Shown here piece by piece: positions 1 through 64,000 of a stretch of 64,000 nt of DNA. The position numbers were made by a program, and so were the translations under genes. This stretch comes from a virus, in the IMG/VR virus record IMGVR_UViG_3300005676_000020, positions 64,001-128,000 of that record; one strand, 5' to 3'. The notes under the pieces are model-generated. The model was not told the origin of the DNA. It was given only the letters and a program-made list of their open reading frames with translations, and did not search any database. Within the stretch, counting starts at the first letter, position 1. Every line of letters starts with the position of its first letter.

Positions 1-231
1 AAATATACAAGTCTCGTAAAGTTGAGGTTCTCCTTTAAGCCAGTTATGATCTATACCAAGGAATACGGTGCTTATCATAAAGTCACCTTTGCGAAAGACA
101 CCTACAAACCTCTTCGGATCGTCATAACTGAACTTGGTAGCGAACTCTATCACATCCTCGGTAGGTACGTGATTTCCTTCTTCGTCCAGGTAGTAGTATC
201 TGAGCTTTACCTGGTCATCATTCTTTTCCAT
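1..231 (-). CDS. Conserved phage hypothetical protein (3' end runs off the window)
   Basis: Manual translation MEKNDDQVKLRYY...ISTVFLGIDHNWLKGEPQLYETCIF. The STVFLGIDH...ET motif is common in phage hypotheticals. Confidence 0.65.
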   Translation of the reverse strand, partial: MEKNDDQVKLRYYYLDEEGNHVPTEDVIEFATKFSYDDPKRFVGVFRKGDFMISTVFLGIDHNWLKGEPQLYETCIF

Positions 232-240
232 CTCACTGTT

Positions 241-1170
241 TTAATACCCTATAACTTCTTTGATAGACATATTCTCAAAGTCCTCTATGAACCTAATCAT
301 CAGGTTAGGCTCTGCATTTCTAGACTTTACGATGTGGGCAAACATGTCGTGTTTGTCCACCGGCACTCCGCTTTTACGGTTTCCATAGAAGGAGATGTTG
401 AACATCGCCGGTCGATTCAGCAGTATCATCGTCTCCGAATACATTGACGTAGCGTCTCCGCCGAATACGTCGCTCTGCTGAGGGTATGCTTTATCTGTAT
501 AACTTTCCTGCCGGTTTACAAACTCCCGGTTCATCTGTGTAAGAAACAGGAAAATCACATTACTTTCTTTTTTAATATCGTTAGCGGTTCCAAGAAGGTC
601 CAGGAGCATTGTTACTCTATCCCCTCCGTGGTGTCTTGACATCTTGGCAAGAATCGTGTGGTCAACCCTAACGACCAGGTTTCTCTTTTTCTCGTCTCGA
701 AAAGACCTTACGATCTTTGCGAATTCGTCGATGGTATTAGGCTTCTCAACATACCATATGGGTAAGTTTTCATACTTACCCCTTAACAGTTCAGAGACCC
801 TGTGCATTTCTTCGTCTGACAGCGTGTTATTCTGCGCAGAGCACATGTATTTGTAGCTTCTCTTGAAGTCGTTTGACAGGTTTCGCCTAAGGATTACATC
901 CGGGGACATTTCCCAGGAAAAGTCCAGTATGTCGAAATCCGGTTCGTTATTCTCCAGGAAACCACGTATCATGCACTCACTGAAAGCAGACTTTCCCACA
1001 CTGGGTCTTCCGCCTACGGTTATAGTACTCCCCCACTCGAACCCTCCTATGTTACAAGAGTCGAGTTTAGGGAACCCTGTACGAAGAGATTTGATAAGCC
1101 CTTTTCGTCGCTTATCAATATAGTCTTCTACGCGGCGGCTGACCTTTGATATGTGTATCCAATCACTCAT
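241..1170 (-). CDS. DnaB-like replicative helicase (RecA-fold domain only)
   Basis: TGFPKLD, Walker A GGRPSVGKS, FSWEM, VRVDH, LTQMNR and KSRN are typical SF4 helicase motifs. Confidence 0.9.
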   Translation of the reverse strand: MSDWIHISKVSRRVEDYIDKRRKGLIKSLRTGFPKLDSCNIGGFEWGSTITVGGRPSVGKSAFSECMIRGFLENNEPDFDILDFSWEMSPDVILRRNLSNDFKRSYKYMCSAQNNTLSDEEMHRVSELLRGKYENLPIWYVEKPNTIDEFAKIVRSFRDEKKRNLVVRVDHTILAKMSRHHGGDRVTMLLDLLGTANDIKKESNVIFLFLTQMNREFVNRQESYTDKAYPQQSDVFGGDATSMYSETMILLNRPAMFNISFYGNRKSGVPVDKHDMFAHIVKSRNAEPNLMIRFIEDFENMSIKEVIGY

Positions 1171-1610
1171 ACAAGTCTGTGAGTCCCCTCATCATTCTCA
1201 TGGAATTCTTCGTTAAGGACTCTTTCGCACCAGTCTGCAAGGTCGGAGCCTTCTCCAAGCTTGTAGACAAAATAGGAAGCTGTTCTTATAAACTCATATC
1301 CAACACTTTCTGCATGACGGACGTATTGTCTTGCAGCTTCCAATATTACGTCCGGCGGATAGTCGTAGTTCTTTACGAAATATCGCAGTTTCTTTTCAAG
1401 GTCGTTGTAGTTCGACTTGAAGCTCTTGCCTGTGGACAGGCGTCTTGCCGGGAAGAGTTCCCTGAACTCAGTGACGAAGTCGTTGATTTTGACCTCCTGT
1501 ACAAGGCTTTTCTTGACAGTCTGATAAATCTCCCTCGCCAATTCGTCCATGGAACCTTCCCAGGTTCGCATCTTTTCAGCAATTTTTCTTATCACTTCCT
1601 GCTCATTCAT
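1167..1610 (-). CDS. Hypothetical protein coupled to the helicase gene (possible initiator/loader)
   Basis: 147 aa ORF with a 4-nt overlap with the helicase; function inferred from position only. Confidence 0.5.
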   Translation of the reverse strand: MNEQEVIRKIAEKMRTWEGSMDELAREIYQTVKKSLVQEVKINDFVTEFRELFPARRLSTGKSFKSNYNDLEKKLRYFVKNYDYPPDVILEAARQYVRHAESVGYEFIRTASYFVYKLGEGSDLADWCERVLNEEFHENDEGTHRLV

Positions 1611-2022
1611 CCTGTAAAGATACGAAAGTTGGCAAAACTGAAAAAGTTATTTTGTAGTAACGTTCTAGCTCTTCCCACATCTTGTCTATACCATCTCTCA
1701 GTAAGGTTTCCAGTAGTTCTCTCATGTTTACAAAAGATGTCAGCTCGCGGCTATAGCATTTGCCGCCTGTATAATGACAGTGAGTAAAAGTTCCAGTAGG
1801 CACTTCTTGGATTTTTTGATACCAATCTTTACCGTCATCATACTCTAGCTTCATCTCCCCCACTGCTTTTTGATTGTCTTCAAAAGGAACTATGGAGTGG
1901 TAGGCGAGATCTAGAGGCTCCGGGCGTACCAGGTTGGCAAATGAGCTTCCTAAGGTGGTCTCGTTGTTGAGCCTATCAAAGGTTCTCTGAAGATACCAAC
2001 CTGTCTTCACGATGAACTCCAC
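1603..2022 (-). CDS. Hypothetical protein
   Basis: 139 aa ORF in a tightly packed minus-strand operon. Confidence 0.6.
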   Translation of the reverse strand: MEFIVKTGWYLQRTFDRLNNETTLGSSFANLVRPEPLDLAYHSIVPFEDNQKAVGEMKLEYDDGKDWYQKIQEVPTGTFTHCHYTGGKCYSRELTSFVNMRELLETLLRDGIDKMWEELERYYKITFSVLPTFVSLQDE

Positions 2023-2366
2023 GACCCCGTGCTTTCCTTTAACAGCGAAGTGGAGTTTTGCCGAGCTAATTCCACTACCGTTTGAAAGAGTGAGTTAAGT
2101 ACGGAATCAGCGTACTCTGTTTCGTCCTTATCGGACAAAGGTACGAACCGGTCGCATTCATACACTTGCTTAGCCTCGTGGCCTTCAATGATTTGAATGT
2201 TTTCCAGTTCTTCTATCTCATAACAAGGTACGATTTGTCCATCCTCGTTCCAGCCTTCTCCTTGAGCAATGGCCGTATAGATTTTACCTTCTACCGGCAG
2301 TACTGCTTTTGGGTCAGGGAATCCCCTGTCGCTGCCGTCTATGCATAATACTTTTAGAGGAAACAT
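2007..2366 (-). CDS. Hypothetical small beta-barrel-like protein; paralog of the ORF at 18746-19048
   Basis: Shared pattern LC(I/V)...G.IYT...YE..(R/C)F..L.(S)D.DE.E. Confidence 0.55.
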   Translation of the reverse strand: MFPLKVLCIDGSDRGFPDPKAVLPVEGKIYTAIAQGEGWNEDGQIVPCYEIEELENIQIIEGHEAKQVYECDRFVPLSDKDETEYADSVLNSLFQTVVELARQNSTSLLKESTGSWSSS

Positions 2367-2373
2367 AGCTTTA

Positions 2374-3048
2374 CTATTTATCCGGCCTCAGTCTTACGAA
2401 AGAGGCGCTTTTAAACATTCCTTTTTTAGTGTAACCACCAACCAGTTTAACTTCGATGGTTGTGCCGATATACTTTTCGTCAAAGTACTCCTTTCTTTGC
2501 TGCCGGGTAAGACCTATTCCGACCTTACCCTTTTCAGTGACAAACTCTTTAAGGAGTCCTTTGTGGGACTTTGCCTTACTAGCTACCAAACCGATAACCT
2601 TTACGTCTACCGTCGTTTCCGGCTTTACCTTTACGTAACGGTCTTCTTCTCTGTTGTATAAAACAAGACCTTCAAACCCACTCTCGACGACAGCCGACAT
2701 CACCATGTCTATCGTATCTGGTTCAGGATTTTCCATTCTGGATACGTAAAGACTTGACTGATAAGTTGGACGTATTACGTGTATCTCTTCGGGTTTAATT
2801 CTTCTTCTTGGTGACTTGGAAGCACTTAATATACTCCAAGTCTCTTCCCACGAACCGCAGTAGATTTCAGCGAATTCAAAGCCCGGCTCTATTATTTCAT
2901 CTGGAAGGTTGTATAAAGGCTTTCCGTTTTTAGAGACGATTCGTCCACTTTCATCCATTCTGGCAAGTATACCGTCTAGTTTAAGAGTGACTAACCATTC
3001 ACCTTTAAGAGCTTTTTTGTCCCACTCTTCCACTTTTAGTTGCTTCAT
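2374..3048 (-). CDS. lig: Minimal ATP-dependent DNA ligase
   Basis: Motif I LKLDG, SKNGK, motif IV FEGLVL, KVKP, and an OB-fold end FKSASFVRLRPDK. Confidence 0.85.
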   Translation of the reverse strand: MKQLKVEEWDKKALKGEWLVTLKLDGILARMDESGRIVSKNGKPLYNLPDEIIEPGFEFAEIYCGSWEETWSILSASKSPRRRIKPEEIHVIRPTYQSSLYVSRMENPEPDTIDMVMSAVVESGFEGLVLYNREEDRYVKVKPETTVDVKVIGLVASKAKSHKGLLKEFVTEKGKVGIGLTRQQRKEYFDEKYIGTTIEVKLVGGYTKKGMFKSASFVRLRPDK

Positions 3049-3523
3049 CGAAAAAACTGATTTGTTGCAGTTTCTGACTGCTGATTTTTGTATCGTATTT
3101 TTCGTCTTTCCAGTCAGGTAGAGATTTCAGTTCTTCTATCTCTTCCTCAGTGTATTTTCCTTCAAAGATGTCCTTGGTAAATTCCAAGGAACGTTCCGCC
3201 AATGCCACAATGTCGGGCTCGTCAGATTCTGTTTCTTTGAAGTAAGATAGCACTGCAGCGTGAAGATTCCTGCCTAAGTGTATAGCATCAGAATAGTACA
3301 GACCGCTGACCGGGCTCTTAACTGCAAAGCCGGCGGCTATCTGAAGGTCTTTCTCGTTCAGTCCTTCGTTCTGTAACTGAAGGAAGTCGGCTTCTGTCGC
3401 TTCCCCTGATTCAAGGAGTCTTCTTAGCTCCATGCCAAACTTCTCGGCGCTGGGAAGGGTTGCCCTCCTAGCATCCATTAACTTTTCTACACCTTCTTTC
3501 GTGTAGGTTCTGGTATTCTTCAT
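3005..3523 (-). CDS. Hypothetical protein
   Basis: 172 aa ORF in the operon. Confidence 0.55.
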   Translation of the reverse strand: MKNTRTYTKEGVEKLMDARRATLPSAEKFGMELRRLLESGEATEADFLQLQNEGLNEKDLQIAAGFAVKSPVSGLYYSDAIHLGRNLHAAVLSYFKETESDEPDIVALAERSLEFTKDIFEGKYTEEEIEELKSLPDWKDEKYDTKISSQKLQQISFFDEATKSGRVGQKSS

Positions 3524-3610
3524 GTGTCTAGTTTTACAGAAAAGTGAAAAGATCTGTCGATGGGACGACAGACCCTTTCACGGTCGTAATTAAGCGCTCG
3601 AAAGGCGGCC

Positions 3611-4471
3611 TTACTGAACTTTAGGGACCACTTCCTGGTCTCCCCATAATAATCTTTTAACTTTAGCCCCTTCACGGTAGTAGTTCCAAGCCTTAAGTAC
3701 AAGGGCGTACTTTTCGGCACTTCCTACCTTCTTCTCTTTCATGTTTATCAACCTTTGTCTCAGAACATAGATGGGACTGTCCACGTCATGGGAGATTCCT
3801 TCTCCGCCAGACAGTTTTTCCATGAAGTCAAAGGCCATCTGCCGGTTTTTCCTTGCAAACAGATATGCAAGACCCGCGTAGGTAGATGGAGAGAAGAATC
3901 GGGCTTTCAGATAGCACCTGGAGCCAAGGTCAACGCACTCTTCCATCAGAGACATACTGTGGGTATTTTCCCATTCGGCAATGTCTGTGTTGGTAACCAT
4001 CTTGTTTTTGCTGTAGTTACCGTGTGAAGAGCCCAATGCTTTGCGTTCATAAAGCAGAACCAGCCTCATAGCTCCGGCAATGACGCCGGCGTTTTTGTGC
4101 CCTTTAATGGACATGATGTCGGTTGCTCTCCTGTTAGAACCAGTGTCGATGACCGTAAATACTTCGGGGTCGAGGCCGGTAACTACCATCATTTTCTGCC
4201 TGGTATCTGACTCAATAATAGCTTCAAGCCGGTGCTGACCGTCTAGGAGTTCTCCTGTTCTGGAGAATCTGATACTGTCGCCGCTGTACTTAAACTCCCC
4301 TCTTTTCATCTGCTCTACCAGGTTCTGCAGGTTGGCTCTTTTGATAGCTCTGTTCTTGGTATTATACTGTAACATCTCCTTGGCAATGTGCGGGGTGATA
4401 GTTACTTCCTGGTAAACCTTTCTCGCTTTAAAGTCGCTTTTGATTTCGTCAAAGAATGACATGTTAATCAA
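3611..4471 (-). CDS. ParB/Srx-like DGQHR-motif protein
   Basis: NRAIK...LLDGQHRLEAI...VIDTGSNR matches a common phage ParB-N-like family. Confidence 0.75.
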   Translation of the reverse strand: MINMSFFDEIKSDFKARKVYQEVTITPHIAKEMLQYNTKNRAIKRANLQNLVEQMKRGEFKYSGDSIRFSRTGELLDGQHRLEAIIESDTRQKMMVVTGLDPEVFTVIDTGSNRRATDIMSIKGHKNAGVIAGAMRLVLLYERKALGSSHGNYSKNKMVTNTDIAEWENTHSMSLMEECVDLGSRCYLKARFFSPSTYAGLAYLFARKNRQMAFDFMEKLSGGEGISHDVDSPIYVLRQRLINMKEKKVGSAEKYALVLKAWNYYREGAKVKRLLWGDQEVVPKVQ

Positions 4472-5925
4472 TTTTGATTGTTAATAAAGATTTTCTTTCG
4501 GCTTTTCAAGAGATTTGAGAACCTCCCTCCTGGTTTTCCACCACCTTGGTATTTGAGAGGTCCTACTACAGGTACTCCGTCGGTTGACCTGATTATTTCG
4601 GACATGTATATCTTCATTCCCCTTTCAGTCTCGAAGTTCACTATTAGAACTTCGGTCCTTTCCAACTTCTCCACGTCTTTCATTGTGGAGACCTCGTCCT
4701 TATGCGCTTCTCTCTTCCAGGCTTCTGTAGCAGTTGCGATGGCAAGCACCTGTAAGTCCTGTCCCTGAAGCTCGTCAATGATTTTTGGGATAATGGTATC
4801 GAACAGTACATCTTTTGAGTCACGACTTACCAGAAATTCACCTATCGGCGCAAGGGCTATTTTCACCGAATCATCTGAAGGGTCTTTCAGAAGGATAGTC
4901 ATTTCGCCATGGCAGCCGTGGATATCGTTAAAGCTCTTTTCGGCGATTCCAGTAACTAACCTTTCGAAAAGTTCGATTACTTCAGTTTCCTCTTTTGGAG
5001 TACTTACCTTCTTATTCGCAAGCTCCATTCCCAACTTATCAATCCTTTGCTGGATGTCTTTTTCTATATTCATTGTAGTAGAATTTGTAATTTTCCCTTA
5101 GTTTTTGAAGTGTAATATCGTGGAAGCCGCAGAGGAACGCCTCCATTCCAGTGACCGGTCCGAGTTGTTTGGCAAAGCCAAATACGGGATGAGGAATGTC
5201 TATCTTTCCTTCAATGTATATTCTTTGTCGGTGACCGGCTCTACCTGCAAGATAGACAAGGTTTTCATTCAGCGTCTCTACGGGACCAAAACTTAGAGCG
5301 GCTTCATACAAATCTTCAAAGATATCCTGATTTTCGGGTTCAATCATTTCGGCAAGGAGGGCACCATAGCTTTCTCTATCGGCTATTATCATAGTACTTT
5401 ACTGCATTTTCAAAGGTGATTGCCCGTATAGGCTTAAATTTTATTCCTTCACCATCCCACTCGACACCGTCGTAAAAACCGTCCGAGTCCCGGTATATAA
5501 TGTTTCTTCCTTTAAGGTCTATTTTTAGTATCTTCTCAAGGTCTAAAAGTACGTTTTCCATGTTGTTTGTCAACGACCTGGCGTTAGGGTCGTTTGCGGA
5601 ATTGTCTTGAAGTACTAACATCCCGTAATGAAAGAAGAAGTTATAGTTACTCTTCAACATGCTCTTTGATTTTTTCTTTTACGATGAATGTGGGAACTTC
5701 GTCATCCCCGAACATTACTAGGTAAGCTTCGTTGTCGCCGACTTTAAGACTTCCAACTACCTTGCCTTTAGACCCAACCGGGTGGAAATCTCCTTCATCT
5801 CCAAAAGTTTTTACACATGTTGCCCCTAGTGGAATCTCACAATTAGGATCCCCTTCCAGCATCAGCTCTATAAGCGCTGCAGAGTCTTCGTCGAGCTGGT
5901 TATACCCTACTTTAAGATTGCTCAT
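4468..5925 (-). CDS. Four hypothetical proteins (4468-5073, 5039-5392, 5376-5660, 5647-5925)
   Basis: Abutting or overlapping ATG-started ORFs on the coding strand. Confidence 0.55.
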
Positions 5926-5933
5926 AAAAAAGT

Positions 5934-7919
5934 TTAAAAGAGTGATAGTTGGGCAGTGTCCATCTGCCCCTCAAGACGGGACACGATGGCTCTTGCCTTT
6001 TCAATATAGTAATCATAGTTTATGTCGTACTCATGCCAAGGCTTGTGTACTACCGAGTTCATTATGGTAACCAAGTAACCGTCGCATATCTTGGTCATAT
6101 CCGCTCCATTAGACTCTGAGTCTTCATTCTTTATCTTTAGAAGCTTCACACCTTCGTTGGAGACATAGAACCGTATGATTTTCTTATAAACCTCAGCTTC
6201 TCCTTTCCGAGAAACCGTCTCGTAGTGAAAGTCGCTGGTAGACTTCAATCCTATGAAGAAGTCGTAGATGTTCCTTGACTCCTTGATAGTCTTCTCTAAC
6301 GGCACTCCTTCGTAGAAGTACCTCACTATAGCCTTCCTTTCTATCCTGCCAAGGTCTTTGGTGTTATTCTTATTCACCTCACCGTCTGTCGAGAAACGGC
6401 CCTTTACTTTGAGGCTATTATCTTTCTTCTTCACGGCGATGTAGTGTCCACTGGACTCCTGGACAAACTTAGAGAACTCAACGAACTCCAGCTTGCCATC
6501 TACCGTATTCCCTACTATTTCCTCCCAGGTTCTGCAAACCTCGTAATACTTACTTTCCAGGTCTCTGTTATAAAGACAGAGTATGCCATCAGTGTTTGCG
6601 GAGACAACATGAATACCTTCAATCTCCATCATTTCAGCAAGCATCAGGATTTCGAACTGGTTGCCTATAGTACAGGAGAAACCTACCTCAGGCCCATACT
6701 GCCAGTTTGTCTTGTCAATAGTCTTTCCAAAACCTCCTCCATTAAGAGCAAGTTTGTACGTATCTGCGAGACCCTTGTACCGGCGGTTAGTGTGCCCTAG
6801 TTCCTTGAACTCCATTCTTTTACGAATGGTAGCCCTGTAGTTTACAAGCCATTCAGGACCAAGGTGGTCGGGGTATAAACCCCTCTTCGCGATGGTCGTA
6901 GGGTGCTGACTACCGACGTCAGCGTCTTCCAGTTTTTCATGGGGTTTAGGGATGATTATCCGGGGCTTGTCTTTCGTGTGAATACCTCCCCTGGCGATTA
7001 CATAATGTGTACCGTTAAGTTCCACGTGAAACTCCTGTTTGGAAGAATCACTCATTTTTACTTTCTCTGGCTTTACCCTTTCCAGGAAATCCTTGAGAGT
7101 GTCAGTCTTAAACGATACGTAATCAGGGATGCAGTCGCCAAAGGTCAACTTCCGGGTTCCTTTCCGCTGTTTTCTTATAGACATTAGCTGCTTTTCAGTA
7201 ATGCCTTTAATGCTGCAGTAACCTCTTTTGTTAATCTCGTCGCCGATTTTAACGTCAGAGAAGTTGATAGCCTCAGTAGGGAAGCCTAAGCTTTCTATAA
7301 GGTCTAACCGGTCCTGAACCTTGTCTTTTCCTTTGTAGACTTCATTGTCTGTTTCACCTCTTGTATAGAGATAAAACTTGTGAGTATTGCTGATGTCTTT
7401 CCAGCAGTAAGCTATTATCTGTTCCAGCTCTTCGTCGGTAAACTCTATCTGATAATGCGGAAATGGGAGCTCCTCTATATCTTCAGCGTCAATCATGAAA
7501 GCTATCCATTTCAGCGCCGCCCGACGGTGCTTATTGTCGAAGTGATGAATCTTGACAAGGTCTAACTGCTTGAAAAACAGGTCTCTTTCCCTGTACGGAG
7601 ACCATTCTTCATAATCTTGTGCCTCTATGACATCGTTTGAGAAGTCTTTTATCTTCTCAAGAATATCCTTATGAGACAGCTCAGACCAAAACGGGTATTT
7701 TCTTCTTATATGCTCAACAACCTGGGCGTCATACTTCAGATTGTTGAAGCCAACAAACCAATAATCTTTATGGGTTTCAATAAACTTCAGCATCGCAAGC
7801 ACCTCGTCCTTCCTGCGACTAAGCTCAAAACTAAACTTTTCATTTGTTTCGGGGTTCATTGCACAGAATAGGAACATTCCTCCAAAGACCTCGATGTCGT
7901 ATATTATGGGTTTGATCAT
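5934..7919 (-). CDS. polB: Family B DNA polymerase (crAss-type)
   Basis: Exonuclease motifs YDIE, GFNNLKYD and YCWKD. Polymerase motifs DADVGSQHP, YKLALNGGGFGK and SANTDG. Confidence 0.9.
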   Translation of the reverse strand: MIKPIIYDIEVFGGMFLFCAMNPETNEKFSFELSRRKDEVLAMLKFIETHKDYWFVGFNNLKYDAQVVEHIRRKYPFWSELSHKDILEKIKDFSNDVIEAQDYEEWSPYRERDLFFKQLDLVKIHHFDNKHRRAALKWIAFMIDAEDIEELPFPHYQIEFTDEELEQIIAYCWKDISNTHKFYLYTRGETDNEVYKGKDKVQDRLDLIESLGFPTEAINFSDVKIGDEINKRGYCSIKGITEKQLMSIRKQRKGTRKLTFGDCIPDYVSFKTDTLKDFLERVKPEKVKMSDSSKQEFHVELNGTHYVIARGGIHTKDKPRIIIPKPHEKLEDADVGSQHPTTIAKRGLYPDHLGPEWLVNYRATIRKRMEFKELGHTNRRYKGLADTYKLALNGGGFGKTIDKTNWQYGPEVGFSCTIGNQFEILMLAEMMEIEGIHVVSANTDGILCLYNRDLESKYYEVCRTWEEIVGNTVDGKLEFVEFSKFVQESSGHYIAVKKKDNSLKVKGRFSTDGEVNKNNTKDLGRIERKAIVRYFYEGVPLEKTIKESRNIYDFFIGLKSTSDFHYETVSRKGEAEVYKKIIRFYVSNEGVKLLKIKNEDSESNGADMTKICDGYLVTIMNSVVHKPWHEYDINYDYYIEKARAIVSRLEGQMDTAQLSLF

Positions 7920-7956
7920 TTACTACAAAAGTAGTAACTTTAAGTATGGAAACAAT
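7911..7956. promoter_or_regulatory. Overlapping divergent Bacteroidota sigma-type promoters (polB and the + strand ORF)
   Basis: Minus strand: TACTTTTG (7926-7933) fits the TAnnTTTG -7 box. Plus strand: TTTG-20 nt-TAACTTTA precedes ATG 7946. Confidence 0.45.
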
Positions 7957-8176
7957 AAAAGCGCTAAAAAGAAATTCGGTGATAAAGGGTATTGACTTTT
8001 CCTCAGGGTTTTATGAGAGACTTTCTTCTCTCTTTATTGAGATAGCAAGCTTAGACGCTGAGCAGTACCAATATCATCTGGAAACTATGGCCATACTTAT
8101 GGCTACTTTGGACGAGGCCGCTGAGAAGCAGGGCCTTGTTGAAAGTGTTGATTTGGACGGTCTTCAAAAAGCTTAG
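7946..8176 (+). CDS. Hypothetical protein, lone + strand gene in the left arm
   Basis: 76 aa ORF with its own promoter-like element, filling the gap upstream of polB. Confidence 0.55.
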   Translation: METIKALKRNSVIKGIDFSSGFYERLSSLFIEIASLDAEQYQYHLETMAILMATLDEAAEKQGLVESVDLDGLQKA

Positions 8177-8648
8177 AGTCAAGAAGTCCGTCCCGAACAA
8201 GGCGTTTAGCTATCATCATCTGGGTTATACCTAAATCTCTGACACTCATTCTGTTAGGCATATCATAGGCGAACGGACAAGGTTCTGAAAACTTCTTTGC
8301 CAGTTCGCTGTTCTTGAACAGACAACACATATCCCTCTGGACGGCAAGGTCTAACACCTCATTCTTTAGCCGGTTTATAGATTTTAAAGCGGCAATTCTT
8401 CTTCTTTCCACCTGCCTTCTTTCCCTCTTGTCCATATGTTCAACCACCTTCTTCGGCAAGCACGACAGTCCGTACATCAACCGGTAAAGGGCTAGGTTTT
8501 GTTCGTAATTCAGTTGGTCTTCAAGGATTCTTACCCTTTTCGGGCGGGACTTGGGAAATCTTATAAAGACTTCCTTCCGGTCGTCCCAGACGGTAACTAC
8601 CCCTTTTTCATCTGTGCTAAAAGAGGTCATTCTTTTTTGACGGTTCAT
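8103..8648 (-). CDS. Hypothetical protein
   Basis: 181 aa basic ORF. Confidence 0.6.
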   Translation of the reverse strand: MNRQKRMTSFSTDEKGVVTVWDDRKEVFIRFPKSRPKRVRILEDQLNYEQNLALYRLMYGLSCLPKKVVEHMDKRERRQVERRRIAALKSINRLKNEVLDLAVQRDMCCLFKNSELAKKFSEPCPFAYDMPNRMSVRDLGITQMMIAKRLVRDGLLDSKLFEDRPNQHFQQGPASQRPRPK

Positions 8649-8673
8649 GCAGGCTTGATTTTGGGATTAAGGT

Positions 8674-8701
8674 AAAAAAAGGAGAGGTTTCCCTCTCCTT
8701 T
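8674..8701 (-). terminator. Intrinsic terminator
   Basis: Minus strand GGAGAGG-GAAA-CCTCTCC followed by T7. Confidence 0.75.
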
Positions 8702-8704
8702 AGC

Positions 8705-8863
8705 TTAGACTTTTGCTCGCTGCCCGGTCATCCTGAAGTAGTCTGCTGCTGAGATTTTGCCCCTCACAAACAGTGAAGTGGCTCCACCACGACCAGCATC
8801 TTTTCTTTTTTGGCGACCGCACTTGCGGCAACCTTTGACTTTTTGAGTCTGTTTCTGTGCCAT
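8705..8863 (-). CDS. Small basic protein (52 aa, below the ORF track cutoff)
   Basis: MAQKQTQKVKGCRKCGRQKRKDAGRGGATSLFVRGKISAADYFRMTGQRAKV, directly followed by a terminator. Confidence 0.55.
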   Translation of the reverse strand: MAQKQTQKVKGCRKCGRQKRKDAGRGGATSLFVRGKISAADYFRMTGQRAKV

Positions 8864-9130
8864 TTAAACGGGTAGCACCTGTTTTGTCAGGTACTTACCG
8901 CGTTCGGCATTTTGAGTTGTTCATTGGCTTCATTTTAAAAAGATTGAAATAGATACTTTTCGTCATAGATAAGGCAGACAGGGATGTCTCGCCAGTCGAA
9001 TTCGTCCTGGTACTTTCGACGAAAGGCGTCCATCTGCTCAGAGTACAGATCCCAATCGTCGTCGGTCATACCACGTTGAATATCAGACCTTTTAGAATAC
9101 CTTTCCCGACGGACTTTCAGTTTTTTAGGG

Positions 9131-9370
9131 TCAGATGTCATCTCTTTCAGGAATTTCAAAGTCGTCGTCCAGCAGGTCTTCTTCCGATTCGATTTCCTCT
9201 TCTGGAAGTTCGGAACCTCTCCTGGACAGCGCAGAGTTATAGAATGGATTTTCAGGCTCAAAGCCGGCATCAGACGCTTCCAGGTTCTGAAGTTCTTCGT
9301 CTGAGAGATTCATGTACCAAAAGATGTCTACATCTATGGTCTTTCCGTTTTTAAGATTTATGAGTGCCAT
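9131..9370 (-). CDS. Small acidic hypothetical protein
   Basis: 79 aa with an acidic tail. Confidence 0.6.
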   Translation of the reverse strand: MALINLKNGKTIDVDIFWYMNLSDEELQNLEASDAGFEPENPFYNSALSRRGSELPEEEIESEEDLLDDDFEIPERDDI

Positions 9371-9517
9371 TATGGCACAAGTTACTGACGATGTGGCAAA
9401 CTGCCAAATTTTCAGAGTACTTTTTTCTGGAACCAGCGACGGAACTTAAAGCCTACATACTTTACTCCTCCGCGGGTTACGGCATACTTTTTCAGGTGTC
9501 TGCATTCTCGCTCCGCA

Positions 9518-9994
9518 TCAATCCATACGGGCAGAATCAGCGCCAGGATTATCGACATCAGGACTACCAGGAGGATCATCTTCTAAGATTTCGAGATTAA
9601 TTTCCTCTACTTGCGTTTCGATTATGGTTCCTTCAAAACCTTCTATTATCGTCTTGTAGTGTTCTGCAGGCACATAGCTTACCTGAACCCCGTAGATAAT
9701 CTTTCCGTTATCTGTTTCAAAAACCGGCGTGTACATTATAGGGTCCTCCTTATAGGAGTTTCTGAAAACCCTTCTTAACACCTGTTTGAACAACGGATTA
9801 CCTTCATGATCAGTATAGTGCTGGTCTAAGTACGCGGTAAAAGCTGTTTCGAAAGTCAGCTTGGTCTTTACGTACTTCGTGCAGGTTGCGAACCCTACAA
9901 CTGAGAGGATATTAGTTTCTTTGTCTAAACGTTTGAGGAGAAAAACCCTTTGTCCAGGTTCGACCCTGAACAAAGGGAGATTTACTTTAAGCAT
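9518..9994 (-). CDS. Hypothetical protein
   Basis: 158 aa, directly downstream of the AAA ATPase. Confidence 0.6.
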   Translation of the reverse strand: MLKVNLPLFRVEPGQRVFLLKRLDKETNILSVVGFATCTKYVKTKLTFETAFTAYLDQHYTDHEGNPLFKQVLRRVFRNSYKEDPIMYTPVFETDNGKIIYGVQVSYVPAEHYKTIIEGFEGTIIETQVEEINLEILEDDPPGSPDVDNPGADSARMD

Positions 9995-9996
9995 TG

Positions 9997-11460
9997 TTAT
10001 TTCTTCATGTTGAATCCGGCAGAATTCATAGCTGCTACAAACTTAGGAACGGTCAAGGCCTCTTCGTTCTGGAATATCTCCCTGGCAGCAGATACAAGAC
10101 GTTCTGCAGCACTTGGAGCTTTACCTTTCAGAGTAGCCACTTCCATCTGCTTTTTGTAGGACCGGATAGAGTTTATGATATCCTGGCAGGTGACCTTGTT
10201 AGAACCTGAATAGATAAGATGGCTTTTAACCCTGTCGAGGATTTCAGCAATGAAAGCAGGAACAATCTTCTCCTCTTCCATAATCTTAGCCGCAGGCATA
10301 CAATCATCAACCAGCAGGGATTGCTTGTTTTCGTCCAACAGGCTTCTTTCAATCATCTTTTTAGCAGTCTCGGCATCCGGGTGTGTCAGCGTGACAATGG
10401 TACCAATCCTCTTACCTCTTAAGAAGGTAGGGTCGATTTGCTCTATATGATTGGTAGTCAATATAGTTATCACGTTGTTGTGCTTGGTTTCGCCACCGTC
10501 CATAATCACAGAAATCTGGTTTGTCAGGTCTGTTCTTTCGTTCAGAATCCTGTCAATGTCTTCCATGAAGATGACCACTCCCTTACCGTTGTTGCTGAGC
10601 ATATTGGCTACGTCCAGTGCATACAGCGCCTTTTCAGGTGTTGGGCAGTAGACGAAAGACCATCCGTTAAGAACGGCTTTTCTCGCCAACTTAAAGGCGT
10701 ACAGGGTTTTACCGGTTCCGAAGGTACCTTCCAACAGAACGCCAAAACGAAGGTCAATACCTTTCATTTTGCAACGCTCACTGTGTTCAATCCTCGCCTC
10801 AATGGCTTTGGTAGAGAACACGGCGTCCGGTGTAAGGAAAAGCTCCTGACGGTCGATACTGCTCAGGTCGATGAACTGGGGAGACCTTTCTTCGTCGGTT
10901 ATCTTGATAGCCTGGCCCTTGTAGATAGAATCGGTTTCTACCAGTTGCTGGGTTTCTTCGATGATGCGGTCCATCAATCTCACAAACCTTTTCTCGCACT
11001 GACCTGTGAGAAGGAACATTCTTGTCTTAGGGTCGTACTGCATGTCGATGAAAGAATCCTTTCCCAGAGAGGGCAGGTTTATCTGGCCAAACGGAACCTT
11101 CTTGCGGCTACCGTCAGCAAATCTTACGTCTATCATAGACGGCGGATTCGTTCCGGAGATGTTCTTCTCATCCTCCTGTGTGGTGAATCCATGGATGCTT
11201 TCCACGGCCCGGCTAAGAGCATACGCTCCGTCCTCTTTAAAGCATTTGATTTTGTAGTTGAATGCTACAATCCTGGTGGACTCTTTAATCTCGTTCTGAA
11301 CATATTTCAGAATCTCGTCATAGGATTTGTCAGGGTCTTCCAAAACCTTCTGGAGTTTTTCTTTCATCTCCTGGTCGGCTTTGTTGTAATGTTTTAAGGA
11401 CTTCTTTTTCCTTACGGCAACTTCATTTTGTTGCATCGGCTTTTCTAAAGCGTTACTCAT
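9997..11460 (-). CDS. AAA+ ATPase
   Basis: Walker A GTFGTGKT, Walker B VIFMEDID, sensor/SRH TTNH...DPTFLRGKRI. Confidence 0.85.
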   Translation of the reverse strand: MSNALEKPMQQNEVAVRKKKSLKHYNKADQEMKEKLQKVLEDPDKSYDEILKYVQNEIKESTRIVAFNYKIKCFKEDGAYALSRAVESIHGFTTQEDEKNISGTNPPSMIDVRFADGSRKKVPFGQINLPSLGKDSFIDMQYDPKTRMFLLTGQCEKRFVRLMDRIIEETQQLVETDSIYKGQAIKITDEERSPQFIDLSSIDRQELFLTPDAVFSTKAIEARIEHSERCKMKGIDLRFGVLLEGTFGTGKTLYAFKLARKAVLNGWSFVYCPTPEKALYALDVANMLSNNGKGVVIFMEDIDRILNERTDLTNQISVIMDGGETKHNNVITILTTNHIEQIDPTFLRGKRIGTIVTLTHPDAETAKKMIERSLLDENKQSLLVDDCMPAAKIMEEEKIVPAFIAEILDRVKSHLIYSGSNKVTCQDIINSIRSYKKQMEVATLKGKAPSAAERLVSAAREIFQNEEALTVPKFVAAMNSAGFNMKK

Positions 11461-12739
11461 CTGTTTAAGAGTTTGGTTACTTCTATGAATTTTCTGTCAA
11501 ACTGGGTAATTGTCTCTTTAAGACACCCTATGTGAACGAAATGTGAATCCTGCCACATATGGCAGGGCTCGTTCGTGTCACCTCTTATACCGACAACCAG
11601 CTTTTGGCTGCGGTCTAGCATAAACTCCTGGATTTTGGAAAAAAGGACTATCGTCTTTTTTGCAGGACACTCCAGGGTAGAACCTGAGGCTATGACCGCC
11701 TCCCCTCCGAAATTAAACATCATCGCCTTCGCCCTCCGTTCTTTCCTTTAAGCTTTTGAGGAGTTTCCGGTACAGAATCTGATGAAGGCTTTCAAAGTCG
11801 TCTACGACTTCAGCCTCTAACAGCTCAAAAGCCTGTGATATAGGATTGTTGTAGTCTTCCTCGTGAGCGGATAACGTCTTTGCAAATATAAAGCCGGCGG
11901 TATACGTCATCTTATGGTCGTTTCCGTACTTTTCAAAGATTTTCTCAGAAACGTCACGGACGTCGGGATGGAGAGCAGACCATGCAGAAAAGCTGGCAAT
12001 CATGTCAGCTACTTCCTCTTCGGTTATGTCTCCGCCTATTGCTGGATTGTTCATCATGATTCTACGATTGTATTTCTCTGTTTCTGTATTCTCTTCATTA
12101 ACATCTCAGCTAGCTGTTCCTCATTGTCAGGGGAAGCCAGATTTTTCAATGCCACCGCCGACGCCATAAGACCTTTTTGGTTGGAGTCGTATTCGGTTGA
12201 CAGTTTCCCGAAAAGCAACAAGACCATCTCCTTTACGTTTTGCTGGTCCTTATAAGTCTCTTGGATGTAAGATATTAAAGAGGAGTCATCGCAATGCTCT
12301 TTACTGGTTATCTTGAAAGCGGCATGAGCACAGAAGTCAGCCATGATTCTAAAGCTTTCCTCTTCAGACACTCCGAACAGTTCTGAGATTGCCCTTTTGT
12401 TGTGAAATTTCATGTTCATAGCTTTTCCTTTGTCACTATGTGAAAGAAGTTCTGGAGTTCGTGGGCTTCGGTAAAGACAACAGATGGTAACTTAGTGTAA
12501 CTGAAACCCTTAACTTTCAGATTGTCATCCGTCACAGACTGCAGCGAGAAGCCGGTAGTCTTATGTGTCCATACACCTTGATGATGTATGAACCCGAGAC
12601 GGTCCTCGAGGAATTCGGAAGTTATGGGCATGGGTTTCGCATTGGGTACCCTTCCTGCATGTATCTCGAACACCTCATGATTGTTTACTCGTCTGGGTAC
12701 ACCGTACCACCTGACGAAATTACCCTTTATCAGCTCCAT
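11457..12739 (-). CDS. Four hypothetical proteins (11457-11723, 11713-12057, 12054-12419, 12416-12739)
   Basis: Translationally coupled ORFs. Confidence 0.55.
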
Positions 12740-13091
12740 TTTCTTCTAGTTGATTTAAAATGTCATCCACTATCTGCTGGATTTCATTGCTGTCCGGCTC
12801 ATCTGGGGAGAAGGTGAACAACTTCATCACCAGTCCGGCGACAATAGCTGAAGCTCCTACCAAAAAGAATGCCTGAACCAGAGATTCCAGTAGTCCTGTA
12901 GACGGCCTGAGTAATGTATATCCTATTGCAAACCAATGAGATATGCAGTAAGGACATGAAAACAAACTACCGAGCCATCTGGATTTCAGGCGTATCCAAC
13001 GTCTCGGCTTTACAAATATTTTCCCTTTGGTAAGGGTGAGTGATGCCGCTGCGATAGCAACCGGCACCACCACCATGTTTATGTATTCCAT
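12720..13091 (-). CDS. DUF1360-like membrane protein
   Basis: Hydrophobic segments and an LFSCPYCISHW motif. Confidence 0.65.
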   Translation of the reverse strand: MEYINMVVVPVAIAAASLTLTKGKIFVKPRRWIRLKSRWLGSLFSCPYCISHWFAIGYTLLRPSTGLLESLVQAFFLVGASAIVAGLVMKLFTFSPDEPDSNEIQQIVDDILNQLEENGADKG

Positions 13092-13279
13092 TAGCAGCCG
13101 CAGTTATCTTTACTGGCCTTTTTTAGTTCCCTCACCCGGTTCTCTACCTCTTTAAGTAGCGACTCAGTAGAGGATCTTTTCTTCTTTTTCATTGGAGTCG
13201 CATCGCTTTTAACGGAACCTTCTGGGTTTAACCCTTTGTCAGGGGGGTTAGTACCCTGCTTTTTCTTTTGCCCAAACAT
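13091..13279 (-). CDS. Small basic protein ending in NCGC
   Basis: 62 aa ORF overlapping the ARC-like ATPase stop. Confidence 0.55.
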   Translation of the reverse strand: MFGQKKKQGTNPPDKGLNPEGSVKSDATPMKKKKRSSTESLLKEVENRVRELKKASKDNCGC

Positions 13280-14849
13280 TATTTAAAGGTTTTTCTTCGT
13301 GTTTAGCCTCGTCGTCTCTTTCCATCATCTTTTGGATGGCGTTTTCGACGTCTGCTGCACTGACACCAAGCGGCTTTTTGTTAGATTTCAGGTCTCTCCG
13401 GATAGCCTCCGAAATCGCCTGGTCAACTAAACCTGCTATCATGGCGCCACTCACAGAATCTTTAAGGCTTGTACTAAATACCATCTCAGCGATGAATTCT
13501 GCCAGCTCCTCATTTTTATCATCCTGGACTTTGGTAGTTTTCAGGTTGATAAGAGCAATGTCTTTAACAGCTGGCTTATCAGGCCTTGCAACCTTTATCT
13601 TGACGTTAATTCTTCCGTCCCTGGTTACTGCCGGGTCAAGAACATCCGCTCGGTTAGTGGCCAAAATGATGAACGCAGAGGAATCTACAAGACCGTCCAT
13701 CTCGGTAAGAAACATCGGCACGATTGTCTTGTCAACGTCAGAAGAAATACCAGTACCTCTCTTGGAGAGGATTGCATCTGCTTCGTCAATAAAGATGGTA
13801 GCAGGGAATCCGGTATCTTCTTTATATTTCCTAGCCCTTTCGAATATCTGGCGGATAGTCTGTTCAGTAACGCCTACGTAAGGGTTCAGTATCTCAGGAC
13901 CCTTTACGTATATAAAGCCACTTTCCGTCAAATTACCGCCATATATTTTGGCCAAGGATGTTGCCACGGCCTTTGCCAAAAGGGTCTTACCGCAGCCCGG
14001 AGGGCCGTACAGAAGGATACCTTTAGCTGGCTTTTTATTGTAAAATTTGAATACTTCAGGTTTAGAGTGAGGAAGTTCGACCATTTCTTTTACCACTTCC
14101 TTGGTTCCTTCAAGACCACCAATCTGTTCCCACTCAACATTCATGGAAGTTTCCACGGTAAAGTCAGTGGTTTTCTGCTTGTTGTTCTTTACAACAATGT
14201 TACCAGACGGGTCAAGAACTACATGGTCTCCTTTCTCAATGGCTTCTACCTTACCTACGAACACTACCCGGGTACGGTCACCTTCGGAGATTTCACAGTA
14301 GCCACCGTCAAGGACTTCCTTGACCACGGCATTCTGACCGTATGGTACAGTGTTTGCAGAGCCTACTACAGCTCCGAATCCGTTAAGGATAACAGTCTCT
14401 CCTTCCTTAACTTCTATGTCGTAAGGTTTTAAAACCTCCTTCAAGGTGCCTCCAGACGAAATGGTTATAGTTTCGACACCTTCCGTTTTAGGCGTTTCAA
14501 GCCTTAAATCGGAGATATGTACGTCCACAGTACCCCCCTGAACAGGGAGTATCCTGACAGTCTCTCTGTCTATTACGTTACGTACTTTTGCGTTCGGATA
14601 GAACAATCCGTACTTTTCCAGGCTGGCAGCGGCCACCTTTACAGAAGTCCCTTTCTTAAAGTCTTCGATTTCCGGGGGGACTTCCCGGGATATTTTGTTC
14701 CCGGTCTTGATTACCACTCCATACGAAAGTGGTACTCCGGTCAACTGTTCAACTTGCTCCTGCAGTTCGCGGTTCTCCTGCTCTAAAGCAAGAATTTCTG
14801 ATTTCAATCTGTCTAACAGACGTGCTTCTCTTTCTGGTGTCATTTCCAT
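13248..14849 (-). CDS. ARC/Mpa-like (proteasome-ATPase family) AAA+ unfoldase
   Basis: N-terminal coiled coil ending QLTGVPLSYGVV, beta-rich OB-like interdomain, GPPGCGKT, VKGPEILNPYVG, IFIDEAD, RGTGISSDVDKTIVP, DPAVTRDGR and SGAMI. Confidence 0.8.
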   Translation of the reverse strand: MEMTPEREARLLDRLKSEILALEQENRELQEQVEQLTGVPLSYGVVIKTGNKISREVPPEIEDFKKGTSVKVAAASLEKYGLFYPNAKVRNVIDRETVRILPVQGGTVDVHISDLRLETPKTEGVETITISSGGTLKEVLKPYDIEVKEGETVILNGFGAVVGSANTVPYGQNAVVKEVLDGGYCEISEGDRTRVVFVGKVEAIEKGDHVVLDPSGNIVVKNNKQKTTDFTVETSMNVEWEQIGGLEGTKEVVKEMVELPHSKPEVFKFYNKKPAKGILLYGPPGCGKTLLAKAVATSLAKIYGGNLTESGFIYVKGPEILNPYVGVTEQTIRQIFERARKYKEDTGFPATIFIDEADAILSKRGTGISSDVDKTIVPMFLTEMDGLVDSSAFIILATNRADVLDPAVTRDGRINVKIKVARPDKPAVKDIALINLKTTKVQDDKNEELAEFIAEMVFSTSLKDSVSGAMIAGLVDQAISEAIRRDLKSNKKPLGVSAADVENAIQKMMERDDEAKHEEKPLNNVWAKEKAGY

Positions 14850-17800
14850 TTCAGTTTATTATTGTTCGGATAAAACCCCACACCAAACCATGGTAGGTTG
14901 AAGTTCTGGAAGTTGTTTCTCCATTTTATCTGAATCTTGAACTTGCACAGTCCTAACGGGACTGAGATTATGATATGGTCTCTACCTGGTTGGTTTTTGG
15001 TCATGAACTCGTGAACCCAGGTCTGATTGTACTTACCGCAAGGACATTTCATTCCTTCCTTGGTAGGTATCAATATTTGCGATTTCTCGCAGCCGGCTCT
15101 GCCACAGGTGAACGGATGGATGTCCGTCCTTTTCTGGAACCTTCTAAGATTCTTCAGTTCCTTTTCCGTAAAAGGCGCTTTCCTTGTTTCCGACATTCTG
15201 TAAGTTTTTGAGGTCTTCTAAGGTCAGTTCTTTAGTTTCACCTGACAGAACCAGTTTTCCTCTCCTCACATCTTCGTCGAAGGTGATTATCAGTGGAGGA
15301 GCATCTTCCGGTGAGTTCTCAGCTATTACCGCCTGTTCGGACAGATAAGCCATAATTTCCTCGGGAGAAGGGGGTTTGAGAGCTTTAAGTCCAACTCCGT
15401 CTTCTACCCCGGACCTGTTGAGAAGCTCATTCAACAGGTTATCATCGAATACGCCAAGGAACTCTTCGTTAGTGTCAATTAACGCTACCGTCGGCAGCTC
15501 CCACTTTTCCAGCTGTTCCTGGTTTCCTATCCGCATTTCCGCCTTTCCGAACCTCATACGGATATAGAAGAATTCGCCTGTATCAAGGCGCCCCTGGTAT
15601 TGTTCAGGAAGGGCCTCGCAGGTCTTTTTTGCTTCAACTATCTTCTTCATCTTTACCACTTATTGCTTTTCTGATAAGCTCTTCAGCTTGTTTCTGTTTC
15701 CGATGCTCAGCAAACTCCTTTCTAACTATTTCTTTGAGTTCTTCTTTGGTGTTTGCCGAGTTTCCTATCAGCCCGATTATCTGCTCGACGTCGCATTGGC
15801 TGATTTTACCTCTTTCATACAGATTGTAGTCTGCCTGTATTTTTCCCATTACGTATATGGCATAGTCTCTTTCAGCTCCTTGGTACAGGGCGGCCATGTC
15901 GTTTACGTATTTGTTGGCACTGACAGTCTTCTCTGTATGCATTCTCATAGCCAGTTCAGATATAAGCTCGGCAAATATCTCAACGGCCCTATCTGCGGGT
16001 ATGTCAAACGCTATGTTCATCCGTCAAAGTTTTTGTATTAAGGCATAGTTGTACATGGCAAGAATCGAGAAACACATGATGGCATCTATTAAAACCCATA
16101 TAGTTTTGAACCTTCTGAGCGACTTTATTACGAAAAGCCCTTGCGTCACCGAAACAAATATTATAGACAATACTGCCCAGATATCTGAGCCAAAGAACGC
16201 AAGGAATATCCAACCTACGTAGGTTACCTGACATACTATTATGTATTCTATGAAACCATTTCGCTTGTCTCCTTCTCTCAGATATTCCACCGTCAGCTCT
16301 TTTAGCACCCCTATTTTCTTGTAGTGAATCATGCAGACAACTTCATAAACCATCATCCAAAGAGTCAGGGTGATCATTAGTACGTTGTAGAACATGTTAA
16401 AATTTTGAAAACCAGAGAAGCTTTCTTATTCGGCTTTTCCGGTGGTTAAAATATAGGTTCTTTTTAAACCTCATCTCGCTGCGGCTTGATGGACTCTCCT
16501 GAAAGACGTATTGTGACTTTGTGATCCTTTCGTAAGCCGTCTTCAGGAGAATCTCTTTCAGCCTTACCTCATCATGAGGCTTCATATTACTGCAGGAATT
16601 TTTGCAAGGTTAGCTATCCGCGGCCGGTTGAAGTACGAAACCCAGGCAGAAGTCCGGAATTCCTTCATTGACGGTCCGTCAGCAGCGACTTTTAGGAGCT
16701 TTCTCATTGAGAACTTCCGTGCTGTTTCATAACAAGGACGGCTGTCGCTATGCAGGCGGATTTCGGTTGATGTCAGAACAGTCTTTCCGTCTTCAGTGGT
16801 CAACAAACAGACTGTAGTGTGGGGAGGACGGTTCTTTTTTCTTGTCTTACCATCCTTCATTGTCGGGAAGATATACCGCCATTTAATCTGGTAGGTTCTC
16901 CCGTTGAATTCAAATTTCATCGTCTTTTCTTTTTTTTACGATTAATGAATCAATTACTTCTTCTACGATCTCATCGTAAGGTACTTTTCCTTCCGACGCT
17001 TTGCTTACCGCCGTGCGGAGCAGGGCGAAGCATTTTTCCAAGACCATTTCGAATAAAGGGTCCTTTTCCAGCTCAGGTACTTGAGCCAGTATTTTCTTTC
17101 TTATCAGAGCAATGTAGTAGCCCTTCTTCTTTTCGATAGAAAGGTACTGATCCACGGCCCAGTCTCTACTTTCTTCAAGACTTTCCAGTACATCAAAGTA
17201 ATCTCCAGGATGGCTCATTGTCGCCCTGAATATCTCTTTGATTTTTAGCTTTATGCTTACCCGGAGCTTTTGGTTCTTGCTAACTTCCTCTCTTACAAAG
17301 ACGGAGTCCTGTCCGGGAAATGTTCCATACAAAGATTCAACTTGTTCACACACTTTTTTGTATAAAAGGAGCTTGTTTTCTTTGGTTGTAAAGTCAGCCA
17401 TTTCCAATTTTTTAAAGGGCCCCTTTCGAGGCCCCTAAGGTTATACTACAAGGCGATCTCACGACGGCGTTTCCGTTTTTCGGCAAGGGTTCTACCCCTC
17501 ACTTGGAAACCGCTTATTGCTTCAACCAGTATCGTTGTCGATGCTCGAAACAGCATCGTAATATGTTTCTTCCGGCGTAACTCCTTCATTGACAGACTTT
17601 CTGATAACTTCATTCTTGTCGTTGAGTACGAGCCACCGGTATTTTCCCTGGTTCTTTTTTACGATGATATAGTGATCACGGTAAAAGTACTTTTGATTGA
17701 GTTTTATTTCCATGTCTTTTACGTTTGCTGAGTATCCTGACAGCGACCACAGATTGATTGGAAGGGACTAAAAGATTTCTGGTTCGTACGATACCCTCTA

Positions 17801-18795
17801 TGCCCTCGTCAATTTTCTCGAGGTACAGCTCACGGTGTTTTTCGTCAAACTTACCAATCTCTATGTCCTGTACCTTCTCAAGGTAATGTGTGATTTGCTT
17901 AGTCCATTTCTGTACGGTACTCAGATTTTCTTTTACAACTTGTTCCATCTTATTGATTTGCAGGCATTTGCATCGGTATTTCCGGTGCGGCCATTTTTTC
18001 AGATGTATAGAAAGGATGTTGTCCGGTTAGCATTTCCCCGGTAGCGTCAAGGACGATTTCGGCTTGGCCGTTAGTGTCCAGGAATACGTCAGCTCCATAG
18101 TATAGCACACCAGGGAATTCCTCGCTTTCTTTTACGTCAAAGAAAGGGTCTTCCTTTGGCCCGAAATATCTCAGGAACTGCATCTGTGAAGAGCCTTTAG
18201 CCCCTACGAGCAAGGCCCTTCGGCATTCTAAATGTTTTTTCATTTCTTCGGTATTGATTTACTCTCCGTTCTATGTTCCACATGCTTGACCAGAGTATCA
18301 GGTTCACAGTAGTATGACCGAAAGGCTTTCCTGTAATGATTTCCAGTATTAGCAGTCCAAGCTGTGTTATTGCAACAGCTGCCGGTGCCCACCAGAGATA
18401 CTTCTTGAGGGTTACCAAGGATATCACCGCTGTCAGTATGAACAGGGTGGACATCAGGCTGATTATAGTTGTTATATGCATTATAGTCTTTCGATTATTA
18501 TGTTATTTCTGGCAAATTTTTTGAATTTGCAGAACCAATAGTATGACGGTATATCAAAGAACCATAGCCAATTCACAAGGTCTCTCTTTTTGGAACGGTG
18601 GATAAAGGAGAATCTCTCGAAGGGTTCTACGTTCCATATCACGGACGCTCCTTCAGGAGATGCGTGGAAGGTATCGAAGCCCATCTCCCGTTCCCCTCTC
18701 TTTAGTCCTGCAAACACTTTAGAGTAGTGGCGAGACCTGTAGATACTAACAAGGTTTATCGCAATCATGACGATTGCCGGTATTATGTCTTGCAT
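14840..18795 (-). CDS. Run of about 12 short hypothetical proteins, some membrane (16024-16395, 18197-18481)
   Basis: Dense abutting minus-strand ORFs with no recognisable motifs. Confidence 0.5.
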
Positions 18796-19048
18796 AGTGT
18801 TCAGCGTTTTTTTCGTTTATGTATTTTTCGGCCATACGTTCCCTTTCGTCAATGTCTGAATCAAGTTCAGAAAAGCAACCTTCTTCGTACCAGTGGTTGA
18901 ACTCACCGTCTTGCGTTTCCTGGAGCATCCAGTAGGTAAATCCTTCATGTTTAGCGGTTCTTATTCCTGTATAGATTGAACCTACCTCCAGCTTTGGAGA
19001 TCTGGGGTCAGTGCTTGTAGGCAGCCTGACGCATAATAGTTTCTTCAT
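18746..19048 (-). CDS. Hypothetical protein, paralog of 2007-2366 (probable start MKKLLCVR)
   Basis: Shared motif pattern; the ORF-track upstream extension overlaps the next gene. Confidence 0.5.
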   Translation of the reverse strand: MKKLLCVRLPTSTDPRSPKLEVGSIYTGIRTAKHEGFTYWMLQETQDGEFNHWYEEGCFSELDSDIDERERMAEKYINEKNAEHYARHNTGNRHDCDKPC

Positions 19049-19355
19049 TACCTGTCCATTTTGAAATTTCTTTAAATCCAGCCTTTTCGACGCGGTACAC
19101 CACTGAGTTTTTAGTGTCCACGATGACATCCCAAACAGATGTACTTCTATAACGACCTCTGTCGTCAGCAGGCTGTACAAACACACTCTGAAACCACGGT
19201 TGGTCTATGGAATTGGTGAGTTGGTAAGCTTCGTCCAAGGTTTGAGCAGCTGAGGCTATGCCAACATAGACATAGTCTTCCGGCCAAACCGGTTCTGTGC
19301 CGTAGCCAAAACCTCCCTTACCAGAAGTGGGGTCATGATGATATACTCTAAACAT
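19008..19355 (-). CDS. YodL-like domain protein
   Basis: LDEAYQLTN...RSTSVWDVIV...YRVEKAGF resembles the YodL RSLSVSD...GF pattern. Confidence 0.55.
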   Translation of the reverse strand: MFRVYHHDPTSGKGGFGYGTEPVWPEDYVYVGIASAAQTLDEAYQLTNSIDQPWFQSVFVQPADDRGRYRSTSVWDVIVDTKNSVVYRVEKAGFKEISKWTGNEETIMRQAAYKH

Positions 19356-19356
19356 A

Positions 19357-20061
19357 TTATCTGCTTATTAGAAGTTGAAGTTTGTCCATGTCTAAGAAAC
19401 AGCTCTTGGCCCCATACAGGTTTCTGTACTCATCAGCCAAAGCGGTCATGTCCGTATTCTTCATAAAGGTTTCCACTTCCTCTTTACTCTCAAAAGTCTT
19501 TATTATCAATGTATTGGCCCCTGTCAAATCTTCATTGTAGATTAGGGTACCTTCCATAAAGTGTTGTATTAACTCAGAGAGTGTAAGCTGAAGGAAATTT
19601 TTAAGAGGAAACGGCCTTGCATGTGCTCCAGGTTTGCCTGTTGGAGCTCTGAGGATTAACGCCTTATTTTTTATGGCGAACTCTACGTCCTCGAAATCTC
19701 TCATTTTTTTCATGTCTCGGTCGGTATTTATAGTCAACGGCCGCCCACATTGCAGTTAAGAGCCCAAGACTTATCATTAGTTCCATTAGTCTTCTATTTT
19801 TATCCACTTACCGGGTTTTATTCCCCAGGTAATTCTGGCGCCTTGCTGAGCCTTTAAGGCATCTTTTGTGGGTTTTCCGTTAATTGTTTTGTGTTTGTTT
19901 TGAACCATGAACCGGATGTCGTCATAGTCAATATAGCGACAGCCGTTCTGTGCTACCCTTACAGGGTATTCTGTGCCGTCTATCACGGCAGCTCTCCATT
20001 TTGGATTGTGAAGCACTTCATGTATGAAGTGATAGTTCGCTTCAACGTTAACTGTTGTCAT
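19357..20061 (-). CDS. Two hypothetical proteins (19357-19737, 19786-20061)
   Basis: ORFs on the coding strand. Confidence 0.5.
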
Positions 20062-20773
20062 TTCTCAGAGTTTTAACGATTATTACGCCATCTTCAATAG
20101 TTACATACTCATTATACGGTTCGAACAGGGCGTCTGTGAACCAGTAATGTTTGTTGGCTTTCGTTTTCACTCCGTCAAGTTTGGTGTGACCGACAATCTG
20201 CACTATACCTTCTTTTTGAAAAGGTCTGGCAGCCATCATCAGAGAACGAGGTCTTATCCAAATGCAACTCTCATTCTGAGAATCCCCGTACGGGTTCATA
20301 CCACAATGCATAAAAGCCATTGGCTTATAAAACATCATATCATTGAGAAGGTCAACCATATTTTCTGTCGTCCAACCCTCCTTTCCGAAAACATCGTTCA
20401 GAAACTTAGGAGATATGCCGGCATGAGAGAATATGATGTTTCCCATACGATAAGCTGCTTTGAGTTCAGTTTTGTACAGCCTTAGCTCTGGTTGTATCAG
20501 ATAGTATCCTACTGGTTGGAAACCGGCTATCCCAGAATCACCTACCATGTAGTGGTGATCGTGATTTCCTATAATCATTTCCGTCTCTATCCCAGACTCT
20601 TTCTTAAACTGTATTATGTCCAGGAAATTTCTTACTTGGTCTTCAGTCTCTATGTCAAAGGAGTCGAAATAGTCTCCAAGGAAAATAACTCTGTTAGGAG
20701 ACTCTTTGTTAACAACCTCTTTCCATAGCTGACGACCATGCACATCAGGTATCACCACCGTCTTATCAGTCAT
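20048..20773 (-). CDS. Calcineurin-like metallophosphoesterase
   Basis: DVHG, LGDYFD, GNHD, SHAG and VGHT motifs. Confidence 0.9.
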   Translation of the reverse strand: MTDKTVVIPDVHGRQLWKEVVNKESPNRVIFLGDYFDSFDIETEDQVRNFLDIIQFKKESGIETEMIIGNHDHHYMVGDSGIAGFQPVGYYLIQPELRLYKTELKAAYRMGNIIFSHAGISPKFLNDVFGKEGWTTENMVDLLNDMMFYKPMAFMHCGMNPYGDSQNESCIWIRPRSLMMAARPFQKEGIVQIVGHTKLDGVKTKANKHYWFTDALFEPYNEYVTIEDGVIIVKTLRNDNS

Positions 20774-21107
20774 CCACTTCCTCCTTTATCATTTTAATTC
20801 CGAACCTTTTAAGACTATCTTTCAACTTTAGCCATTGTTTCCTGTATGTTTCTAGGCGGGAGACGAAGAATCCGATTTTGACCGGATTTTCGATGACGTT
20901 TATAAAACTACCATCCACCGTTCCGGGACTTTCGAAATATACTTTCGTCACCGTCTTTTGAGCAAAGGTCTTTTTTCTGAAAAACCCTTTCGTCTCAAGT
21001 TTCTCCTCAACTTCCCATTTGGTGAGCATTATGGGCTCATCATTTTTCATGAGCATACGACCCTTGAACTCTTCAAGAGTCTTTAAAACTTTGTCTGTAG
21101 CTTCCAT
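20766..21107 (-). CDS. Hypothetical protein
   Basis: 113 aa ORF. Confidence 0.55.
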   Translation of the reverse strand: MEATDKVLKTLEEFKGRMLMKNDEPIMLTKWEVEEKLETKGFFRKKTFAQKTVTKVYFESPGTVDGSFINVIENPVKIGFFVSRLETYRKQWLKLKDSLKRFGIKMIKEEVDD

Positions 21108-21163
21108 GCTTTAAAAGTTTAAAGAAGGGGAGTTTTAGCTCCCCTCCTGTTTTTCGCCAACAA

Positions 21164-21262
21164 CTATTGAACCGTCTTGAAAAGGTACGGAGGTGTCCCC
21201 TTAGGGTTTCCAGAACAACTTGCCATTAAGGCAGGTATGATAAATAGTAATAACTTTTTCAT
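21164..21262 (-). CDS. Mini-lipoprotein (32 aa), possibly a truncated remnant
   Basis: MKKLLLFIIPALMASC-SGNPKGTPPYLFKTVQ: signal peptide II with a lipobox Cys16. Confidence 0.5.
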   Translation of the reverse strand: MKKLLLFIIPALMASCSGNPKGTPPYLFKTVQ

Positions 21263-21285
21263 ATAAGATTTTTAAGGGTGTAGAT

Positions 21286-21849
21286 TTAGTTTCTGAGTTC
21301 TTCAAGAAAAGAAAGAAAATCTTCCATTTTATAATCATGTTTTGCATAATTTATAAATTGACAGCATAAAACACAATTGTCCACAGTATACCCCTTTGAA
21401 GAATCTTTTCTGTCAAGAGACATTTGTTTTGGTAAACTAAGAGAATAAGTAAAATTCATTGATATTCCTGTATAATAACATAAACCCTTTTGTCTATCCC
21501 ACATTTCTTGTAAATCTTGGTAATTTATCGAGAATTCAAGGTTTCTTCTCTTTGCTCCAAGTTTTAATGCGGAAATCATTAATCTAAAGGGATTGTGTTC
21601 TTTGTAATATTCTTTTCTATCCTTATCTCTTTGATAAATATATTCTTTCTTTCTTTGATAATCTTCTTTACATTTTTCTTTATACTCGTTAGTTTTTTGA
21701 AATTCCTTATATTTGGCTCTTTTTCTTGCAAAAGCATCTGGCTTCAACCACAATTCTTTTCTTTTAGGATTTCCTTCTTTGTGAGAATATGCCCAAAAAA
21801 CTCTGTCCTTTACGGGATGTTTATCCCCTTGTTTGTATCTTTTTTCCAT
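21286..21849 (-). CDS. HNH-type (homing-like) endonuclease in an AT-rich insert
   Basis: QKGLCYYTG...SLDRKDSSKGYTVDNCVLCCQFINYAK. Visibly AT-richer than its flanks; start likely ATG 21849. Confidence 0.75.
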   Translation of the reverse strand: MEKRYKQGDKHPVKDRVFWAYSHKEGNPKRKELWLKPDAFARKRAKYKEFQKTNEYKEKCKEDYQRKKEYIYQRDKDRKEYYKEHNPFRLMISALKLGAKRRNLEFSINYQDLQEMWDRQKGLCYYTGISMNFTYSLSLPKQMSLDRKDSSKGYTVDNCVLCCQFINYAKHDYKMEDFLSFLEELRN

Positions 21850-21853
21850 AATA

Positions 21854-21885
21854 CAAAGATACAAAATAAGCTACAGAATTCCAAA
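21854..21885 (-). promoter_or_regulatory. Bacteroidota housekeeping promoter for the HNH gene
   Basis: TTTG-20 nt-TATCTTTG, a full match to the -33/-7 consensus. Confidence 0.65.
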
Positions 21886-21892
21886 TAAAATT

Positions 21893-22270
21893 CTATACTA
21901 ATTTTTCTAGAACATACTTAAGTGCAGCTTCTGTGGCTTCTTCTGGGGAATCATAATTATTAGAAGTAATCTGCACATACTCCCCATCTGTCATTTGGAT
22001 GCTATAAGAATATTTAGTATTTGTTGATATTAAAACCCCTATATAATATCCAAAATTCTCTCTTATCCATTTAATAGCAAGAGAGTGGGTAGGTCTTATT
22101 GAGTGAGGGTTATCTTTTTCTTGGTCAAGTGTGTTATAACAACCAACATATTCCCTCAATTCTTTAGTATTATCTAAATAATAACTTTCAGAATATATAT
22201 CAAAACCTTTCTCTTTCAGTAACTTACTCACCTCAAATGAGCAATAATCCTCAGTTATATTGTTATTCAT
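21893..22270 (-). CDS. Conserved Bacteroidota-phage hypothetical protein
   Basis: EDYCSFEVSKLLKEKGF...PT..LAIKWIRE...SPEEATEAAL pattern; AT-rich. Confidence 0.65.
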   Translation of the reverse strand: MNNNITEDYCSFEVSKLLKEKGFDIYSESYYLDNTKELREYVGCYNTLDQEKDNPHSIRPTHSLAIKWIRENFGYYIGVLISTNTKYSYSIQMTDGEYVQITSNNYDSPEEATEAALKYVLEKLV

Positions 22271-22299
22271 GACGAAAGTGTTTAGTGGTTGATTTTATG

Positions 22300-22371
22300 T
22301 TCTGCAGGTAGGAGTCGAACCTACAACCTCCCAGATAAAAGCTAGGGCTCTACCAATTGAGCTACTGCAGA
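22300..22371 (-). tRNA. tRNA-Lys(UUU), no encoded CCA
   Basis: Cloverleaf: acceptor TCTGCAG/CTGCAGA, D-arm GCTC-AATTGGTA-GAGC, anticodon arm CCTAG-CTTTTAT-CTGGG, T-arm GTAGG-TTCGACT-CCTAC. Confidence 0.9.
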
Positions 22372-22380
22372 AACCATTAC

Positions 22381-22887
22381 CTACCCAAGGCTCTTTATGT
22401 CAGTTATAAAGAAGTAGCCGTCCTCTCTTTTAGGCTCAGCTTCTGCTTCGTAAGTGACATGATCCAGTTGGGGTACCAGCTTGCTGATACAGGTGAATGG
22501 AAGTTGGTCGAACTTACCCTTCGGCTTCTTTTCCGAATAGATTATTCCGCGGTCTCCGCCGGACATCCAGACACTGTTTTGGTAAGGGTTAAAGAAAATG
22601 CTCCCTTCGCCGTCTAAAGACCAGTAACGCTTTGCGTACTTCTTAAGGTCTTTGACAACCGGGTCAAAGTCTTGTAAGTCAAGGCCTACATGCAAGGTGG
22701 CTCCGCCGCCATGACACAGTATTGTGACTACAGTCGTGTCCTCACCTACAAAGACCCTGGCTTCTTCGTTTTCGAAATGGTACTTCTTAGACCGAACCCA
22801 ACGTTGGTCTTTTACATTTTCGGTTAGCAGGATTACACAATCCTGCGTGGTACAGGCTTCGATTTTGTCTAGTTGGATTATATTCAT
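22381..22887 (-). CDS. Hypothetical protein
   Basis: 168 aa ORF. Confidence 0.55.
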   Translation of the reverse strand: MNIIQLDKIEACTTQDCVILLTENVKDQRWVRSKKYHFENEEARVFVGEDTTVVTILCHGGGATLHVGLDLQDFDPVVKDLKKYAKRYWSLDGEGSIFFNPYQNSVWMSGGDRGIIYSEKKPKGKFDQLPFTCISKLVPQLDHVTYEAEAEPKREDGYFFITDIKSLG

Positions 22888-22898
22888 TGGTTTAGTTT

Positions 22899-23015
22899 TT
22901 ACAAAAAACCTTTGTATACTGCCCTTCTGGGCTTTTTTGGTTCACACCCGGTCTTCTTTGAAGGTGTACAGCTGGCTAGCATAGCAGCCAGAACAAGTAC
23001 GAGAATGTATTTCAT
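22899..23015 (-). CDS. Mini-lipoprotein (38 aa)
   Basis: MKYILVLVLAAMLASC-TPSKKTGCEPKKPRRAVYKGFL; lipobox LASC; ATG overlaps the upstream stop. Confidence 0.6.
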   Translation of the reverse strand: MKYILVLVLAAMLASCTPSKKTGCEPKKPRRAVYKGFL

Positions 23016-23779
23016 AAAGCTGCTGTTACAAACATGTTCATTGCCGCCTGATGACCGTTACCGAACGTGGTCATGTACCTTTTACTGCCATCGGCGAAAG
23101 TTACGTAGAAGTCACATTTGTCCAGGTCTACTGTCAATGTCTCTATTCCTTCAGGAAACTCATAGCTGGATAAAGCCTTTAAGGTTCCTTCCGTCATCTT
23201 TATCGGACTTCTAGCTATCAGCTTCTCCATCTGAGTGACGTCATAAAGCTTGTAGTTCTGAGTCATCTTCTCCACGTTGCCTTCTGCCATCTTCCTCATC
23301 TTCAGGTACATGGACATGGCGGAAAAGGTTCTCATCTGGGATGACATGAATACCGGCATACCTATCGGCTCCTTATCTTCAAAGTCAAAGTACTCTACCT
23401 TTTCTATATGACCCTTGTTTATAGTAACTTCTATCTCTGCACCACTGGCAAAGACGGACTTTAAGATGCCGTTGAACTCCTCATGTCTGTCAAAGGTTAA
23501 AGGGAATATAGCCTCAGCAAACTGAGTTACTGTCTGTGGCTTTGGAAAAGGAGAAGTTATGAATGCAGCCAAAGAAGCCATAAACCATTGAATTACAAGG
23601 ATCAAAGTCTTTCCTGTACCGTTCTGTCCAACATATATGGTCAAATCTTTTTTGGTGTCAATTTCGAGGTCCATGTTCACAGGACCGTCAAGCTTCAGGA
23701 TGAGGGTATTTAAGTTACCCAGTTTCTTAGTAGTAGTTTCCATTTCTGTGTTTTTGGAATGATGTCCACAAGGACTCAA
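23012..23779 (-). CDS. ABC-type (AAA_15/AAA_21-like) ATPase domain lacking Walker B
   Basis: LTIYVGQNGTGKT Walker A and a signature-like FGNGHQ, then a stop 10 aa later. Confidence 0.6.
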   Translation of the reverse strand: MSPCGHHSKNTEMETTTKKLGNLNTLILKLDGPVNMDLEIDTKKDLTIYVGQNGTGKTLILVIQWFMASLAAFITSPFPKPQTVTQFAEAIFPLTFDRHEEFNGILKSVFASGAEIEVTINKGHIEKVEYFDFEDKEPIGMPVFMSSQMRTFSAMSMYLKMRKMAEGNVEKMTQNYKLYDVTQMEKLIARSPIKMTEGTLKALSSYEFPEGIETLTVDLDKCDFYVTFADGSKRYMTTFGNGHQAAMNMFVTAAL

Positions 23780-24125
23780 TGTTTTCAGCTCCCACAGGGT
23801 TGTGAGAGTGGATAAGCACCATAGGTAGCCTATCCGTCCATTTCTCGAGCAGTCTATCTATCATAAACTGCATACAGTGGTAGCCGGTCTTCTCTTTGAA
23901 GTCATTGTAATTGGTTCCGGCAAAGGCGTAATGCTCATCGGCGAGGTCATGGTCGAAAGACACTATATCAGGCATACCTCTTTGGTTTATAGCCTTAACA
24001 AACTCTTCATATGACTTTACGACCACCCATTCGTTATTAGTGTATTCTCCGGCATATTTAGGATGTGCATAAGAAGCCACCTCTCCTGGGCTACGCCGGT
24101 CGTCAAGGAACAAGTTATAACTCAT
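23727..24125 (-). CDS. Cyclic-phosphate-processing receiver-like (cREC) domain protein
   Basis: LFLDDRRSP, VSFDHDL, KTGY and IHSHNPVG motifs. Confidence 0.75.
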   Translation of the reverse strand: MSYNLFLDDRRSPGEVASYAHPKYAGEYTNNEWVVVKSYEEFVKAINQRGMPDIVSFDHDLADEHYAFAGTNYNDFKEKTGYHCMQFMIDRLLEKWTDRLPMVLIHSHNPVGAENIESLWTSFQKHRNGNYY

Positions 24126-24199
24126 AAGTTTTCTTTGCTTTTAAAAAATACAGGCCGTAGAAACGGCCCGTCTTGCTTGTGTCCATAATCCTAAACCAA

Positions 24200-25565
24200 T
24201 TACCTGAAACCACCACCTATCAATCTTTTACCGACGGCCACTGGCGATTTGTGGTCTCTTTCACATTTTTCTGCAAACTTACAGAAGGCGGCGTTCGTCT
24301 GGATACATCTTCCAAACTTGTTCAGGTAACGGCGGAAACGACTGAACGAATTAACTATCTCCTCAGAGATAGCTGTACTGTAGACAGGCTTTGACATATG
24401 CTTAGGTTTTAGTGATTTGCACAGTTGCCCTTGTGGGTTATTTGACCCTTGTATTCAAGGTACTCACACCCGTCAATGACCTTGACGGTATACCTGACAC
24501 CACTTACATCAGCTTTTTGAGGCTGCATGAAGAGCGCCACTGATATTAAGAATGTCACTATCATGATGAAAATCGTCACCTTATATCTGTTGTTCATATT
24601 ACTTTGTGGTATTAAAGATTACGGCATCTCTTATCCTTTTGACCCTGAATCCGTAGACGGCCGTGTCCATAAGGTCGGCCAAGTCCCCTGTCCAGAGGTC
24701 TGCAGATACAAAAACAGGAAGGAAATGAAACTTCGGATGGTCTGCTTTACATATAATCAACCTCTCTCCCGGAGTCCATCGATGTATCCTTACCCTCGGC
24801 ATCCTTTTTTTTGAGATACTTTCTTGTTTTGACATAAGCCCAATGAAATGCTGTTTTGTAGATGATTTCTTCTGTTCCGTGATTGACACGACCTTCCTCT
24901 ATCCTTATCCAAGTCCTCTCCTCTTCGTAGTTAATTAAGCTGAGCTTAGCAAGCTTCAATTCCCAGAACAGATTAATGAGTATTAGAATAGGCACAACTA
25001 CTATCAGAAAAATCTGATAGAGCAGAGCTGCGGTAAAGAACCAGAGGGGGATAAGAATGTATTTCATAAGAAGTTGTATTTTTCCTCAATAGTGCAGATT
25101 ATCTCAGCCAGGGCTCTCATGCTCATTGCCCGGGCGTGGTAGATGTCTGTTTCTGAACCAGGGCTGTTCTTTAGCAGAGACACTGTATCGCAGGTCTGTT
25201 TGAGCTCTTTGATAATGTCCGATTCACTGGAAGTGACCATGTTGATTAGATGTCTCTTGCAACTCTCCAATAATTCAAGGTTTCCTTCCTTAGTTTGGAG
25301 TGATATTAAATGTTTTGCTATTTCCGACCTTTCCATCATCTTCTAAAAGTTTATATTTTCTTTCAATTTCTGCTATTAAATCAGCAGCGTGTGATAATCT
25401 TCTGAGTCTTGTCTCTGACAACGGTCTGCTAGAGTCTGTCTTCTTGCAACGCTCTATCAACTCTTCTTTGGAGCAGGTTAAGTCTTTCTCTATCAAGCGT
25501 TTCAAGTAATCTCTGTATTGCAAGGCTTCTTCCCTTGACATCCCTTTTATATGATCCGACAACAT
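24200..25565 (-). CDS. Six short hypothetical proteins, including a paralog pair (25064-25339, 25290-25565)
   Basis: The pair shares a helical pattern ending I..IE.KY..L. Confidence 0.45.
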
Positions 25566-26064
25566 GTATAAGCGGTATTATTTTTTTGTAAAGATTGTTA
25601 GGTTGAACTCTTACCAGCTTTCCATCTGAAAAGAAGGCGTTAATGGTCATGGATGACTCCTCTATAGGATAGGGTCTCTCAACCCTCTCAACCTCTATGA
25701 CCTTGACTATCTCCTTATCAGCCAAGTAGAATGGCCTTAGAAAGCAGAATGTATCGACTATAGTACCATCCTGATAGAACAGAGTATGGTTATCTAAGAC
25801 GATGATAAAAGACCCTTTAGGACTTGACTCAAGGAACTTGGCAATTCCTCCTCTTGGCTGGGTAATATTTATAACCTTACCCAGGCCTTTTGCAACGTTT
25901 ATAACATCTTCTGTACGGCAACCCTTTTCTGGGTCATTCGTATGCCACATAAATCTGAAAAGAGCTTCGTTATATGCAATGTAGTGAGCTTCGGCTACGG
26001 CCGTCACACAGCAGGTTCCGAATCTGAATCTTATTCGGTTAGGAACTATGGTTATGGATGTCAT
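25429..26064 (-). CDS. Putative papain/C39-like Cys-His-Asp fold protein
   Basis: CCVTAVAEA...GSFIIVLDNHTLFYQDGTIVDT resembles the phage DCVVRA...GH...DG...DT family. Confidence 0.4.
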   Translation of the reverse strand: MTSITIVPNRIRFRFGTCCVTAVAEAHYIAYNEALFRFMWHTNDPEKGCRTEDVINVAKGLGKVINITQPRGGIAKFLESSPKGSFIIVLDNHTLFYQDGTIVDTFCFLRPFYLADKEIVKVIEVERVERPYPIEESSMTINAFFSDGKLVRVQPNNLYKKIIPLIHVVGSYKRDVKGRSLAIQRLLETLDRERLNLLQRRVDRALQEDRL

Positions 26065-26873
26065 TCCACGTAGATTATGGGTGTTAACTTTCGCCTTAGC
26101 ATTATGTCGCTAAGAACTTTACCATCAGAACCGGCGCTTATCGACTTTTGAATAACCCCTTCCAGAGAAGCTTCCTCCACATACAAACCGCCTTTAAAAA
26201 CGGTTCTGTAGAAAACCCCCCATTTCTGCCAAGTGATACCGTTGCATTTAAGAAACAAAAGGCTCGGTCTGTTAACTTCTTCGAAATATTGGATGCATGT
26301 TGTAGTACTCATCTGATACCAGTTTGCCTTCAATTATGATTTCTTCGACTATCGGTCGGTTAGCTTTGGTCACCTCACCTTTCTCCTTTACAATCCTTGA
26401 AGCTTCTTCAAAGCTGCATTTTATAATCTCCGTCACTCCTTGTCTTGTATGGGCAACAAGTTTTCCAGACTCAAAAGAGTACTGGAATATTCCGACTGCA
26501 TAAGCTGTAGAAGTGTCACGCCTCTCATTGAGGGACCAGTAAACCCCATCTACTTCCAGTATGACTGTGTTTACTGTGGTTGTATAATACTTTATCATTC
26601 AATGTAGATTACCGGTTTAGCAACTTTTTTCATGGAGAATACTGTGCATGGGCCAGCAGCCCGAACTCTTTCTGAAGCTTCTTCCAGAGTACAACAGACT
26701 TCTCTATTTCCTACCATTCTGAAGTGACCGGTTCCTGTAAAATACTTGTTAATTTTTGTGCCGGGACCATGTTTCGAAAGGAGAACTGTTCTGCCAACTC
26801 TATACCAAACAACCTCATCACATACCAAAAACACAAACCCGTTCCCATCTTCGTAGTGTGGATAAGTTCTCAT
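26061..26873 (-). CDS. Three tandem paralogous hypothetical proteins
   Basis: Shared (C/A)(S/T)(L/F)EEA..V motif and a P(I/V)IY(I/V)E-like end. Confidence 0.5.
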
Positions 26874-27363
26874 TTTACCATCAGGGGTCTATTCTTCATT
26901 ATATAATCAGTGAAATGTTGGGCCACGTGGTGGCCGTTAGAGGGGATTCCGCAGCGATGCTCCAATATAACCTCGAAGAGAAGGCATCCTATGTTGTATA
27001 CCCCTCTTTCAGTCTCAAAACCTGTCATTTTAATCTCAAGGTAAGCTTCCAGGAAGGTATCTGAAACAACAGACCGGTAGCGCCCGTTGAGCTCTTCCCT
27101 TACGAACTTTTGGATGACTTCTTTCATAGCTTAGTTATTTTATAGCCGAGTTCCTGAAGACAGTCGTCAAGAGTCTTTAAAGACATTTGACCGACGACAT
27201 ACACATTCTTTAACTGCATTACAACAGCTAAAGAGGGCTGGTCCTCTTTGTCCCCATCCCTCTTTATATGGAGTTCAACAGGGGTCATTTCGACTAAAGA
27301 TGTTTTGTCGGACAGGTCTATCATGCCGGTACCGTGGTCAAAGGTTTTCATGTAAGTTGCCAT
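26870..27363 (-). CDS. Two hypothetical proteins
   Basis: 85 and 79 aa coupled ORFs. Confidence 0.5.
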
Positions 27364-27366
27364 ATC

Positions 27367-27804
27367 TTATTGATTGTCAAGCATTTCAAGTTGTTGTTTA
27401 AACATACCCTCAACCTCACCGTTCTTATCCGGGAGTATGAGTCTTAGCACAGGACGACCAAGCTCTTTAGCCTCAATGAAGTAGGTTTTCAGACCACCCG
27501 CAAGGATATCTGTGTATACCTTACCTGGTTCAAACACCTCACCTCCCTTAATACGGTTGACTATCAGATTGGCTATACCATGTAGGGCGTTTTGATCAGC
27601 AGGAACACAAATCTGAATATCTTTATGCCCAAAGTTCTCCTGGAGACCGTGGGTGTGATAATTAGTTTCGAACGGACATTTAATGTCGTCAAATACGTAG
27701 TGGCCTACCCACCCGTATTTCTCCATGAGCGGCTGCTGGTCTTTACCAGAGTCGCAGGTCATGATACTACCGTCTTTTCTTACAAAAGAGTGTGTCTTTT
27801 CCAT
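27367..27804 (-). CDS. DUF4262-like protein
   Basis: KYGWVGHYV...NYHTHGL...FGH...QLILPD-like LRLILPDKNG. Confidence 0.6.
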   Translation of the reverse strand: MEKTHSFVRKDGSIMTCDSGKDQQPLMEKYGWVGHYVFDDIKCPFETNYHTHGLQENFGHKDIQICVPADQNALHGIANLIVNRIKGGEVFEPGKVYTDILAGGLKTYFIEAKELGRPVLRLILPDKNGEVEGMFKQQLEMLDNQ

Positions 27805-27810
27805 TGTTTA

Positions 27811-28036
27811 TCAGTTTACGACAATCACTTCCCTAAGGAGTTTCCTGTCTTTACTATTTAGTTTATGAAATGCCCGGACGCTAGCTTTAGGTCTCATCTT
27901 TTTTACTATCTGCTCAGCCTTTTTGAAGCTGACGTTTCTGAATACTTCTGGGTATTCAAGTCCCTACTAACTCGGCTTCTCCCCAGAACTGTCTTGCGGT
28001 AGCATTGGGATTAGGTCTAACTACAAAATGTATCAT
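27811..28036 (-). pseudogene. Frameshifted paralog of 28046-28399
   Basis: MIHFVVRP...LVGT* continues in another frame as ...NVSFKKAEQIV...LREVIVVN*. It shares the AAACCAACTCTATG leader with its neighbour. Confidence 0.55.
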
Positions 28037-28045
28037 AGAGTTGGT

Positions 28046-28399
28046 TTATGCTAAAAATACCTCAGATACTATGTCTCTGGCAGTGTAAATGTAGTGGGGA
28101 TGTATTCCTTCCTCTTTTATAGCCGGGTCTGATAATACAAGTTCCTGGGCTTCTTCAAGACTTATATCCGACGCAATAAACACACTGTTACTGAAAAGGG
28201 TTCTTTTTCTACAATCGTATCGGAGAACTCTTAACGTCTTTGCGCTTGACGTCATATACTGCTCTGGACCTTCTCCGGGATATAGTGGAATCAGAACTTT
28301 CCAAAACATGAGGGACGTAAAAGTTCCAACATCTTCTATTTCCGCCATATCTTCACCTTTCGAGTTCTTTCTTCTTCTTGTCACAATAAAATGTACCAT
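28046..28399 (-). CDS. Hypothetical protein of the xxEEA tandem family
   Basis: ISLEEAQELV...TARDIVSEVF. Confidence 0.55.
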   Translation of the reverse strand: MVHFIVTRRRKNSKGEDMAEIEDVGTFTSLMFWKVLIPLYPGEGPEQYMTSSAKTLRVLRYDCRKRTLFSNSVFIASDISLEEAQELVLSDPAIKEEGIHPHYIYTARDIVSEVFLA

Positions 28400-28408
28400 A
28401 GAGTTGGT

Positions 28409-28640
28409 TTATACTACAAATATCTCAGAGATAATGTCTTTAGCAGACGCTGTATAGTACTGATAAATCCCTGATTTCTTGCTACATATGTCAGCCAGTA
28501 CAATCTCTTCCGCTTGTTGGATAGTTACATTCTTGGCAATACGTTTTTTATTCCGATACAGTTCTTTAGACTCGTAGTCATATAAGAATATAACTTCCAT
28601 AGAGCCGGTAGCCACCATGTAGAAGCCGTCCGAGGGTGTC
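28409..28640 (-). pseudogene. 5'-truncated xxEEA-family paralog whose start was replaced by the gltX fragment
   Basis: VTIQQAEEIV...SAKDIISEIF with no native N-terminus. Confidence 0.5.
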
Positions 28641-28820
28641 AAAAATGTATTCTTCTGCACCGGGCACATAGCGGGTCTGGTCAGTATCTTCTATTCTTAC
28701 AATGAAATCTCCGTGATATTTTTTGGCAAACAGGTAGTTGTATAAAACTGTTCTTACACCACCCAGGTGCAAGCCACCGGTAGGACTTGGTGCAAACCGA
28801 ACCCTTACTTTTTTACTCAT
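28578..28820 (-). pseudogene. gltX: N-terminal ~60 aa fragment of glutamate--tRNA ligase fused out of frame to phage DNA
   Basis: [30 protein letters not shown]...[19 protein letters not shown] (HIGH region), then unrelated sequence and a stop. Confidence 0.85.
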
Positions 28821-28837
28821 AGATAGTGTATTATTGA

Positions 28838-29149
28838 TTATTCCATGAGGTAGGGCACCTCTTTATTACCTGCTTTAAGGTAGTCTTTCTGTTCTTCTGT
28901 CAGTACACGGCGTATATAGGAGATTTGCATCCTTTTCCGAATCGGCACAGACATATCCTGAAGGTCTTCGTCTATCTCCAGGCCAGTGTCCCGGTCGAAT
29001 TCCCAGACACATTTTATCCTGTCCTCGGTTACTTCTGCAACGATAAGGTATACAGGTATGCTAAAAGCCAGCATTCTTTCAATGACGTCGCCGACCTTTA
29101 TGCTGTGAAGAACCTCCTTTGACAGAGGGTTATAAGTTACATTTGCCAT
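28838..29149 (-). CDS. Hypothetical protein
   Basis: 103 aa ORF. Confidence 0.55.
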
Positions 29150-29178
29150 AAACTACTATTAATGGTTAGGTTGAGAAC

Positions 29179-29207
29179 AAAAAAGCCCGCTATAGACATA
29201 GCCGGCT
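29179..29207 (-). terminator. Intrinsic terminator
   Basis: Minus strand AGCCGGCTAT-GTCT-ATAGCGGGC followed by T6. Confidence 0.65.
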
Positions 29208-29215
29208 AAAACTAT

Positions 29216-30015
29216 TCATATGGAAGAAGAAACTATCATTAGTATGGCCACAATACATAGAAGTATGGTATTACGACACGCCTGTAGCTCAATAAGGCGC
29301 TTTTCTTTGCTGTATTTTGTCAGTGGCTTCATAGCCCAGGCATCTAGCCAGAAGCCAGCCATGACCAAAAGAAGGCCTCCTGGGAACATTGTAAGCCACA
29401 AGGTATTCCCAATTAGCTCCTCCATGAAGCCGTTCAACCGGGCTATTGCTGCTATGATGACAGTCAAGCCTAAAATAGCTAATACGTATTTCATATCAGT
29501 TTAGTTTTGAAAGGTGATTTACGATGATATAGATAGCCTCAAGCAGGGTGCTGGCCCCAGATACTATCATGATGACAGCATGTACCATTGGATATTCCTT
29601 GGTTACGTCAACACTTATTATGCCTTCCAGCAGTAATAGTATGGAAGCAATAACAAATATCGCCATAAGGGCGATAAGAATAAAAGCTACAGCAGGGTGC
29701 ATAATAGAAGATTTACTAATGAGCTGGTAGTTACTATTATCACGAAGAGGTCTTGCCCCTCCGGCAGGGAATATCCTGGGCGGCTTACTACTTCACAGCA
29801 TCCTGTCGATACCAGCACCATTGCCGCGTGAATGTATACCATTTCTATCATTTTCTTAAACCTATTAGCAGTGACACACCAAGGCCTATAGCGATAAAGG
29901 CCGGGAATATGGCGATGAGCAGCTGTGGAACTGTCTTGGCTATAGGCACAAACATTGCCCCGAGCATGGCTCCTATTACTATCATCGACCAGGCGCAGAA
30001 TCTTATTGTTTTCAT
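29216..30015 (-). CDS. Cluster of small membrane proteins (29216-29494, 29496-29702, ~29848-30015)
   Basis: Each has 2-3 hydrophobic helices; the third reads MKTIRFCAWSMIVIGAMLG...LLIGLRK. Confidence 0.55.
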
Positions 30016-30232
30016 TGCTGACAAGTATTTTCGTCTTTAATCTTAGTGTGGATTCGCTTTCTCAATAACTCTAAATCTTCCAGGTCGTTATAGCGAAATG
30101 ATGAAATCAGGGATGCTATTTCCAATACCAGTCGTCTTGACAGGTCAGTAAAAAGACCTAATATGAAAGCTGTTCAATTTATGGCACTAATGTAAGTTTA
30201 TTGGCACAGGAGCCATTATTGGGTACTACCAG

Positions 30233-30553
30233 CTATGATCCCCTAAGCACCAGCTTTGGTGTTCCGGTGCGAAATCCGATAGTACCGTGGGTAAAGTCAA
30301 TACTTTTTTTGTCCTGGAATAGTTCAGGATTGCTTTCAGCGTAAGCCTGAAGTACTTCAAAGGCTTCCTCCTTTTCATCTTGTAGTTTGCTGATGCTTCC
30401 TTCGTACTTTTCTTTTACCGCTGTTATTTCGGTATTCATTTTGCCCTGCTGCACTTCCAGCCGGGATACACATGAGTTATAGCGGGCAAATGCTTCTTCG
30501 GCAGTATCCCGGTTTACCTCTGTGATTAGTTTTTTGCTCTGTCTTGTTGCCAT
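30233..30553 (-). pseudogene. gam: Mu Gam-like host-nuclease inhibitor, C-terminally truncated
   Basis: Coiled coil then LQAYAESN...KKSIDFTHGTIGFRTGTPKL, after which homology ends abruptly. Confidence 0.75.
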
Positions 30554-30581
30554 CTGATTGGTTTTTATATTGATAAAATTG

Positions 30582-31090
30582 TTACATGATCTCAGCCTGC
30601 TTTTGCAGGTAGTGGCTGCTCAGCTCGTCCAGGGCACTGGCCCTTTCTTTTGCATCTGCACTGTGCATAAACTGCTCATTGAACCTGTCCATCATATCAT
30701 GGCATACAATAAGCTGCTCGTTATTAATACAGCTGTCAATACAGCGTAGTATCATTTCTTTGTAAGGGTTAAATAGTTCTTTCTTCATGCTGAATATTTT
30801 TGATGTACTGTGTTTAAGGTTTGTTGAATGAGGTTTTGTGTAAACGGGTCAGCCTTGCTGGTATTGAATTTTGAGAAAAACATATAAAAGGCACAGGCTT
30901 CGTCTGCTTCAATACTTATGCTGTATTTCTTTTTCACCTCGATGGCTTTTCGATAAAATTTTTTATATAATCTGAAAAGGGTGCCATGCAATACATGAGC
31001 TTCAATGCCTTTTGGTGTAATGGCTGTACATACATTGGCCAGTAACTGGTATAAGGCTGTAAACTCTGCGTATGTCATTTTCATTTTCAT
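30582..31090 (-). CDS. Two Mu-like prophage hypothetical proteins
   Basis: Coupled ORFs between Gam and the HTH gene; AT-richer codon style. Confidence 0.5.
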
Positions 31091-31476
31091 TGGTTGATTA
31101 TCTTATTCACCTGTTCGCTGATGGGTGTGTAGTAGGGCATATATAGCTCATCATTGGTATCAATCATATTCTGCACCTTATCCCTGGCATGTAGTACAGT
31201 GGAGTGATCTCTGTTGATGCTGTTACCAATTTCTATACTTGTTTTGCCCGACAGGTTCATTGCAAACCAGCAATAGAGATGCCTGGCAATGATTATTGAA
31301 CTTTTTCTCGGCCCCCTGATAACATCTTCTTTGCTTACCTCACAATTCCTGCAAACAATGTGCATTAGCTGATCAAGGTTTATTTCTTTGAATTTGATGT
31401 TGATGGTTACTTTTATTTTCTTTCGCACCACAGCGGCTATATCATCAATGCACTCAGTAGTGCCACTGCATACGGG
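31087..31476 (-). pseudogene. DnaA C-terminal-type HTH protein, 5'-truncated
   Basis: R...IIARHLYCW...IGNSINRDHSTVLHA. The open frame extends without a native ATG to the junction with the TPR fragment. Confidence 0.7.
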
Positions 31477-31825
31477 TTACACTGTCCTTCAATGCAATCA
31501 TTCTGTCAGCCATGGCAATAGCTTCTTCCGGCTTACCGGCCTTTTTTAGCAGCCGGTAAGCCAGCTTGCTATATATATATTGGTTGGCAAAACTGCTGTC
31601 TCTTTTAGAAAGTTCAATACTTTCCTTGATATAGTTAAGTGCTTCATCAAACCGGTTTTCCTTTTCATAAAGGAGGGCAATTTCCTCATTTATGCTACTT
31701 CCGTTGGTGACCAGGTTTTGTGCCAGCAGAGTTTTTTTAACCGACAAGAGGAAAGCCACTTTCTGTTCCAACGTTTTATCGCCCCAATCCATTTTTAGAA
31801 AACTATGGAGCCAAATAAGGTACAA
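31454..31825 (-). pseudogene. Internal fragment of a bacterial TPR sensor (kinase/AraC-type) gene
   Basis: IALLYEKENRFDEALNYIKESIEL...KPEEAI...ALKDSV is typical of Bacteroidota TPR sensors; both ends are missing. Confidence 0.6.
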
Positions 31826-31935
31826 GATAACCGGCTTATTGGCCTGAACAAATCGCAGATACTAATTTCAAATAATCAATGTGGTGCTTTTGCAGGTATC
31901 TTCCTTCGTAGTTGTTTTCTCTGAGTTTCATATTG

Positions 31936-32634
31936 CTATGCATTTATTGATAAATAACCTGTAGTTGATAATACTTTAAACTCTACCACCCATACCCATG
32001 GGTTAGCCTCCCAGCTTTCAAGGCCATGAATAAGGTGCCACAATGTTTCAAACGAATGCACTGCATCGCTGGAATACATAGCTGGGTCATTCGGGCTATA
32101 TAAGTCGCAATAAACTTTGTAATGTGTTGGCTTACTCCTCATGCGTTCCTCTGTCCATCTTTCTACACCTTCAGCCTTTGCATCTTCTTCGCTTATATCC
32201 TGCAGCCGTTCTGCCCGTACATTGGTTACTTCAAGCCAGATGCGGGCCGCTGCCTTTGGCATGTGGATTGGAGGTACTTTACAGTTTCCGGATCTGTAAC
32301 AATAATCGGGCGGGCTATCCCATGAAGAGTTGTCGGCTATGTATGTAACTCCGTTTTCAAAATCTTGATCCATTGTCTCCCTCACCCAAAGCAGATCACC
32401 GGGATCACCAAATGGACATTCTTTGGCAATAGATTCTCCTTCATCTGTATCCCACTTATACGGCTTCCATGATTCTTTATAAATGATTTCCCAATTAAGT
32501 GGCGGATTTTTCATGTATGAAACTCCATTTTCGTCAGGTTGCGGCTTAATAACTCTCCTTGTCTGTGTCTTTCTCCCGGCAAGTATGGCCTGCACCATAG
32601 GAGTGCTGAATAGTATGGGTATTTGTTTTCTCAT
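31936..32634 (-). CDS. ASCH/PUA-like prophage protein
   Basis: PILFSTPMVQAILAGRKTQTRR...GDLLWVRET...IHMPKAAARIWLEVT...NPWVWVVEF. Confidence 0.8.
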   Translation of the reverse strand: MRKQIPILFSTPMVQAILAGRKTQTRRVIKPQPDENGVSYMKNPPLNWEIIYKESWKPYKWDTDEGESIAKECPFGDPGDLLWVRETMDQDFENGVTYIADNSSWDSPPDYCYRSGNCKVPPIHMPKAAARIWLEVTNVRAERLQDISEEDAKAEGVERWTEERMRSKPTHYKVYCDLYSPNDPAMYSSDAVHSFETLWHLIHGLESWEANPWVWVVEFKVLSTTGYLSINA

Positions 32635-32908
32635 TTACTTTTACGTTTTATAGCGGCATTGAGTAAGTCAATTACTGATTTTCTGTTTTGGCCGCATTGT
32701 TCATACATTATTTCCTGCTGCAGTTCCTTTACTGTCATTTTAGGCTCTGCCAGGCGCAGGTGAGCTTTTATATCATCAATGCTTCCTTTATTTACCAGTT
32801 TTGCCATGATTGCTTTTTTAAAAATTAGCCCCGGTTACCTGTTGTTTTTGAACCAAAACCAAAACCCATTTTTATTTGATTAATAATGCAGGGCCGGGGC
32901 TAAAGAGA

Positions 32909-33253
32909 TTATGAAATACAACACTTTTTAAACTTCTTTCCGCTGCCGCAGGGGCAAGGCTCATTTCTGCCTGGTTCTTTTTCTACTCGTATTGGATGTA
33001 CAGGTCGATGGCCTTTTTTGAGTATATATGCACATTCACTTCTCAGTTTTTCTATACGGCCATCCTGTATAGATTTCTCCAGGTTATCCAGGGTAGTGCT
33101 GGCAATATATTTTACGTTGCCATTTTTATCATCAGCAATAATGGTTACTTCTTTTTTGCCTTTGTAGTTGCCATACCATTCTTTCAGGCTGGCAATATTG
33201 CTGAGCAGCTCTTGATTTGTAACTCCGATTACTTTGATAGTTGGTGTTTGCAT
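32909..33253 (-). CDS. SEC-C motif protein
   Basis: C-terminal [19 protein letters not shown]. Confidence 0.8.
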
Positions 33254-33299
33254 GTTTACCTGCTTTTATGTTTATTCGGCATTACCACCATGTCTCAGG

Positions 33300-33594
33300 T
33301 TCCGAAGTCATTTAAGGGGTATATCTAGCCCAGATGTACCACTGTATCCGGATACAATGGATAATCTATGAGCTACAGCTGCATCAGGAGTTGATTGACT
33401 GTGGCTTACACAGCTATCAATAAGGTCTGCCTATACGACTTAGGTGTGCTGTTACGCCAAAGTAGTACTATCTTCAGGTAGCATAGTACACGAGCTGCTG
33501 AAGTCAGCTTTTCCGGGTGTTTCCCTACGCCTAAGCGAAAAGGTTACACTCTTTAGATGATGGCTGCTTCCAAGCCTACATTCCGGTCATATAG
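33300..33594 (-). ncRNA. Structured ncRNA containing a 23S rRNA L11-binding domain (H43-H44) mimic
   Basis: GGAATGTAGGCTTGGAAGCAGCCATCATCTAAAGAGT [90 nt] GCGTAACAGCACACC, closed by the helix CTATATGAC/GTCGTATAG. Further hairpins follow downstream and the region has no ORF. Confidence 0.75.
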
Positions 33595-33735
33595 AATAGC
33601 CATATAGATCGCGGAAAAATTTGTTTAATCGGCAAATATTTATTGACTATCGATAAATCAGCTGTGTTGTACACATCAACTGAAATCCACACAACTGCAA
33701 CAAAATCAACAAGTTATGCTGTTTATCCAGTCACA

Positions 33736-34313
33736 TTAGTTGTCTCCGTGCTGATTTCGTATATCTTTAGTCATGGCCTCAACCATAGCCTCTACTGTAA
33801 ACTTGCCTATATAGTCCATAATAGGCTTTAATGCCTGCATTTTGTCCTTTTCCTCAGACTTAGCGGCTATAGTACAGGCTGCAGCAGCACCGCCCATGAA
33901 TAAAGTCTTGGCACTCATATCGTTAGGGTCATGTCCAGTTCTATTGCACATGTCCTGCCATTTTTCTTCTATTGTCATAAGTCTCGTTTTTACTGTTGGG
34001 TTTATACACAAGTTATTAACATTTTACATAAAGAGGCCCGAGTAGAAACCCAGGCCGTTTTTTGTCTGACTGTATCTATTATGAGAAATCGTTAATTGGC
34101 GACGAACTCTTCAAGCTCGTTCATCATCTCATCTACCGTCTGTTTAGCCTGTTCATGGGTCATGTCAGGCATTTGGTAGAAAAATATCTTGATTACCTGC
34201 ACAGCTCCGAGGTAGAATGACGCTCGGCTGGCGGCTATTACAGGGTGTTTGCTGTCAGGGTCTTGGTTGTTTTCGTGGCAAAGCTCTTCCCATGCTTTTC
34301 GTATATGGTTCAT
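33736..34313 (-). CDS. Pair of paralogous small early proteins (33736-33978/34011, 34092-34313)
   Basis: Shared W..(M/L)C....DP......F..GA pattern. Confidence 0.55.
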
Positions 34314-34425
34314 ACCAATAATTTGAGGAGTTAAGTCTGGATGTATGACGCAGTAGGCCGTAATGTCTTTGATAAGGACAGGCTAAAAGGATTGGGCAGG
34401 ATTGCTCCCGCCCAATCGGCTATTT

Positions 34426-34908
34426 CTACGCACCGGCATTCTGCAACGGTGTTTCGGCCTTGGCCTCTGTAGTGGCTGGTTCTTCAGCCTCAACGGTGGC
34501 TGCCGGCACGGCAGTACCCTTGGTACCGTAGAACGCTGCAACGGCTGCGGCAGAGTTCTTCACGCCGAACTGTTCGGCAAGTTTCACCTTGTCGAAGAAT
34601 TCACCTGCTGCCTCTACACCTGTGTCTACAAGGTTGATGTAGAAGTTACCGGTGCCTTCACCTTCCGGTGTACGGCTTTCATTCAGGCGGATTGCCACGT
34701 TGCGTGCAACGCCCAGCTGTCCGATACGGTTACGTGAATACAGGATTTTTGTACCTTCTTCACGGCCGTCGTAGACGCCGCCAACCTGCTCCAGCAATTC
34801 AGCGACTGCTGGGTCTTCTGCGTTTACAATTTGGAACGCGTAGCTGCCATTCTTGTTAGGCACGCTGCTCAAACGCTTGAGTTTGAGGTGTTTTACTTGT
34901 GTTTCCAT
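34426..34908 (-). CDS. Early hypothetical protein with an Ala/Thr/Glu-rich tail
   Basis: 160 aa with its own promoter motif and a hairpin terminator at ~34386-34417. Confidence 0.65.
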   Translation of the reverse strand: METQVKHLKLKRLSSVPNKNGSYAFQIVNAEDPAVAELLEQVGGVYDGREEGTKILYSRNRIGQLGVARNVAIRLNESRTPEGEGTGNFYINLVDTGVEAAGEFFDKVKLAEQFGVKNSAAAVAAFYGTKGTAVPAATVEAEEPATTEAKAETPLQNAGA

Positions 34909-35016
34909 GTTTGTGTTTTTGGAGTTTTAATTGTTATATAAAGCTAATGTGAAAACCCCGTTGTTGATAGGGACATATGGGCAAAACAGGCTTGTAAGTG
35001 CCTGTAATGCAAGTTG

Positions 35017-35280
35017 TTATGGGACAGCTATTGGCTCTTTAATGGTTTTAACCCGGAATCCATATGCTGACTCCTCAATACAGTTGATTATATCACGAGA
35101 GCTAAAGTTACGATACCAGCCAAATGGCCTTTTTCCTGTGATAGGATTATGGTTCATAACAATGACTACGCAGTTTTCTCTCAATGTCTTATCCCTTCCA
35201 GCTGTTAATCTTGAAGGGAATTTAGTAAATGGTGATGCTAATATCTCCAATACTCTTTCAGTAAATGTGGAATTTTTCAT
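35017..35280 (-). CDS. Early hypothetical protein
   Basis: Probable start MKNSTF. Confidence 0.5.
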   Translation of the reverse strand: MKNSTFTERVLEILASPFTKFPSRLTAGRDKTLRENCVVIVMNHNPITGKRPFGWYRNFSSRDIINCIEESAYGFRVKTIKEPIAVP

Positions 35281-35468
35281 AACGATGAATGACAGGTTTA
35301 GGTTAAATAGCACACAAGGTTGTCAGTCTTGTGTGCTATGACAGTCAGTCGCTTGCCCTTACTGGAGCGCTTGGAGCTAAGACTGTCGAACTGAGTATGG
35401 AGTTGTTGATAGGGAAATACAGGTGATGTAAACATCCAGCCTACCGTAGTAGACTGGATGTCAATGTC

Positions 35469-35879
35469 TTATGCGTCGGCTTTTACACCATGTTGTAGCC
35501 CTACAAGCGACAGCAGCCTGTCAAGTGAGCCTTCGAGCTCATTCTTACGCTGGTGGAACTCAACCCTCTCCCTTATATCGGCCAACAGGTCAAGGAAATG
35601 GTGCACTGACATGAGAGATGACCGCCCATTAATAATGGTTTCATTGAGCTGTTCGATGTGGCAGTCTACGATGACCGTATTGTCTCTGGCGTCTTTTATG
35701 ACAACCCAGTTACGATTAGGGTCTACCATAACACCAACCTCAATGTTGTAGTTGTCGTCCTTGCCACGCCGGCCATTTACATACCGTGTGAACTTGTCCA
35801 TTTGACGGGTTTTCGACCATGGTGTGAACATCAAGGCTACTAACCATAGTAACCTCAACTTAAGCATGAATGTTTTCAT
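35469..35879 (-). CDS. First early hypothetical protein
   Basis: 136 aa, 51 nt after a promoter motif. Confidence 0.6.
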   Translation of the reverse strand: MKTFMLKLRLLWLVALMFTPWSKTRQMDKFTRYVNGRRGKDDNYNIEVGVMVDPNRNWVVIKDARDNTVIVDCHIEQLNETIINGRSSLMSVHHFLDLLADIRERVEFHQRKNELEGSLDRLLSLVGLQHGVKADA

Positions 35880-35974
35880 GTTGCATTTGGTTTAGATATG
35901 AAACAATATATTGTCGAAATTATTTGACCTGTTATTGATAAGGACATACAACTGAAATCAACCTCTAGCAAAGA

Positions 35975-36103
35975 GGGGGTACCCCGCTTGGTAAGATTAA
36001 TGGGGGGTTGTTGGATGGGGGACCCACCTCCTCGCAATATACGGGTAAGATTTTCAGTAGGGCATATATACCGTCCGGAACCCCTAATATTCTGGCCGGA
36101 CGG
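35975..36103. other. Putative genome terminus / packaging region at the strand switch
   Basis: GGGGTACCCC palindrome, several G5-6 runs, a CCGTCCGG/CCGGACGG inverted repeat, and the divergence point of the two arms. Confidence 0.45.
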
Positions 36104-36148
36104 ACACTTTTATTTGGTTCTTTGATCTCCGGTTCTTACCTTTACATT

Positions 36149-37100
36149 ATGAAGTCATATACTCAGCTCCTGGAGCAAATACGTCAGTTATTCCCTTATG
36201 CGACGGATGTTCGTATTGAGGTTGACACTACTACGGCCGACATGGACAATCTGCCGCTGGACACTGGTACTAGTTTTGTCAAGGTAACCACCCCAGTTCA
36301 GGATAAGGTTACTATAACCACCCCTTATGGGTCTATAAACATCAGGAACAATGGACGCAGCGCAATATTTCATAGCATTTGACGACCTTAGCCCTGGGCT
36401 GGAGGTCCTGATCTGGATGTTTGCCGTCTTGGCGACCATCACAATAATCTTTTTATATGTATACTACAAAGCAAGAAAATGACTATTTTGTGCCGGCCCT
36501 AGAAGATATCCGGGTAGGCTATGAGTGTGAAATGACCTTACCGACAAAAGATTGGTGGACTCATGATACTTGGACAAAGTGTGTCCTGGAAGATAAAGCT
36601 TGTATATGGAATTCGGAAATATCTGAATTAGATGGGGCAATAGATAAAATACCCCTTAACCAGATACGAGTCCCTTATCTAACTAAGGAACAAATAGAGA
36701 AAGAAGATTGGACTGTAGAAACTGACGAGGGTAACGGTGTCATAGATTTCAAAAAAGACCAGTATAAATACTTGTCGTGGAACTATGTTTTGAAAACTAT
36801 TGAAATAAATAACGGAGTTACCACCACTAGGTTTGGTAATCACCTCTTTAGAGGGGAGTGTAAAGATATAAACACATTTAGATACATATGCAAACTACTA
36901 CGACTATAATCTGCCCAAAGACCTGTAAACCATGCCAGGAAAGTGGTTGTACAGGAAATAACTGCAGGCTGGAAAAACCTTCATTTCCTAACTATGGTTG
37001 GATTTGTCCGATATGCGGGAGAGGACTGTCTCCTTATGCGACATCCTGTGGCTGTAAAGACCCGCAGTGGACGGTAACCTGCACCAACAAAATAACATGA
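36149..37100 (+). CDS. Short hypothetical proteins (36149-36382, 36457-36909, and Cys-rich 36888-37100 with WICPICG)
   Basis: Coupled + strand ORFs; a promoter-like TTTG-20 nt-TACCTTTA precedes 36149. Confidence 0.5.
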
Positions 37101-37549
37101 TGAACACTGACCTGATGTTTAGCAGCAAAACTGAGATGTGGGCTACACCTCAGCGGTTTTTCGACGAACTACAGTTAAAGTATAACTTCTCCCTAGACGT
37201 ATGCGCCGTAGCAGAAAATGCAAAGTGCAAAAAGTTTTTTACCCCGGAACAGGACGGACTTAAACAAACCTGGGAAGGTAGCTGTTGGATGAACCCTCCT
37301 TATGGAAGGGAAATCGGCCGCTGGGTAAAAAAGGCATATCAACAGGCAGTAGAAGAAGGTAATTGCACCGTAGTGGCATTGTTGCCGGCCAGGACCGATA
37401 CCCGGTGGTTTCATGACTACATCTACAATAAAGAACATGTTGAAATACAGTTTATTAAAGGTCGCTTAAAATTTGGAGACGGACTCAACTCGGCGCCGTT
37501 CCCGTCAATGCTCGTCCTGTTTAAAATAAATTTGGAAACGCTGGCGTAA
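37097..37549 (+). CDS. dam: Phage N6-adenine DNA methyltransferase (Dam-type)
   Basis: WATPQ, LDVCA, WMNPPYG, LLPARTDTRWF, GRLKF and APFPS. Confidence 0.9.
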   Translation: MMNTDLMFSSKTEMWATPQRFFDELQLKYNFSLDVCAVAENAKCKKFFTPEQDGLKQTWEGSCWMNPPYGREIGRWVKKAYQQAVEEGNCTVVALLPARTDTRWFHDYIYNKEHVEIQFIKGRLKFGDGLNSAPFPSMLVLFKINLETLA

Positions 37550-37567
37550 GGTCGTATCTTCGCCTCG

Positions 37568-38299
37568 ATGAAAAAGTACATAACCATTGAAAGGGTCTTG
37601 CTGCTGTTGCTGCTGGGCCTTTTTATATTCAGAGAAGTCAAACATGACAAACAGTACAAAGAGCTGTCGCTAAGAAATGCACAGCTTGACACACTGACCA
37701 ATAAGCTAGGTCAGCAGGTGATCGTGTCACAGACAGAACTGACACAGTCTCAAGAGGCTTTGAGAGCCGCTACAGACTCTTTCTTTAACCTGCGCCGGCA
37801 GGATGAGAAGAGGATAAAAGATATTATAGCCTTCTACAAAGGCACTACTAACACGGTAATACGTGAAGTACTGGTGCCGTACGTGGACAAAGAACAGATG
37901 AAAGAATGGGAGGATTCTGTCCGCCAGAACTGCTCAAAGGTCATCGACTACTATGAGGCTAATACGGTTACCGTCCCCCGTTCTGCCAAAGACAGTTCCG
38001 AACATTACGATGCTTCATTCACAGTAACCATGAACGGAGTAAAGATAGACTCACTATCAGTTCCGGACTCTCAGTACCTTAGGTTCGTTACCCTAAAAGG
38101 AGGGTTCCTGAAAAAAGATCAACAAGGTAAAAGACGGCTCTTCCTTAAAAAGAGCCTACAGGTACAGGTTATACATACCAATCCGCTGGTCCAGGTCACA
38201 GGTCAGACATCAGCGGTCTATGAACCACCTAAAAAGGGAAACTTCCTGTTCAAGGCCGGTCTGATCGCGCTCGGGATGTTTCTGGGAACAAAGCTATGA
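37568..38299 (+). CDS. Membrane-anchored coiled-coil protein (spanin-like)
   Basis: N-terminal TM, coiled coil and a C-terminal hydrophobic segment; near the lysis genes. Confidence 0.4.
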   Translation: MKKYITIERVLLLLLLGLFIFREVKHDKQYKELSLRNAQLDTLTNKLGQQVIVSQTELTQSQEALRAATDSFFNLRRQDEKRIKDIIAFYKGTTNTVIREVLVPYVDKEQMKEWEDSVRQNCSKVIDYYEANTVTVPRSAKDSSEHYDASFTVTMNGVKIDSLSVPDSQYLRFVTLKGGFLKKDQQGKRRLFLKKSLQVQVIHTNPLVQVTGQTSAVYEPPKKGNFLFKAGLIALGMFLGTKL

Positions 38300-39161
38300 C
38301 AGCCATACCCGGTGATATTGTCGTAGACAATGGCATCCATTTTTTCGTATATTTCGAAGAAAATGATACCTTATATTGTAAGCCGATGTCAAATCATGAC
38401 CTTTTCGGCTACTTTGACGGAGAATATTTTTTGATAACCCATAAAAACTATAGCATTGTCACCCCAGTCTTTTGATGAAACCCAGGACCATCTTATCTTT
38501 CCCGATAAATGGTATTATATTAACGGCAGTTTTATGCCAGGAACCGAATACATTAACTTATTAAAACTCAATGAACTATACACTGAAAGGGCACAAGTCA
38601 TCCTTTGGGGACGAACAGGACGCCCTGATATACCCGGACAGGGAATACGTGACCGATTTATTGATAAACAATAAATTTATGGTGATGACCGGTGAAGAAG
38701 TACTCAACCACCGGTACCCTATAGAATCATATTCATTTTTAATCGTAAATTTAGCAGAAGATGAAAACAGAAGACTTACTTAAATTTTCAGAACCGGTTG
38801 ACTACACAGAACCGAAGAAGGGACTTTGGCAAACCCTTAACGAACCTAACAGGGTCATGTATACTATTGGCTCATTTAACCTAAAAATGTTTGAAGATGC
38901 TGTCTCTGAGCTCTATTTTGGAAAAACTACAAGCTGGACGTGTGTATCATATCCGGATGGCGGACCAGTCGATGAGTCTGAGCAAAGCTCACCTGGTCAA
39001 GGAGATACACAGGTTATCGGAAACGATGAGCCCCGACCAGATACTGAGGATGATCGTGTACTATGACGACGACCTCAACTTAATAAATTTGGCCGATTCA
39101 TGAAAATTGGCTAAATTCTGTTATAAAACTTAGCAGGTTGTAAGTAATCTGCACAAATACT

Positions 39162-39776
39162 ATGGCAACAAAATTCTATGCCCGGGAAGGTGTCGTTTTC
39201 AAAGGTAAAAGCGACAATCCCCCAAAAAGCGGCTTCGACCTCGAAAGACTGCTTAAGTTCCAACTCTCCGTTCTTAACGTTCCTTTTAACGACGACTGCT
39301 GCACAGATTCTACACATCTGCCGTTAGCCTTCAATTCTGAAACTAGTGAACTGGTATCTTACGATCCTGCTACAGACACATGGGTTATCGCCGATATAAT
39401 AGATTCTATCAGAACGATCGTCAAAGACCAGATTGAAGAGGATGGACTTCAAGGTAACGGCAATATGATCGCTACCTTTATTCCGCCAGCTGAGCAGGAT
39501 GACATAGCAGCTGGTGTCGGTGGAGCAATCTCCGTGGCAAACTACCTCACCACTATCAACACTGATGCTGGTGGAGATGCGTTTACTCTGGCCGATGGCG
39601 ATCAAATCGGACAGCTTAAAAAAATCCTGTTAGTGGTTGACGGTGGCGGAAACGCGGTAATTACCGTAGATAACGGACCGACAATCACCATGGGCGATGC
39701 CGGTGACTATGTAGTCCTCATATGGGATGGCGTCGACTGGATTGTAATCGAAAATTCAGGTTGTAGCTTATCGTAA
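39162..39776 (+). CDS. Putative virion decoration/fibre protein
   Basis: Acidic, Gly-rich beta C-terminal domain (TLADG..GQLKKI...LIWDGVDW). Confidence 0.4.
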   Translation: MATKFYAREGVVFKGKSDNPPKSGFDLERLLKFQLSVLNVPFNDDCCTDSTHLPLAFNSETSELVSYDPATDTWVIADIIDSIRTIVKDQIEEDGLQGNGNMIATFIPPAEQDDIAAGVGGAISVANYLTTINTDAGGDAFTLADGDQIGQLKKILLVVDGGGNAVITVDNGPTITMGDAGDYVVLIWDGVDWIVIENSGCSLS

Positions 39777-40007
39777 TGATTAAACAGTCGCTACTTGAAC
39801 TAGCTACGCCGCTAGATGCTTTTGTGAGGAATATTGGACCGTGTACGGTCCTGTTCCTTATTCTGGCAACACCTTCTCCCAAGTTTATCGTCCGGGTATC
39901 CTGTAAAGGAGATCTCCGGACGGTAGATATGGAGGATATCAAAGTTTATGGCGACCCCGCAACCGGTGAAGCCTTAATACCAGAAATTCCGAAAGATTGG
40001 ATAAAGA

Positions 40008-40439
40008 ATGACCGAGATTGAACAGATACGAGAACTCAGCCGATTTTATCAGGTTCCTGTCCGTTTTGTTAAGGAAAAGGAACGGGCTGGTTATTTTGAC
40101 CTAAGAGGTATGGTAATTTACATTGCCAAAGACTATCACGATCCTGTATCTGTATTTTTTCATGAACTTGGTCATTTGTATTGTGTGATTAACGGCCTGT
40201 GGGGGTTCTATCACAGACCTCTGCGCCGTAGTAAGAATGGAGTCCTTTTCTGCACTAAATCTCATGCCAGGGCTGTTTTGAGAACCGGCTACAGAGCTGA
40301 GAAATGGGTTGATAAATGGGCTAAGGAAGAAATGAGTATGTGGTTTCCTGACAAACGTTATCCAAACTCCTACAGTCATCCGGCTGCCAGGGTTTGGCTT
40401 TACAAAAATCATCTTATCACCTACAGTAATTATTTATGA
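40008..40439 (+). CDS. Zn metallopeptidase-like (ImmA/IrrE-type) protein
   Basis: FFHELGH with a downstream E...D..A. Confidence 0.6.
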   Translation: MTEIEQIRELSRFYQVPVRFVKEKERAGYFDLRGMVIYIAKDYHDPVSVFFHELGHLYCVINGLWGFYHRPLRRSKNGVLFCTKSHARAVLRTGYRAEKWVDKWAKEEMSMWFPDKRYPNSYSHPAARVWLYKNHLITYSNYL

Positions 40440-40759
40440 AAATCGAAAATGTTCTTCCTTATGCAATTGCCGCAATTTTGCCAGTTATCACCTGGTTTAT
40501 GGGCCGAAAAAAGGAACGTGCCAATCTTGAGAGTCAGGAGTTAATGAACTTCGAAAAGGCCGTAAGTATCTGGAAAACTCTGGCCAGTGACATGGAGCAA
40601 GAAATGTTAAAGTGGAAAAGGATCAGCGAGCAACTCAAGGAGGAGCTCGAAAAGTTAAAGGGTGAGGTAGAGACCCTTCGCGAAGAGAACACTAAGATGA
40701 TCCACGAACTAGAACGACTTACAAAACTTTTAAATAAACGAGCAAAAAATGCTGACTGA
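40436..40759 (+). CDS. Holin-like TM plus coiled-coil protein
   Basis: N-terminal TM and a long coiled coil, overlapping the endolysin start. Confidence 0.5.
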   Translation: MKIENVLPYAIAAILPVITWFMGRKKERANLESQELMNFEKAVSIWKTLASDMEQEMLKWKRISEQLKEELEKLKGEVETLREENTKMIHELERLTKLLNKRAKNAD

Positions 40760-41213
40760 TCAACAAATAATCGCAAAATACGGTAAACCTGGCGACGAAG
40801 ACAACTTTGTAGTCATTCCTTTACCCTATCCTATGGTTCTGGCCTATCCCCCGTATTCTACAGTTACGAAGATGCGCTGTCATAAACTACTTGCGCCTAC
40901 ATTTACAGCTGTCTTCAACGAAATACTGGCAGCATACGGTCTGGAGAAGATTAAAGAACTGGACATAGACAAGTTCGCCGGCTGCGTAGCTGTAAGGCTG
41001 CAGCGCGGATCAAAGAACAAATGGAGCCGTCACTCCTGGGGTATCGCCATCGACCTGAGCCCGGCTAAGAACGGTCTGAAGACTAAATGGCCACAATCTC
41101 AGTTTGCAAAGCCGGAATATGCAAAGCTGCATCAGATATTCGAAAAATATGACTTCATCAACTACGGCAAGGTCCGGGGATTCGACGCTATGCACTTCGA
41201 AATCAACAAGTAA
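40749..41213 (+). CDS. Endolysin, M15 family peptidase
   Basis: R...SRHSWGIAID...DAMHFE Zn-binding motifs. Confidence 0.85.
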   Translation: MLTDQQIIAKYGKPGDEDNFVVIPLPYPMVLAYPPYSTVTKMRCHKLLAPTFTAVFNEILAAYGLEKIKELDIDKFAGCVAVRLQRGSKNKWSRHSWGIAIDLSPAKNGLKTKWPQSQFAKPEYAKLHQIFEKYDFINYGKVRGFDAMHFEINK

Positions 41214-41267
41214 ACCCCCCATATATGAAAAAGAAAGGTAAAAAGGGCGGCTGCAAATAAGCTGCCG

Positions 41268-41292
41268 GGTCCGGGAAACCGGACCTTTTTTT
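41268..41292 (+). terminator. Intrinsic terminator
   Basis: GGTCCGG-GAAA-CCGGACC followed by T7. Confidence 0.8.
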
Positions 41293-41304
41293 GTATATTG
41301 TAAT

Positions 41305-42340
41305 ATGAAATATACCGAACGATTCTTTAAGTTTCCGATAAGGCTATACCTGACAAAGGATGTCCAGGAAAGATATGAGCTGGAAGAAAAGCTCAATATC
41401 GAACTGAGCAGTGACGATGACGACCTTGACTATGTCATAGGTTGGGAACATGTTGACCCAGACGAGATATTTGGATACGGCTCAGTGTTTTCAAGGAATC
41501 TCACTCTTGAAGAGGTAAAAGAAAAGGGGTTTGACTGCACGATAGTCTACCTGAGAAATGGCAAGGAGATAGCCAGTTCGTGGTCTCCAAAGAAGTTTGC
41601 TGAGAAACTTGACTCCTTCTACGAACAATACGAAGACTTCCGCCGCAAGGAAATGCAGGACCGGATAGAAGAGATGGTCGACCCGCCAAAAAGGAAGAAT
41701 TTCTTCCAGCGCCTGTTCAACTTATAACTCTTTAATAGTTAATATTAAATTTGGAAATCTTTAAAGTTTGTCATAGATTATACTATGGCAGACGTAAAAA
41801 ACAATATAAAAAAGTTACAGCCCGAAGACCGGGCTAAGCTTGTAAAGAACCTTGAGCAAAACCTCGAATTACTGAATCTTCAGGCGATGGTCGCCGAGTC
41901 CCGGGCCCGTATCAAGAAGGCTAACCTGGAAGAGATCATCTACGCGGTGAAGATAGAGGAATTGAAGAACCCTCCAAAACCCCAAACTGATGGAAAAAGT
42001 TAAACTTGTCCAGCAACGGGTGAGGTTTTCTTCTTTAGATCAGATAGTAAAGCTCCAGTTCATCATCTACTGTTATATAAAGAACATACATCTCACGCCG
42101 GGCGACTATAATCTGCTCACGCACATCGCCATGTACGGCTACGACCGTAAAGGGACACCCGAAGAACTGGTAAAACAGAAGAAATTCTTGCATAAACAGT
42201 CAGTTCGCAACAGTCGGAACAAGCTTTTAAAGCAAGGATTGCTGGTTTTAGTCGATAAAAACCGGTGTACTATCGATCCTGCGCTAAAAATAGAGAGTTT
42301 TGGGCCGATTATGATTGATTTTAAAGCTATTTCTTCATGA
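41305..42340 (+). CDS. Three hypothetical proteins (41305-41727, 41785-42003, 41990-42340; the last possibly wHTH)
   Basis: ORFs preceding the IHF-like gene. Confidence 0.55.
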
Positions 42341-42747
42341 AAGTGCTAAAAAAGGCGGATTTATTGCCAGAAGTAGCCAAGGAACTCGGAATAGATCCGA
42401 AAATTGTCGAGTTAATCGTCAATGCATACTGGAAAGAGGTCATAACGGCGGTCAGAGAGCTTAGACACCTCAATATTTTCATAGCGGAGATAGGTGATCT
42501 GCGAATAGCCAGGACAAAATTGGACGGTGTCGAGTCCCGGATGGAAGAATATCTTAAAAAACATCCTCCGGAAAGCCCTCAGCACCAGACAGTGGCCAAA
42601 AAACTTGAAGGTATACGGCGTCTAAAGCTGATTAGGCAGACAGAGTACGACAAAAGGGAAGATGTACGTGAAAAACGAAAAGAGTATGAAAAAACTTCAA
42701 AAAATATGGGCGAAGAAGTGGAAGATCCTGGAAGGGGTCTGGTATAA
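42337..42747 (+). CDS. IHF/HU-like DNA-binding protein
   Basis: KADLLPEVAKELGI...IVNAYW...NIFIAEIGDLRI; position typical of the crAss packaging module. Confidence 0.65.
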   Translation: MKVLKKADLLPEVAKELGIDPKIVELIVNAYWKEVITAVRELRHLNIFIAEIGDLRIARTKLDGVESRMEEYLKKHPPESPQHQTVAKKLEGIRRLKLIRQTEYDKREDVREKRKEYEKTSKNMGEEVEDPGRGLV

Positions 42748-43033
42748 CCACATCGTCTTCACCTTTAATAAGAAGCATTGGGCTTTTAAAAAAGTTGATG
42801 AGCGCCGTCAGATATGTGCAGGTTGCCCTTTTCTTGACGCGGACGGAAGTTCAGAGAATACTGTTATAAAAGGGAAACCCGCCTGCGGTATCTGCGGATG
42901 TAATATTAAAGAGTTGACAGCTTGCCTGTCCTGTAACTGTTCGGCTGACCAGCCTTATTGGACGGCTATCAACATAAAAGATGACTATAAGATAGAAGCG
43001 GCTATCGACATAAAAGATAAGCAAAATGGTTAA
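42686..43033 (+). CDS. Cys-rich Zn-finger protein
   Basis: RRQICAGCP...CGICGC...CLSCNC. Confidence 0.6.
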   Translation: MKKLQKIWAKKWKILEGVWYNHIVFTFNKKHWAFKKVDERRQICAGCPFLDADGSSENTVIKGKPACGICGCNIKELTACLSCNCSADQPYWTAINIKDDYKIEAAIDIKDKQNG

Positions 43034-43769
43034 GTTCATAGAAGATACACATCAATACCTTTCTCTGGAGGACCAGAGCCCCTGGGTATCTGTTACTCAG
43101 CTCATACACAAGTATGAACCTAAGAAGAACTGGGACCAGATAGCGGCCAGGTATGCAAAGAAGCATAACCTGAACGTTGCCGATGTAAAAGCTAAATGGC
43201 GCCGGGAAAATGAAATCTCCGTGGAAAGAGGTGTTAAGTTCCATAAACAGCGCGAACAGGACCTTCTGTCCTGTGAGACTATTGACGAGACCGGCACCGC
43301 TCTTAAAATATTCAGGCCGATAATCGACGAGAAAGGTGACAAAATAGCACCTTCCCAGAAGCTGGAAGACGGTATCTACCCAGAACTGCTGGTCTTATTG
43401 AACTCTGCCAGAATCTGTGGTCAGGCTGACTACGTGTGGATACACGATAACAAGGTGAATATACGCGACTACAAGACCAATAAAGAGATAAAGAAGAACG
43501 CTTTTGTCAACTGGGAAGGTATCGAAGAGAAGATGGTAGACCCTATAGGGTCAATACCTAACTGTAACTATTGGCACTATGCCCTGCAGCTTAATATTTA
43601 CGCGTATATTATCCGTAAAAACAACCCTCGGCTGAAGCTTGGTGACCTGGAACTTCTGCATGTAAAGTTTGACGAGAACGAAGAAGTTTGCGGAATGGAC
43701 AAGTACCTGCTCCCGGACCTGCAGAGCGAAGTATTCAAACTGATTACTCATTATAAAAACGCAAGATAA
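43026..43769 (+). CDS. PD-(D/E)XK (Cas4-like) nuclease
   Basis: SVTQLI, RG..FH, ICGQAD, RDYKTNK and YALQLNIY. Confidence 0.85.
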   Translation: MVKFIEDTHQYLSLEDQSPWVSVTQLIHKYEPKKNWDQIAARYAKKHNLNVADVKAKWRRENEISVERGVKFHKQREQDLLSCETIDETGTALKIFRPIIDEKGDKIAPSQKLEDGIYPELLVLLNSARICGQADYVWIHDNKVNIRDYKTNKEIKKNAFVNWEGIEEKMVDPIGSIPNCNYWHYALQLNIYAYIIRKNNPRLKLGDLELLHVKFDENEEVCGMDKYLLPDLQSEVFKLITHYKNAR

Positions 43770-44204
43770 TGGACATTTTGTACAATCGAATCTTCTGGTG
43801 TGAGATGGTAGACCCCAATGATCCCGATAACCGGTTCAGAATATTTGGTGACCGCGAAGGTGACAAGATTTATGTAGAGAAGAACAACAACATAATAGAA
43901 CTAGATAAGGTGCAACAGGCTCAGCTGGCATCTTTTATCATTCAAAAAATAACAAATGACCTTAAGGAACAATCAAAAATCGCAAGAGATGTTAAAACAA
44001 ACCTACAATGACGACGAATTCCGGGTAAAGACCACAGAACTGGGCTTTACAATGACCCTGACGTTTGACCGCTGGGGTGGAATGCGCATTACAAAACAGA
44101 ATGTAAGTGACTACGGAACGAAAAAATACCAGGAAATATACCTGCCACGCGACGCTATGTTCGACCTGGCCAATAAAATAATCAAAAACGAGTGTGGAAA
44201 ATGA
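43769..44204 (+). CDS. Two hypothetical proteins
   Basis: Coupled ORFs. Confidence 0.5.
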
Positions 44205-44716
44205 TCCCTCAAATTTTTGACATACAGAACGGGCAGCTCATCATAAACGAACACGTTCTGGCAATACCAGAACTTAAAGCTGTCTACGAAGCCTACGAAG
44301 ACCCTAAACCGGCTCTGTTATTCCTTCGTCATCTATGTGACCCATATGGTCCATATAACCAGATAGAAGAAGAGATTAAAGAAGAAGCTATCTTCAACGA
44401 CTTCCCTGGAGACTATTCGCCGGAAGATGAGGTGATGATGGCCGCCAGAAAGAAGCTGGAAACCTTTTACATGTCAGAAACCTACAAGTTCTACCTTGAC
44501 AACAAGGTTCTTCTGGAGACGCTTGGTCGATTTGCCAGAAGTGCCCAGGTTCAGCAAGGTCGGGATGGTAACTATACACAGATACTTTCACAGCTAAGTA
44601 ATGTAGGTAAGATGATGGCTTCATTCGAATCGTTGAAAGAACAGGCTAAGAAGGAGCTTGAGCGGTCCCGGGTTCGGGGAGGAGCTTTCCAGGCCTATGA
44701 TCAAAATGAAGAATAA
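44201..44716 (+). CDS. Conserved crAss-like protein upstream of TerL (candidate small terminase)
   Basis: Helical protein with GRDGN and a C-terminal RVRGG...AYDQ, abutting terL. Confidence 0.5.
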   Translation: MIPQIFDIQNGQLIINEHVLAIPELKAVYEAYEDPKPALLFLRHLCDPYGPYNQIEEEIKEEAIFNDFPGDYSPEDEVMMAARKKLETFYMSETYKFYLDNKVLLETLGRFARSAQVQQGRDGNYTQILSQLSNVGKMMASFESLKEQAKKELERSRVRGGAFQAYDQNEE

Positions 44717-47700
44717 TGGTCTATAAGTTCCCAATATCAATCCCTACCTATTCTTCTGAAACTGACAGTTGGTCGTATACTACATTTGACACCTTAGCAG
44801 AGTTTCGTGAGTTTGCCGATAAGCTTTTTAAGGAACCTGGTAAGTACCGGTTCAATGAAACGTCAAGGATGTTTAACGAACAGGCAAGACTGTTCAGACA
44901 GAACAAAACTTACTGTTCGGCGCCATTTAAAAGCAAGGACTTTATAAAATACTGGGATCACGAAAAGGAAAAGTGTACGAAAGGCGCTATTTATACTGAC
45001 GGCAGAAGGACTTGGTATCTGACCAGGGACTATTATATGTGGCTGAACTTTCTGCCTATCTACGATAAGGAGGAAGGTTCTTTTGGCTTTGCAAAAATAC
45101 GTGACGCACAGTATCATATGGCCCTCTACGAACTGAGGGCCGAGTTGCATTTTAAACACTGCCCTATCTTAAAGAAAAGGCAGATTGCCAGTTCCTATTT
45201 TCACATGGCCAAATTACTGAATGCTTTCTGGTTTGAGAACGGAGCTGTCCTTAAAATGGGTGCTTCCCGTGAAGACTATATAAACCTGAAAGGTTCATGG
45301 AGATTTCTTACTGAATACCGTGACTTTCTTAATAAGTATACTGCCTGGTACCGGGCTTGTACTCCCGACAAGGTGCTAAACTGGCAACAGAGGATAGAGG
45401 TGACAACACCGGATGGTCGTAAGGCCTACCAGGGTAATAAGTCACTATTTACCGGAACCTCTTTTGAAAAAGACCCTTCCGCTGGGGTGGGAGGTCCATG
45501 TCTGTTGAAAGGATCTCTTGTTATTATGTCAGACGGGTCTTACAAACCTGTGGAAGACATAAAGATTGGAGATTTCGTATGTGGAGCAGACGGTTTGCCC
45601 AAAAGAGTTCATAAACTGTATAGTGGCGAATCACTAATGTACAAAGTTGAGCAAACCCGAGGTATGACTTACTACACTACAGGGAATCATATATTGTATT
45701 TATGGGATTCATACAACAACTCTTACAAAAAGATAAAAACCAAAGATTTTAATCTCTTATCAAAGAACCAAAAAGAGGTTATCCTAAAAGGTAAAAAATT
45801 TAAAGGTCTTGAAGGTTTTGAAAAAAATCTACCGGTAGATCCTTATTACCTGGGTTTGTATTTAGGGGACGGTTGTAAATACGATTTTACGATATTGGTG
45901 AATAGGACAAAAGATGTAGAAGTTTGGGATTATATTCACAAATTGTCCTCAAGAGAAGGTCATACCTTGAAACTTAAAAACAAAAATTTATATAGAAACG
46001 ATTACAACGATGATATGTGGGAGCTAAGCCTTGGTGTAGGTAAGGTCAGGAGACCTGATGTTTTGAAGACAAGTTATGTGTCAAAATTGAGAAAATTAGG
46101 ATTATCAAATAAGCACATTCCACCGGAATACTTTTCTAGCTCTAGGTCGCAACGTCTCCAGCTTTTGGCCGGGATTCTCGATACTGATGGTTACTGGAAC
46201 TCTAAAAAATATAGATACGAAATCTCTATAAAGGACGATAGGTTGGCGTCAGATATCACAAGACTGTGTGTTCAATTAGGATTAAATACACAAGTGTGCA
46301 AGATTACCAATAACGGTGAGAAATCTACAGTTTATAATAAACCCCATTTCACCAATAGAATACATATCACAGGACCGGTTTTGAACATTCCTTGCAAGAT
46401 AAACCGGAAAAAACCTACAAAAGAATCTCCAATAGCGTGTAGGAACACCAGTACTTTGACAGTCTCTGAGGATGAGATAAAAGAGTATTATGGTTTTGAA
46501 TGTGAAGATAATCTGTTTGTTCTTGAAGACGGGACTATTACTCATAATTGTACCTATTTCTTTCATGAAGAAGGTGGTATTGCGCCAAAAGCAGATAAGA
46601 CATTCTTCTTTATGAAGCCGGCAATGCAATCCGGTATGATAACGACAGGTGTGTTCATCATAGCAGGTTCTGTGGGTGAACTTGATAAATGTGAACCACT
46701 TAAAGAGATGATAATGCGTCCAGGTTCTGACTTTATGTCAGTTACCCATAATATGATGGACGAGAACTGGACAGAAGGGACGACAGGACTGTTTATACCG
46801 GAACAGTGGAGTATGCCACCGTATATTGACGAGTTCGGCAACTCGCTCGTAGAAGAAGCTCTTCAGGCAATATTTGAACAGAGAAAGATATGGAAGAAAG
46901 AATATAGCCCTGAGAAGTATCAGTATGAGGTGTCCCAGCACCCGATAAACATTAAAGAAGCGTTTGACTTCCGGACAGAGTCTGTATTTCCTATTCACCT
47001 GGTTCAAAAACAAATAGCGGCAATAGATAACAAGGAAATCTTTCTTGAATACCTTGACATCTACCGTGACGAGCACGGTATGCCGAAGTTCAAGGAAAGT
47101 CGCAGACAACCTCTGTCGTTTCCTGTAGATAAGAAACTTGAAGATAAAAGAGGTTGTATTATAGTTCATGAAAGACCGCCTGAAAATCCTGAGTGGGGTC
47201 TTTTCTATGCTTCTATTGACCCGGTAGGAGAAGGAAAAACAACTACCAGCGAATCTCTTTTCTGCATACAAATATACAAAGCTCCATTACAGAAGACGGT
47301 AGTTTCTTCAGAAGGTACAAAGTCTATCATAGAAGGAGATAAGTTAGTAGCCAGCTGGACAGGAAGGTTCGATGATATCAACGACACCCATGAAACAGCG
47401 CTGCTTTTATTAGAAATATACAACGCCTGGGCACTGGTCGAATCGAACGTATCTCTGTTTATCCAGTATATGATTCTGAAAAACAAGCAGAAATACCTTG
47501 TGCCAAGAGACAGGATTGTCTTCTTACAGGAGATGAAGTCTAATCAAACGGTATACAGCCCGTATGGCTGGAAGAATACCGGAACCATATTTACAAACCA
47601 CCTGCTTTCTTATTCTGTAGAATTCTGTAAAGAAGTCATAAACCAGGACTTCCTGCCAGACGGTTCAGCTATAAAAACCTACTACGGCGTAGAAAGGATT

Positions 47701-47943
47701 CATGACAGGTGGCTACTGGAAGAAATGTTGAAATATAGAGAAGGGGTGAACGTTGACCGGCTTGTAGCCTTCTCTGCCCTAGTGGCATTCAGGACACTGC
47801 TCCTGGCAAACCAGGGTTATAAGAAGACCATTGAATATAAGGAAAATTTCAAAGAGTCCAAAAAAATGTATAACTTATCTACGTCCCCGTTCACTAATGT
47901 AGGTAAGCGCCGGGCTCGTAACCCCTTTAAAAACATCAGATAA
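44716..47943 (+). CDS. terL: Terminase large subunit with intein
   Basis: KKRQIASS Walker A-like motif, YFFHEEGG Walker B, and nuclease motifs SIDPV, LVESN and NVDR. Confidence 0.9.
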   Translation: MVYKFPISIPTYSSETDSWSYTTFDTLAEFREFADKLFKEPGKYRFNETSRMFNEQARLFRQNKTYCSAPFKSKDFIKYWDHEKEKCTKGAIYTDGRRTWYLTRDYYMWLNFLPIYDKEEGSFGFAKIRDAQYHMALYELRAELHFKHCPILKKRQIASSYFHMAKLLNAFWFENGAVLKMGASREDYINLKGSWRFLTEYRDFLNKYTAWYRACTPDKVLNWQQRIEVTTPDGRKAYQGNKSLFTGTSFEKDPSAGVGGPCLLKGSLVIMSDGSYKPVEDIKIGDFVCGADGLPKRVHKLYSGESLMYKVEQTRGMTYYTTGNHILYLWDSYNNSYKKIKTKDFNLLSKNQKEVILKGKKFKGLEGFEKNLPVDPYYLGLYLGDGCKYDFTILVNRTKDVEVWDYIHKLSSREGHTLKLKNKNLYRNDYNDDMWELSLGVGKVRRPDVLKTSYVSKLRKLGLSNKHIPPEYFSSSRSQRLQLLAGILDTDGYWNSKKYRYEISIKDDRLASDITRLCVQLGLNTQVCKITNNGEKSTVYNKPHFTNRIHITGPVLNIPCKINRKKPTKESPIACRNTSTLTVSEDEIKEYYGFECEDNLFVLEDGTITHNCTYFFHEEGGIAPKADKTFFFMKPAMQSGMITTGVFIIAGSVGELDKCEPLKEMIMRPGSDFMSVTHNMMDENWTEGTTGLFIPEQWSMPPYIDEFGNSLVEEALQAIFEQRKIWKKEYSPEKYQYEVSQHPINIKEAFDFRTESVFPIHLVQKQIAAIDNKEIFLEYLDIYRDEHGMPKFKESRRQPLSFPVDKKLEDKRGCIIVHERPPENPEWGLFYASIDPVGEGKTTTSESLFCIQIYKAPLQKTVVSSEGTKSIIEGDKLVASWTGRFDDINDTHETALLLLEIYNAWALVESNVSLFIQYMILKNKQKYLVPRDRIVFLQEMKSNQTVYSPYGWKNTGTIFTNHLLSYSVEFCKEVINQDFLPDGSAIKTYYGVERIHDRWLLEEMLKYREGVNVDRLVAFSALVAFRTLLLANQGYKKTIEYKENFKESKKMYNLSTSPFTNVGKRRARNPFKNIR
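45499..46548 (+). mobile_element. Intein with LAGLIDADG homing endonuclease (350 aa)
   Basis: GP|CLLKGS...ITHN|C splice junctions; YLGLYLGDG and LLAGILDTDG blocks. Confidence 0.92.
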
Positions 47944-50726
47944 TGCAATTAGTATCAGCCTTTCAGCTAATGCAAGGTTTTAAAATGGACCAGAGGTTCT
48001 CCTGGGGTTCTCCAACAACTGCCCTTGTGCAACCTTTGCAAATGCTTCCTTATGACAAGAAAACCGACGAATGGCGAGCCTGGAACATGGACTGGTTGGA
48101 ACTTAGGGGTCTTGAGCAGATTCGGATGAAGTATAAGTCGTTGACTAAGAACTACAACCTGGCCAACGGCATCATTGACAAGACTGACTATATTATCGAG
48201 GAAGATAACGAAAATAAAGACCTTATTGACGCCCTTACCCGGGATTCTGACCCGGCTGGCATGACTGAGCTGCAGTTCTTCCCTATTATCCCCAATGTAG
48301 TAGACCTGCTTGTAGGAGAGTTCATGAAAAGAAATAACCGCGTAATCCCCTATGCGGTAGACGAACTCAGTCAAAACGAGAAACTTACCAAGAAGAAAGA
48401 ACTGGTTGAACAAGTACTGATACAGCAAGCTCAGGTAGAGGTTATGCAAAACCTCATAGAAATGGGTGTAGAACTTGACAGTGAGGAGGCGATGCAACAA
48501 CTGGCACCGGAAAGTATCAAAACACTGCCGGATGTAGAGAGGTTCATGAGAAAGAGCTATCGTTCTACCATAGAGCAATGGGCATCCCACCAAATCAATG
48601 CAGACCGTCTCCGGTTCCGTATGGATGAGCTTGAAGCTAGAGGTTTCAGGGATTCTTTGATTACAGACCAGGAATTCTGGGAAATAGTCCTTCTGGAAGA
48701 TGACTATATGCCGAGATTGCTGGACCCAAGGACGGTGTTCGTCCATAAGTCTCCTGGTAAGAGATATGTATCCGAAGGAAACTTTGCCGGCTACATCGAA
48801 CTGATGACTCTGGCCGATGTAATAGATATCCATGGATGGAAGATGAGCGAGCAGGAAATACGTTCTTTGGAAAGTATATACCCTTCTACCAACTCCAACT
48901 TCCTTTTGAACCAACCTAATGACGGTTCTTACTACGATCCTACCAAGAGCTACGAAGAGAACGTAAAAACTGGCTCACTGCAGTTCAAGCAGCTGATGGC
49001 TTTTGAAGATGCATTCGGTCCAAAGAGAGGTTCAACTACCTTATTTGATTTCTTGCTTGAGGGCGAAAACAATACTCTTGCCAATCGTGACCTGTTCAGG
49101 GTCACTACTGCTTATTGGAAGAGTCAGAAAAGAGTAGGTCACCTTACCAAGATTGACGAGACCGGTGAACTGATACAATCGATTGTATCTGAAGACTTTG
49201 AAGTTACTGAAAAACCCTTATACGATAATACCTTCTTTAAAGAAAAGACCAAAGACACCCTGGTATTCGGAGAGCATATCGACTGGATATGGATAAACGA
49301 AACCTGGGGTGGCATAAAAATCGGAAGGAATTCTCCAACGTCCCTGGTTCAGGGAACAAGAACCGACCCAGATCCAATCTATCTGGGAATAGGTGACAAG
49401 AAAAGACCTGACAGACTACCATTCCAGTTCAAAAGCGGCAGGTCCCTGTATGGAGCGCCTTTACCAATAGAAGGGGTTATCTCTTCTGACCGGAGTTCAA
49501 TGTCTATGCCCATGGTAAGCCGGATGAAACCTTTCCAGGTCAGCTTCAACATGGTCAACAACCAGATATCTGATATCTTGATTGATGAACTGGGTACGGT
49601 AATCGTAATAGACCAGAACATGCTGCCGCAGCATTCACTGGGAGAAAGTTGGGGTAAGAATAACCTGGCCAAGGCATATGTGGCCATGAAGAACTTCCAG
49701 ATATTGCCTCTTGACACATCGCTTACAAATACCGAGGCCCCTACTCACTTTAACAATCTTACAAAGCTGGACGCCTCTCAGACAGAGAGACTTCTTGGAA
49801 AAGTCCAGTTGGCGGAATACTTTAAGAACCAGGCACTGGCTACTATTGGTATTACCGTAGAAAGAATGGGTACGGTAAACTCTCAGCAGACAGCTACCGG
49901 TACTCAAACGGCCGTCAACAACTCATATGCTCAAACTGAAAAGTATTTTACACAACACTCTGATTATCTGATGCCTAGAGTATGGGAACTCATGTTAAGT
50001 GCCTCCCAGTACTATAGTTCTACAGGTAAACAGTCCATAACCTTGTCATATCGTAACGAACGTGACGAGGAAGTTATCTGGGAACTTCCAGATACGGCCG
50101 ATATCTTCCCTAGAGATATTGATGTCCATTGCACAACAAGCTTTGAACGTAAGGAACTTAAAAGGAAACTCGAGCAATTGGCTATTGAAAACAATACTAC
50201 CGGCGCCTCTATCTACGACCTTGGCAGAATCTTCACTTTAGACACTCCTACAGAGATACTCGAAGCTCTCCAGGAAAGCGAAATGAAGATGTTAAAGCAA
50301 AAAGAACAAGACGCTAAGTATCAACAAGAGCTTCAGGAACAAATGCTTGCTGCTCAGGCTGAAAAAGATATGCGCGATAAGGCTTTTGAAGCTGAAGAGA
50401 ATGAAAAAGACCGTCGTGCCAAGATACTCAGCGACCAGATACGTGCTGCAGGATACCCTGATACCAGCGACAATGGTCAGGATGAGTACCTGAGCCGGCT
50501 CGAAATGATTCAAAGTCAGCGGGAATACCAGGATACCATGGACCTGAAGAGGGAACAGGAGTCTCAGAAGACTGAATTGGCCAGAGAACAGATGAATCTG
50601 AAGCGGGAGGAACTCCTGACAAAGAAAGAAATCTCTGATAACCAGCTGAGAATAGCCCGGGAAAACCAGACTAAGGCTGAAATCGAAAAGAGAAAGAAGG
50701 CAAAGGAAGCGAAAAAAAAGAAATAA
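47943..50726 (+). CDS. Portal protein
   Basis: 927 aa after terL; FFPIIPNVVDLLVGE motif and a long C-terminal coiled coil, as in crAss-like portals. Confidence 0.85.
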   Translation: MQLVSAFQLMQGFKMDQRFSWGSPTTALVQPLQMLPYDKKTDEWRAWNMDWLELRGLEQIRMKYKSLTKNYNLANGIIDKTDYIIEEDNENKDLIDALTRDSDPAGMTELQFFPIIPNVVDLLVGEFMKRNNRVIPYAVDELSQNEKLTKKKELVEQVLIQQAQVEVMQNLIEMGVELDSEEAMQQLAPESIKTLPDVERFMRKSYRSTIEQWASHQINADRLRFRMDELEARGFRDSLITDQEFWEIVLLEDDYMPRLLDPRTVFVHKSPGKRYVSEGNFAGYIELMTLADVIDIHGWKMSEQEIRSLESIYPSTNSNFLLNQPNDGSYYDPTKSYEENVKTGSLQFKQLMAFEDAFGPKRGSTTLFDFLLEGENNTLANRDLFRVTTAYWKSQKRVGHLTKIDETGELIQSIVSEDFEVTEKPLYDNTFFKEKTKDTLVFGEHIDWIWINETWGGIKIGRNSPTSLVQGTRTDPDPIYLGIGDKKRPDRLPFQFKSGRSLYGAPLPIEGVISSDRSSMSMPMVSRMKPFQVSFNMVNNQISDILIDELGTVIVIDQNMLPQHSLGESWGKNNLAKAYVAMKNFQILPLDTSLTNTEAPTHFNNLTKLDASQTERLLGKVQLAEYFKNQALATIGITVERMGTVNSQQTATGTQTAVNNSYAQTEKYFTQHSDYLMPRVWELMLSASQYYSSTGKQSITLSYRNERDEEVIWELPDTADIFPRDIDVHCTTSFERKELKRKLEQLAIENNTTGASIYDLGRIFTLDTPTEILEALQESEMKMLKQKEQDAKYQQELQEQMLAAQAEKDMRDKAFEAEENEKDRRAKILSDQIRAAGYPDTSDNGQDEYLSRLEMIQSQREYQDTMDLKREQESQKTELAREQMNLKREELLTKKEISDNQLRIARENQTKAEIEKRKKAKEAKKKK

Positions 50727-50814
50727 AAGAAATGTAGAGGTGGCATTTTAGCCATATACTACAGAAAAATTATATAGAGTAAATTGAAAATGTTGTTTTT
50801 CAACAACTTAGTCC

Positions 50815-50827
50815 TATATTATTAATG
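50815..50827 (+). promoter_or_regulatory. Late promoter-like motif TATATTATTAATG (identical at 55685-55697; variants at 57545, 41294, 41774)
   Basis: Recurs only in intergenic gaps before structural-module genes. Confidence 0.55.
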
Positions 50828-50847
50828 AAGAATAAAATCAAACCATT

Positions 50848-52083
50848 ATGTCAGAAAATACTATGTCTACAGCTGTCAAAGAAGTAACCTTTGACGCGGT
50901 TATCGCAGAGTTCGAAAAGACTGACGATCAACCAACAATAACACCAAAGTTCGTACCTAAAGAGGACGAAAACCATCAAATTCTTAATCAACCTGTAAAA
51001 AAGGAAGAAGAGAAGAAGGAGGTGGAAGAAGTTGACCCTAAAAAAACAGTGGTCGAAAAGAAGGAAGAAGTCAAAGATGTTACATCGGTCTTAGATAAGA
51101 CCGGTGAAGAAGAGGAAGAAGAGGACGACAAAAAGGATAATACGCCAGCTAACATGGCTTCTATCCTGGAAGATCTTACAAAAGAAGACATCATATTTCC
51201 ATTTGCTGAGGACAAACCTTTGTCAGAGTATAGTGTGGAGGATGTCAAAGAGTTGCTCAAAGCTAATATCGAATATCATAAGAAGGAGGCTTTGAACACA
51301 GAAATAAACGAGTTCTTTGAATCGTTGCCGACTGAAATCCAATATGCTGCAAAGTATGTGGCAGATGGTGGAACAGACTTGAAAGGTTTGTTCAAGGCCC
51401 TGGCTGCGACTGAAGAGATCAGAACCTTGGACGTAAAACAAGTAAAGGACCGAGAGTCAATCATCCGGGAATACTACCGGGCCATTGACTGGGGTACTGA
51501 ATCTGAAATCGAAGAAGAAGTAGAAAGGGTTAAAGAGTTGGGAGAGAGTGAGTTAGAGAAACTTGCTAATAAGTACAAGCCGAAGTTGGAAAAGATGCAC
51601 GAAGAAGTGATAAAACAACAACTTGACCGGCAGTCTAAAGCAAGGCAAAGGCAAGAGCAGGAAATGAACGATTACCTGGAAAATGCCAACGACACCATAA
51701 TCTCCGGCAAACTCGGTGATATTCAGCTGGATAAAAAGACCCAGGCTGCATTATGGGCAGGGTTAACTCAGCCGAACTATCAGACAAGGCGTGGCGCGGC
51801 AACGAACGAACTTGGTCACTTGCTTGAAAAATACCAGTATACAGAACCCAATTTTGAGCTGGTTTACAAAGCATTATGGCTTCTGAGAGATGAGAAAGGC
51901 TTCGAAGAGGCAATGGCCAAGAAACTAAAAAATGAGGTAGTATCCCAGACCGTCCGTGTTCTAAAAACCGAACAGGGCAAGAAGGCAGCTACCGGCGAAT
52001 CAGAAAAAGAAAAAGCTCCGGCAAAGAAACAAAAAGTGATTCCAAGACAGACGCCGTCTTTTCTTTCTGGACTAAAAGGTTAA
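50848..52083 (+). CDS. Acidic scaffold-like protein
   Basis: Acidic, helical protein between portal and MCP. Confidence 0.65.
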   Translation: MSENTMSTAVKEVTFDAVIAEFEKTDDQPTITPKFVPKEDENHQILNQPVKKEEEKKEVEEVDPKKTVVEKKEEVKDVTSVLDKTGEEEEEEDDKKDNTPANMASILEDLTKEDIIFPFAEDKPLSEYSVEDVKELLKANIEYHKKEALNTEINEFFESLPTEIQYAAKYVADGGTDLKGLFKALAATEEIRTLDVKQVKDRESIIREYYRAIDWGTESEIEEEVERVKELGESELEKLANKYKPKLEKMHEEVIKQQLDRQSKARQRQEQEMNDYLENANDTIISGKLGDIQLDKKTQAALWAGLTQPNYQTRRGAATNELGHLLEKYQYTEPNFELVYKALWLLRDEKGFEEAMAKKLKNEVVSQTVRVLKTEQGKKAATGESEKEKAPAKKQKVIPRQTPSFLSGLKG

Positions 52084-52100
52084 ATTAAAACAACAATAAA

Positions 52101-53744
52101 ATGTCAAACACCCCAGTACTAAACAACGGTCTGTTTGTACGTGATACATCCTTTAAGGTTGAAAGTCACGTAGACAGCTACCACTTGCTTAACTTGGTTA
52201 AGCAGGAACAACCCACCGACCTTGGTGTGGTTGACCTTTGGGCCATGACCCAAAAGGTAGAAGCTCCGCTTTATCAGCTGGCTTCTTTTAAAGGTAGGAA
52301 CGTTATTTCTGTAGACGACCCTAAAGGTCAGTACAAATGGCGTATTCCGACTGCACAGGATCTCACTATTATCGTAGAGGACATCTCTGATGTAGACAAA
52401 CCTGGTATTGACGGAACAACTTTCCGTATCAAAACCAATCGCCGGTCTTTCGGCTACGGCTCAGTTCTCGGCTTCTCTAAGTATGCCGGTCCCGAGCTTT
52501 ACGTAGTTCCTGAAGATGTTGCGAAAATTGAACCTCATGGTGACGGTTGGGCTTATACAGTTCAGCTTGTCAACAATGACAACTTCAGATTCATCGACAA
52601 GAAGTATCTGAAGAACGGAACAAAAATCTTCCGTAAAACGTCAGTAAGAGGTGAGCACGGTCGTAGCTACGATGACCTGGGTGTTCTTAGCTCAGGATAT
52701 CGTGAGTACTACAACTACGTTGGTGGTGCTGAAGCTCACTCTCACTACTCAGTTTCCAGCAGAGCCGCTCTTATTGAAAAGAATGGAGTTACTGCAAATG
52801 GTGGTCTTAAAGTGACTGAAATTTGGAGAAGCTTTGATCCAGGTCTGGACCCAACAATTACCACTCTTGACGGTATGGTAAATAAGATGGGTGAAGACTA
52901 CGTAAGGCGTTCTATGAGCAACGGTACCTTGTTAAGAGGTTGGTTGCCGGCAATGGAAGCTGCTCACGTAAGTAAGATTGCAAGGGATATCGAAACCTAC
53001 CTCATGTGGGGTACTGGTGGCCGTATCCGTGAAAACGCAGATGACGTTCGTTTGAGTGTAGGTCTGTGGCATCAGCTTGACAGTTCTTACCGCAGGGTTT
53101 ACAACAAGGCTCAGTTTAACCTGGACTTGTTCCGTAGCGAGTTGTTCAACTTCTTTAATGGTAAAGAGAACTTTGTAGGTCCTGATCCTAAGAGAAGTAT
53201 TGTAGTTCAAACCGGTCTTGCCGGTATGAAACTGGCAACAGAAGCTATTGCAAAATACGCTTTCGCTCACGGATTTACAGTTAACGCCAGCGACATCGGC
53301 GCTATCACTAACAAAGGTATGGATTTGGGCTTCGGCTTCTCATTCACCTCATTCGTGATTCCATTCATCGCAAACGTTAAGTTTGTACTGAATCCTGCCC
53401 TGGATCCAGTTCATGACAATGACCTGGACAACCCGATAATCGACGGTTATCGTCTTAGCTCTTACAGCTTCATCATATTTGATGTAACTGAGAACATGAA
53501 CGATAATATCTATCTGTTGAAGCACTCAATCTACGACAAAGGTCTGATCTGGTTCGTAGAAGAAGGTGACATGTCTTACATGGCTCGTCAGCTTCAGGGC
53601 TTCAAGGGTAATCCTAAGATTTCCGGTTACGCAGTATATATGCGTCAAACAATGCCAAGCATCTGGGTTAAAGACCCCACTAAGGTTCTGAAGATAGTTA
53701 TGAGGAACCCGATCACCGGTCTTGCCTTCGGTGCGGCTAAGTAA
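52101..53744 (+). CDS. Major capsid protein
   Basis: 547 aa with highly biased codons, in the crAss gene order terL-portal-scaffold-MCP; ends IWVKDPTKVLKI. Confidence 0.85.
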   Translation: MSNTPVLNNGLFVRDTSFKVESHVDSYHLLNLVKQEQPTDLGVVDLWAMTQKVEAPLYQLASFKGRNVISVDDPKGQYKWRIPTAQDLTIIVEDISDVDKPGIDGTTFRIKTNRRSFGYGSVLGFSKYAGPELYVVPEDVAKIEPHGDGWAYTVQLVNNDNFRFIDKKYLKNGTKIFRKTSVRGEHGRSYDDLGVLSSGYREYYNYVGGAEAHSHYSVSSRAALIEKNGVTANGGLKVTEIWRSFDPGLDPTITTLDGMVNKMGEDYVRRSMSNGTLLRGWLPAMEAAHVSKIARDIETYLMWGTGGRIRENADDVRLSVGLWHQLDSSYRRVYNKAQFNLDLFRSELFNFFNGKENFVGPDPKRSIVVQTGLAGMKLATEAIAKYAFAHGFTVNASDIGAITNKGMDLGFGFSFTSFVIPFIANVKFVLNPALDPVHDNDLDNPIIDGYRLSSYSFIIFDVTENMNDNIYLLKHSIYDKGLIWFVEEGDMSYMARQLQGFKGNPKISGYAVYMRQTMPSIWVKDPTKVLKIVMRNPITGLAFGAAK

Positions 53745-53827
53745 TAATTGGGATGCGCCTTGGTACGGGCCCCTTGCGGGTATTGCGCAGTACGAATAAA
53801 GTATCTGAATAAGTACATCTTCCCATA

Positions 53828-53893
53828 ACGATGTTCCGCGTGGACGAACGGTAATTAAGTTTACCCGGCCTGGCTCGATACCAGGACATCGTC
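53828..53893 (+). ncRNA. tRNA-like structural element
   Basis: 7-bp ACGATGT/ACATCGT stem, T-arm-like CCTGG-CTCGATA-CCAGG, and a GGTAA-TTAAGT-TTACC arm. Confidence 0.55.
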
Positions 53894-53919
53894 AAAGAGA
53901 ATAACATAAAAATCAAATC

Positions 53920-54978
53920 ATGGCAACTACAGTGAAAAAAACAAACCAAACCCCGACTGTTGGCGGGCATTCCAACCTGGTAGATGAATTTCGCCAGTAC
54001 AAGTCAACAGACATTATTATCAGACCTTACATCAACCCTGAAGAACCGATTCAGAATATGGGTCTTGAAAAGTATGGTCAGGTGCTCTTTGAAGGAACGA
54101 TGCATGAACAGCAACTCCGATGTACGATGATCAATGGCGTAACTCGCTATATCACCGGTCTGGATGAGTTTGCAGAGGAGGTGAAAAGACTCCCTGATGC
54201 TGAAAGAGAAGCTCGTATAAAGGTGATACGGGAGACTGTATCAATGTTAGAGCGTGAGATATATGCGAACGAACTGGATGTGAACGATCCTTCGTTCTGG
54301 TCAAAGACCGTATTCTCTCCTAATAGAACCGAGTACTGGAGTACAGTTACGTTTAGTATCGGCAACGAAGGTAAATCACTGGACCCTAAAGATCCTCACC
54401 AATTGATTTTGATTATCGCCGCAGAGGCAGGAGGATTTGATGACGTAGCCGGTTCATACGACGAAGCTAAATCATCTGCTAAGCCCCCTAAGTTCTACCT
54501 GGAACGCAGGAAAGATACTAAAGTACAGGAAGCTAGGCTTAAGCAACTCAGGGACAAGGCAATATACGAACTGTATAAGATTCGCCAGGAAGAACCTCAA
54601 AAGTTATTCTGGTTTGCCAAAAACCTGTTGCCGATTGCAAATCAGTACAAAAAGACTGACCCGATTGAAATCTGGTACAGTGACCTGAGCTCCTTTATTG
54701 AAGGAACCGGTATTGAGCAGGATAAGAAGAAAGCGCCGGTTAAGTTCATTACCATGACAGAAAAGGAAATGGACTATATTCAAATCCGGGCATATGTACT
54801 TGAAGCAGCGTTCTTGAAACATCTGATAACAAAAGCAGATAACCGAATTTATAACAGGGAGACCAATACGATGCTTGGTGGAAACCTCGAAGAAGTAGTG
54901 GAATTCCTTAAACAACCTGTCAATCAGAATGAACTGGATGCTATCCAGGATAGGATTGACAAGATATGGAGTAGATAA
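53920..54978 (+). CDS. Conserved crAss-like protein following MCP
   Basis: 352 aa in a conserved position. Confidence 0.6.
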   Translation: MATTVKKTNQTPTVGGHSNLVDEFRQYKSTDIIIRPYINPEEPIQNMGLEKYGQVLFEGTMHEQQLRCTMINGVTRYITGLDEFAEEVKRLPDAEREARIKVIRETVSMLEREIYANELDVNDPSFWSKTVFSPNRTEYWSTVTFSIGNEGKSLDPKDPHQLILIIAAEAGGFDDVAGSYDEAKSSAKPPKFYLERRKDTKVQEARLKQLRDKAIYELYKIRQEEPQKLFWFAKNLLPIANQYKKTDPIEIWYSDLSSFIEGTGIEQDKKKAPVKFITMTEKEMDYIQIRAYVLEAAFLKHLITKADNRIYNRETNTMLGGNLEEVVEFLKQPVNQNELDAIQDRIDKIWSR

Positions 54979-54980
54979 CC

Positions 54981-55679
54981 ATGGACAATAAACTCCTCAG
55001 GCTGAAGTTAAAGCAAAGGCTAAATAAGCTGGCAAGCAATGATTTCACCAATCTGGAGTGTTGGCAGGAAGCTGAGCTTATCAACAAAGCCCAGTTACAG
55101 ATAGTGAGAAGGAACCTTCACGGAAATAACATATACCAGGAGGGTGACGAACAGTCTACTACTAGAGTAGACGACTTCCAGAAACTTCTCCTGCAGAAAG
55201 AACTCCGTGGCACAAACAATCTACTGTTCTTTGAAACCGTTCCTTTGCCTCCTAACTACTTGAAGTTCAAGCGGGTAACCGTCTGGGCTACAACAAAAGA
55301 ATGTAAGACGGAGCGGAGAATGACAGTTTCTCTTGTCGAAGAAGCTAACATTGATGAGCTTCTGGCAGACAACCTGCTAAGACCTTCGTTCAAATGGGCA
55401 GAAACCTTCTGTACATTGATCGGAGATAAGGTGAGAATCTATACCGGTGGCGACTTTTCAGTACAGGAATGCAGGCTGACCTACTATAGGATGCCAAGAC
55501 CTGTAATATTCGAAGGTTGCCGGGATGTTAACGATAACGCCGGCACAGACCAGGAACTGGAATTCAAGGACGATGTCATCGAAATGATACTCGATGAGGC
55601 TGTTGCGATAGCTGCAGCCGACATGAACGACTACAATAACTACAGTCGTGCAAAAGAAAATGTAGAAAATGGCAATTAA
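54981..55679 (+). CDS. Tail ring/adaptor-like structural protein
   Basis: LNKLASND...INKAQ...LPPNYL...LTYYRMP...EMILDEAV pattern of crAss ring proteins. Confidence 0.65.
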   Translation: MDNKLLRLKLKQRLNKLASNDFTNLECWQEAELINKAQLQIVRRNLHGNNIYQEGDEQSTTRVDDFQKLLLQKELRGTNNLLFFETVPLPPNYLKFKRVTVWATTKECKTERRMTVSLVEEANIDELLADNLLRPSFKWAETFCTLIGDKVRIYTGGDFSVQECRLTYYRMPRPVIFEGCRDVNDNAGTDQELEFKDDVIEMILDEAVAIAAADMNDYNNYSRAKENVENGN

Positions 55680-55725
55680 ATGCTTATATTATTAATGTCT
55701 ATTTATTAACCTAAAAACGTAAAAC

Positions 55726-57462
55726 ATGTATTTTTCTAACCACTTCCACAAGGCGTTTTTGAACCTGTCCGGTGCCATTAGGCAAACCGGTGCTAGTTCA
55801 GACCTGATCGCCGGTCAGTTGGGTTTTGCAGATGCAAAAACCTGGGACCTGGTCAGCGTAGCAAATGCCGACGTGGCAAATCACCCGTTAGTTGTTCTGT
55901 GTCAGGGTTCACTCTACCAGAACGATAAAATCGGAAAATTCCATGGTGGCTACATGGAATCTGTAAAATCAAGACCTATCAACGGTCGACTCATCACCAA
56001 GTTTACAAAATTTGTACCTCGCGATGAGAAGCCACATGCTGTTCAAATTGGCTACAATGGTAACGTAGATTGTGCCTGCCCTGAATTCGAGAAAGACAAA
56101 ACTTACTACCTGCGCGTAGAAGTTAAAGGTTCTCCTGTTCTGCGTACTTACACCAGGAACCTGTACAGGACCTTTGGTGTGTACACCGGCTGCCCTTCTG
56201 CCGATTGTCCTGATTTGACATGTTCACAGACAGCTGACCCCAAAAAGGTTTTCGAAGCTTTTGCAGCTCAGATTGTAGAAGACCCCGAAATCGCCCAGTT
56301 CTTAAAAGAAGTAAAAGTAGTAACACAAGGTACAACCTCTGTTACCGGCTCTACTGTAAGAACTTACAGAGGTTCTGTATGCGATGAAGGTAACATCCGG
56401 GCAATCGCCGAAGTGCTTGCTCACTTCCCTAAAGCAAAGCTTGTAGACCGCCAGGGTAATACCAGCACCTACGAGATCAAAACTGTAGACGATGCCGTTG
56501 CTCCAGATGACCTGGATGGTGGCGAACTCTCTTGTGGAGATCTGGTATGGAGCCTGTATAATATCTCCTACAAGGTTCAGAAAGTAATCTGTCTGACCTT
56601 GCCGCTGAAAAGCGACGGTTCTTCTAACCTGAGCGATGTTCAGACCGCTTTTGCCGACAACGACAAGATCGTAGAAGGTTCAATCGTTCTGGGCGATGGT
56701 AACTGTACTACTACAACTACCACTACCAGCTCAACCACAACCACTTCTACATCAACTACTACAACTACTACCGAAGCTGGAACCAGCTACGTAGGTTGTA
56801 CTGAAACAATCCAGGCTACTATCCTGTCTGACAACGAAGTCGACCTGGTTTGCGAAGGTGTTGATTCTGCAGTATTCTCTATGCCACAGTCCTACAACGG
56901 ATATATGTGGGAAGAGTGTCCTTGCTGCACTGTAGCTGACGATACTGACCAGTGTGTTGGTCTTCGTCTGGTTGCTAAGAAGAGCACCGAGATCACTGAC
57001 CAGTTCTCTAACTGCAGCTTCGACCCAATGGATCATGTTGAAACTGAGCCCATTACGATAATCGTAAGCTTCGTTAACATGTTCGGTGAAGCTTGTAGCT
57101 TCAAATCCCTGCCTGTTACCGAAATCCAGCAGCCGGTTATCCCAGAAGGTCTTGGAGAGTTCGCTCTGAGAGAGCTTCTGTTGAGCGCAAGCTACCAGCA
57201 GGATTGGTTCACTGGTGACCAAAGGATGAGAGAAGTGTTGAGCTTCCCTTACCTGGATGCCATCGATCGCAAGGCCAAATATGTGATATACACTATCACA
57301 CACACCATCCCCACAGGCATAGGACCTTCCGGTACTATCGGCCAGGATAGGTTCCTCTACAAAATCTTCGTAGAACAAGGCGTAAACGCCTCTACTTTCG
57401 AAGGTTGGATGAACGCCTACCTGACCTCTGCAGGAACTGGTGTAGCACTCGAAACACTGTAA
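55726..57462 (+). CDS. Abundant structural protein (auxiliary capsid-like) with a poly-Thr insert
   Basis: Own promoter motif and terminator, MCP-like codon bias, Thr/Ser tract at 56707-56772. Confidence 0.6.
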   Translation: MYFSNHFHKAFLNLSGAIRQTGASSDLIAGQLGFADAKTWDLVSVANADVANHPLVVLCQGSLYQNDKIGKFHGGYMESVKSRPINGRLITKFTKFVPRDEKPHAVQIGYNGNVDCACPEFEKDKTYYLRVEVKGSPVLRTYTRNLYRTFGVYTGCPSADCPDLTCSQTADPKKVFEAFAAQIVEDPEIAQFLKEVKVVTQGTTSVTGSTVRTYRGSVCDEGNIRAIAEVLAHFPKAKLVDRQGNTSTYEIKTVDDAVAPDDLDGGELSCGDLVWSLYNISYKVQKVICLTLPLKSDGSSNLSDVQTAFADNDKIVEGSIVLGDGNCTTTTTTTSSTTTTSTSTTTTTTEAGTSYVGCTETIQATILSDNEVDLVCEGVDSAVFSMPQSYNGYMWEECPCCTVADDTDQCVGLRLVAKKSTEITDQFSNCSFDPMDHVETEPITIIVSFVNMFGEACSFKSLPVTEIQQPVIPEGLGEFALRELLLSASYQQDWFTGDQRMREVLSFPYLDAIDRKAKYVIYTITHTIPTGIGPSGTIGQDRFLYKIFVEQGVNASTFEGWMNAYLTSAGTGVALETL

Positions 57463-57489
57463 TTTAGCATAGGCCCTTCTTCACAAAGT

Positions 57490-57520
57490 AAGCCGCCCCT
57501 TTCTAGGGGTGGCTTTTTTT
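57490..57520 (+). terminator. Intrinsic terminator
   Basis: AAGCCGCCCCT-TTCT-AGGGGTGGC followed by T7. Confidence 0.8.
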
Positions 57521-57569
57521 CTTGGCAGTGTCCTATTTTAGGTGTATATTATATTGAAAAACTCTGTCT

Positions 57570-58642
57570 ATGGCCCATGAACTTTCTCTGGAAGTACCTT
57601 CTATTTCCAACCCCAAAGCAATGAGAATCTACGATACTTCGCTTTGGGATGACACTTTGACGGTTACCAGCCGGAAGCTGGATATTATACCGCCAGGGTA
57701 TACTAACTCTACCACATTTACAGTGGTCAAGGGCTTTGACGAGCTGTACAACTCCTCAAACCTGGGAATAACCTCAACCACCGACCCATCAGCGATGTCA
57801 AACCTTCCTGATGGGATATATATTTTAAGGCTTACGGCCATTCATGGTTCAGATGAAGTATGGGTTGAATATAACCATCTCAGACAGGTTTGTCTTTTAA
57901 AAGATTATTACAAAGCTCTCTGTACTCTCAACTTCTATCCATGTGATACTATAGATGTGAATCTTGAGGCGAAACGGAAAGAGTTAATGACCATTAAGTC
58001 CTACATTGACGCGGCCAAAGCTAAGGTTGAATGGTGTAATGCTCCCGGTGAGGGGATAGCGCTACACAACTTTGCCAGGAAGATGATGGACCGGTTCTCT
58101 TTAGAAAAATGTAAAAACTGTTAATATGGGCGCAGCGGTATGTCCAAATTGTGGAACCAAGTATAGCTGTTCATGTAAACTAAGGACTGCATCAGACGGG
58201 ACAAAATGTTGCTCAAAATGCATCCAGACCTATGAACAGAGGAAGAAAGCAACCAAACCGGCGGTAAATCTAAATGTAATAAACGTTAAGACTAATGGTT
58301 AGTTGCTATGAAAGCCTTGATAACGGACTGGAATGTCAGCTAAAGAAGATAAAATGCTTGTTTGCTGACAGGATCTATTCTAATTTCAAGGAGATAAAAT
58401 ATGGTATACGTCCCTGTAAGGAGATGTATTCGGTTCTGTTCTTGTCAGATATGAAGGAGTTGTTGGAATATATCTACTCTATGGACCTTTCTAACTTCGA
58501 CAAAAATACTTACAAGAACTCAATACTGAACAACGACCAGCTTTTACAAATGGCGAAGGACGGGTGTATCCCTGAATTTGCCGTAGAGACACTGAAGGTA
58601 TGTAACATATCAACACTAATAGAAAAAATCAACTCACTGTGA
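57570..58642 (+). CDS. Three putative structural/assembly proteins (57570-58124, Cys-rich 58126-58302, 58295-58642)
   Basis: Coupled ORFs. 58126-58302 reads MGAAVCPNCGTKYSCSCKLRTASDGTKCCSKC... and is missed by the track. Confidence 0.55.
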
Positions 58643-59928
58643 TAAAAACAAACTCCTCTTCGACAAACCCTTGCGGCAACGGAACAACTTCCGAGTGTGT
58701 TACCTGGGAAGGACCGGATATAGAATGTCTCGGCATTGAAAAAGGCCAGACTATATCGGTTGCCATGGAAATTTTAGCCAATGAAATATGTGAGCTAAAA
58801 GAATCCCTGGACCTGAGCGACCTAGACCTGAAATGCTTGTTTGATATCTGTGCAGACTGCCCCGACCCGGTTAAAACCCTTAGGACAGTACTGGAGCTTA
58901 TCATCAACAAGATCTGTTCAATCCAGGAAACTATAGACGCGCTGAATTTGTCCACGTCCACCGGTTCTGACCCTATCCTGACACTGGCAAGTTGTTTCCA
59001 ATACACCTCAGCTGAAGGAGATCTGATAGTCGAACTACCACACACTACCTATACAAAGCGTATAGCAACTAAGGTCTGTGAACTGGTTCTTAACGTATCA
59101 GCCCTGCAGGATGATGTAGCTGACCTTCAAGATACTGTCAGCGACCTCCAGACCCAGATAAATGCGCTGGACCTGAACATACCTGATGTTAACTCTGACT
59201 GTCTGTTTGTAGGGACAAAGTCAATAGCCGACGCCTGGGAACTGCTTGATGCAGCTTTTTGTCAACTTCGTACAGGAGTAGGTACTATAACTGAGATAAA
59301 CCTGGCCATTAGCCGGCAGTGTTCTGAACTGAACGCTGAGTTTGGCGGTGAACCGGGATGGGTTGCCGTACCTGAAAATATTGCAGATTCTTTAAATAAC
59401 CTGTGGATTGCATTCTGCGCTGTAAAAGCTGTACAGGATACTTGTTGTGCAGTTACCTGCGATGATGTTCTCATCGGCTTCAACGCCACATACAGTGAAG
59501 ATAACACTGAAGTTATCCTCACATTTACTTCTGGCGCAGGAACCAGTCTGCCAAATGGATTTACTGATATCGGCTCTACTATCAATATCACCGACATTGA
59601 CGGTAACGTGGCCACATTTAACACCGGCGGCGCCGATGTGATAGAGCTTAACGCTGAGCTCGAAGTCAATGTTACAGGTTTGAACCTGAACGGAGACCTT
59701 GTCATAACAATCGACACTAATATAAGTAACGGAACACTTACTTGTAGCAAGTGTATCACTAAAACAATCAAAAAACCAAATTGTGCTTACTGTGAGATTT
59801 GCGCAGAAGGTGAAGATGGTTCATATGTGGTTATCACCTACCGTCTTGAAGGTAGCAGCATAGTCACAAACTATGAGCCTACAACTACCACCACTTCTAC
59901 GACAACAACCACAACTGCAGCACCATAA
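58639..59928 (+). CDS. Cys-rich fibre-like protein with a coiled coil and C-terminal poly-Thr
   Basis: SECVTWEGPDI N-terminal motif, heptads, PTTTTTSTTTTTTAAP end. Confidence 0.6.
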   Translation: MIKTNSSSTNPCGNGTTSECVTWEGPDIECLGIEKGQTISVAMEILANEICELKESLDLSDLDLKCLFDICADCPDPVKTLRTVLELIINKICSIQETIDALNLSTSTGSDPILTLASCFQYTSAEGDLIVELPHTTYTKRIATKVCELVLNVSALQDDVADLQDTVSDLQTQINALDLNIPDVNSDCLFVGTKSIADAWELLDAAFCQLRTGVGTITEINLAISRQCSELNAEFGGEPGWVAVPENIADSLNNLWIAFCAVKAVQDTCCAVTCDDVLIGFNATYSEDNTEVILTFTSGAGTSLPNGFTDIGSTINITDIDGNVATFNTGGADVIELNAELEVNVTGLNLNGDLVITIDTNISNGTLTCSKCITKTIKKPNCAYCEICAEGEDGSYVVITYRLEGSSIVTNYEPTTTTTSTTTTTTAAP

Positions 59929-59938
59929 AACAAATACA

Positions 59939-60445
59939 ATGGCAACACCTTTAGGAACAACAACACTTAAATCTGTATCTATCAAGGCGGGAGAATGCGT
60001 AGTTCTCCCTGCCGGAGCAGAAGTTATTGCCGTAACTACAAGCGGTAGTATAACAGCCACTTCTTCCTGTGGTACTCTCCCTACGCCCGGCAGCTTTAAA
60101 TGCTGGCGTTTTAAGTGGGGTGAGGGCACTTTTGAATCAGATGGTTTTGGCGACTGTTATTTTACAGGTATTCAAATAGGAGATACTCTATATGACGTTG
60201 TAGGGGCACCTGTAGCTGAAGCAAATACATGGGATAACGGAGCCGACTTCCTTGCCCAGGCTATACCTGTAGCAACCCCTCCGGGTTTAGTAGACAGTGT
60301 AACCAGCAGCGGTGGTGAGGCAGTACATCCTAAGTGTTTAATAATCAACATACCCGAAGAACTCGGTCAACCTATTCTGTTCTGGAGTAATCCTGGTTTT
60401 GAATATGGAGCCTATTATGGAGAAGAAGATCAGTGTTCATGTTAA
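59939..60445 (+). CDS. Putative structural protein
   Basis: Start MATPLGTTT; beta-rich. Confidence 0.55.
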   Translation: MATPLGTTTLKSVSIKAGECVVLPAGAEVIAVTTSGSITATSSCGTLPTPGSFKCWRFKWGEGTFESDGFGDCYFTGIQIGDTLYDVVGAPVAEANTWDNGADFLAQAIPVATPPGLVDSVTSSGGEAVHPKCLIINIPEELGQPILFWSNPGFEYGAYYGEEDQCSC

Positions 60446-60456
60446 AACTCTAATTA

Positions 60457-61044
60457 ATGTCTATCAAATTCTCATTTTTATGCTTTGACGGTTGTCCGTT
60501 CATACTTGATGCCAGTTGTGTAGACTATACTGGACCGGATTTGAACAACCTGTTCAATATGCCTACAGACAGTACGCTGGAGGAGATTATACAGAGTATT
60601 GACGCATTGACTTTTGTCCAAACACCGTTCACGGCAATAGGTACTAACTCCATTATAGCAATAGCCGGAGGTACCATAGGACATTCACCAGAATACCGCG
60701 TAAGAAGGAACCCTTCTGCAAATAATGCTATAACCTCTAGCACTGACGGTCTTAAAGTAACATCAAGTTCTATAGGTGACGGTAAGGTAAAAGTAAATGC
60801 AGGAGACACTAAAGACTATCTGGAAAATCAGATTGATGGCGACACTGACGGTATTGTAACAATAAATATCCAAAAGATAGGTGGAAAGCTGAGATTTGTG
60901 CCGGCGATAGACATAGATGCTCTGTTAGACGAAATAGAGAACAACCATCTAACAACTTTCTGCTCTATGATAAATGACTGTATCCCTAAAGGAATAAAAA
61001 CATTCACTAGTTCAACAACAACTACAACAACAATCCCTACATAA
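60457..61044 (+). CDS. Fibre-like protein with C-terminal poly-Thr
   Basis: DASCVDYTGPDL...GDGKVKV; paralog of the next gene. Confidence 0.6.
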   Translation: MSIKFSFLCFDGCPFILDASCVDYTGPDLNNLFNMPTDSTLEEIIQSIDALTFVQTPFTAIGTNSIIAIAGGTIGHSPEYRVRRNPSANNAITSSTDGLKVTSSSIGDGKVKVNAGDTKDYLENQIDGDTDGIVTINIQKIGGKLRFVPAIDIDALLDEIENNHLTTFCSMINDCIPKGIKTFTSSTTTTTTIPT

Positions 61045-62249
61045 TGAGTAACTGTTCTACTACTACAACGACAACTTGCTATCCCTGTAATCAATCAGGG
61101 ATTGACTGTGAATGCCCAAATGGCAGAGTTGATGCCGGTTGTGTGCAGTATACCGGTCCAGACCTTGAGAATTTCGACATAAACTCAGGGGATTACCTGG
61201 ATGATATACTGCAGAAACTGGATCAGCTGATATTTGCAGAAACAGCATTTACTGCTAATTCATCTGACTCTATTGTTGCTACTGCCGGTGGAACAAATGG
61301 TCACTCGCCAATTTACGAAGTTAGAATTGACCCTGATAGTGATAACTTAATAACAGTAAGTGCACTTGGTCTGATGGTTGATATAAACTCAGGGGGTGAT
61401 GGTAAGGTAAAAGTTGATGCTGGCGACCCTAAAGATTACCTGGAAGACCAGCTTGAGGGTGGGACAGATGGTATTATAAGCCTGTCCACGGTTACTATAG
61501 GTGGAGTAGTATATGTAGTACCTAGTCTGGATGTTGCAGCACTACTCGATGAAATTGAACAAAATCACCTGGTAAGACTTTGCCAGATTGTTCAAAACTG
61601 CATACCTGAAGAAGTAGAATGTATACCTTATATTCTAATGAATACTGGAGAAAGTCAGGTTGTTTATACATATACTAATTGTGAAGGAGTAGAAGTTCCA
61701 GGAAACACCCTTGAAGCGGGAGATTCTACCAACGTGTTCTGTGCTCTGGAAGGTTCTGTCCTGGTTACTGACAACAGTACAACAGAGCTGGTGGTAGTTG
61801 CTGACTATGATTGTAATACTACAACGACCACTACAACTACGACAACTACGACGTCTACAACTACTACAACCACTTCAGGACTTGTTTATTTCAACTTGCA
61901 TAATGAGGGAGTTGCTGTAATAGACACCTATTTACAAGACTCTAACTCCTTGATATACTATGTAATAGACAATACTACAGGCTCTGGTCAGGAATCTAAT
62001 TACTCGTTTAACCCTGTTGGTTCCGATGTAAATATTATCCTACAGAACTTTACAGCTCGTCCAGAACTGGTTATTGGCGTGGTTATCTACCTCAACGGAG
62101 GTATTATATTTGACTCTATAGAAAGTATTGGAGATTTCCTGGAAGAGGAAATTCTAATATCAGCCGGAGATGTAATAGATGTTTACTTATATCCAACCTC
62201 TGGAGGAACAACTAGTTCATCGACCACTACAACTACGACAACATCATAA
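61044..62249 (+). CDS. Fibre-like protein with three poly-Thr tracts
   Basis: DAGCVQYTGPDL...GDGKVKV; Thr tracts at the N-terminus, middle and C-terminus. Confidence 0.6.
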   Translation: MSNCSTTTTTTCYPCNQSGIDCECPNGRVDAGCVQYTGPDLENFDINSGDYLDDILQKLDQLIFAETAFTANSSDSIVATAGGTNGHSPIYEVRIDPDSDNLITVSALGLMVDINSGGDGKVKVDAGDPKDYLEDQLEGGTDGIISLSTVTIGGVVYVVPSLDVAALLDEIEQNHLVRLCQIVQNCIPEEVECIPYILMNTGESQVVYTYTNCEGVEVPGNTLEAGDSTNVFCALEGSVLVTDNSTTELVVVADYDCNTTTTTTTTTTTTSTTTTTTSGLVYFNLHNEGVAVIDTYLQDSNSLIYYVIDNTTGSGQESNYSFNPVGSDVNIILQNFTARPELVIGVVIYLNGGIIFDSIESIGDFLEEEILISAGDVIDVYLYPTSGGTTSSSTTTTTTTS

Positions 62250-62251
62250 TT

Positions 62252-62983
62252 ATGAAAGTACTAGCTATAACAGCGACTTGTGGGAGACACACCTGTCTTG
62301 AAAGATCAGTTAGATTCTTTCTGGACCAGGATTATAGTGACTGTGTTCAGCTGATATACCAGAATTCTAAAGTAGAGCAACGTCTGAACTCTAATCTTGG
62401 CAAGAATATTATTCTGGTAAACCAGGCTCATAGAACCCAGGACAGGCGTGATTATACCTGTCTTGGTGAGATATACAATGATATCATTAAGTTTATACCG
62501 GCTGACGTAGAGGTAGTTACCTTCTGGGATGATGATGACCTTTTTCTACCAAATCATATACGAGAAGGGGTAGAAGGACTCGTCCGGGGAGGAAAGACAG
62601 CTTATAAGCCAATGAAGTCCTTTTATAAAGAAAAGGGAAGAGTTGCCTTAGTCACCAATGTTTTGGAACCGTCTATGTTCATAAAAGTAGACCATATTAA
62701 AAAGTACGGGTTTAGTAACACTACTTCTGACCAACATATGAGTTGGGTACGGCCGTTGATAGAGACTAATGATATATTCGTTGATACTGAAGGAGTACCT
62801 ACTTACGTATGCGACTGGTCTCAAGAAATATCTACATTTAAGACTTCCGGAGACCCTAATAACAAGAACAATTTTGTAAACTATCATAAAAGCTCTGCTG
62901 ACCACGGCGACGGTATAATCACCCCGGCACCAAAGTCAGTAGCTGAAAAATATTATTCACAATTCAATAGTTATGCACGTTGA
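62252..62983 (+). CDS. GT-A fold (GT2-like) glycosyltransferase
   Basis: ITATCGR...FLDQDY...LGEIYN...TFWDDDD. Confidence 0.8.
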   Translation: MKVLAITATCGRHTCLERSVRFFLDQDYSDCVQLIYQNSKVEQRLNSNLGKNIILVNQAHRTQDRRDYTCLGEIYNDIIKFIPADVEVVTFWDDDDLFLPNHIREGVEGLVRGGKTAYKPMKSFYKEKGRVALVTNVLEPSMFIKVDHIKKYGFSNTTSDQHMSWVRPLIETNDIFVDTEGVPTYVCDWSQEISTFKTSGDPNNKNNFVNYHKSSADHGDGIITPAPKSVAEKYYSQFNSYAR

Positions 62984-63494
62984 AGTACAGCAGTTTATAC
63001 AGGAAGTTAAGGCCAAACACAATGATTTCTTTACAGGAAAGAAGGTTCTCGAAGTTGGTTCTCTTGACATAAATGGTAGTATAAGACCTCTTTTCTTTAA
63101 GTGTGATTACTTGGGAATAGACCTTGGCCCAGGAAAAGGAGTAGATATGGTTAAGCCAATACATGAGCTTGACCATTTTGATACATATGATGTAGTAGTT
63201 TCTACAGAGATGCTGGAGCACGACCAGTTTTGGAAAGATTCTTTGAAAAGAATGTATGACGTTTTAAAACCTTCTGGGTTACTAATACTTACCTGTGCCG
63301 GACCGGCTAGGCATGAACATGGCACAACCAGGACTACTCCCGGGGATGCCCCGTTTACCAATGACTATTATAGAAATATAACCTTATCTGATTTCATGTC
63401 TATCCTGCCTGAAAATCTCTTTTCAGAATATAAACTTGAGTACCGGCGGGCAGATACAGACTTAGTTTTTTACGGAATAAAAACCAAACCATGA
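62973..63494 (+). CDS. Class I SAM-dependent methyltransferase
   Basis: KVLEVGSLDING, GIDL, DVVVSTEMLEH and LKPSG. Confidence 0.85.
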   Translation: MHVEVQQFIQEVKAKHNDFFTGKKVLEVGSLDINGSIRPLFFKCDYLGIDLGPGKGVDMVKPIHELDHFDTYDVVVSTEMLEHDQFWKDSLKRMYDVLKPSGLLILTCAGPARHEHGTTRTTPGDAPFTNDYYRNITLSDFMSILPENLFSEYKLEYRRADTDLVFYGIKTKP

Positions 63495-64000
63495 TACCAA
63501 GAAACTTAATATTTCTAAGCGCTCATTCGCACGATGAGTGTTTTATCTGGCAATGCCAGGTGTTCATTGTAAATTTCAGAGATAAAGGGGTACCGATGGA
63601 CCAGATACATATTGTCGTATGGTACCCAAAGACCGGTCTGAACCAGAAATGGGAGCTATTGAGGAAGAAGTATCCCAGGGTAAAGTTCTTCTTTTACAAA
63701 GACGAAGATGTCGATTTAAAGCTTTATATTCCTCAATTGAGACCTAATGTTCTCAAGAGGTATATTGCCGACAATCCTAGTGATAACGTGTTCTTTTATC
63801 ACGACGCCGACATTATTTTCAACTTTTTACCAAACTTCACCGAGCTGGTAAAAGGACCGGTTTGCTGGCAAAGTGATACCTCTGGGTATCTGGACTATAA
63901 CTATCTAAGATCTAAGGAAATAGAAGGTAAAATACCTGAACATGAAGCCATAGGTAAATTAGCAGAAATAGGAAAAGTATCAGTAGATACAATAATGAGC
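63491..64000 (+). CDS. HPAT/SRGT1-like peptide O-glycosyltransferase (partial, runs off the window)
   Basis: Manual translation: ...CFIWQCQVFIVNF...LYIPQLRPNVLKRYI...FFYHDADIIF (DxD). Confidence 0.55.
   Translation, partial: MIPRNLIFLSAHSHDECFIWQCQVFIVNFRDKGVPMDQIHIVVWYPKTGLNQKWELLRKKYPRVKFFFYKDEDVDLKLYIPQLRPNVLKRYIADNPSDNVFFYHDADIIFNFLPNFTELVKGPVCWQSDTSGYLDYNYLRSKEIEGKIPEHEAIGKLAEIGKVSVDTIMS

Follow-up and report, generated by a model that had tools for sequence, protein, structure and literature searches.

A free-standing phage RNA that copies the GTPase-associated centre of 23S rRNA

Genomic context

The stretch of DNA analysed here, referred to as the window, is 64,000 nt long and comprises bases 64001-128000 of a 142,129-bp IMG/VR virus record, which is rated complete by CheckV. 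The carrier genome contains genes for terminase, portal, major head protein and DNA polymerase. Judging from its portal, which shares 22-30% identity with the portals of crAss-like phages of Bacteroides, Cellulophaga and Flavobacterium, the carrier is a crAss-like phage, and because of the same resemblance a host belonging to the Bacteroidota is likely.

The element under study is 164 nt long and is located on the minus strand at 33594-33431, within a 482-nt gene-free gap between two small ORFs:

34011-33736: 91-aa ORF, upstream neighbour of the RNA, no family
33253-32909: 114-aa ORF, downstream neighbour of the RNA, C-terminal SEC-C motif

The RNA is separated from the downstream gene by 178 nt. 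It lies ~3 kb into the leftward arm of a divergent gene arrangement, the strand switch being found near 36.4 kb, and the small ORFs around it include those coding for a DnaA-C HTH protein and a Mu Gam homologue. The genome harbours a single copy of the element. A scan of the minus strand for promoters and terminators revealed no usable sigma-70-like promoter or intrinsic terminator beside the RNA, so the early expression suggested in the original prediction is a guess from position. The search for close relatives of the carrier phage yielded no relatives of the upstream 91-aa ORF, while the downstream ORF has only its C-terminal SEC-C motif in common with 38 viral loci, none of which (0/38) carries the RNA. 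The sole tRNA gene of the 142-kb genome, that of tRNA-Lys(UUU), is located at 22299-22371, 11 kb from the RNA. A search of the carrier genome detected no homologue of L11, and the L12 family gave only a sub-threshold match of 12.9 bits. A brief PF00472 search for a GGQ-domain gene was negative too.

Anatomy of the RNA

The element reproduces the top of H42, H43 and H44 of 23S rRNA, that is, the GTPase-associated centre (GAC), in two blocks separated by an insert (E. coli numbering is used throughout). Its parts are as follows:

33586..33594, minus strand: closing helix, 5' strand, CUAUAUGAC; stands in for lower H42
33548..33587, minus strand: 5' core block, equivalent to 23S 1051-1090
33458..33547, minus strand: insert of 90 nt, between 1090 and 1091
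33440..33457, minus strand: 3' core block, equivalent to 23S 1091-1108
33431..33439, minus strand: closing helix, 3' strand, GUCGUAUAG; preceded by unpaired UAA (33442-33440)

The two strings from which the rRNA mimic was originally predicted are both present on the minus strand at the coordinates given for them, and the equivalence of 33584-33548 to 1054-1090 and of 33457-33443 to 1091-1105 was borne out against genuine 23S rRNA. The 5' core block contains G1054 and G1055 of the junction pairs, the H43 hairpin (33581-33557), the 1082-1086 mini-hairpin (33556-33552) and the 5' strand of H44 (G1087-U1090). The pair 1082-1086 is C.A in this copy, as in 6/72 members of the family described below, and all other helices of the 5' block pair. 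The 1067 loop, said to be preserved, is largely so, the exception being position 1067 itself, which is G (33571). The 3' core block provides the top of H44 with the 1095 loop, including A1095 (33453) and C1097; further down, A1101 (33447) pairs with U1090 (33548), C1102 with G1087, and C1104 and C1105 with G1055 and G1054, respectively.

The predicted non-rRNA closing helix is present as well: in CUAUAUGAC/GUCGUAUAG, 33594-33586 pairs with 33439-33431 over 9/9 bp, with one G-U, and the final two bases of the 5' strand are the equivalents of 1051 and 1052. Only 1054-1105 and 1055-1104 pair in register at the base of the domain, and they are followed by a 1x3 internal loop (C / UAA) and then by the 9-bp helix. 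The domain is thus closed, but in this copy by an irregular helix.

The insert has a 3-bp base helix (GUA/UAC), after which a U-rich linker, UUUG, occupies 33461-33458. Its proposed internal structure was upheld for one helix only. The hairpin GUACUAU(11 nt)AUAGUAC at 33489-33465 is the only insert helix predicted with high probability (0.92-0.95); the CUUUUC/GAAAAG helix received a probability of <=0.01, the other proposed helices were unsupported, and the folding energy of the insert is no better than that of shuffled sequences (z = -0.6). The folding energy of the whole RNA gave no signal either (z = -0.64). No homologue of the 90-nt insert was found; the nearest core, that of a 141-kb contig (L002), carries a 40-nt insert unrelated to that of the window. 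A copy of the sarcin-ricin loop was not found in the window's insert with up to 3 mismatches allowed, and the element was not called as a tRNA by ARAGORN or Rfam.

Similarity to 23S rRNA

Genuine 23S fragments served as rRNA references, namely one E. coli-like (L043), one from Paenibacillus (L055) and 26 copies from Bacteroidota. The phage RNA is identical to the E. coli-like 23S at 35/40 positions of the 5' block and 15/18 positions of the 3' block, and most of the changes (A1054G + U1105C, U1061A, A1067G, U1082C, A1089G, A1090U + U1101A and U1097C) are compensated. The two pair-preserving changes noticed earlier, G1054-C1105 and U1090-A1101, are both real in the alignment with genuine 23S. 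All genuine rRNAs examined have U1101, and U1090 together with U1101 is found in 28/29 of the 23S copies and in the consensus of the Rfam bacterial LSU model; the E. coli-like copy has A1090.

The combination of G1067 and C1097 seen in this copy is also the state of 12/26 sampled Bacteroidota 23S copies, and in the sampled rRNA G1067 is always accompanied by C1097. Within the phage family, no coupling of 1067 and 1097 was detected (Fisher p = 0.35). The shared state is a mere hint that the RNA may track its host, and it is consistent with a host from the Bacteroidota. On the other hand, 24/26 of the sampled Bacteroidota copies possess an extra base within 1077-1081, which is missing from this copy; since the phage RNA lacks this base and carries the A1101 of its family, it is not a recent capture from such rRNA.

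At gathering thresholds, Rfam detected only the tRNA in the whole window, and at E <= 10 over 421 nt only a partial LSU match was obtained: the bacterial LSU model (RF02541) aligns 33583-33535 to the H43 region with 15 bits (E 0.015) against a gathering score of 50. The alignment is confined to model positions 1096-1145, so that the H43 half is recognised without the insert being bridged. The Rfam/Infernal check proposed originally therefore ended in a partial, sub-gathering LSU match, and no family in Rfam 15 corresponds to the element. Block profiles built with nhmmer from 71 other family members, the window being excluded, gave one significant match each in the 64-kb window, at 33585-33548 for the 5' block (E 7e-14) and at 33462-33442 for the 3' block (E 1e-6), on the same strand and 85 nt apart. 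No rRNA outside 1051-1108 was found in the flanks, where phage ORFs and unrelated sequence occur on both sides, which agrees with the original view that no other rRNA adjoins the domain.

A family of phage RNAs

Whether the element belongs to a family had been left open in the original prediction. A large one was found, its common design being shared by ~90 contigs, viral or metagenome-binned, and by five phages in culture. The latter are phages of Pseudomonas (pf16 and UNO-G1W1), Aeromonas (4_4572) and Xanthomonas (the jumbo phages XacN1 and XaC1); in pf16 (KU873925), the RNA is located at ~29,400-29,610, flanked by the genes for tRNA-Asn and tRNA-Pro. None of the five cultured-phage records, nor any other record examined, has an annotation for the RNA. 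A 19-base H43 pattern matched 51 viral contigs, only one of which contained real rRNA. The pattern for the 3' half, which real rRNA does not match, was found at 112 sites in prokaryote assemblies, with the full 5' half upstream in 42; these sites reside mostly on MAG contigs that carry the labels of Bacteroidota, Bacillota, Pseudomonadota, Chloroflexota, Actinomycetota, Nitrospirota and others. The family as a whole ranges over viral contigs of 4-435 kb and MAG contigs with assignments to at least 8 phyla. In an isolate, Flintibacter muris DSM 110149, a mimic (98.2 bits) coexists with the bacterium's own 23S centre (42.7 bits). When the 421-nt region was compared with the GenBank phages by blastn, no matches were obtained, and it was the 43-nt core query that revealed the cultured carriers.

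The split point, 1090/1091, is common to all members. Among the inserts, 75 are distinct; they range in length from 29 to 355 nt, with a median of 134, and show no sequence relationship to one another. The most compact member occupies 3123-3225 of its contig (L078). A base helix of at least 3 bp followed by a YUUUG/A linker is nevertheless found in 69/75 of them; the linker reads CUUUG in 33, UUUUG in 17 and other forms of YUUUG/A in the remainder, and it abuts G1091. In these inserts, the first strand pairs with the bases directly preceding the U-rich linker, which is the geometry of a three-way junction in which H44 remains coaxial. A1101 is present in 68/72 cores, where it pairs with U1090, and the family consensus of the 3' block, GCGUAAnAGCACAC, is matched by the window at 14/14 positions (33457-33444). 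The closing helix, in turn, has a different sequence in nearly every member. The insert of one member (L035) contains a sarcin-ricin-loop-like hairpin, and three others show it weakly; a scan of the pf16 copy with Rfam recognised nothing in its insert. Pairing of the CUUUG linker with UAAAG (1083-1087) was considered and rejected, as no compensating changes were seen where 1086 is U.

In 52/92 loci, the RNA has a tRNA gene on its own strand at a distance of no more than 300 nt, often of 3-20 nt. A position in a tRNA array is therefore frequent in the family and not defining; the RNA of the window, unlike most of its relatives, is outside any tRNA array. The neighbourhoods of the RNA have no protein gene in common, the largest cluster comprising 9/91 loci, mostly from near-identical genomes.

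Conservation and covariation

A covariance model (R1) was built from 17 seed members with the structure imposed from the rRNA fold. It aligned to the window end to end (33595-33432) with 100.8 bits and an E value of 1.7e-23, a score that is partly due to construction, the window being in the seed. Non-seed members scored 59-105 bits over their full length, or ~30-58 bits where those with long inserts were aligned partly, and genuine rRNA scored 53-58 bits. In the 78 aligned matches, 90.7% of the cells pair compared with 71.0% in shuffles, and changes on both sides were observed in 17/20 pairs, every helix of the domain being maintained by compensatory changes. The check for covariation among homologs, named in the original prediction, gave a clear outcome: the alignment attains a covariation score of 0.462, whereas shuffles give 0.131, with 0/500 reaching the observed value, and slid partners at most 0.117.

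Individual positions were tabulated from a gap-free two-block alignment of 72 distinct cores. The pairs 1051-1108, 1052-1107 and 1053-1106 occur in all four Watson-Crick types among the relatives. Pair 1058-1080 is U-A in 45 cores, G-C in 16, A-U in 6 and C-G in 3; pair 1057-1081 is A-U in 65 and C-G in 5; and pair 1082-1086 is U-A in 33, C-G in 27, A-U in 5 and C.A in 6. In the upper stem of H43, single double-changes were found in each pair. The bases engaged in tertiary contacts are, by contrast with these pairs, almost fixed. U1060-A1088 is present in 71/72 cores, and U1066, G1071, C1072, A1077, A1085, G1093.A1098, U1094 and A1095 are near-invariant too. The triple G1055=C1104/A1085, which has been described for rRNA as an A-minor triple (PMC1919483), is kept as well, with G-C in 69/72 and A1085 in 72/72. 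The invariance of 1062-1081 and 1091-1095 is partly a matter of ascertainment, each search pattern having fixed one block; the sequences obtained with the other pattern, which are free at the fixed positions, give the same picture of conservation.

Variation is found at 1056, 1061, 1067 (A 59, G 13), rarely at 1068-1070, and at 1096 (A 53, G 18, U 1) and 1097 (any base). The tips at 1067, 1068-1070, 1096 and 1097 are those which on the ribosome are exposed and meet factors, tRNA and thiopeptides. What has been shown is a selected, structured, free-standing and widespread phage RNA in which the GAC secondary structure is reproduced and the bases of the tertiary contacts are kept. The original preference for a selected mimic over a captured fragment is supported by A1101, which is peculiar to the family, by the YUUUG linker, by the fixed split point and by the heavy covariation, and the suggestion that would have undone it, a host 23S gene interrupted by an intervening sequence, is contradicted by the missing rRNA flanks together with the family signatures.

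Proposed function

The locus may be regarded as a minus-strand gene for a stable, trans-acting ncRNA of ~164 nt. Its two ends form the 58-nt GTPase-associated-centre domain as a self-closed copy, from which the 90-nt insert departs at a three-way junction within the H44 internal loop, an anatomy that has been established by sequence and covariation. Stable expression and processing of the RNA are implied by the proximity of same-strand tRNA genes in 52/92 loci: in most relatives, it would be co-transcribed with tRNA arrays and then excised, and in the window it would be excised from a transcript of small genes with no assigned function.

Off the ribosome, such an RNA would imitate the binding site of a protein able to recognise the domain in its folded state, and its likeliest partner would be host uL11, bound via its C-terminal domain. 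We assign a probability of roughly 0.42 to this reading, in which the RNA acts as an off-ribosome decoy of a domain-recognising protein, most likely uL11. The C-terminal domain of uL11 binds exactly the GAC fold. Since the tips are relaxed, a reader of the fold, such as this domain, is favoured over a factor that reads A1067. The partner is probably a host protein, as no phage gene co-occurs with the RNA and the carrier genome lacks an L11 homologue. Binding of the uL10 stalk base, also envisaged originally, seems unlikely, because the helix equivalent to H42 has no conserved sequence and the site of uL10 is thus not copied. Titration of free or exchangeable uL11 would lead to uL11-poor ribosomes, which would translate yet not activate RelA, and release-factor behaviour would be altered. 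Ribosomes deficient in L11 (relC) are indeed usable for elongation but fail to activate RelA, and their behaviour towards release factors is changed.

Several points count against a decoy of uL11. The protein resides on assembled ribosomes, and a decoy would need to be abundant and to compete with 23S rRNA. The full conservation of G1093-A1095 and A1098, even if this invariance is partly due to ascertainment, suggests selection beyond the site of the uL11 C-terminal domain, and the sarcin-ricin-loop-like hairpins in inserts (L035) point to a partner that might read the whole factor-binding site. In this particular copy, the irregular closing helix and the C.A at 1082-1086 are unfavourable too.

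Alternative explanations

The closest competitor of uL11 capture, unlikely as it appears, would be a target-site decoy against a ribosome-directed toxin or an anti-phage effector that modifies or cuts the GAC during abortive infection; the RNA would then play for rRNA the same protective part that phage tRNAs play against tRNA-targeting defences. The family resides among phage tRNA genes, and the phage retains a single tRNA, tRNA-Lys(UUU), which is the target of several defences; the tRNA-array habitat and this lone tRNA call counter-defence cargo to mind. In some relatives there is also a sarcin-ricin-loop-like hairpin, which imitates a second classic target of toxins. Enzymes for exactly this site exist, as the Rhs toxin Tre23 ADP-ribosylates H44 of 23S rRNA at ~1095-1098 and blocks the GTPase of EF-G (PMC8661411). 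A1095 and A1098 are invariant in the family, whereas 1096 and 1097 vary freely inside the same stretch. Moreover, a free RNA cannot replace a damaged ribosome and would merely compete, which is weak against a turnover enzyme, and no anti-phage system directed at H43/H44 was found in the literature searched, nor is any known to us. An improbable reading is that the RNA serves as a decoy or platform for a factor that docks here, be it a translational GTPase, an enzyme of the RelA/RSH type or a phage protein, with the insert adding contacts. The domain is the natural docking site of the translational GTPases EF-G, EF-Tu, IF2 and RF3 and, with uL11, is required for the activation of RelA, and the inserts of a few members (L035) have sarcin-ricin-loop-like hairpins. 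However, A1067 contacts EF-G and the tRNA elbow, and this position is G in 13/72 members including the window, with 1068-1070 varying too; the insert sequences are unrelated across the family, no phage protein co-occurs with the RNA, and sequestration of EF-G or EF-Tu would harm the phage's own translation.

There is a slim chance that the element acts in cis, as a leader or processing element that regulates or stabilises a neighbouring transcript, or that the domain is a mere stabilising cap for a functional insert. Mimicry of rRNA in mRNA leaders is an established regulatory principle for uL1 and L10(L12)4, and in the window the RNA does precede a small gene (33253-32909) by 178 nt; family-wide, however, the downstream neighbour is usually a tRNA gene and never a conserved protein gene, no ribosomal-protein gene is in the vicinity, and autogenous repression by uL11 is not known. 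A further point against this reading is that the unconserved part is the insert and not the core. Finally, a functionless piece of captured host 23S, a host rRNA gene interrupted by an intervening sequence or a chimeric assembly has next to no likelihood, in spite of the high identity of both blocks to rRNA and of the true 23S fragments that occur in some phage records (L043, L055). No rRNA outside 1051-1108 is present and phage genes flank both sides; the extra base of 24/26 Bacteroidota copies (1077-1081) is missing, and A1101 stands in place of U. The split point, the linker and the signature recur in ~75 distinct sequences of unrelated phages with covarying helices, and genuine rRNA attains 53-58 bits on the family model compared with 100.8 for the window. 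A dead rRNA fragment is thus contradicted by the evidence from the family.

Implications

For the broader claim, which covers capture of either host uL11 or a site-directed host enzyme, we would put the odds at about even: large phages of many phyla may carry a "ribosomal-site decoy" RNA by which translation is reprogrammed or protected, for instance by silencing RelA-dependent alarmone signalling or by blunting a ribosome-directed abortive-infection effector. If true, the family would constitute a novel class among the anti-host RNAs of phages, and no natural mimic of a functional centre of rRNA that acts in trans would have preceded it; it would also mean that phages manipulate the ribosome not only by proteins and tRNAs but also by a stand-alone RNA copy of an active site. 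It would further offer a testable route to the interplay of phages with the stringent response and ribosome-directed immunity and to uL11 outside the assembled ribosome. The RNA is compact enough for direct biochemistry. For the structural biology of rRNA, the family represents a natural experiment, which may separate the GAC nucleotides needed for the fold from those needed only for the ribosome.

Comparison with known systems

The family is absent from Rfam 15, and no description of it was found in the full text of PMC and bioRxiv; subscription-only literature was outside this scope, so an earlier description is possible. Copies of an rRNA centre are not known from phages. Ribosomal proteins are, among them bL12 (PMC6375957), which contacts uL11.

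Among established systems, the leaders of ribosomal-protein mRNAs come close, in that an off-ribosome RNA copies the rRNA site of a ribosomal protein; uL1 (rplKA leader) and L10(L12)4 (rplJL leader) are the known cases (PMC10931766). These leaders are cis-acting, belong to host mRNAs and are loose mimics, whereas the phage RNA is a near-exact copy of a tertiary domain with no ribosomal-protein gene adjoining: its neighbours are the 91-aa ORF of no family and the 114-aa ORF with the SEC-C motif, which sets it apart from a leader of this kind. We know of no leader that binds uL11.

With the RNAs of phage tRNA clusters, the family shares the habitat of most relatives, on the same strand and 3-20 nt from tRNA genes, and probably also expression and processing. 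Like the tRNAs, it copies a component of the host translation apparatus; unlike them, it cannot substitute for the part copied, and in the window it is solitary. The proposed logic is analogous to that of decoy RNAs, in which a natural nucleic-acid ligand is imitated and a protein titrated, as in 6S RNA (open promoter DNA), the CsrB/RsmZ sponges and phage RNA anti-CRISPRs (CRISPR repeats). Here the imitated ligand would be a ribosomal RNA domain, and sequestration by the phage RNA is a proposal.

The nearest counterpart is the GAC of 23S rRNA itself (E. coli 1051-1108, the 58-nt uL11/thiostrepton fragment), with which the phage RNA has the secondary structure, the junction triples and the loop sequences in common. 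It differs in being phage-encoded and free-standing, with a closing helix of its own, in being split at 1090/1091 by a 90-nt insert and a U-rich linker, in pairing A1101 with U1090, and in the greater freedom of the tips at 1067, 1096 and 1097.

Genomic context of the RNA

The mimic of the 23S rRNA GTPase-associated centre is accompanied in the window by three features on the same strand:

32909-33253, minus strand: 114-aa ORF just downstream of the RNA, with a C-terminal SEC-C metal-binding motif (PF02810, E 1e-10)
33588-33608, minus strand: direct repeat, two copies of CUAUAUG
33659-33697, minus strand: 9-bp hairpin CAGUUGUGU...ACACAGCUG, followed by AUUUAU, upstream of the RNA

The hairpin could mark the transcript end of the gene lying upstream of the RNA. 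The 3' closing strand of the RNA could base-pair with either copy of the CUAUAUG repeat. The final 20-30 residues of the 114-aa ORF are common to small ORFs on 38 other viral contigs, all of which lack the mimic RNA. A quick search of the phage's own genome with PF00472, the GGQ release-factor domain, gave no match at E <= 0.01.

Modules within the inserts

A pattern search of the 75 distinct inserts that split the mimic between positions 1090 and 1091 revealed a conserved module, CCCC-N5-6-GGUAAGG, in 19 of them (L005, L009, L036, L039, L052, L054, L056, L060, L062, L063, L094, L124, L130, L165 and others), almost always 15 nt from the 3' end of the insert. The insert of the window RNA does not contain this module. 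That of Pseudomonas phage pf16, for which an Rfam scan returned no match, carries a copy of GGUAAGG which fits the search pattern, but at a different offset.

A sarcin-ricin-loop-like sequence was found within the inserts of a few long members of the family. It is represented by AGUACGAGAGGA at insert position 224 of L035 (2366-2750, minus strand) and, in a weaker form, occurs in L085, L107, L112 and L020. This resemblance suggests that the mimicry extends, in some members of the family, to the two halves of the factor-binding site.

Other carriers and genuine 23S rRNA

Two copies of the mimic, spaced ∼1 kb apart (3991-4349 and 5199-5391), are present on a contig binned as Candidatus Limenecus (L098). 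In the isolate genome of Flintibacter muris DSM 110149 (L210), which also has its own 23S centre, the mimic (98.2 bits on the family covariance model) is located at C4:81111-81304 of a 196-kb contig, probably a prophage or phage-plasmid akin to the viral contigs L003 and L037. In Xanthomonas phage XacN1 (L240, AP018399), the RNA follows immediately downstream of a gene carrying the annotation 2'-5' RNA ligase.

The record of Paenibacillus phage Pd_22F (L055, MZ092003) includes, at about 83,976-84,016, a fragment of genuine, uninterrupted 23S rRNA, which does not belong to the family. It sits in a 1.7-kb unannotated stretch close to the end of the record and probably stems from host DNA or from misassembly.

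The 23S GTPase-associated centre of 24 Bacteroidota genomes (L211-L238) was compared in 26 copies, of which 12 combine G1067 with C1097, and 24 have an additional base within 1077-1081 (AUUCAU). Because A1067 is customarily described as universal, the G1067/C1097 state of this lineage may be relevant to thiopeptide sensitivity.

The lone tRNA

The 142-kb phage genome encodes a sole tRNA:

22299-22371, minus strand: tRNA-Lys(UUU)

This single tRNA is reminiscent of counter-defence against systems that cleave tRNA-Lys.

Follow-up and report, generated by a model that had tools for sequence, protein, structure and literature searches.

Poly-threonine tracts in a capsid protein and fibre-like proteins of a crAss-like phage and a candidate phage-encoded O-glycosylation system

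The 142,129-bp genome of a crAss-like phage carries six Thr/Ser runs in four adjacent genes on the + strand. The runs span 5.5 kb immediately upstream of enzyme genes on the same strand, and the tract-bearing and enzyme genes together form one co-directional block. Comparative analysis of this locus makes it likely that poly-Thr tags on the phage's virion proteins are O-glycosylated in the cytoplasm by enzymes of the phage itself. A preliminary description of this DNA had already proposed that the virion Thr tracts are the acceptors of the adjacent phage glycosyltransferases (GTs); the co-occurrence of tracts and enzyme among phages supports this central idea, and several of its details are corrected below. 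The window considered here is the whole stretch of 64,000 nucleotides from positions 64,001 to 128,000 of IMG/VR record IMGVR_UViG_3300005676_000020, and the features discussed are collected in Table 1.

Table 1. Tracts, tract-bearing genes and enzyme genes, with positions in the window
Feature	Position	Strand	Description and evidence
Capsid gene, 578 aa	55726..57462	+	Homologue of the crAss auxiliary (outer-layer) capsid protein; AF2 model, Foldseek, VIA
Tract 1, 22 residues	56707-56772	+	TTTTTTTSSTTTTSTSTTTTTT; aa 328-349 of the 578-aa ORF, within the capsid-protein insert
Fibre-like gene, 429 aa	58639..59928	+	Cys-rich, coiled-coil, fibre-like protein
Tract 2, 12 residues	59881-59916	+	C-terminal tail; aa 415-426 of the 429-aa ORF, 3 residues before the end
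Fibre-like gene, 195 aa	60457..61044	+	Paralogous to the N-terminal domain encoded by the following gene
Tract 3, 9 residues	61006-61032	+	C-terminal tail; aa 184-192 of the 195-aa ORF
Fibre-like gene, 401 aa	61044..62249	+	N-terminal domain, Cys-rich domain, poly-Thr linker, C-terminal domain, poly-Thr tail
Tract 4, 7 residues	61056-61076	+	N-terminal; aa 5-11 of the 401-aa ORF
Tract 5, 20 residues	61818-61877	+	Interdomain linker; aa 259-278 of the 401-aa ORF
Tract 6, 13 residues	62208-62246	+	C-terminal tail; aa 389-401 of the 401-aa ORF
Glycosyltransferase gene, 243 aa	62252..62983	+	Predicted GT2 family (inverting GT-A), DDDD motif
Methyltransferase gene, 173 aa	62973..63494	+	Predicted class I, SAM-dependent; phrog_32762 1.6e-47, PF13489 (Methyltransf_23) 8.7e-8
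Glycosyltransferase gene, 320 aa	63491..64000	+	Predicted GT8/GT24-like; first 170 codons in the window, gene end at genome position 128453, 453 nt beyond it

Threonine tracts and the proteins that carry them

All six tracts named in the preliminary description were found in + strand open reading frames at their expected places. When all six frames of the entire 142,129-bp genome were scanned, they were the only Thr-rich [ST] runs of at least six residues in ORFs of at least 80 aa; the remaining four [ST] runs are Ser-rich and lie in antisense frames. The tracts are written in a mixture of ACT, ACA, ACC and ACG codons with TCN and AGY, and Tandem Repeats Finder detected only weak, imperfect periodicity in their DNA (matches 64-88%, scores 32-73). 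In the closest relative, L004, whose homologue of the 578-aa protein is 82% identical, the tracts occupy the same places with other lengths and other codons, and therefore the Thr composition appears to be conserved at the level of protein. An origin as simple-sequence (microsatellite) DNA was accordingly rejected, as the preliminary description had argued from the mixed ACN codons.

The 578-aa gene lies within a crAss-type head module, near the Crass_capsid major capsid protein. The core of the AF2 model (pLDDT 75-90) matches 7qof_a in Foldseek with E 4e-7, and VIA aligned it to phicrAss001 gp36 over 303 of 333 residues (Z 16.5, rmsd 5.8), a score that far exceeds those of the next unrelated entries. 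The chain 7qof_a was taken to be gp36 because its 333 residues equal the length reported for gp36 of the outer capsid layer of phicrAss001 (PMC10172136). Judged by this modelled fold, which contains both the PH and the FliD-like domain of the crAss auxiliary capsid protein, the 578-aa product is an auxiliary, outer-layer capsid protein, although its sequence identity to gp36 is ~10%. Since gp36 is present on the outer capsid surface in one copy per major capsid protein (PMC10172136), its homologue here would probably have the same location and copy number.

A difference from gp36 is an insert of ~210 aa (residues ~210-422) that holds tract 1 and interrupts the region matching sheath- and flagellin-like domains. 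Homologues of 382-394 aa align to residues 2-209 and 423-578, and the insert is missing in relatives without the GT. It was modelled at pLDDT below 50 and is presumably exposed at the surface.

The products of the other three genes gave no match among solved or named virion proteins, and are called fibre-like by their position only. Thus, of the four structural proteins in the preliminary description, the first was recognized as a capsid protein by fold and the others are placed by gene order. In GT-negative relatives, homologues of the 429-aa protein share residues 7-377 and then continue into different distal domains; within this family a Thr linker of 33 residues is present in L107 and none in L092, and the C-terminal Thr/Ser tail seen here has a counterpart in L004. 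The L004 homologue of the 195-aa protein has 334 aa, and in it a ~100-aa (T7-8 AAP)n linker precedes a C-terminal domain rich in Cys.

These observations bear on another explanation, according to which the Thr runs merely serve as flexible, protease-resistant linkers or spacers, the GTs have a different substrate, for instance a polysaccharide or the host envelope, and both travel together in a fast-evolving module of fibre and decoration proteins. Poly-Thr linkers are common in secreted bacterial proteins that have no dedicated enzyme. The internal tracts here are plainly interdomain or insert linkers, and the C-terminal tail of the 195-aa protein corresponds to the L004 linker with the distal domain missing, so that the preliminary claim of terminal tails without a linker role does not hold for this protein. 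Moreover, the enzymes lie where the genome varies most, and PHROGs labels such GT2 domains as O-antigen conversion or moron genes.

A glycosyltransferase family that accompanies the tracts

The 320-aa enzyme matches phrog_4417 (1.4e-51), a family of at least 872 clusters at 50% identity that is annotated as 'unknown function'. This is its sole sequence match: it falls outside the curated GT8/GT24 model, and searches of Pfam (E up to 0.01) and of PDB chains (E up to 1) gave no match. Its AF2 model (pLDDT 95.8) consists of a single Rossmann-like GT-A domain. At E up to 1e-3, Foldseek found 243 similar structures, of which UGGT, WbbM, glycogenin, XXYLT1 and LARGE1 rank first and COLGALT1 is another; UGGT, glycogenin, XXYLT1, LARGE1 and the Skp1 alpha-galactosyltransferase AgtA were matched at E ~1e-6 to 1e-5. 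Residues H104, D105 and D107 of the DxD motif (FYHD[SA]DI) are invariant in 39 homologues. Based on this model, the enzyme is a GT-A protein with a GT8/GT24-like fold and an invariant DxD.

It resembles the retaining GT-A enzymes of the GT8/GT24 type (glycogenin, the catalytic domain of UGGT, XXYLT1, LARGE1 and the Skp1 enzyme) in fold (Foldseek E 1e-6 to 1e-4, TM 0.4-0.5) and in the DxD site for metal and nucleotide sugar, but differs in having no Pfam or PDB match at the sequence level and 8-13% identity to its structural matches. Several of these enzymes use proteins or protein-bound glycans as acceptors; GT8-like folds also serve non-protein acceptors, e.g. LPS and glycogen. As to the plant families GT95/GT96 (HPAT, SGT1), no named plant protein was found among the longer homologues or the best 150 of the 872 representatives, there was no Pfam match, and the fold search listed no solved structure from either family. 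Of the three adjacent enzymes in the preliminary description, the GT2 and the methyltransferase were recovered and the third is indeed a glycosyltransferase by fold, with 'peptide-O' as a candidate specificity.

We compared the distribution of this gene with that of (ACN)7 runs in 26 crAss-like records. The runs were found in all eight records with the GT8-like gene (1 to 13 each, always on the enzyme's strand) and in none of the 18 without it, of which four reach a completeness of at least 98%. For these counts, which ignore shared ancestry, the probability by Fisher's exact test is 1/C(26,8) = 6e-7. Among 20 records selected by the capsid protein alone, the corresponding fractions were 2/2 and 0/18. 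Conversely, 80 loci selected by the enzyme alone contain 196 tracts within 2 kb on the enzyme's strand (~0.65 per kb) versus 26 beyond 5 kb (~0.045 per kb), with kinship of the loci ignored. After dereplication at 80% identity, a tract-bearing ORF lies within 2.5 kb of the enzyme in 39 of 49 clusters, and these ORFs belong to at least 22 sequence families. The other 10 clusters have no tract within that distance, and in one record with the enzyme (G024/L012) the lone (ACN)7 match is 59 kb away. Both in the capsid insert and in the 429-aa family, homologous proteins acquire tracts solely in the GT-bearing phages.

The same pairing is observed in cultured phages, where terminal poly-Thr tails on capsid and tail-tube proteins are the rule if this enzyme is present. 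In Enterococcus phage phiFL1A, poly-Thr forms the C-terminus of the major tail protein and of the 332-aa protein gp45, and the GT gene comes directly afterwards; gp45 is annotated only as conserved hypothetical but, encoded behind the scaffold gene, is probably the capsid protein. In Lactobacillus phage iLp84, T7SK is the C-terminal sequence of both the major capsid and the major tail protein. Further examples are Clostridium phiCTP1, Staphylococcus DH5, Lactobacillus Bacchae and Chryseobacterium MA9V-3, as well as Enterococcus nattely, where the tail is on the major tail protein (phrog_88). Five of these genomes contain no PF00535 (GT2) or PF00534 (GT1) domain. The preliminary description had suggested such a survey of Thr tracts and the GT cluster across phages, and its expectation was borne out by the crAss-like records, the 80 loci and the cultured phages alike; the cultured phages also restore part of its view of terminal tails.

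The linker explanation leaves unexplained the C-terminal poly-Thr tails that stand, with no distal domain and with the GT adjacent, on major capsid and major tail proteins of unrelated Firmicutes phages in which no GT2 or GT1 was found, and also the split of 8/8 versus 0/18 in phages with the same capsid module. As for a role of the GTs at the host envelope, the cluster's enzymes have no predicted membrane segments, and no flippase or polymerase genes were found. We therefore consider this explanation quite unlikely.

Another possibility is that the GTs hypermodify phage DNA and are unrelated to virion proteins. In hypermodification of the T4 type, hydroxymethyl bases are glucosylated or arabinosylated. 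DNA modification is the classical role of phage GTs (reviewed in PMC12619734), and in Lactobacillus phage Bacchae the enzyme is located near recA and sigma-factor genes. However, the two genes directly upstream of the Bacchae enzyme are full of Thr runs, and in most phages the enzyme lies within the head or tail module, adjoining the tagged proteins. A role in DNA modification predicts no link with Thr tracts, and it seems highly improbable here.

Other enzymes of the cluster and the collagen-like fibre

The 243-aa protein scores 15.7 bits with the GT2 model PF00535, under the 23.3-bit cut-off. Nevertheless, 13 of the 15 members of its family match this model (best E 9e-13), the family profile matches SpsA (1h7l) with E 1e-9, and D93-D96 are conserved; as judged from these family-level sequence matches, it is a true GT2. 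It occurs together with the GT8-like gene in 25 of the 80 loci, and the two are fused in P0157. Natural fusions of GT2 with GT8-like, Methyltransf_24 with GT8-like and GT8-like with GT2 domains were observed. The 173-aa methyltransferase is missing in L004.

The preliminary description had seen the start of the enzyme cluster, which continues for 14 kb beyond the window edge. This part encodes a 1030-aa collagen-like (GYS)n fibre, situated between the GT8-like gene and an eight-domain enzyme, and a further GT2 of 352 aa. The eight-domain enzyme, of 1931 aa, has the order GT2, Methyltransf_24, GT2, GT2, Methyltransf_24, GT17, GT17, GT2 and no relatives in the viral collection; its position in the cluster points to a possible link with the Thr tags. 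In total the set comprises 8 GT and 3 methyltransferase domains, and all GT2 domains of the genome fall inside it. Genes for NTP-transferases or epimerases are lacking in the genome, hence the sugar donors must be derived from the host, and the term 'self-contained' in the preliminary description was an overstatement.

The gene order raises the question of whether the collagen-like fibre is the main acceptor of this large enzyme set, especially of the 1931-aa protein, with the Thr tracts receiving at most a simple sugar. A precedent for a glycosylated collagen-like protein is BclA of Bacillus spores, and the fold matches of the GT8-like enzyme include COLGALT1. The repeat is GYS here and GYT in L004, and 20 of the 80 enzyme loci contain (GTS)n or (GYT)n arrays. 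This quarter of the loci should be set against the 39 of 49 clusters that have Thr tracts, and the small Firmicutes phages examined carry Thr tails beside the enzyme. Such a main role for the fibre is unlikely in our view; glycosylation of the fibre and of the Thr tags are mutually compatible.

Proposed glycosylation pathway and related systems

In the proposed O-glycosylation system, the acceptors would be the Thr runs in the insert of the outer-layer auxiliary capsid protein and in the linkers and tails of the three fibre-like proteins, and possibly the collagen-like (GYS)n tail fibre. Comparative data suggest the 320-aa GT8-like enzyme as the primer that would place the first sugar directly on Thr, since no other component accompanies the tags in every case and no GT2 or GT1 domain was found beside it in small Firmicutes phages. 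Domain content and gene fusions suggest that the glycan may then be acted on by the 243-aa GT2, the 173-aa methyltransferase, the 1931-aa protein and the 352-aa GT2. Together they would extend and O-methylate it using nucleotide sugars and SAM of the host. The order 'primed, extended, methyl-capped' is plausible.

The closest known system is that of the mycobacteriophages Che8, Corndog and Myrna, where, as summarised in PMC12619734 and PMC12363180, the phages' own GTs glycosylate the C-termini of capsid and tail-tube proteins (Freeman et al. 2023, Cell Host Microbe). Phage GTs acting in the cytoplasm on the phage's own structural proteins would be common to both, as are terminal tags, found here and in the Firmicutes phages. 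The enzyme family is different: a search of the Che8 genome with the GT8-like profile gave no match at E up to 1. The acceptor differs as well, for the C-termini of the Che8 capsid and tail-tube proteins read ...KTGS and ...SDGS and lack poly-Thr. The hosts are Actinobacteria in one case and Bacteroidota-type (crAss-like) and Firmicutes in the other, the tag here is also internal, in the outer capsid protein and fibres, and the enzyme set, with its 8 GT and 3 methyltransferase domains, is far bigger.

In domain make-up the cluster resembles that of chlorovirus PBCV-1, where A064R combines two glycosyltransferase domains and one methyltransferase domain, being called one of the few known enzymes with three transferase domains, and A061L is a stand-alone methyltransferase (PMC9614988). 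There the glycan of the viral capsid protein is assembled and capped with methyl groups by a soluble, virus-encoded multi-domain enzyme, and a separate small methyltransferase completes it, a pair that parallels the 1931-aa and 173-aa proteins. In contrast, the PBCV-1 glycans are N-linked, on a capsid protein of a eukaryotic virus, and A064R has three domains rather than eight.

The serine-rich adhesins are primed by the GT-B enzymes GtfA/B. Serine-rich repeat adhesins of Gram-positive bacteria are glycosylated intracellularly prior to export (PMC7948813), and streptococcal membrane proteins have glycosylated Ser/Thr-rich disordered regions (PMC12041528). In both, long low-complexity Ser/Thr-rich regions are dense O-glycan acceptors of dedicated bacterial-type transferases, as proposed here. 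These are, however, bacterial surface proteins, GT-B-primed or modified outside the membrane, whereas the present candidates are virion parts and an enzyme of GT-A fold.

The outcome of the proposed pathway would be a dense, partly methylated glycan coat over head and fibres, which may function as a glycan shield.

Threonine tracts and the proteins that carry them

All six Thr/Ser runs of the preliminary description were found where it had placed them, in frame within the ORFs of the 578-, 429-, 195- and 401-aa proteins. Their codons are a mixture of ACT, ACA, ACC and ACG with sparse Ser codons, and Tandem Repeats Finder detected only weak, imperfect periodicity. In the closest relative (locus L004), whose 578-aa homologue is 82% identical, the runs occupy equal positions, but their lengths, their codons and the residues scattered among them are not the same. 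The mixed codons, the weak periodicity and the positions kept despite differing codons argue for selection on the Thr composition of the proteins, as had been proposed, and exclude a microsatellite origin. A six-frame scan of the whole genome (ORFs of at least 80 aa) revealed no further Thr-rich run of six or more residues; the tracts are thus restricted to 5.5 kb, and chance is excluded by 142 kb without any other such run. Terminal tails produced falsely by sequencing frameshifts are likewise excluded, since the genes are separate in L004 too, with tails like these, and the 195- and 401-aa genes meet in an ordinary ATGA overlap.

The 142,129-bp IMG/VR virus record, of which the window covers bases 64001-128000, is complete according to CheckV, and every large ORF from 47.9 kb to its end lies on the plus strand; together these ORFs make up the head, fibre and tail module. 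The phage is crAss-like: its 547-aa protein matches Pfam Crass_capsid at 3e-17, and a 232-aa protein has a weak match to the SU10 adaptor and crAss ring proteins. Megablast of 12 kb of this genome against cultured phages gave no match, none being close at the DNA level, nor did tblastn with the 578-aa protein; the nearest cultured relative of the capsid protein is from a Leptolyngbya phage (27% identity). The crAss-type capsid proteins suggest a Bacteroidota host.

The 578-aa family is present in 54 of the 80 loci recovered through the capsid protein. Its tract-free members (382-394 aa) align to residues 2-209 and 423-578, which reveals an insert of about 210 aa in the present protein, bearing the Thr run. 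In an AlphaFold model built on the alignment of that family the core is confident and the insert poor. Among solved chains, chain a of the phicrAss001 capsid matches this core far above all others (Foldseek E 4e-7, VIA Z 16.5, 303 of 333 residues); its length of 333 residues identifies it as the auxiliary capsid protein gp36, which forms the outer capsid layer with one copy per major capsid protein (PMC10172136). By this match, the insert with the first tract belongs to an abundant protein of the outer shell.

The 195- and 401-aa proteins are paralogues (52% identity across a 165-residue N-terminal domain), and the long internal run of the latter lies between two domains. The L004 homologue of the 195-aa protein has a stretch of about 100 residues of the form (T7-8 AAP)n followed by a Cys-rich domain, so that the C-terminal tail of the 195-aa protein looks like a linker minus its distal domain. 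In the 429-aa protein the first ~377 residues are common to proteins of 485-621 aa in relatives; at the same junction of this family there is a 33-residue Thr run in L107, a locus from an independent lineage, and none in L092, a locus without the GT8-like enzyme described below. No named relatives of the 429-, 195- and 401-aa proteins were found: Pfam gave no match for them, their sub-domains or the neighboring 168-aa ORF, and an ESM Atlas search returned unnamed viral clusters only (scores of at most 0.81). By position, modularity and Cys-rich domains the three proteins are fibre-like. As for the 168-aa ORF, it had been listed as 190 aa from 59873, a version that overlaps the Thr tail of the preceding gene in another frame; comparison with L004 makes the ATG at 59939 its probable true start, and its product is small, conserved and Cys-containing and bears no tract.

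Glycosyltransferases and methyltransferases of the cluster

The next three genes had been read as a GT2-like transferase, a methyltransferase and a peptide-O-glycosyltransferase-like gene, and the first two assignments hold. The 243-aa protein alone falls below the Pfam cut-off; its family is GT2, with PF00535 matches in 13 of 15 members and a family profile match to B. subtilis SpsA at 1e-9. The 173-aa protein is a class I SAM methyltransferase. The 320-aa protein, which extends past the window edge, belongs to phrog_4417 ('unknown function'), an unnamed phage enzyme family of at least 872 clusters at 50% identity found in crAss-like phages and in phages of Enterococcus, Lactobacillus, Staphylococcus and Clostridium. 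It has no Pfam match and no PDB sequence match; PDB sequence searches with the 243- and 578-aa proteins also gave nothing usable. Modelled with 38 homologues, it forms a GT-A domain (pLDDT 95.8) with the UGGT catalytic domain, WbbM, glycogenin, XXYLT1, LARGE1, Skp1 galactosyltransferase and COLGALT1 as best structural matches, and residues H104, D105 and D107 are invariant in 39 homologues (FYHD[SA]DI). The fold, these matches and the invariant residues point to a glycosyltransferase of GT8/GT24-like fold; the third assignment is thus upheld as far as a glycosyltransferase is concerned, but peptide activity is not implied by the fold.

Coordinates of features inside the window and past its end (L003 denotes a locus of this genome)
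Feature	Length (aa)	Window	Genome	L003	Remark
Protein with Crass_capsid match	547	52101-53744			
ORF with probable start at ATG 59939	168	59939-60445			
Collagen-repeat (GYS)n tail fibre	1030		128446-131538	1447-4539	past window
BNR-like protein	389		131538-132707	4539-5708	past window
Multi-domain transferase, one ORF	1931		132763-138558	5764-11559	begins ~4.8 kb past window end
GT2	352				past window

The 1931-aa protein has the domain order GT2, Methyltransf_24, GT2, GT2, Methyltransf_24, GT17, GT17, GT2, that is, eight transferase domains, and the block in total has eight glycosyltransferase and three methyltransferase domains, including every PF00535 domain of the genome. No relatives of its GT17 tandem were found in the viral contig collection. 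The whole genome has no NTP-transferase or NAD-epimerase genes, hence the sugar donors must be host-derived. No membrane segment was predicted in any cluster enzyme, including the 1931-aa protein, and this counts against modification of the host surface, which we rejected as the main reading. The downstream elaboration enzymes vary between relatives and are not conserved: in the closest relative (record G026) the eight-domain enzyme is replaced by a GT2 and Methyltransf_24 protein and a GT32-like and methyltransferase protein, and the 173-aa methyltransferase is missing. Gene fusions (GT2 with GT8-like, Methyltransf_24 with GT8-like, GT8-like with GT2) tie the neighboring enzyme types to one pathway. 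Some longer GT8-like homologues (proteins P0132, P0135 and P0136) are fused to radical SAM and SPASM domains, and genome records of Sphingobacterium and Chitinophaga contain homologues too (P0131, P0137).

The collagen-like fibre repeat is GYS here and GYT in the closest relative (L004:18941-21727), and other enzyme-bearing loci (L070, L085, L058) have (GTS)n arrays of up to ~480 triplets. With Ser or Thr in each triplet, such fibres could be glycan acceptors as well. The collagen fibre may even be the main target, especially of the eight-domain enzyme, an explanation compatible with glycosylation of the Thr tracts. The 389-aa protein between this fibre and the eight-domain enzyme (Thr 11.8%, weak BNR/sialidase-like repeats) might form the tip of a fibre or trim glycans.

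Linkage of threonine tracts to the GT8-like enzyme

The preliminary description proposed to test whether Thr tracts co-occur with the glycosyltransferase cluster; with the GT8-like enzyme they do so in three independent ways. Among 80 viral loci selected with the profile of the 320-aa family (32-58% identity), Thr runs cluster within 2 kb of the enzyme on its strand; the four nearest 1-kb bins hold 57, 58, 54 and 27 runs and bins beyond 5 kb hold 0-5, counts that ignore shared ancestry. After dereplication at 80% identity, a tract-bearing ORF lies within 2.5 kb of the enzyme in 39 of 49 clusters (none in the other ten). These ORFs belong to at least 22 unrelated sequence families, and thus the linked partner of the enzyme is the tag and not one particular neighbor gene.

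For a second set of 80 loci the major capsid protein was the only criterion of choice, and the 20 longest records of this set were searched entire. The enzyme is present in two of them, and (ACN)7 in those two only. Taking the 20 records together with five enzyme-chosen ones and this genome, (ACN)7 is found in 8/8 records with the enzyme versus 0/18 without it (ancestry not factored in), in every case on the strand of the enzyme; four of the 18 enzyme-negative records are 120-kb genomes at least 98% complete. One exception (record G024, locus L012, IMGVR_UViG_3300033069_001366) has the GT2 and GT8-like pair with no Thr run within 10 kb and a single (ACN)7 59 kb off. Glycosylation of DNA by these enzymes predicts no link to Thr runs, and was rejected as the main reading.

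In about 30 loci, small proteins of one family, 60-165 aa long, are encoded directly after the GT8-like gene (e.g., L031:11017-11232, L046:11025-11294, L077:11032-11232). They have a conserved head of ~45 residues (..KAYVRYDGSGRVV.GSL.LR..KPKVG.W.E....ECC), then poly-Thr and often nothing more, and may be minimal tagged decoration proteins.

The pairing extends to cultured phages. Enterococcus phiFL1A has a 332-aa protein, gp45, with no annotation beyond conserved hypothetical, that ends with ...TTTTTKPTTTTTKPTTTTTTTQG and a major tail protein that ends with ...TTTTTSTTTTTTSSTTTTTTTQASSK, and the enzyme gene follows immediately after the tail protein gene; the gene position of gp45 suggests a capsid protein. 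Similarly, both the major capsid and major tail proteins of Lactobacillus iLp84 end with T7SK, and the same tag-enzyme pairing is seen in Clostridium phiCTP1, Staphylococcus vB_SpsS-DH5, Enterococcus nattely and VPE25, Lactobacillus Bacchae and Chryseobacterium MA9V-3. If the runs were linkers only and the glycosyltransferases unrelated to them, this would account neither for terminal tails on the subunits of capsid and tail tube nor for so clean a split between presence and absence. The earlier view that terminal tails leave no linker role probably does not extend to the 195-aa protein, given the linker of its L004 homologue. Five of the cultured phage genomes have no GT2 or GT1 domain, and the priming step is assigned to the GT8-like enzyme as the sole one of these three types found there.

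Proposed glycosylation of the virion

The transfer, its order, the identity of the sugars and the benefit are put forward as the most likely mechanism behind the observed sequence features, folds and co-occurrence. Late in infection, the soluble GT8-like enzyme would use a host nucleotide sugar to place a first sugar on Thr hydroxyls of the tags, which the auxiliary capsid protein and the fibre-like proteins carry. GT2, GT17 and methyltransferase domains would then lengthen and O-methylate the chain, and the tagged proteins would build a virion with a dense glycan layer; a further acceptor may be the collagen-like fibre, which has a Ser or Thr in each triplet. The phage might benefit through shielding, solubility, resistance to proteases, and either adhesion or the avoidance of it. 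We consider evenly balanced the chances of a joint reading in which phrog_4417 is a dedicated protein-threonine O-glycosyltransferase and poly-Thr a portable 'glyco-tag', so that any virion protein gaining a Thr run gets sugar-coated, and in which the tags of this phage, several hundred on the outer capsid layer plus those of the fibres, are primed and then elaborated by the eight-domain enzyme, working as an assembly line, to a complex glycan with methyl groups, so that a bacterial virus would have a true glycocalyx. The virion O-glycosylation proposal thus keeps its core through the co-occurrence, and several of its details are dropped or unproven.

To our knowledge, mycobacteriophages are so far the one group in which phage enzymes have been demonstrated to glycosylate virions, and there the sugars reduce antibody recognition. 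Theirs is the nearest described system, and the present one would work alike without being a member: the Che8 genome has no match to the GT8-like enzyme profile, and its proteins of the capsid and tail tube end with KTGS and SDGS, without a Thr run. Judged from the genomes compared, the present case is most likely a form of phage virion glycosylation that differs in its enzyme family, in its acceptor tag, which is portable, and in its hosts. In this crAss-like phage an exceptionally extensive set of enzymes most likely elaborates the glycan, and the outer capsid protein would display it. For the combination of a multi-domain glycosyltransferase/methyltransferase enzyme and a small methyltransferase of its own gene, the best analogue is PBCV-1 A064R with A061L. 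A064R has three domains and is described as being among the few enzymes known to have so many (PMC9614988), compared with eight transferase domains in the 1931-aa protein. The nearest bacterial analogue is the cytoplasmic glycosylation of serine-rich repeat adhesins, a dense O-glycosylation of low-complexity Ser/Thr regions (PMC7948813). Our literature search found no paper tying poly-Thr tags or phrog_4417 to phage glycosylation.

If the enzyme-tag pair does glycosylate virions, sugar coats would be widespread among phage particles, both in the crAss-like phages of Bacteroidota and in those that infect Enterococcus, Staphylococcus, Lactobacillus and Clostridium; some such phages are therapy candidates or of importance in dairy fermentation. 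The idea is directly testable in cultured phages. If true, it would bear on the immune clearance of therapeutic phages, on how stable particles are and how readily they stick in mucus and sludge, on the reading of cryo-EM density and on how hundreds of 'hypothetical' genes are annotated; phage particles could be glyco-engineered with the poly-Thr tag as a simple handle, and the 1931-aa protein would be of unusual size for a single-chain enzyme of glycan assembly.
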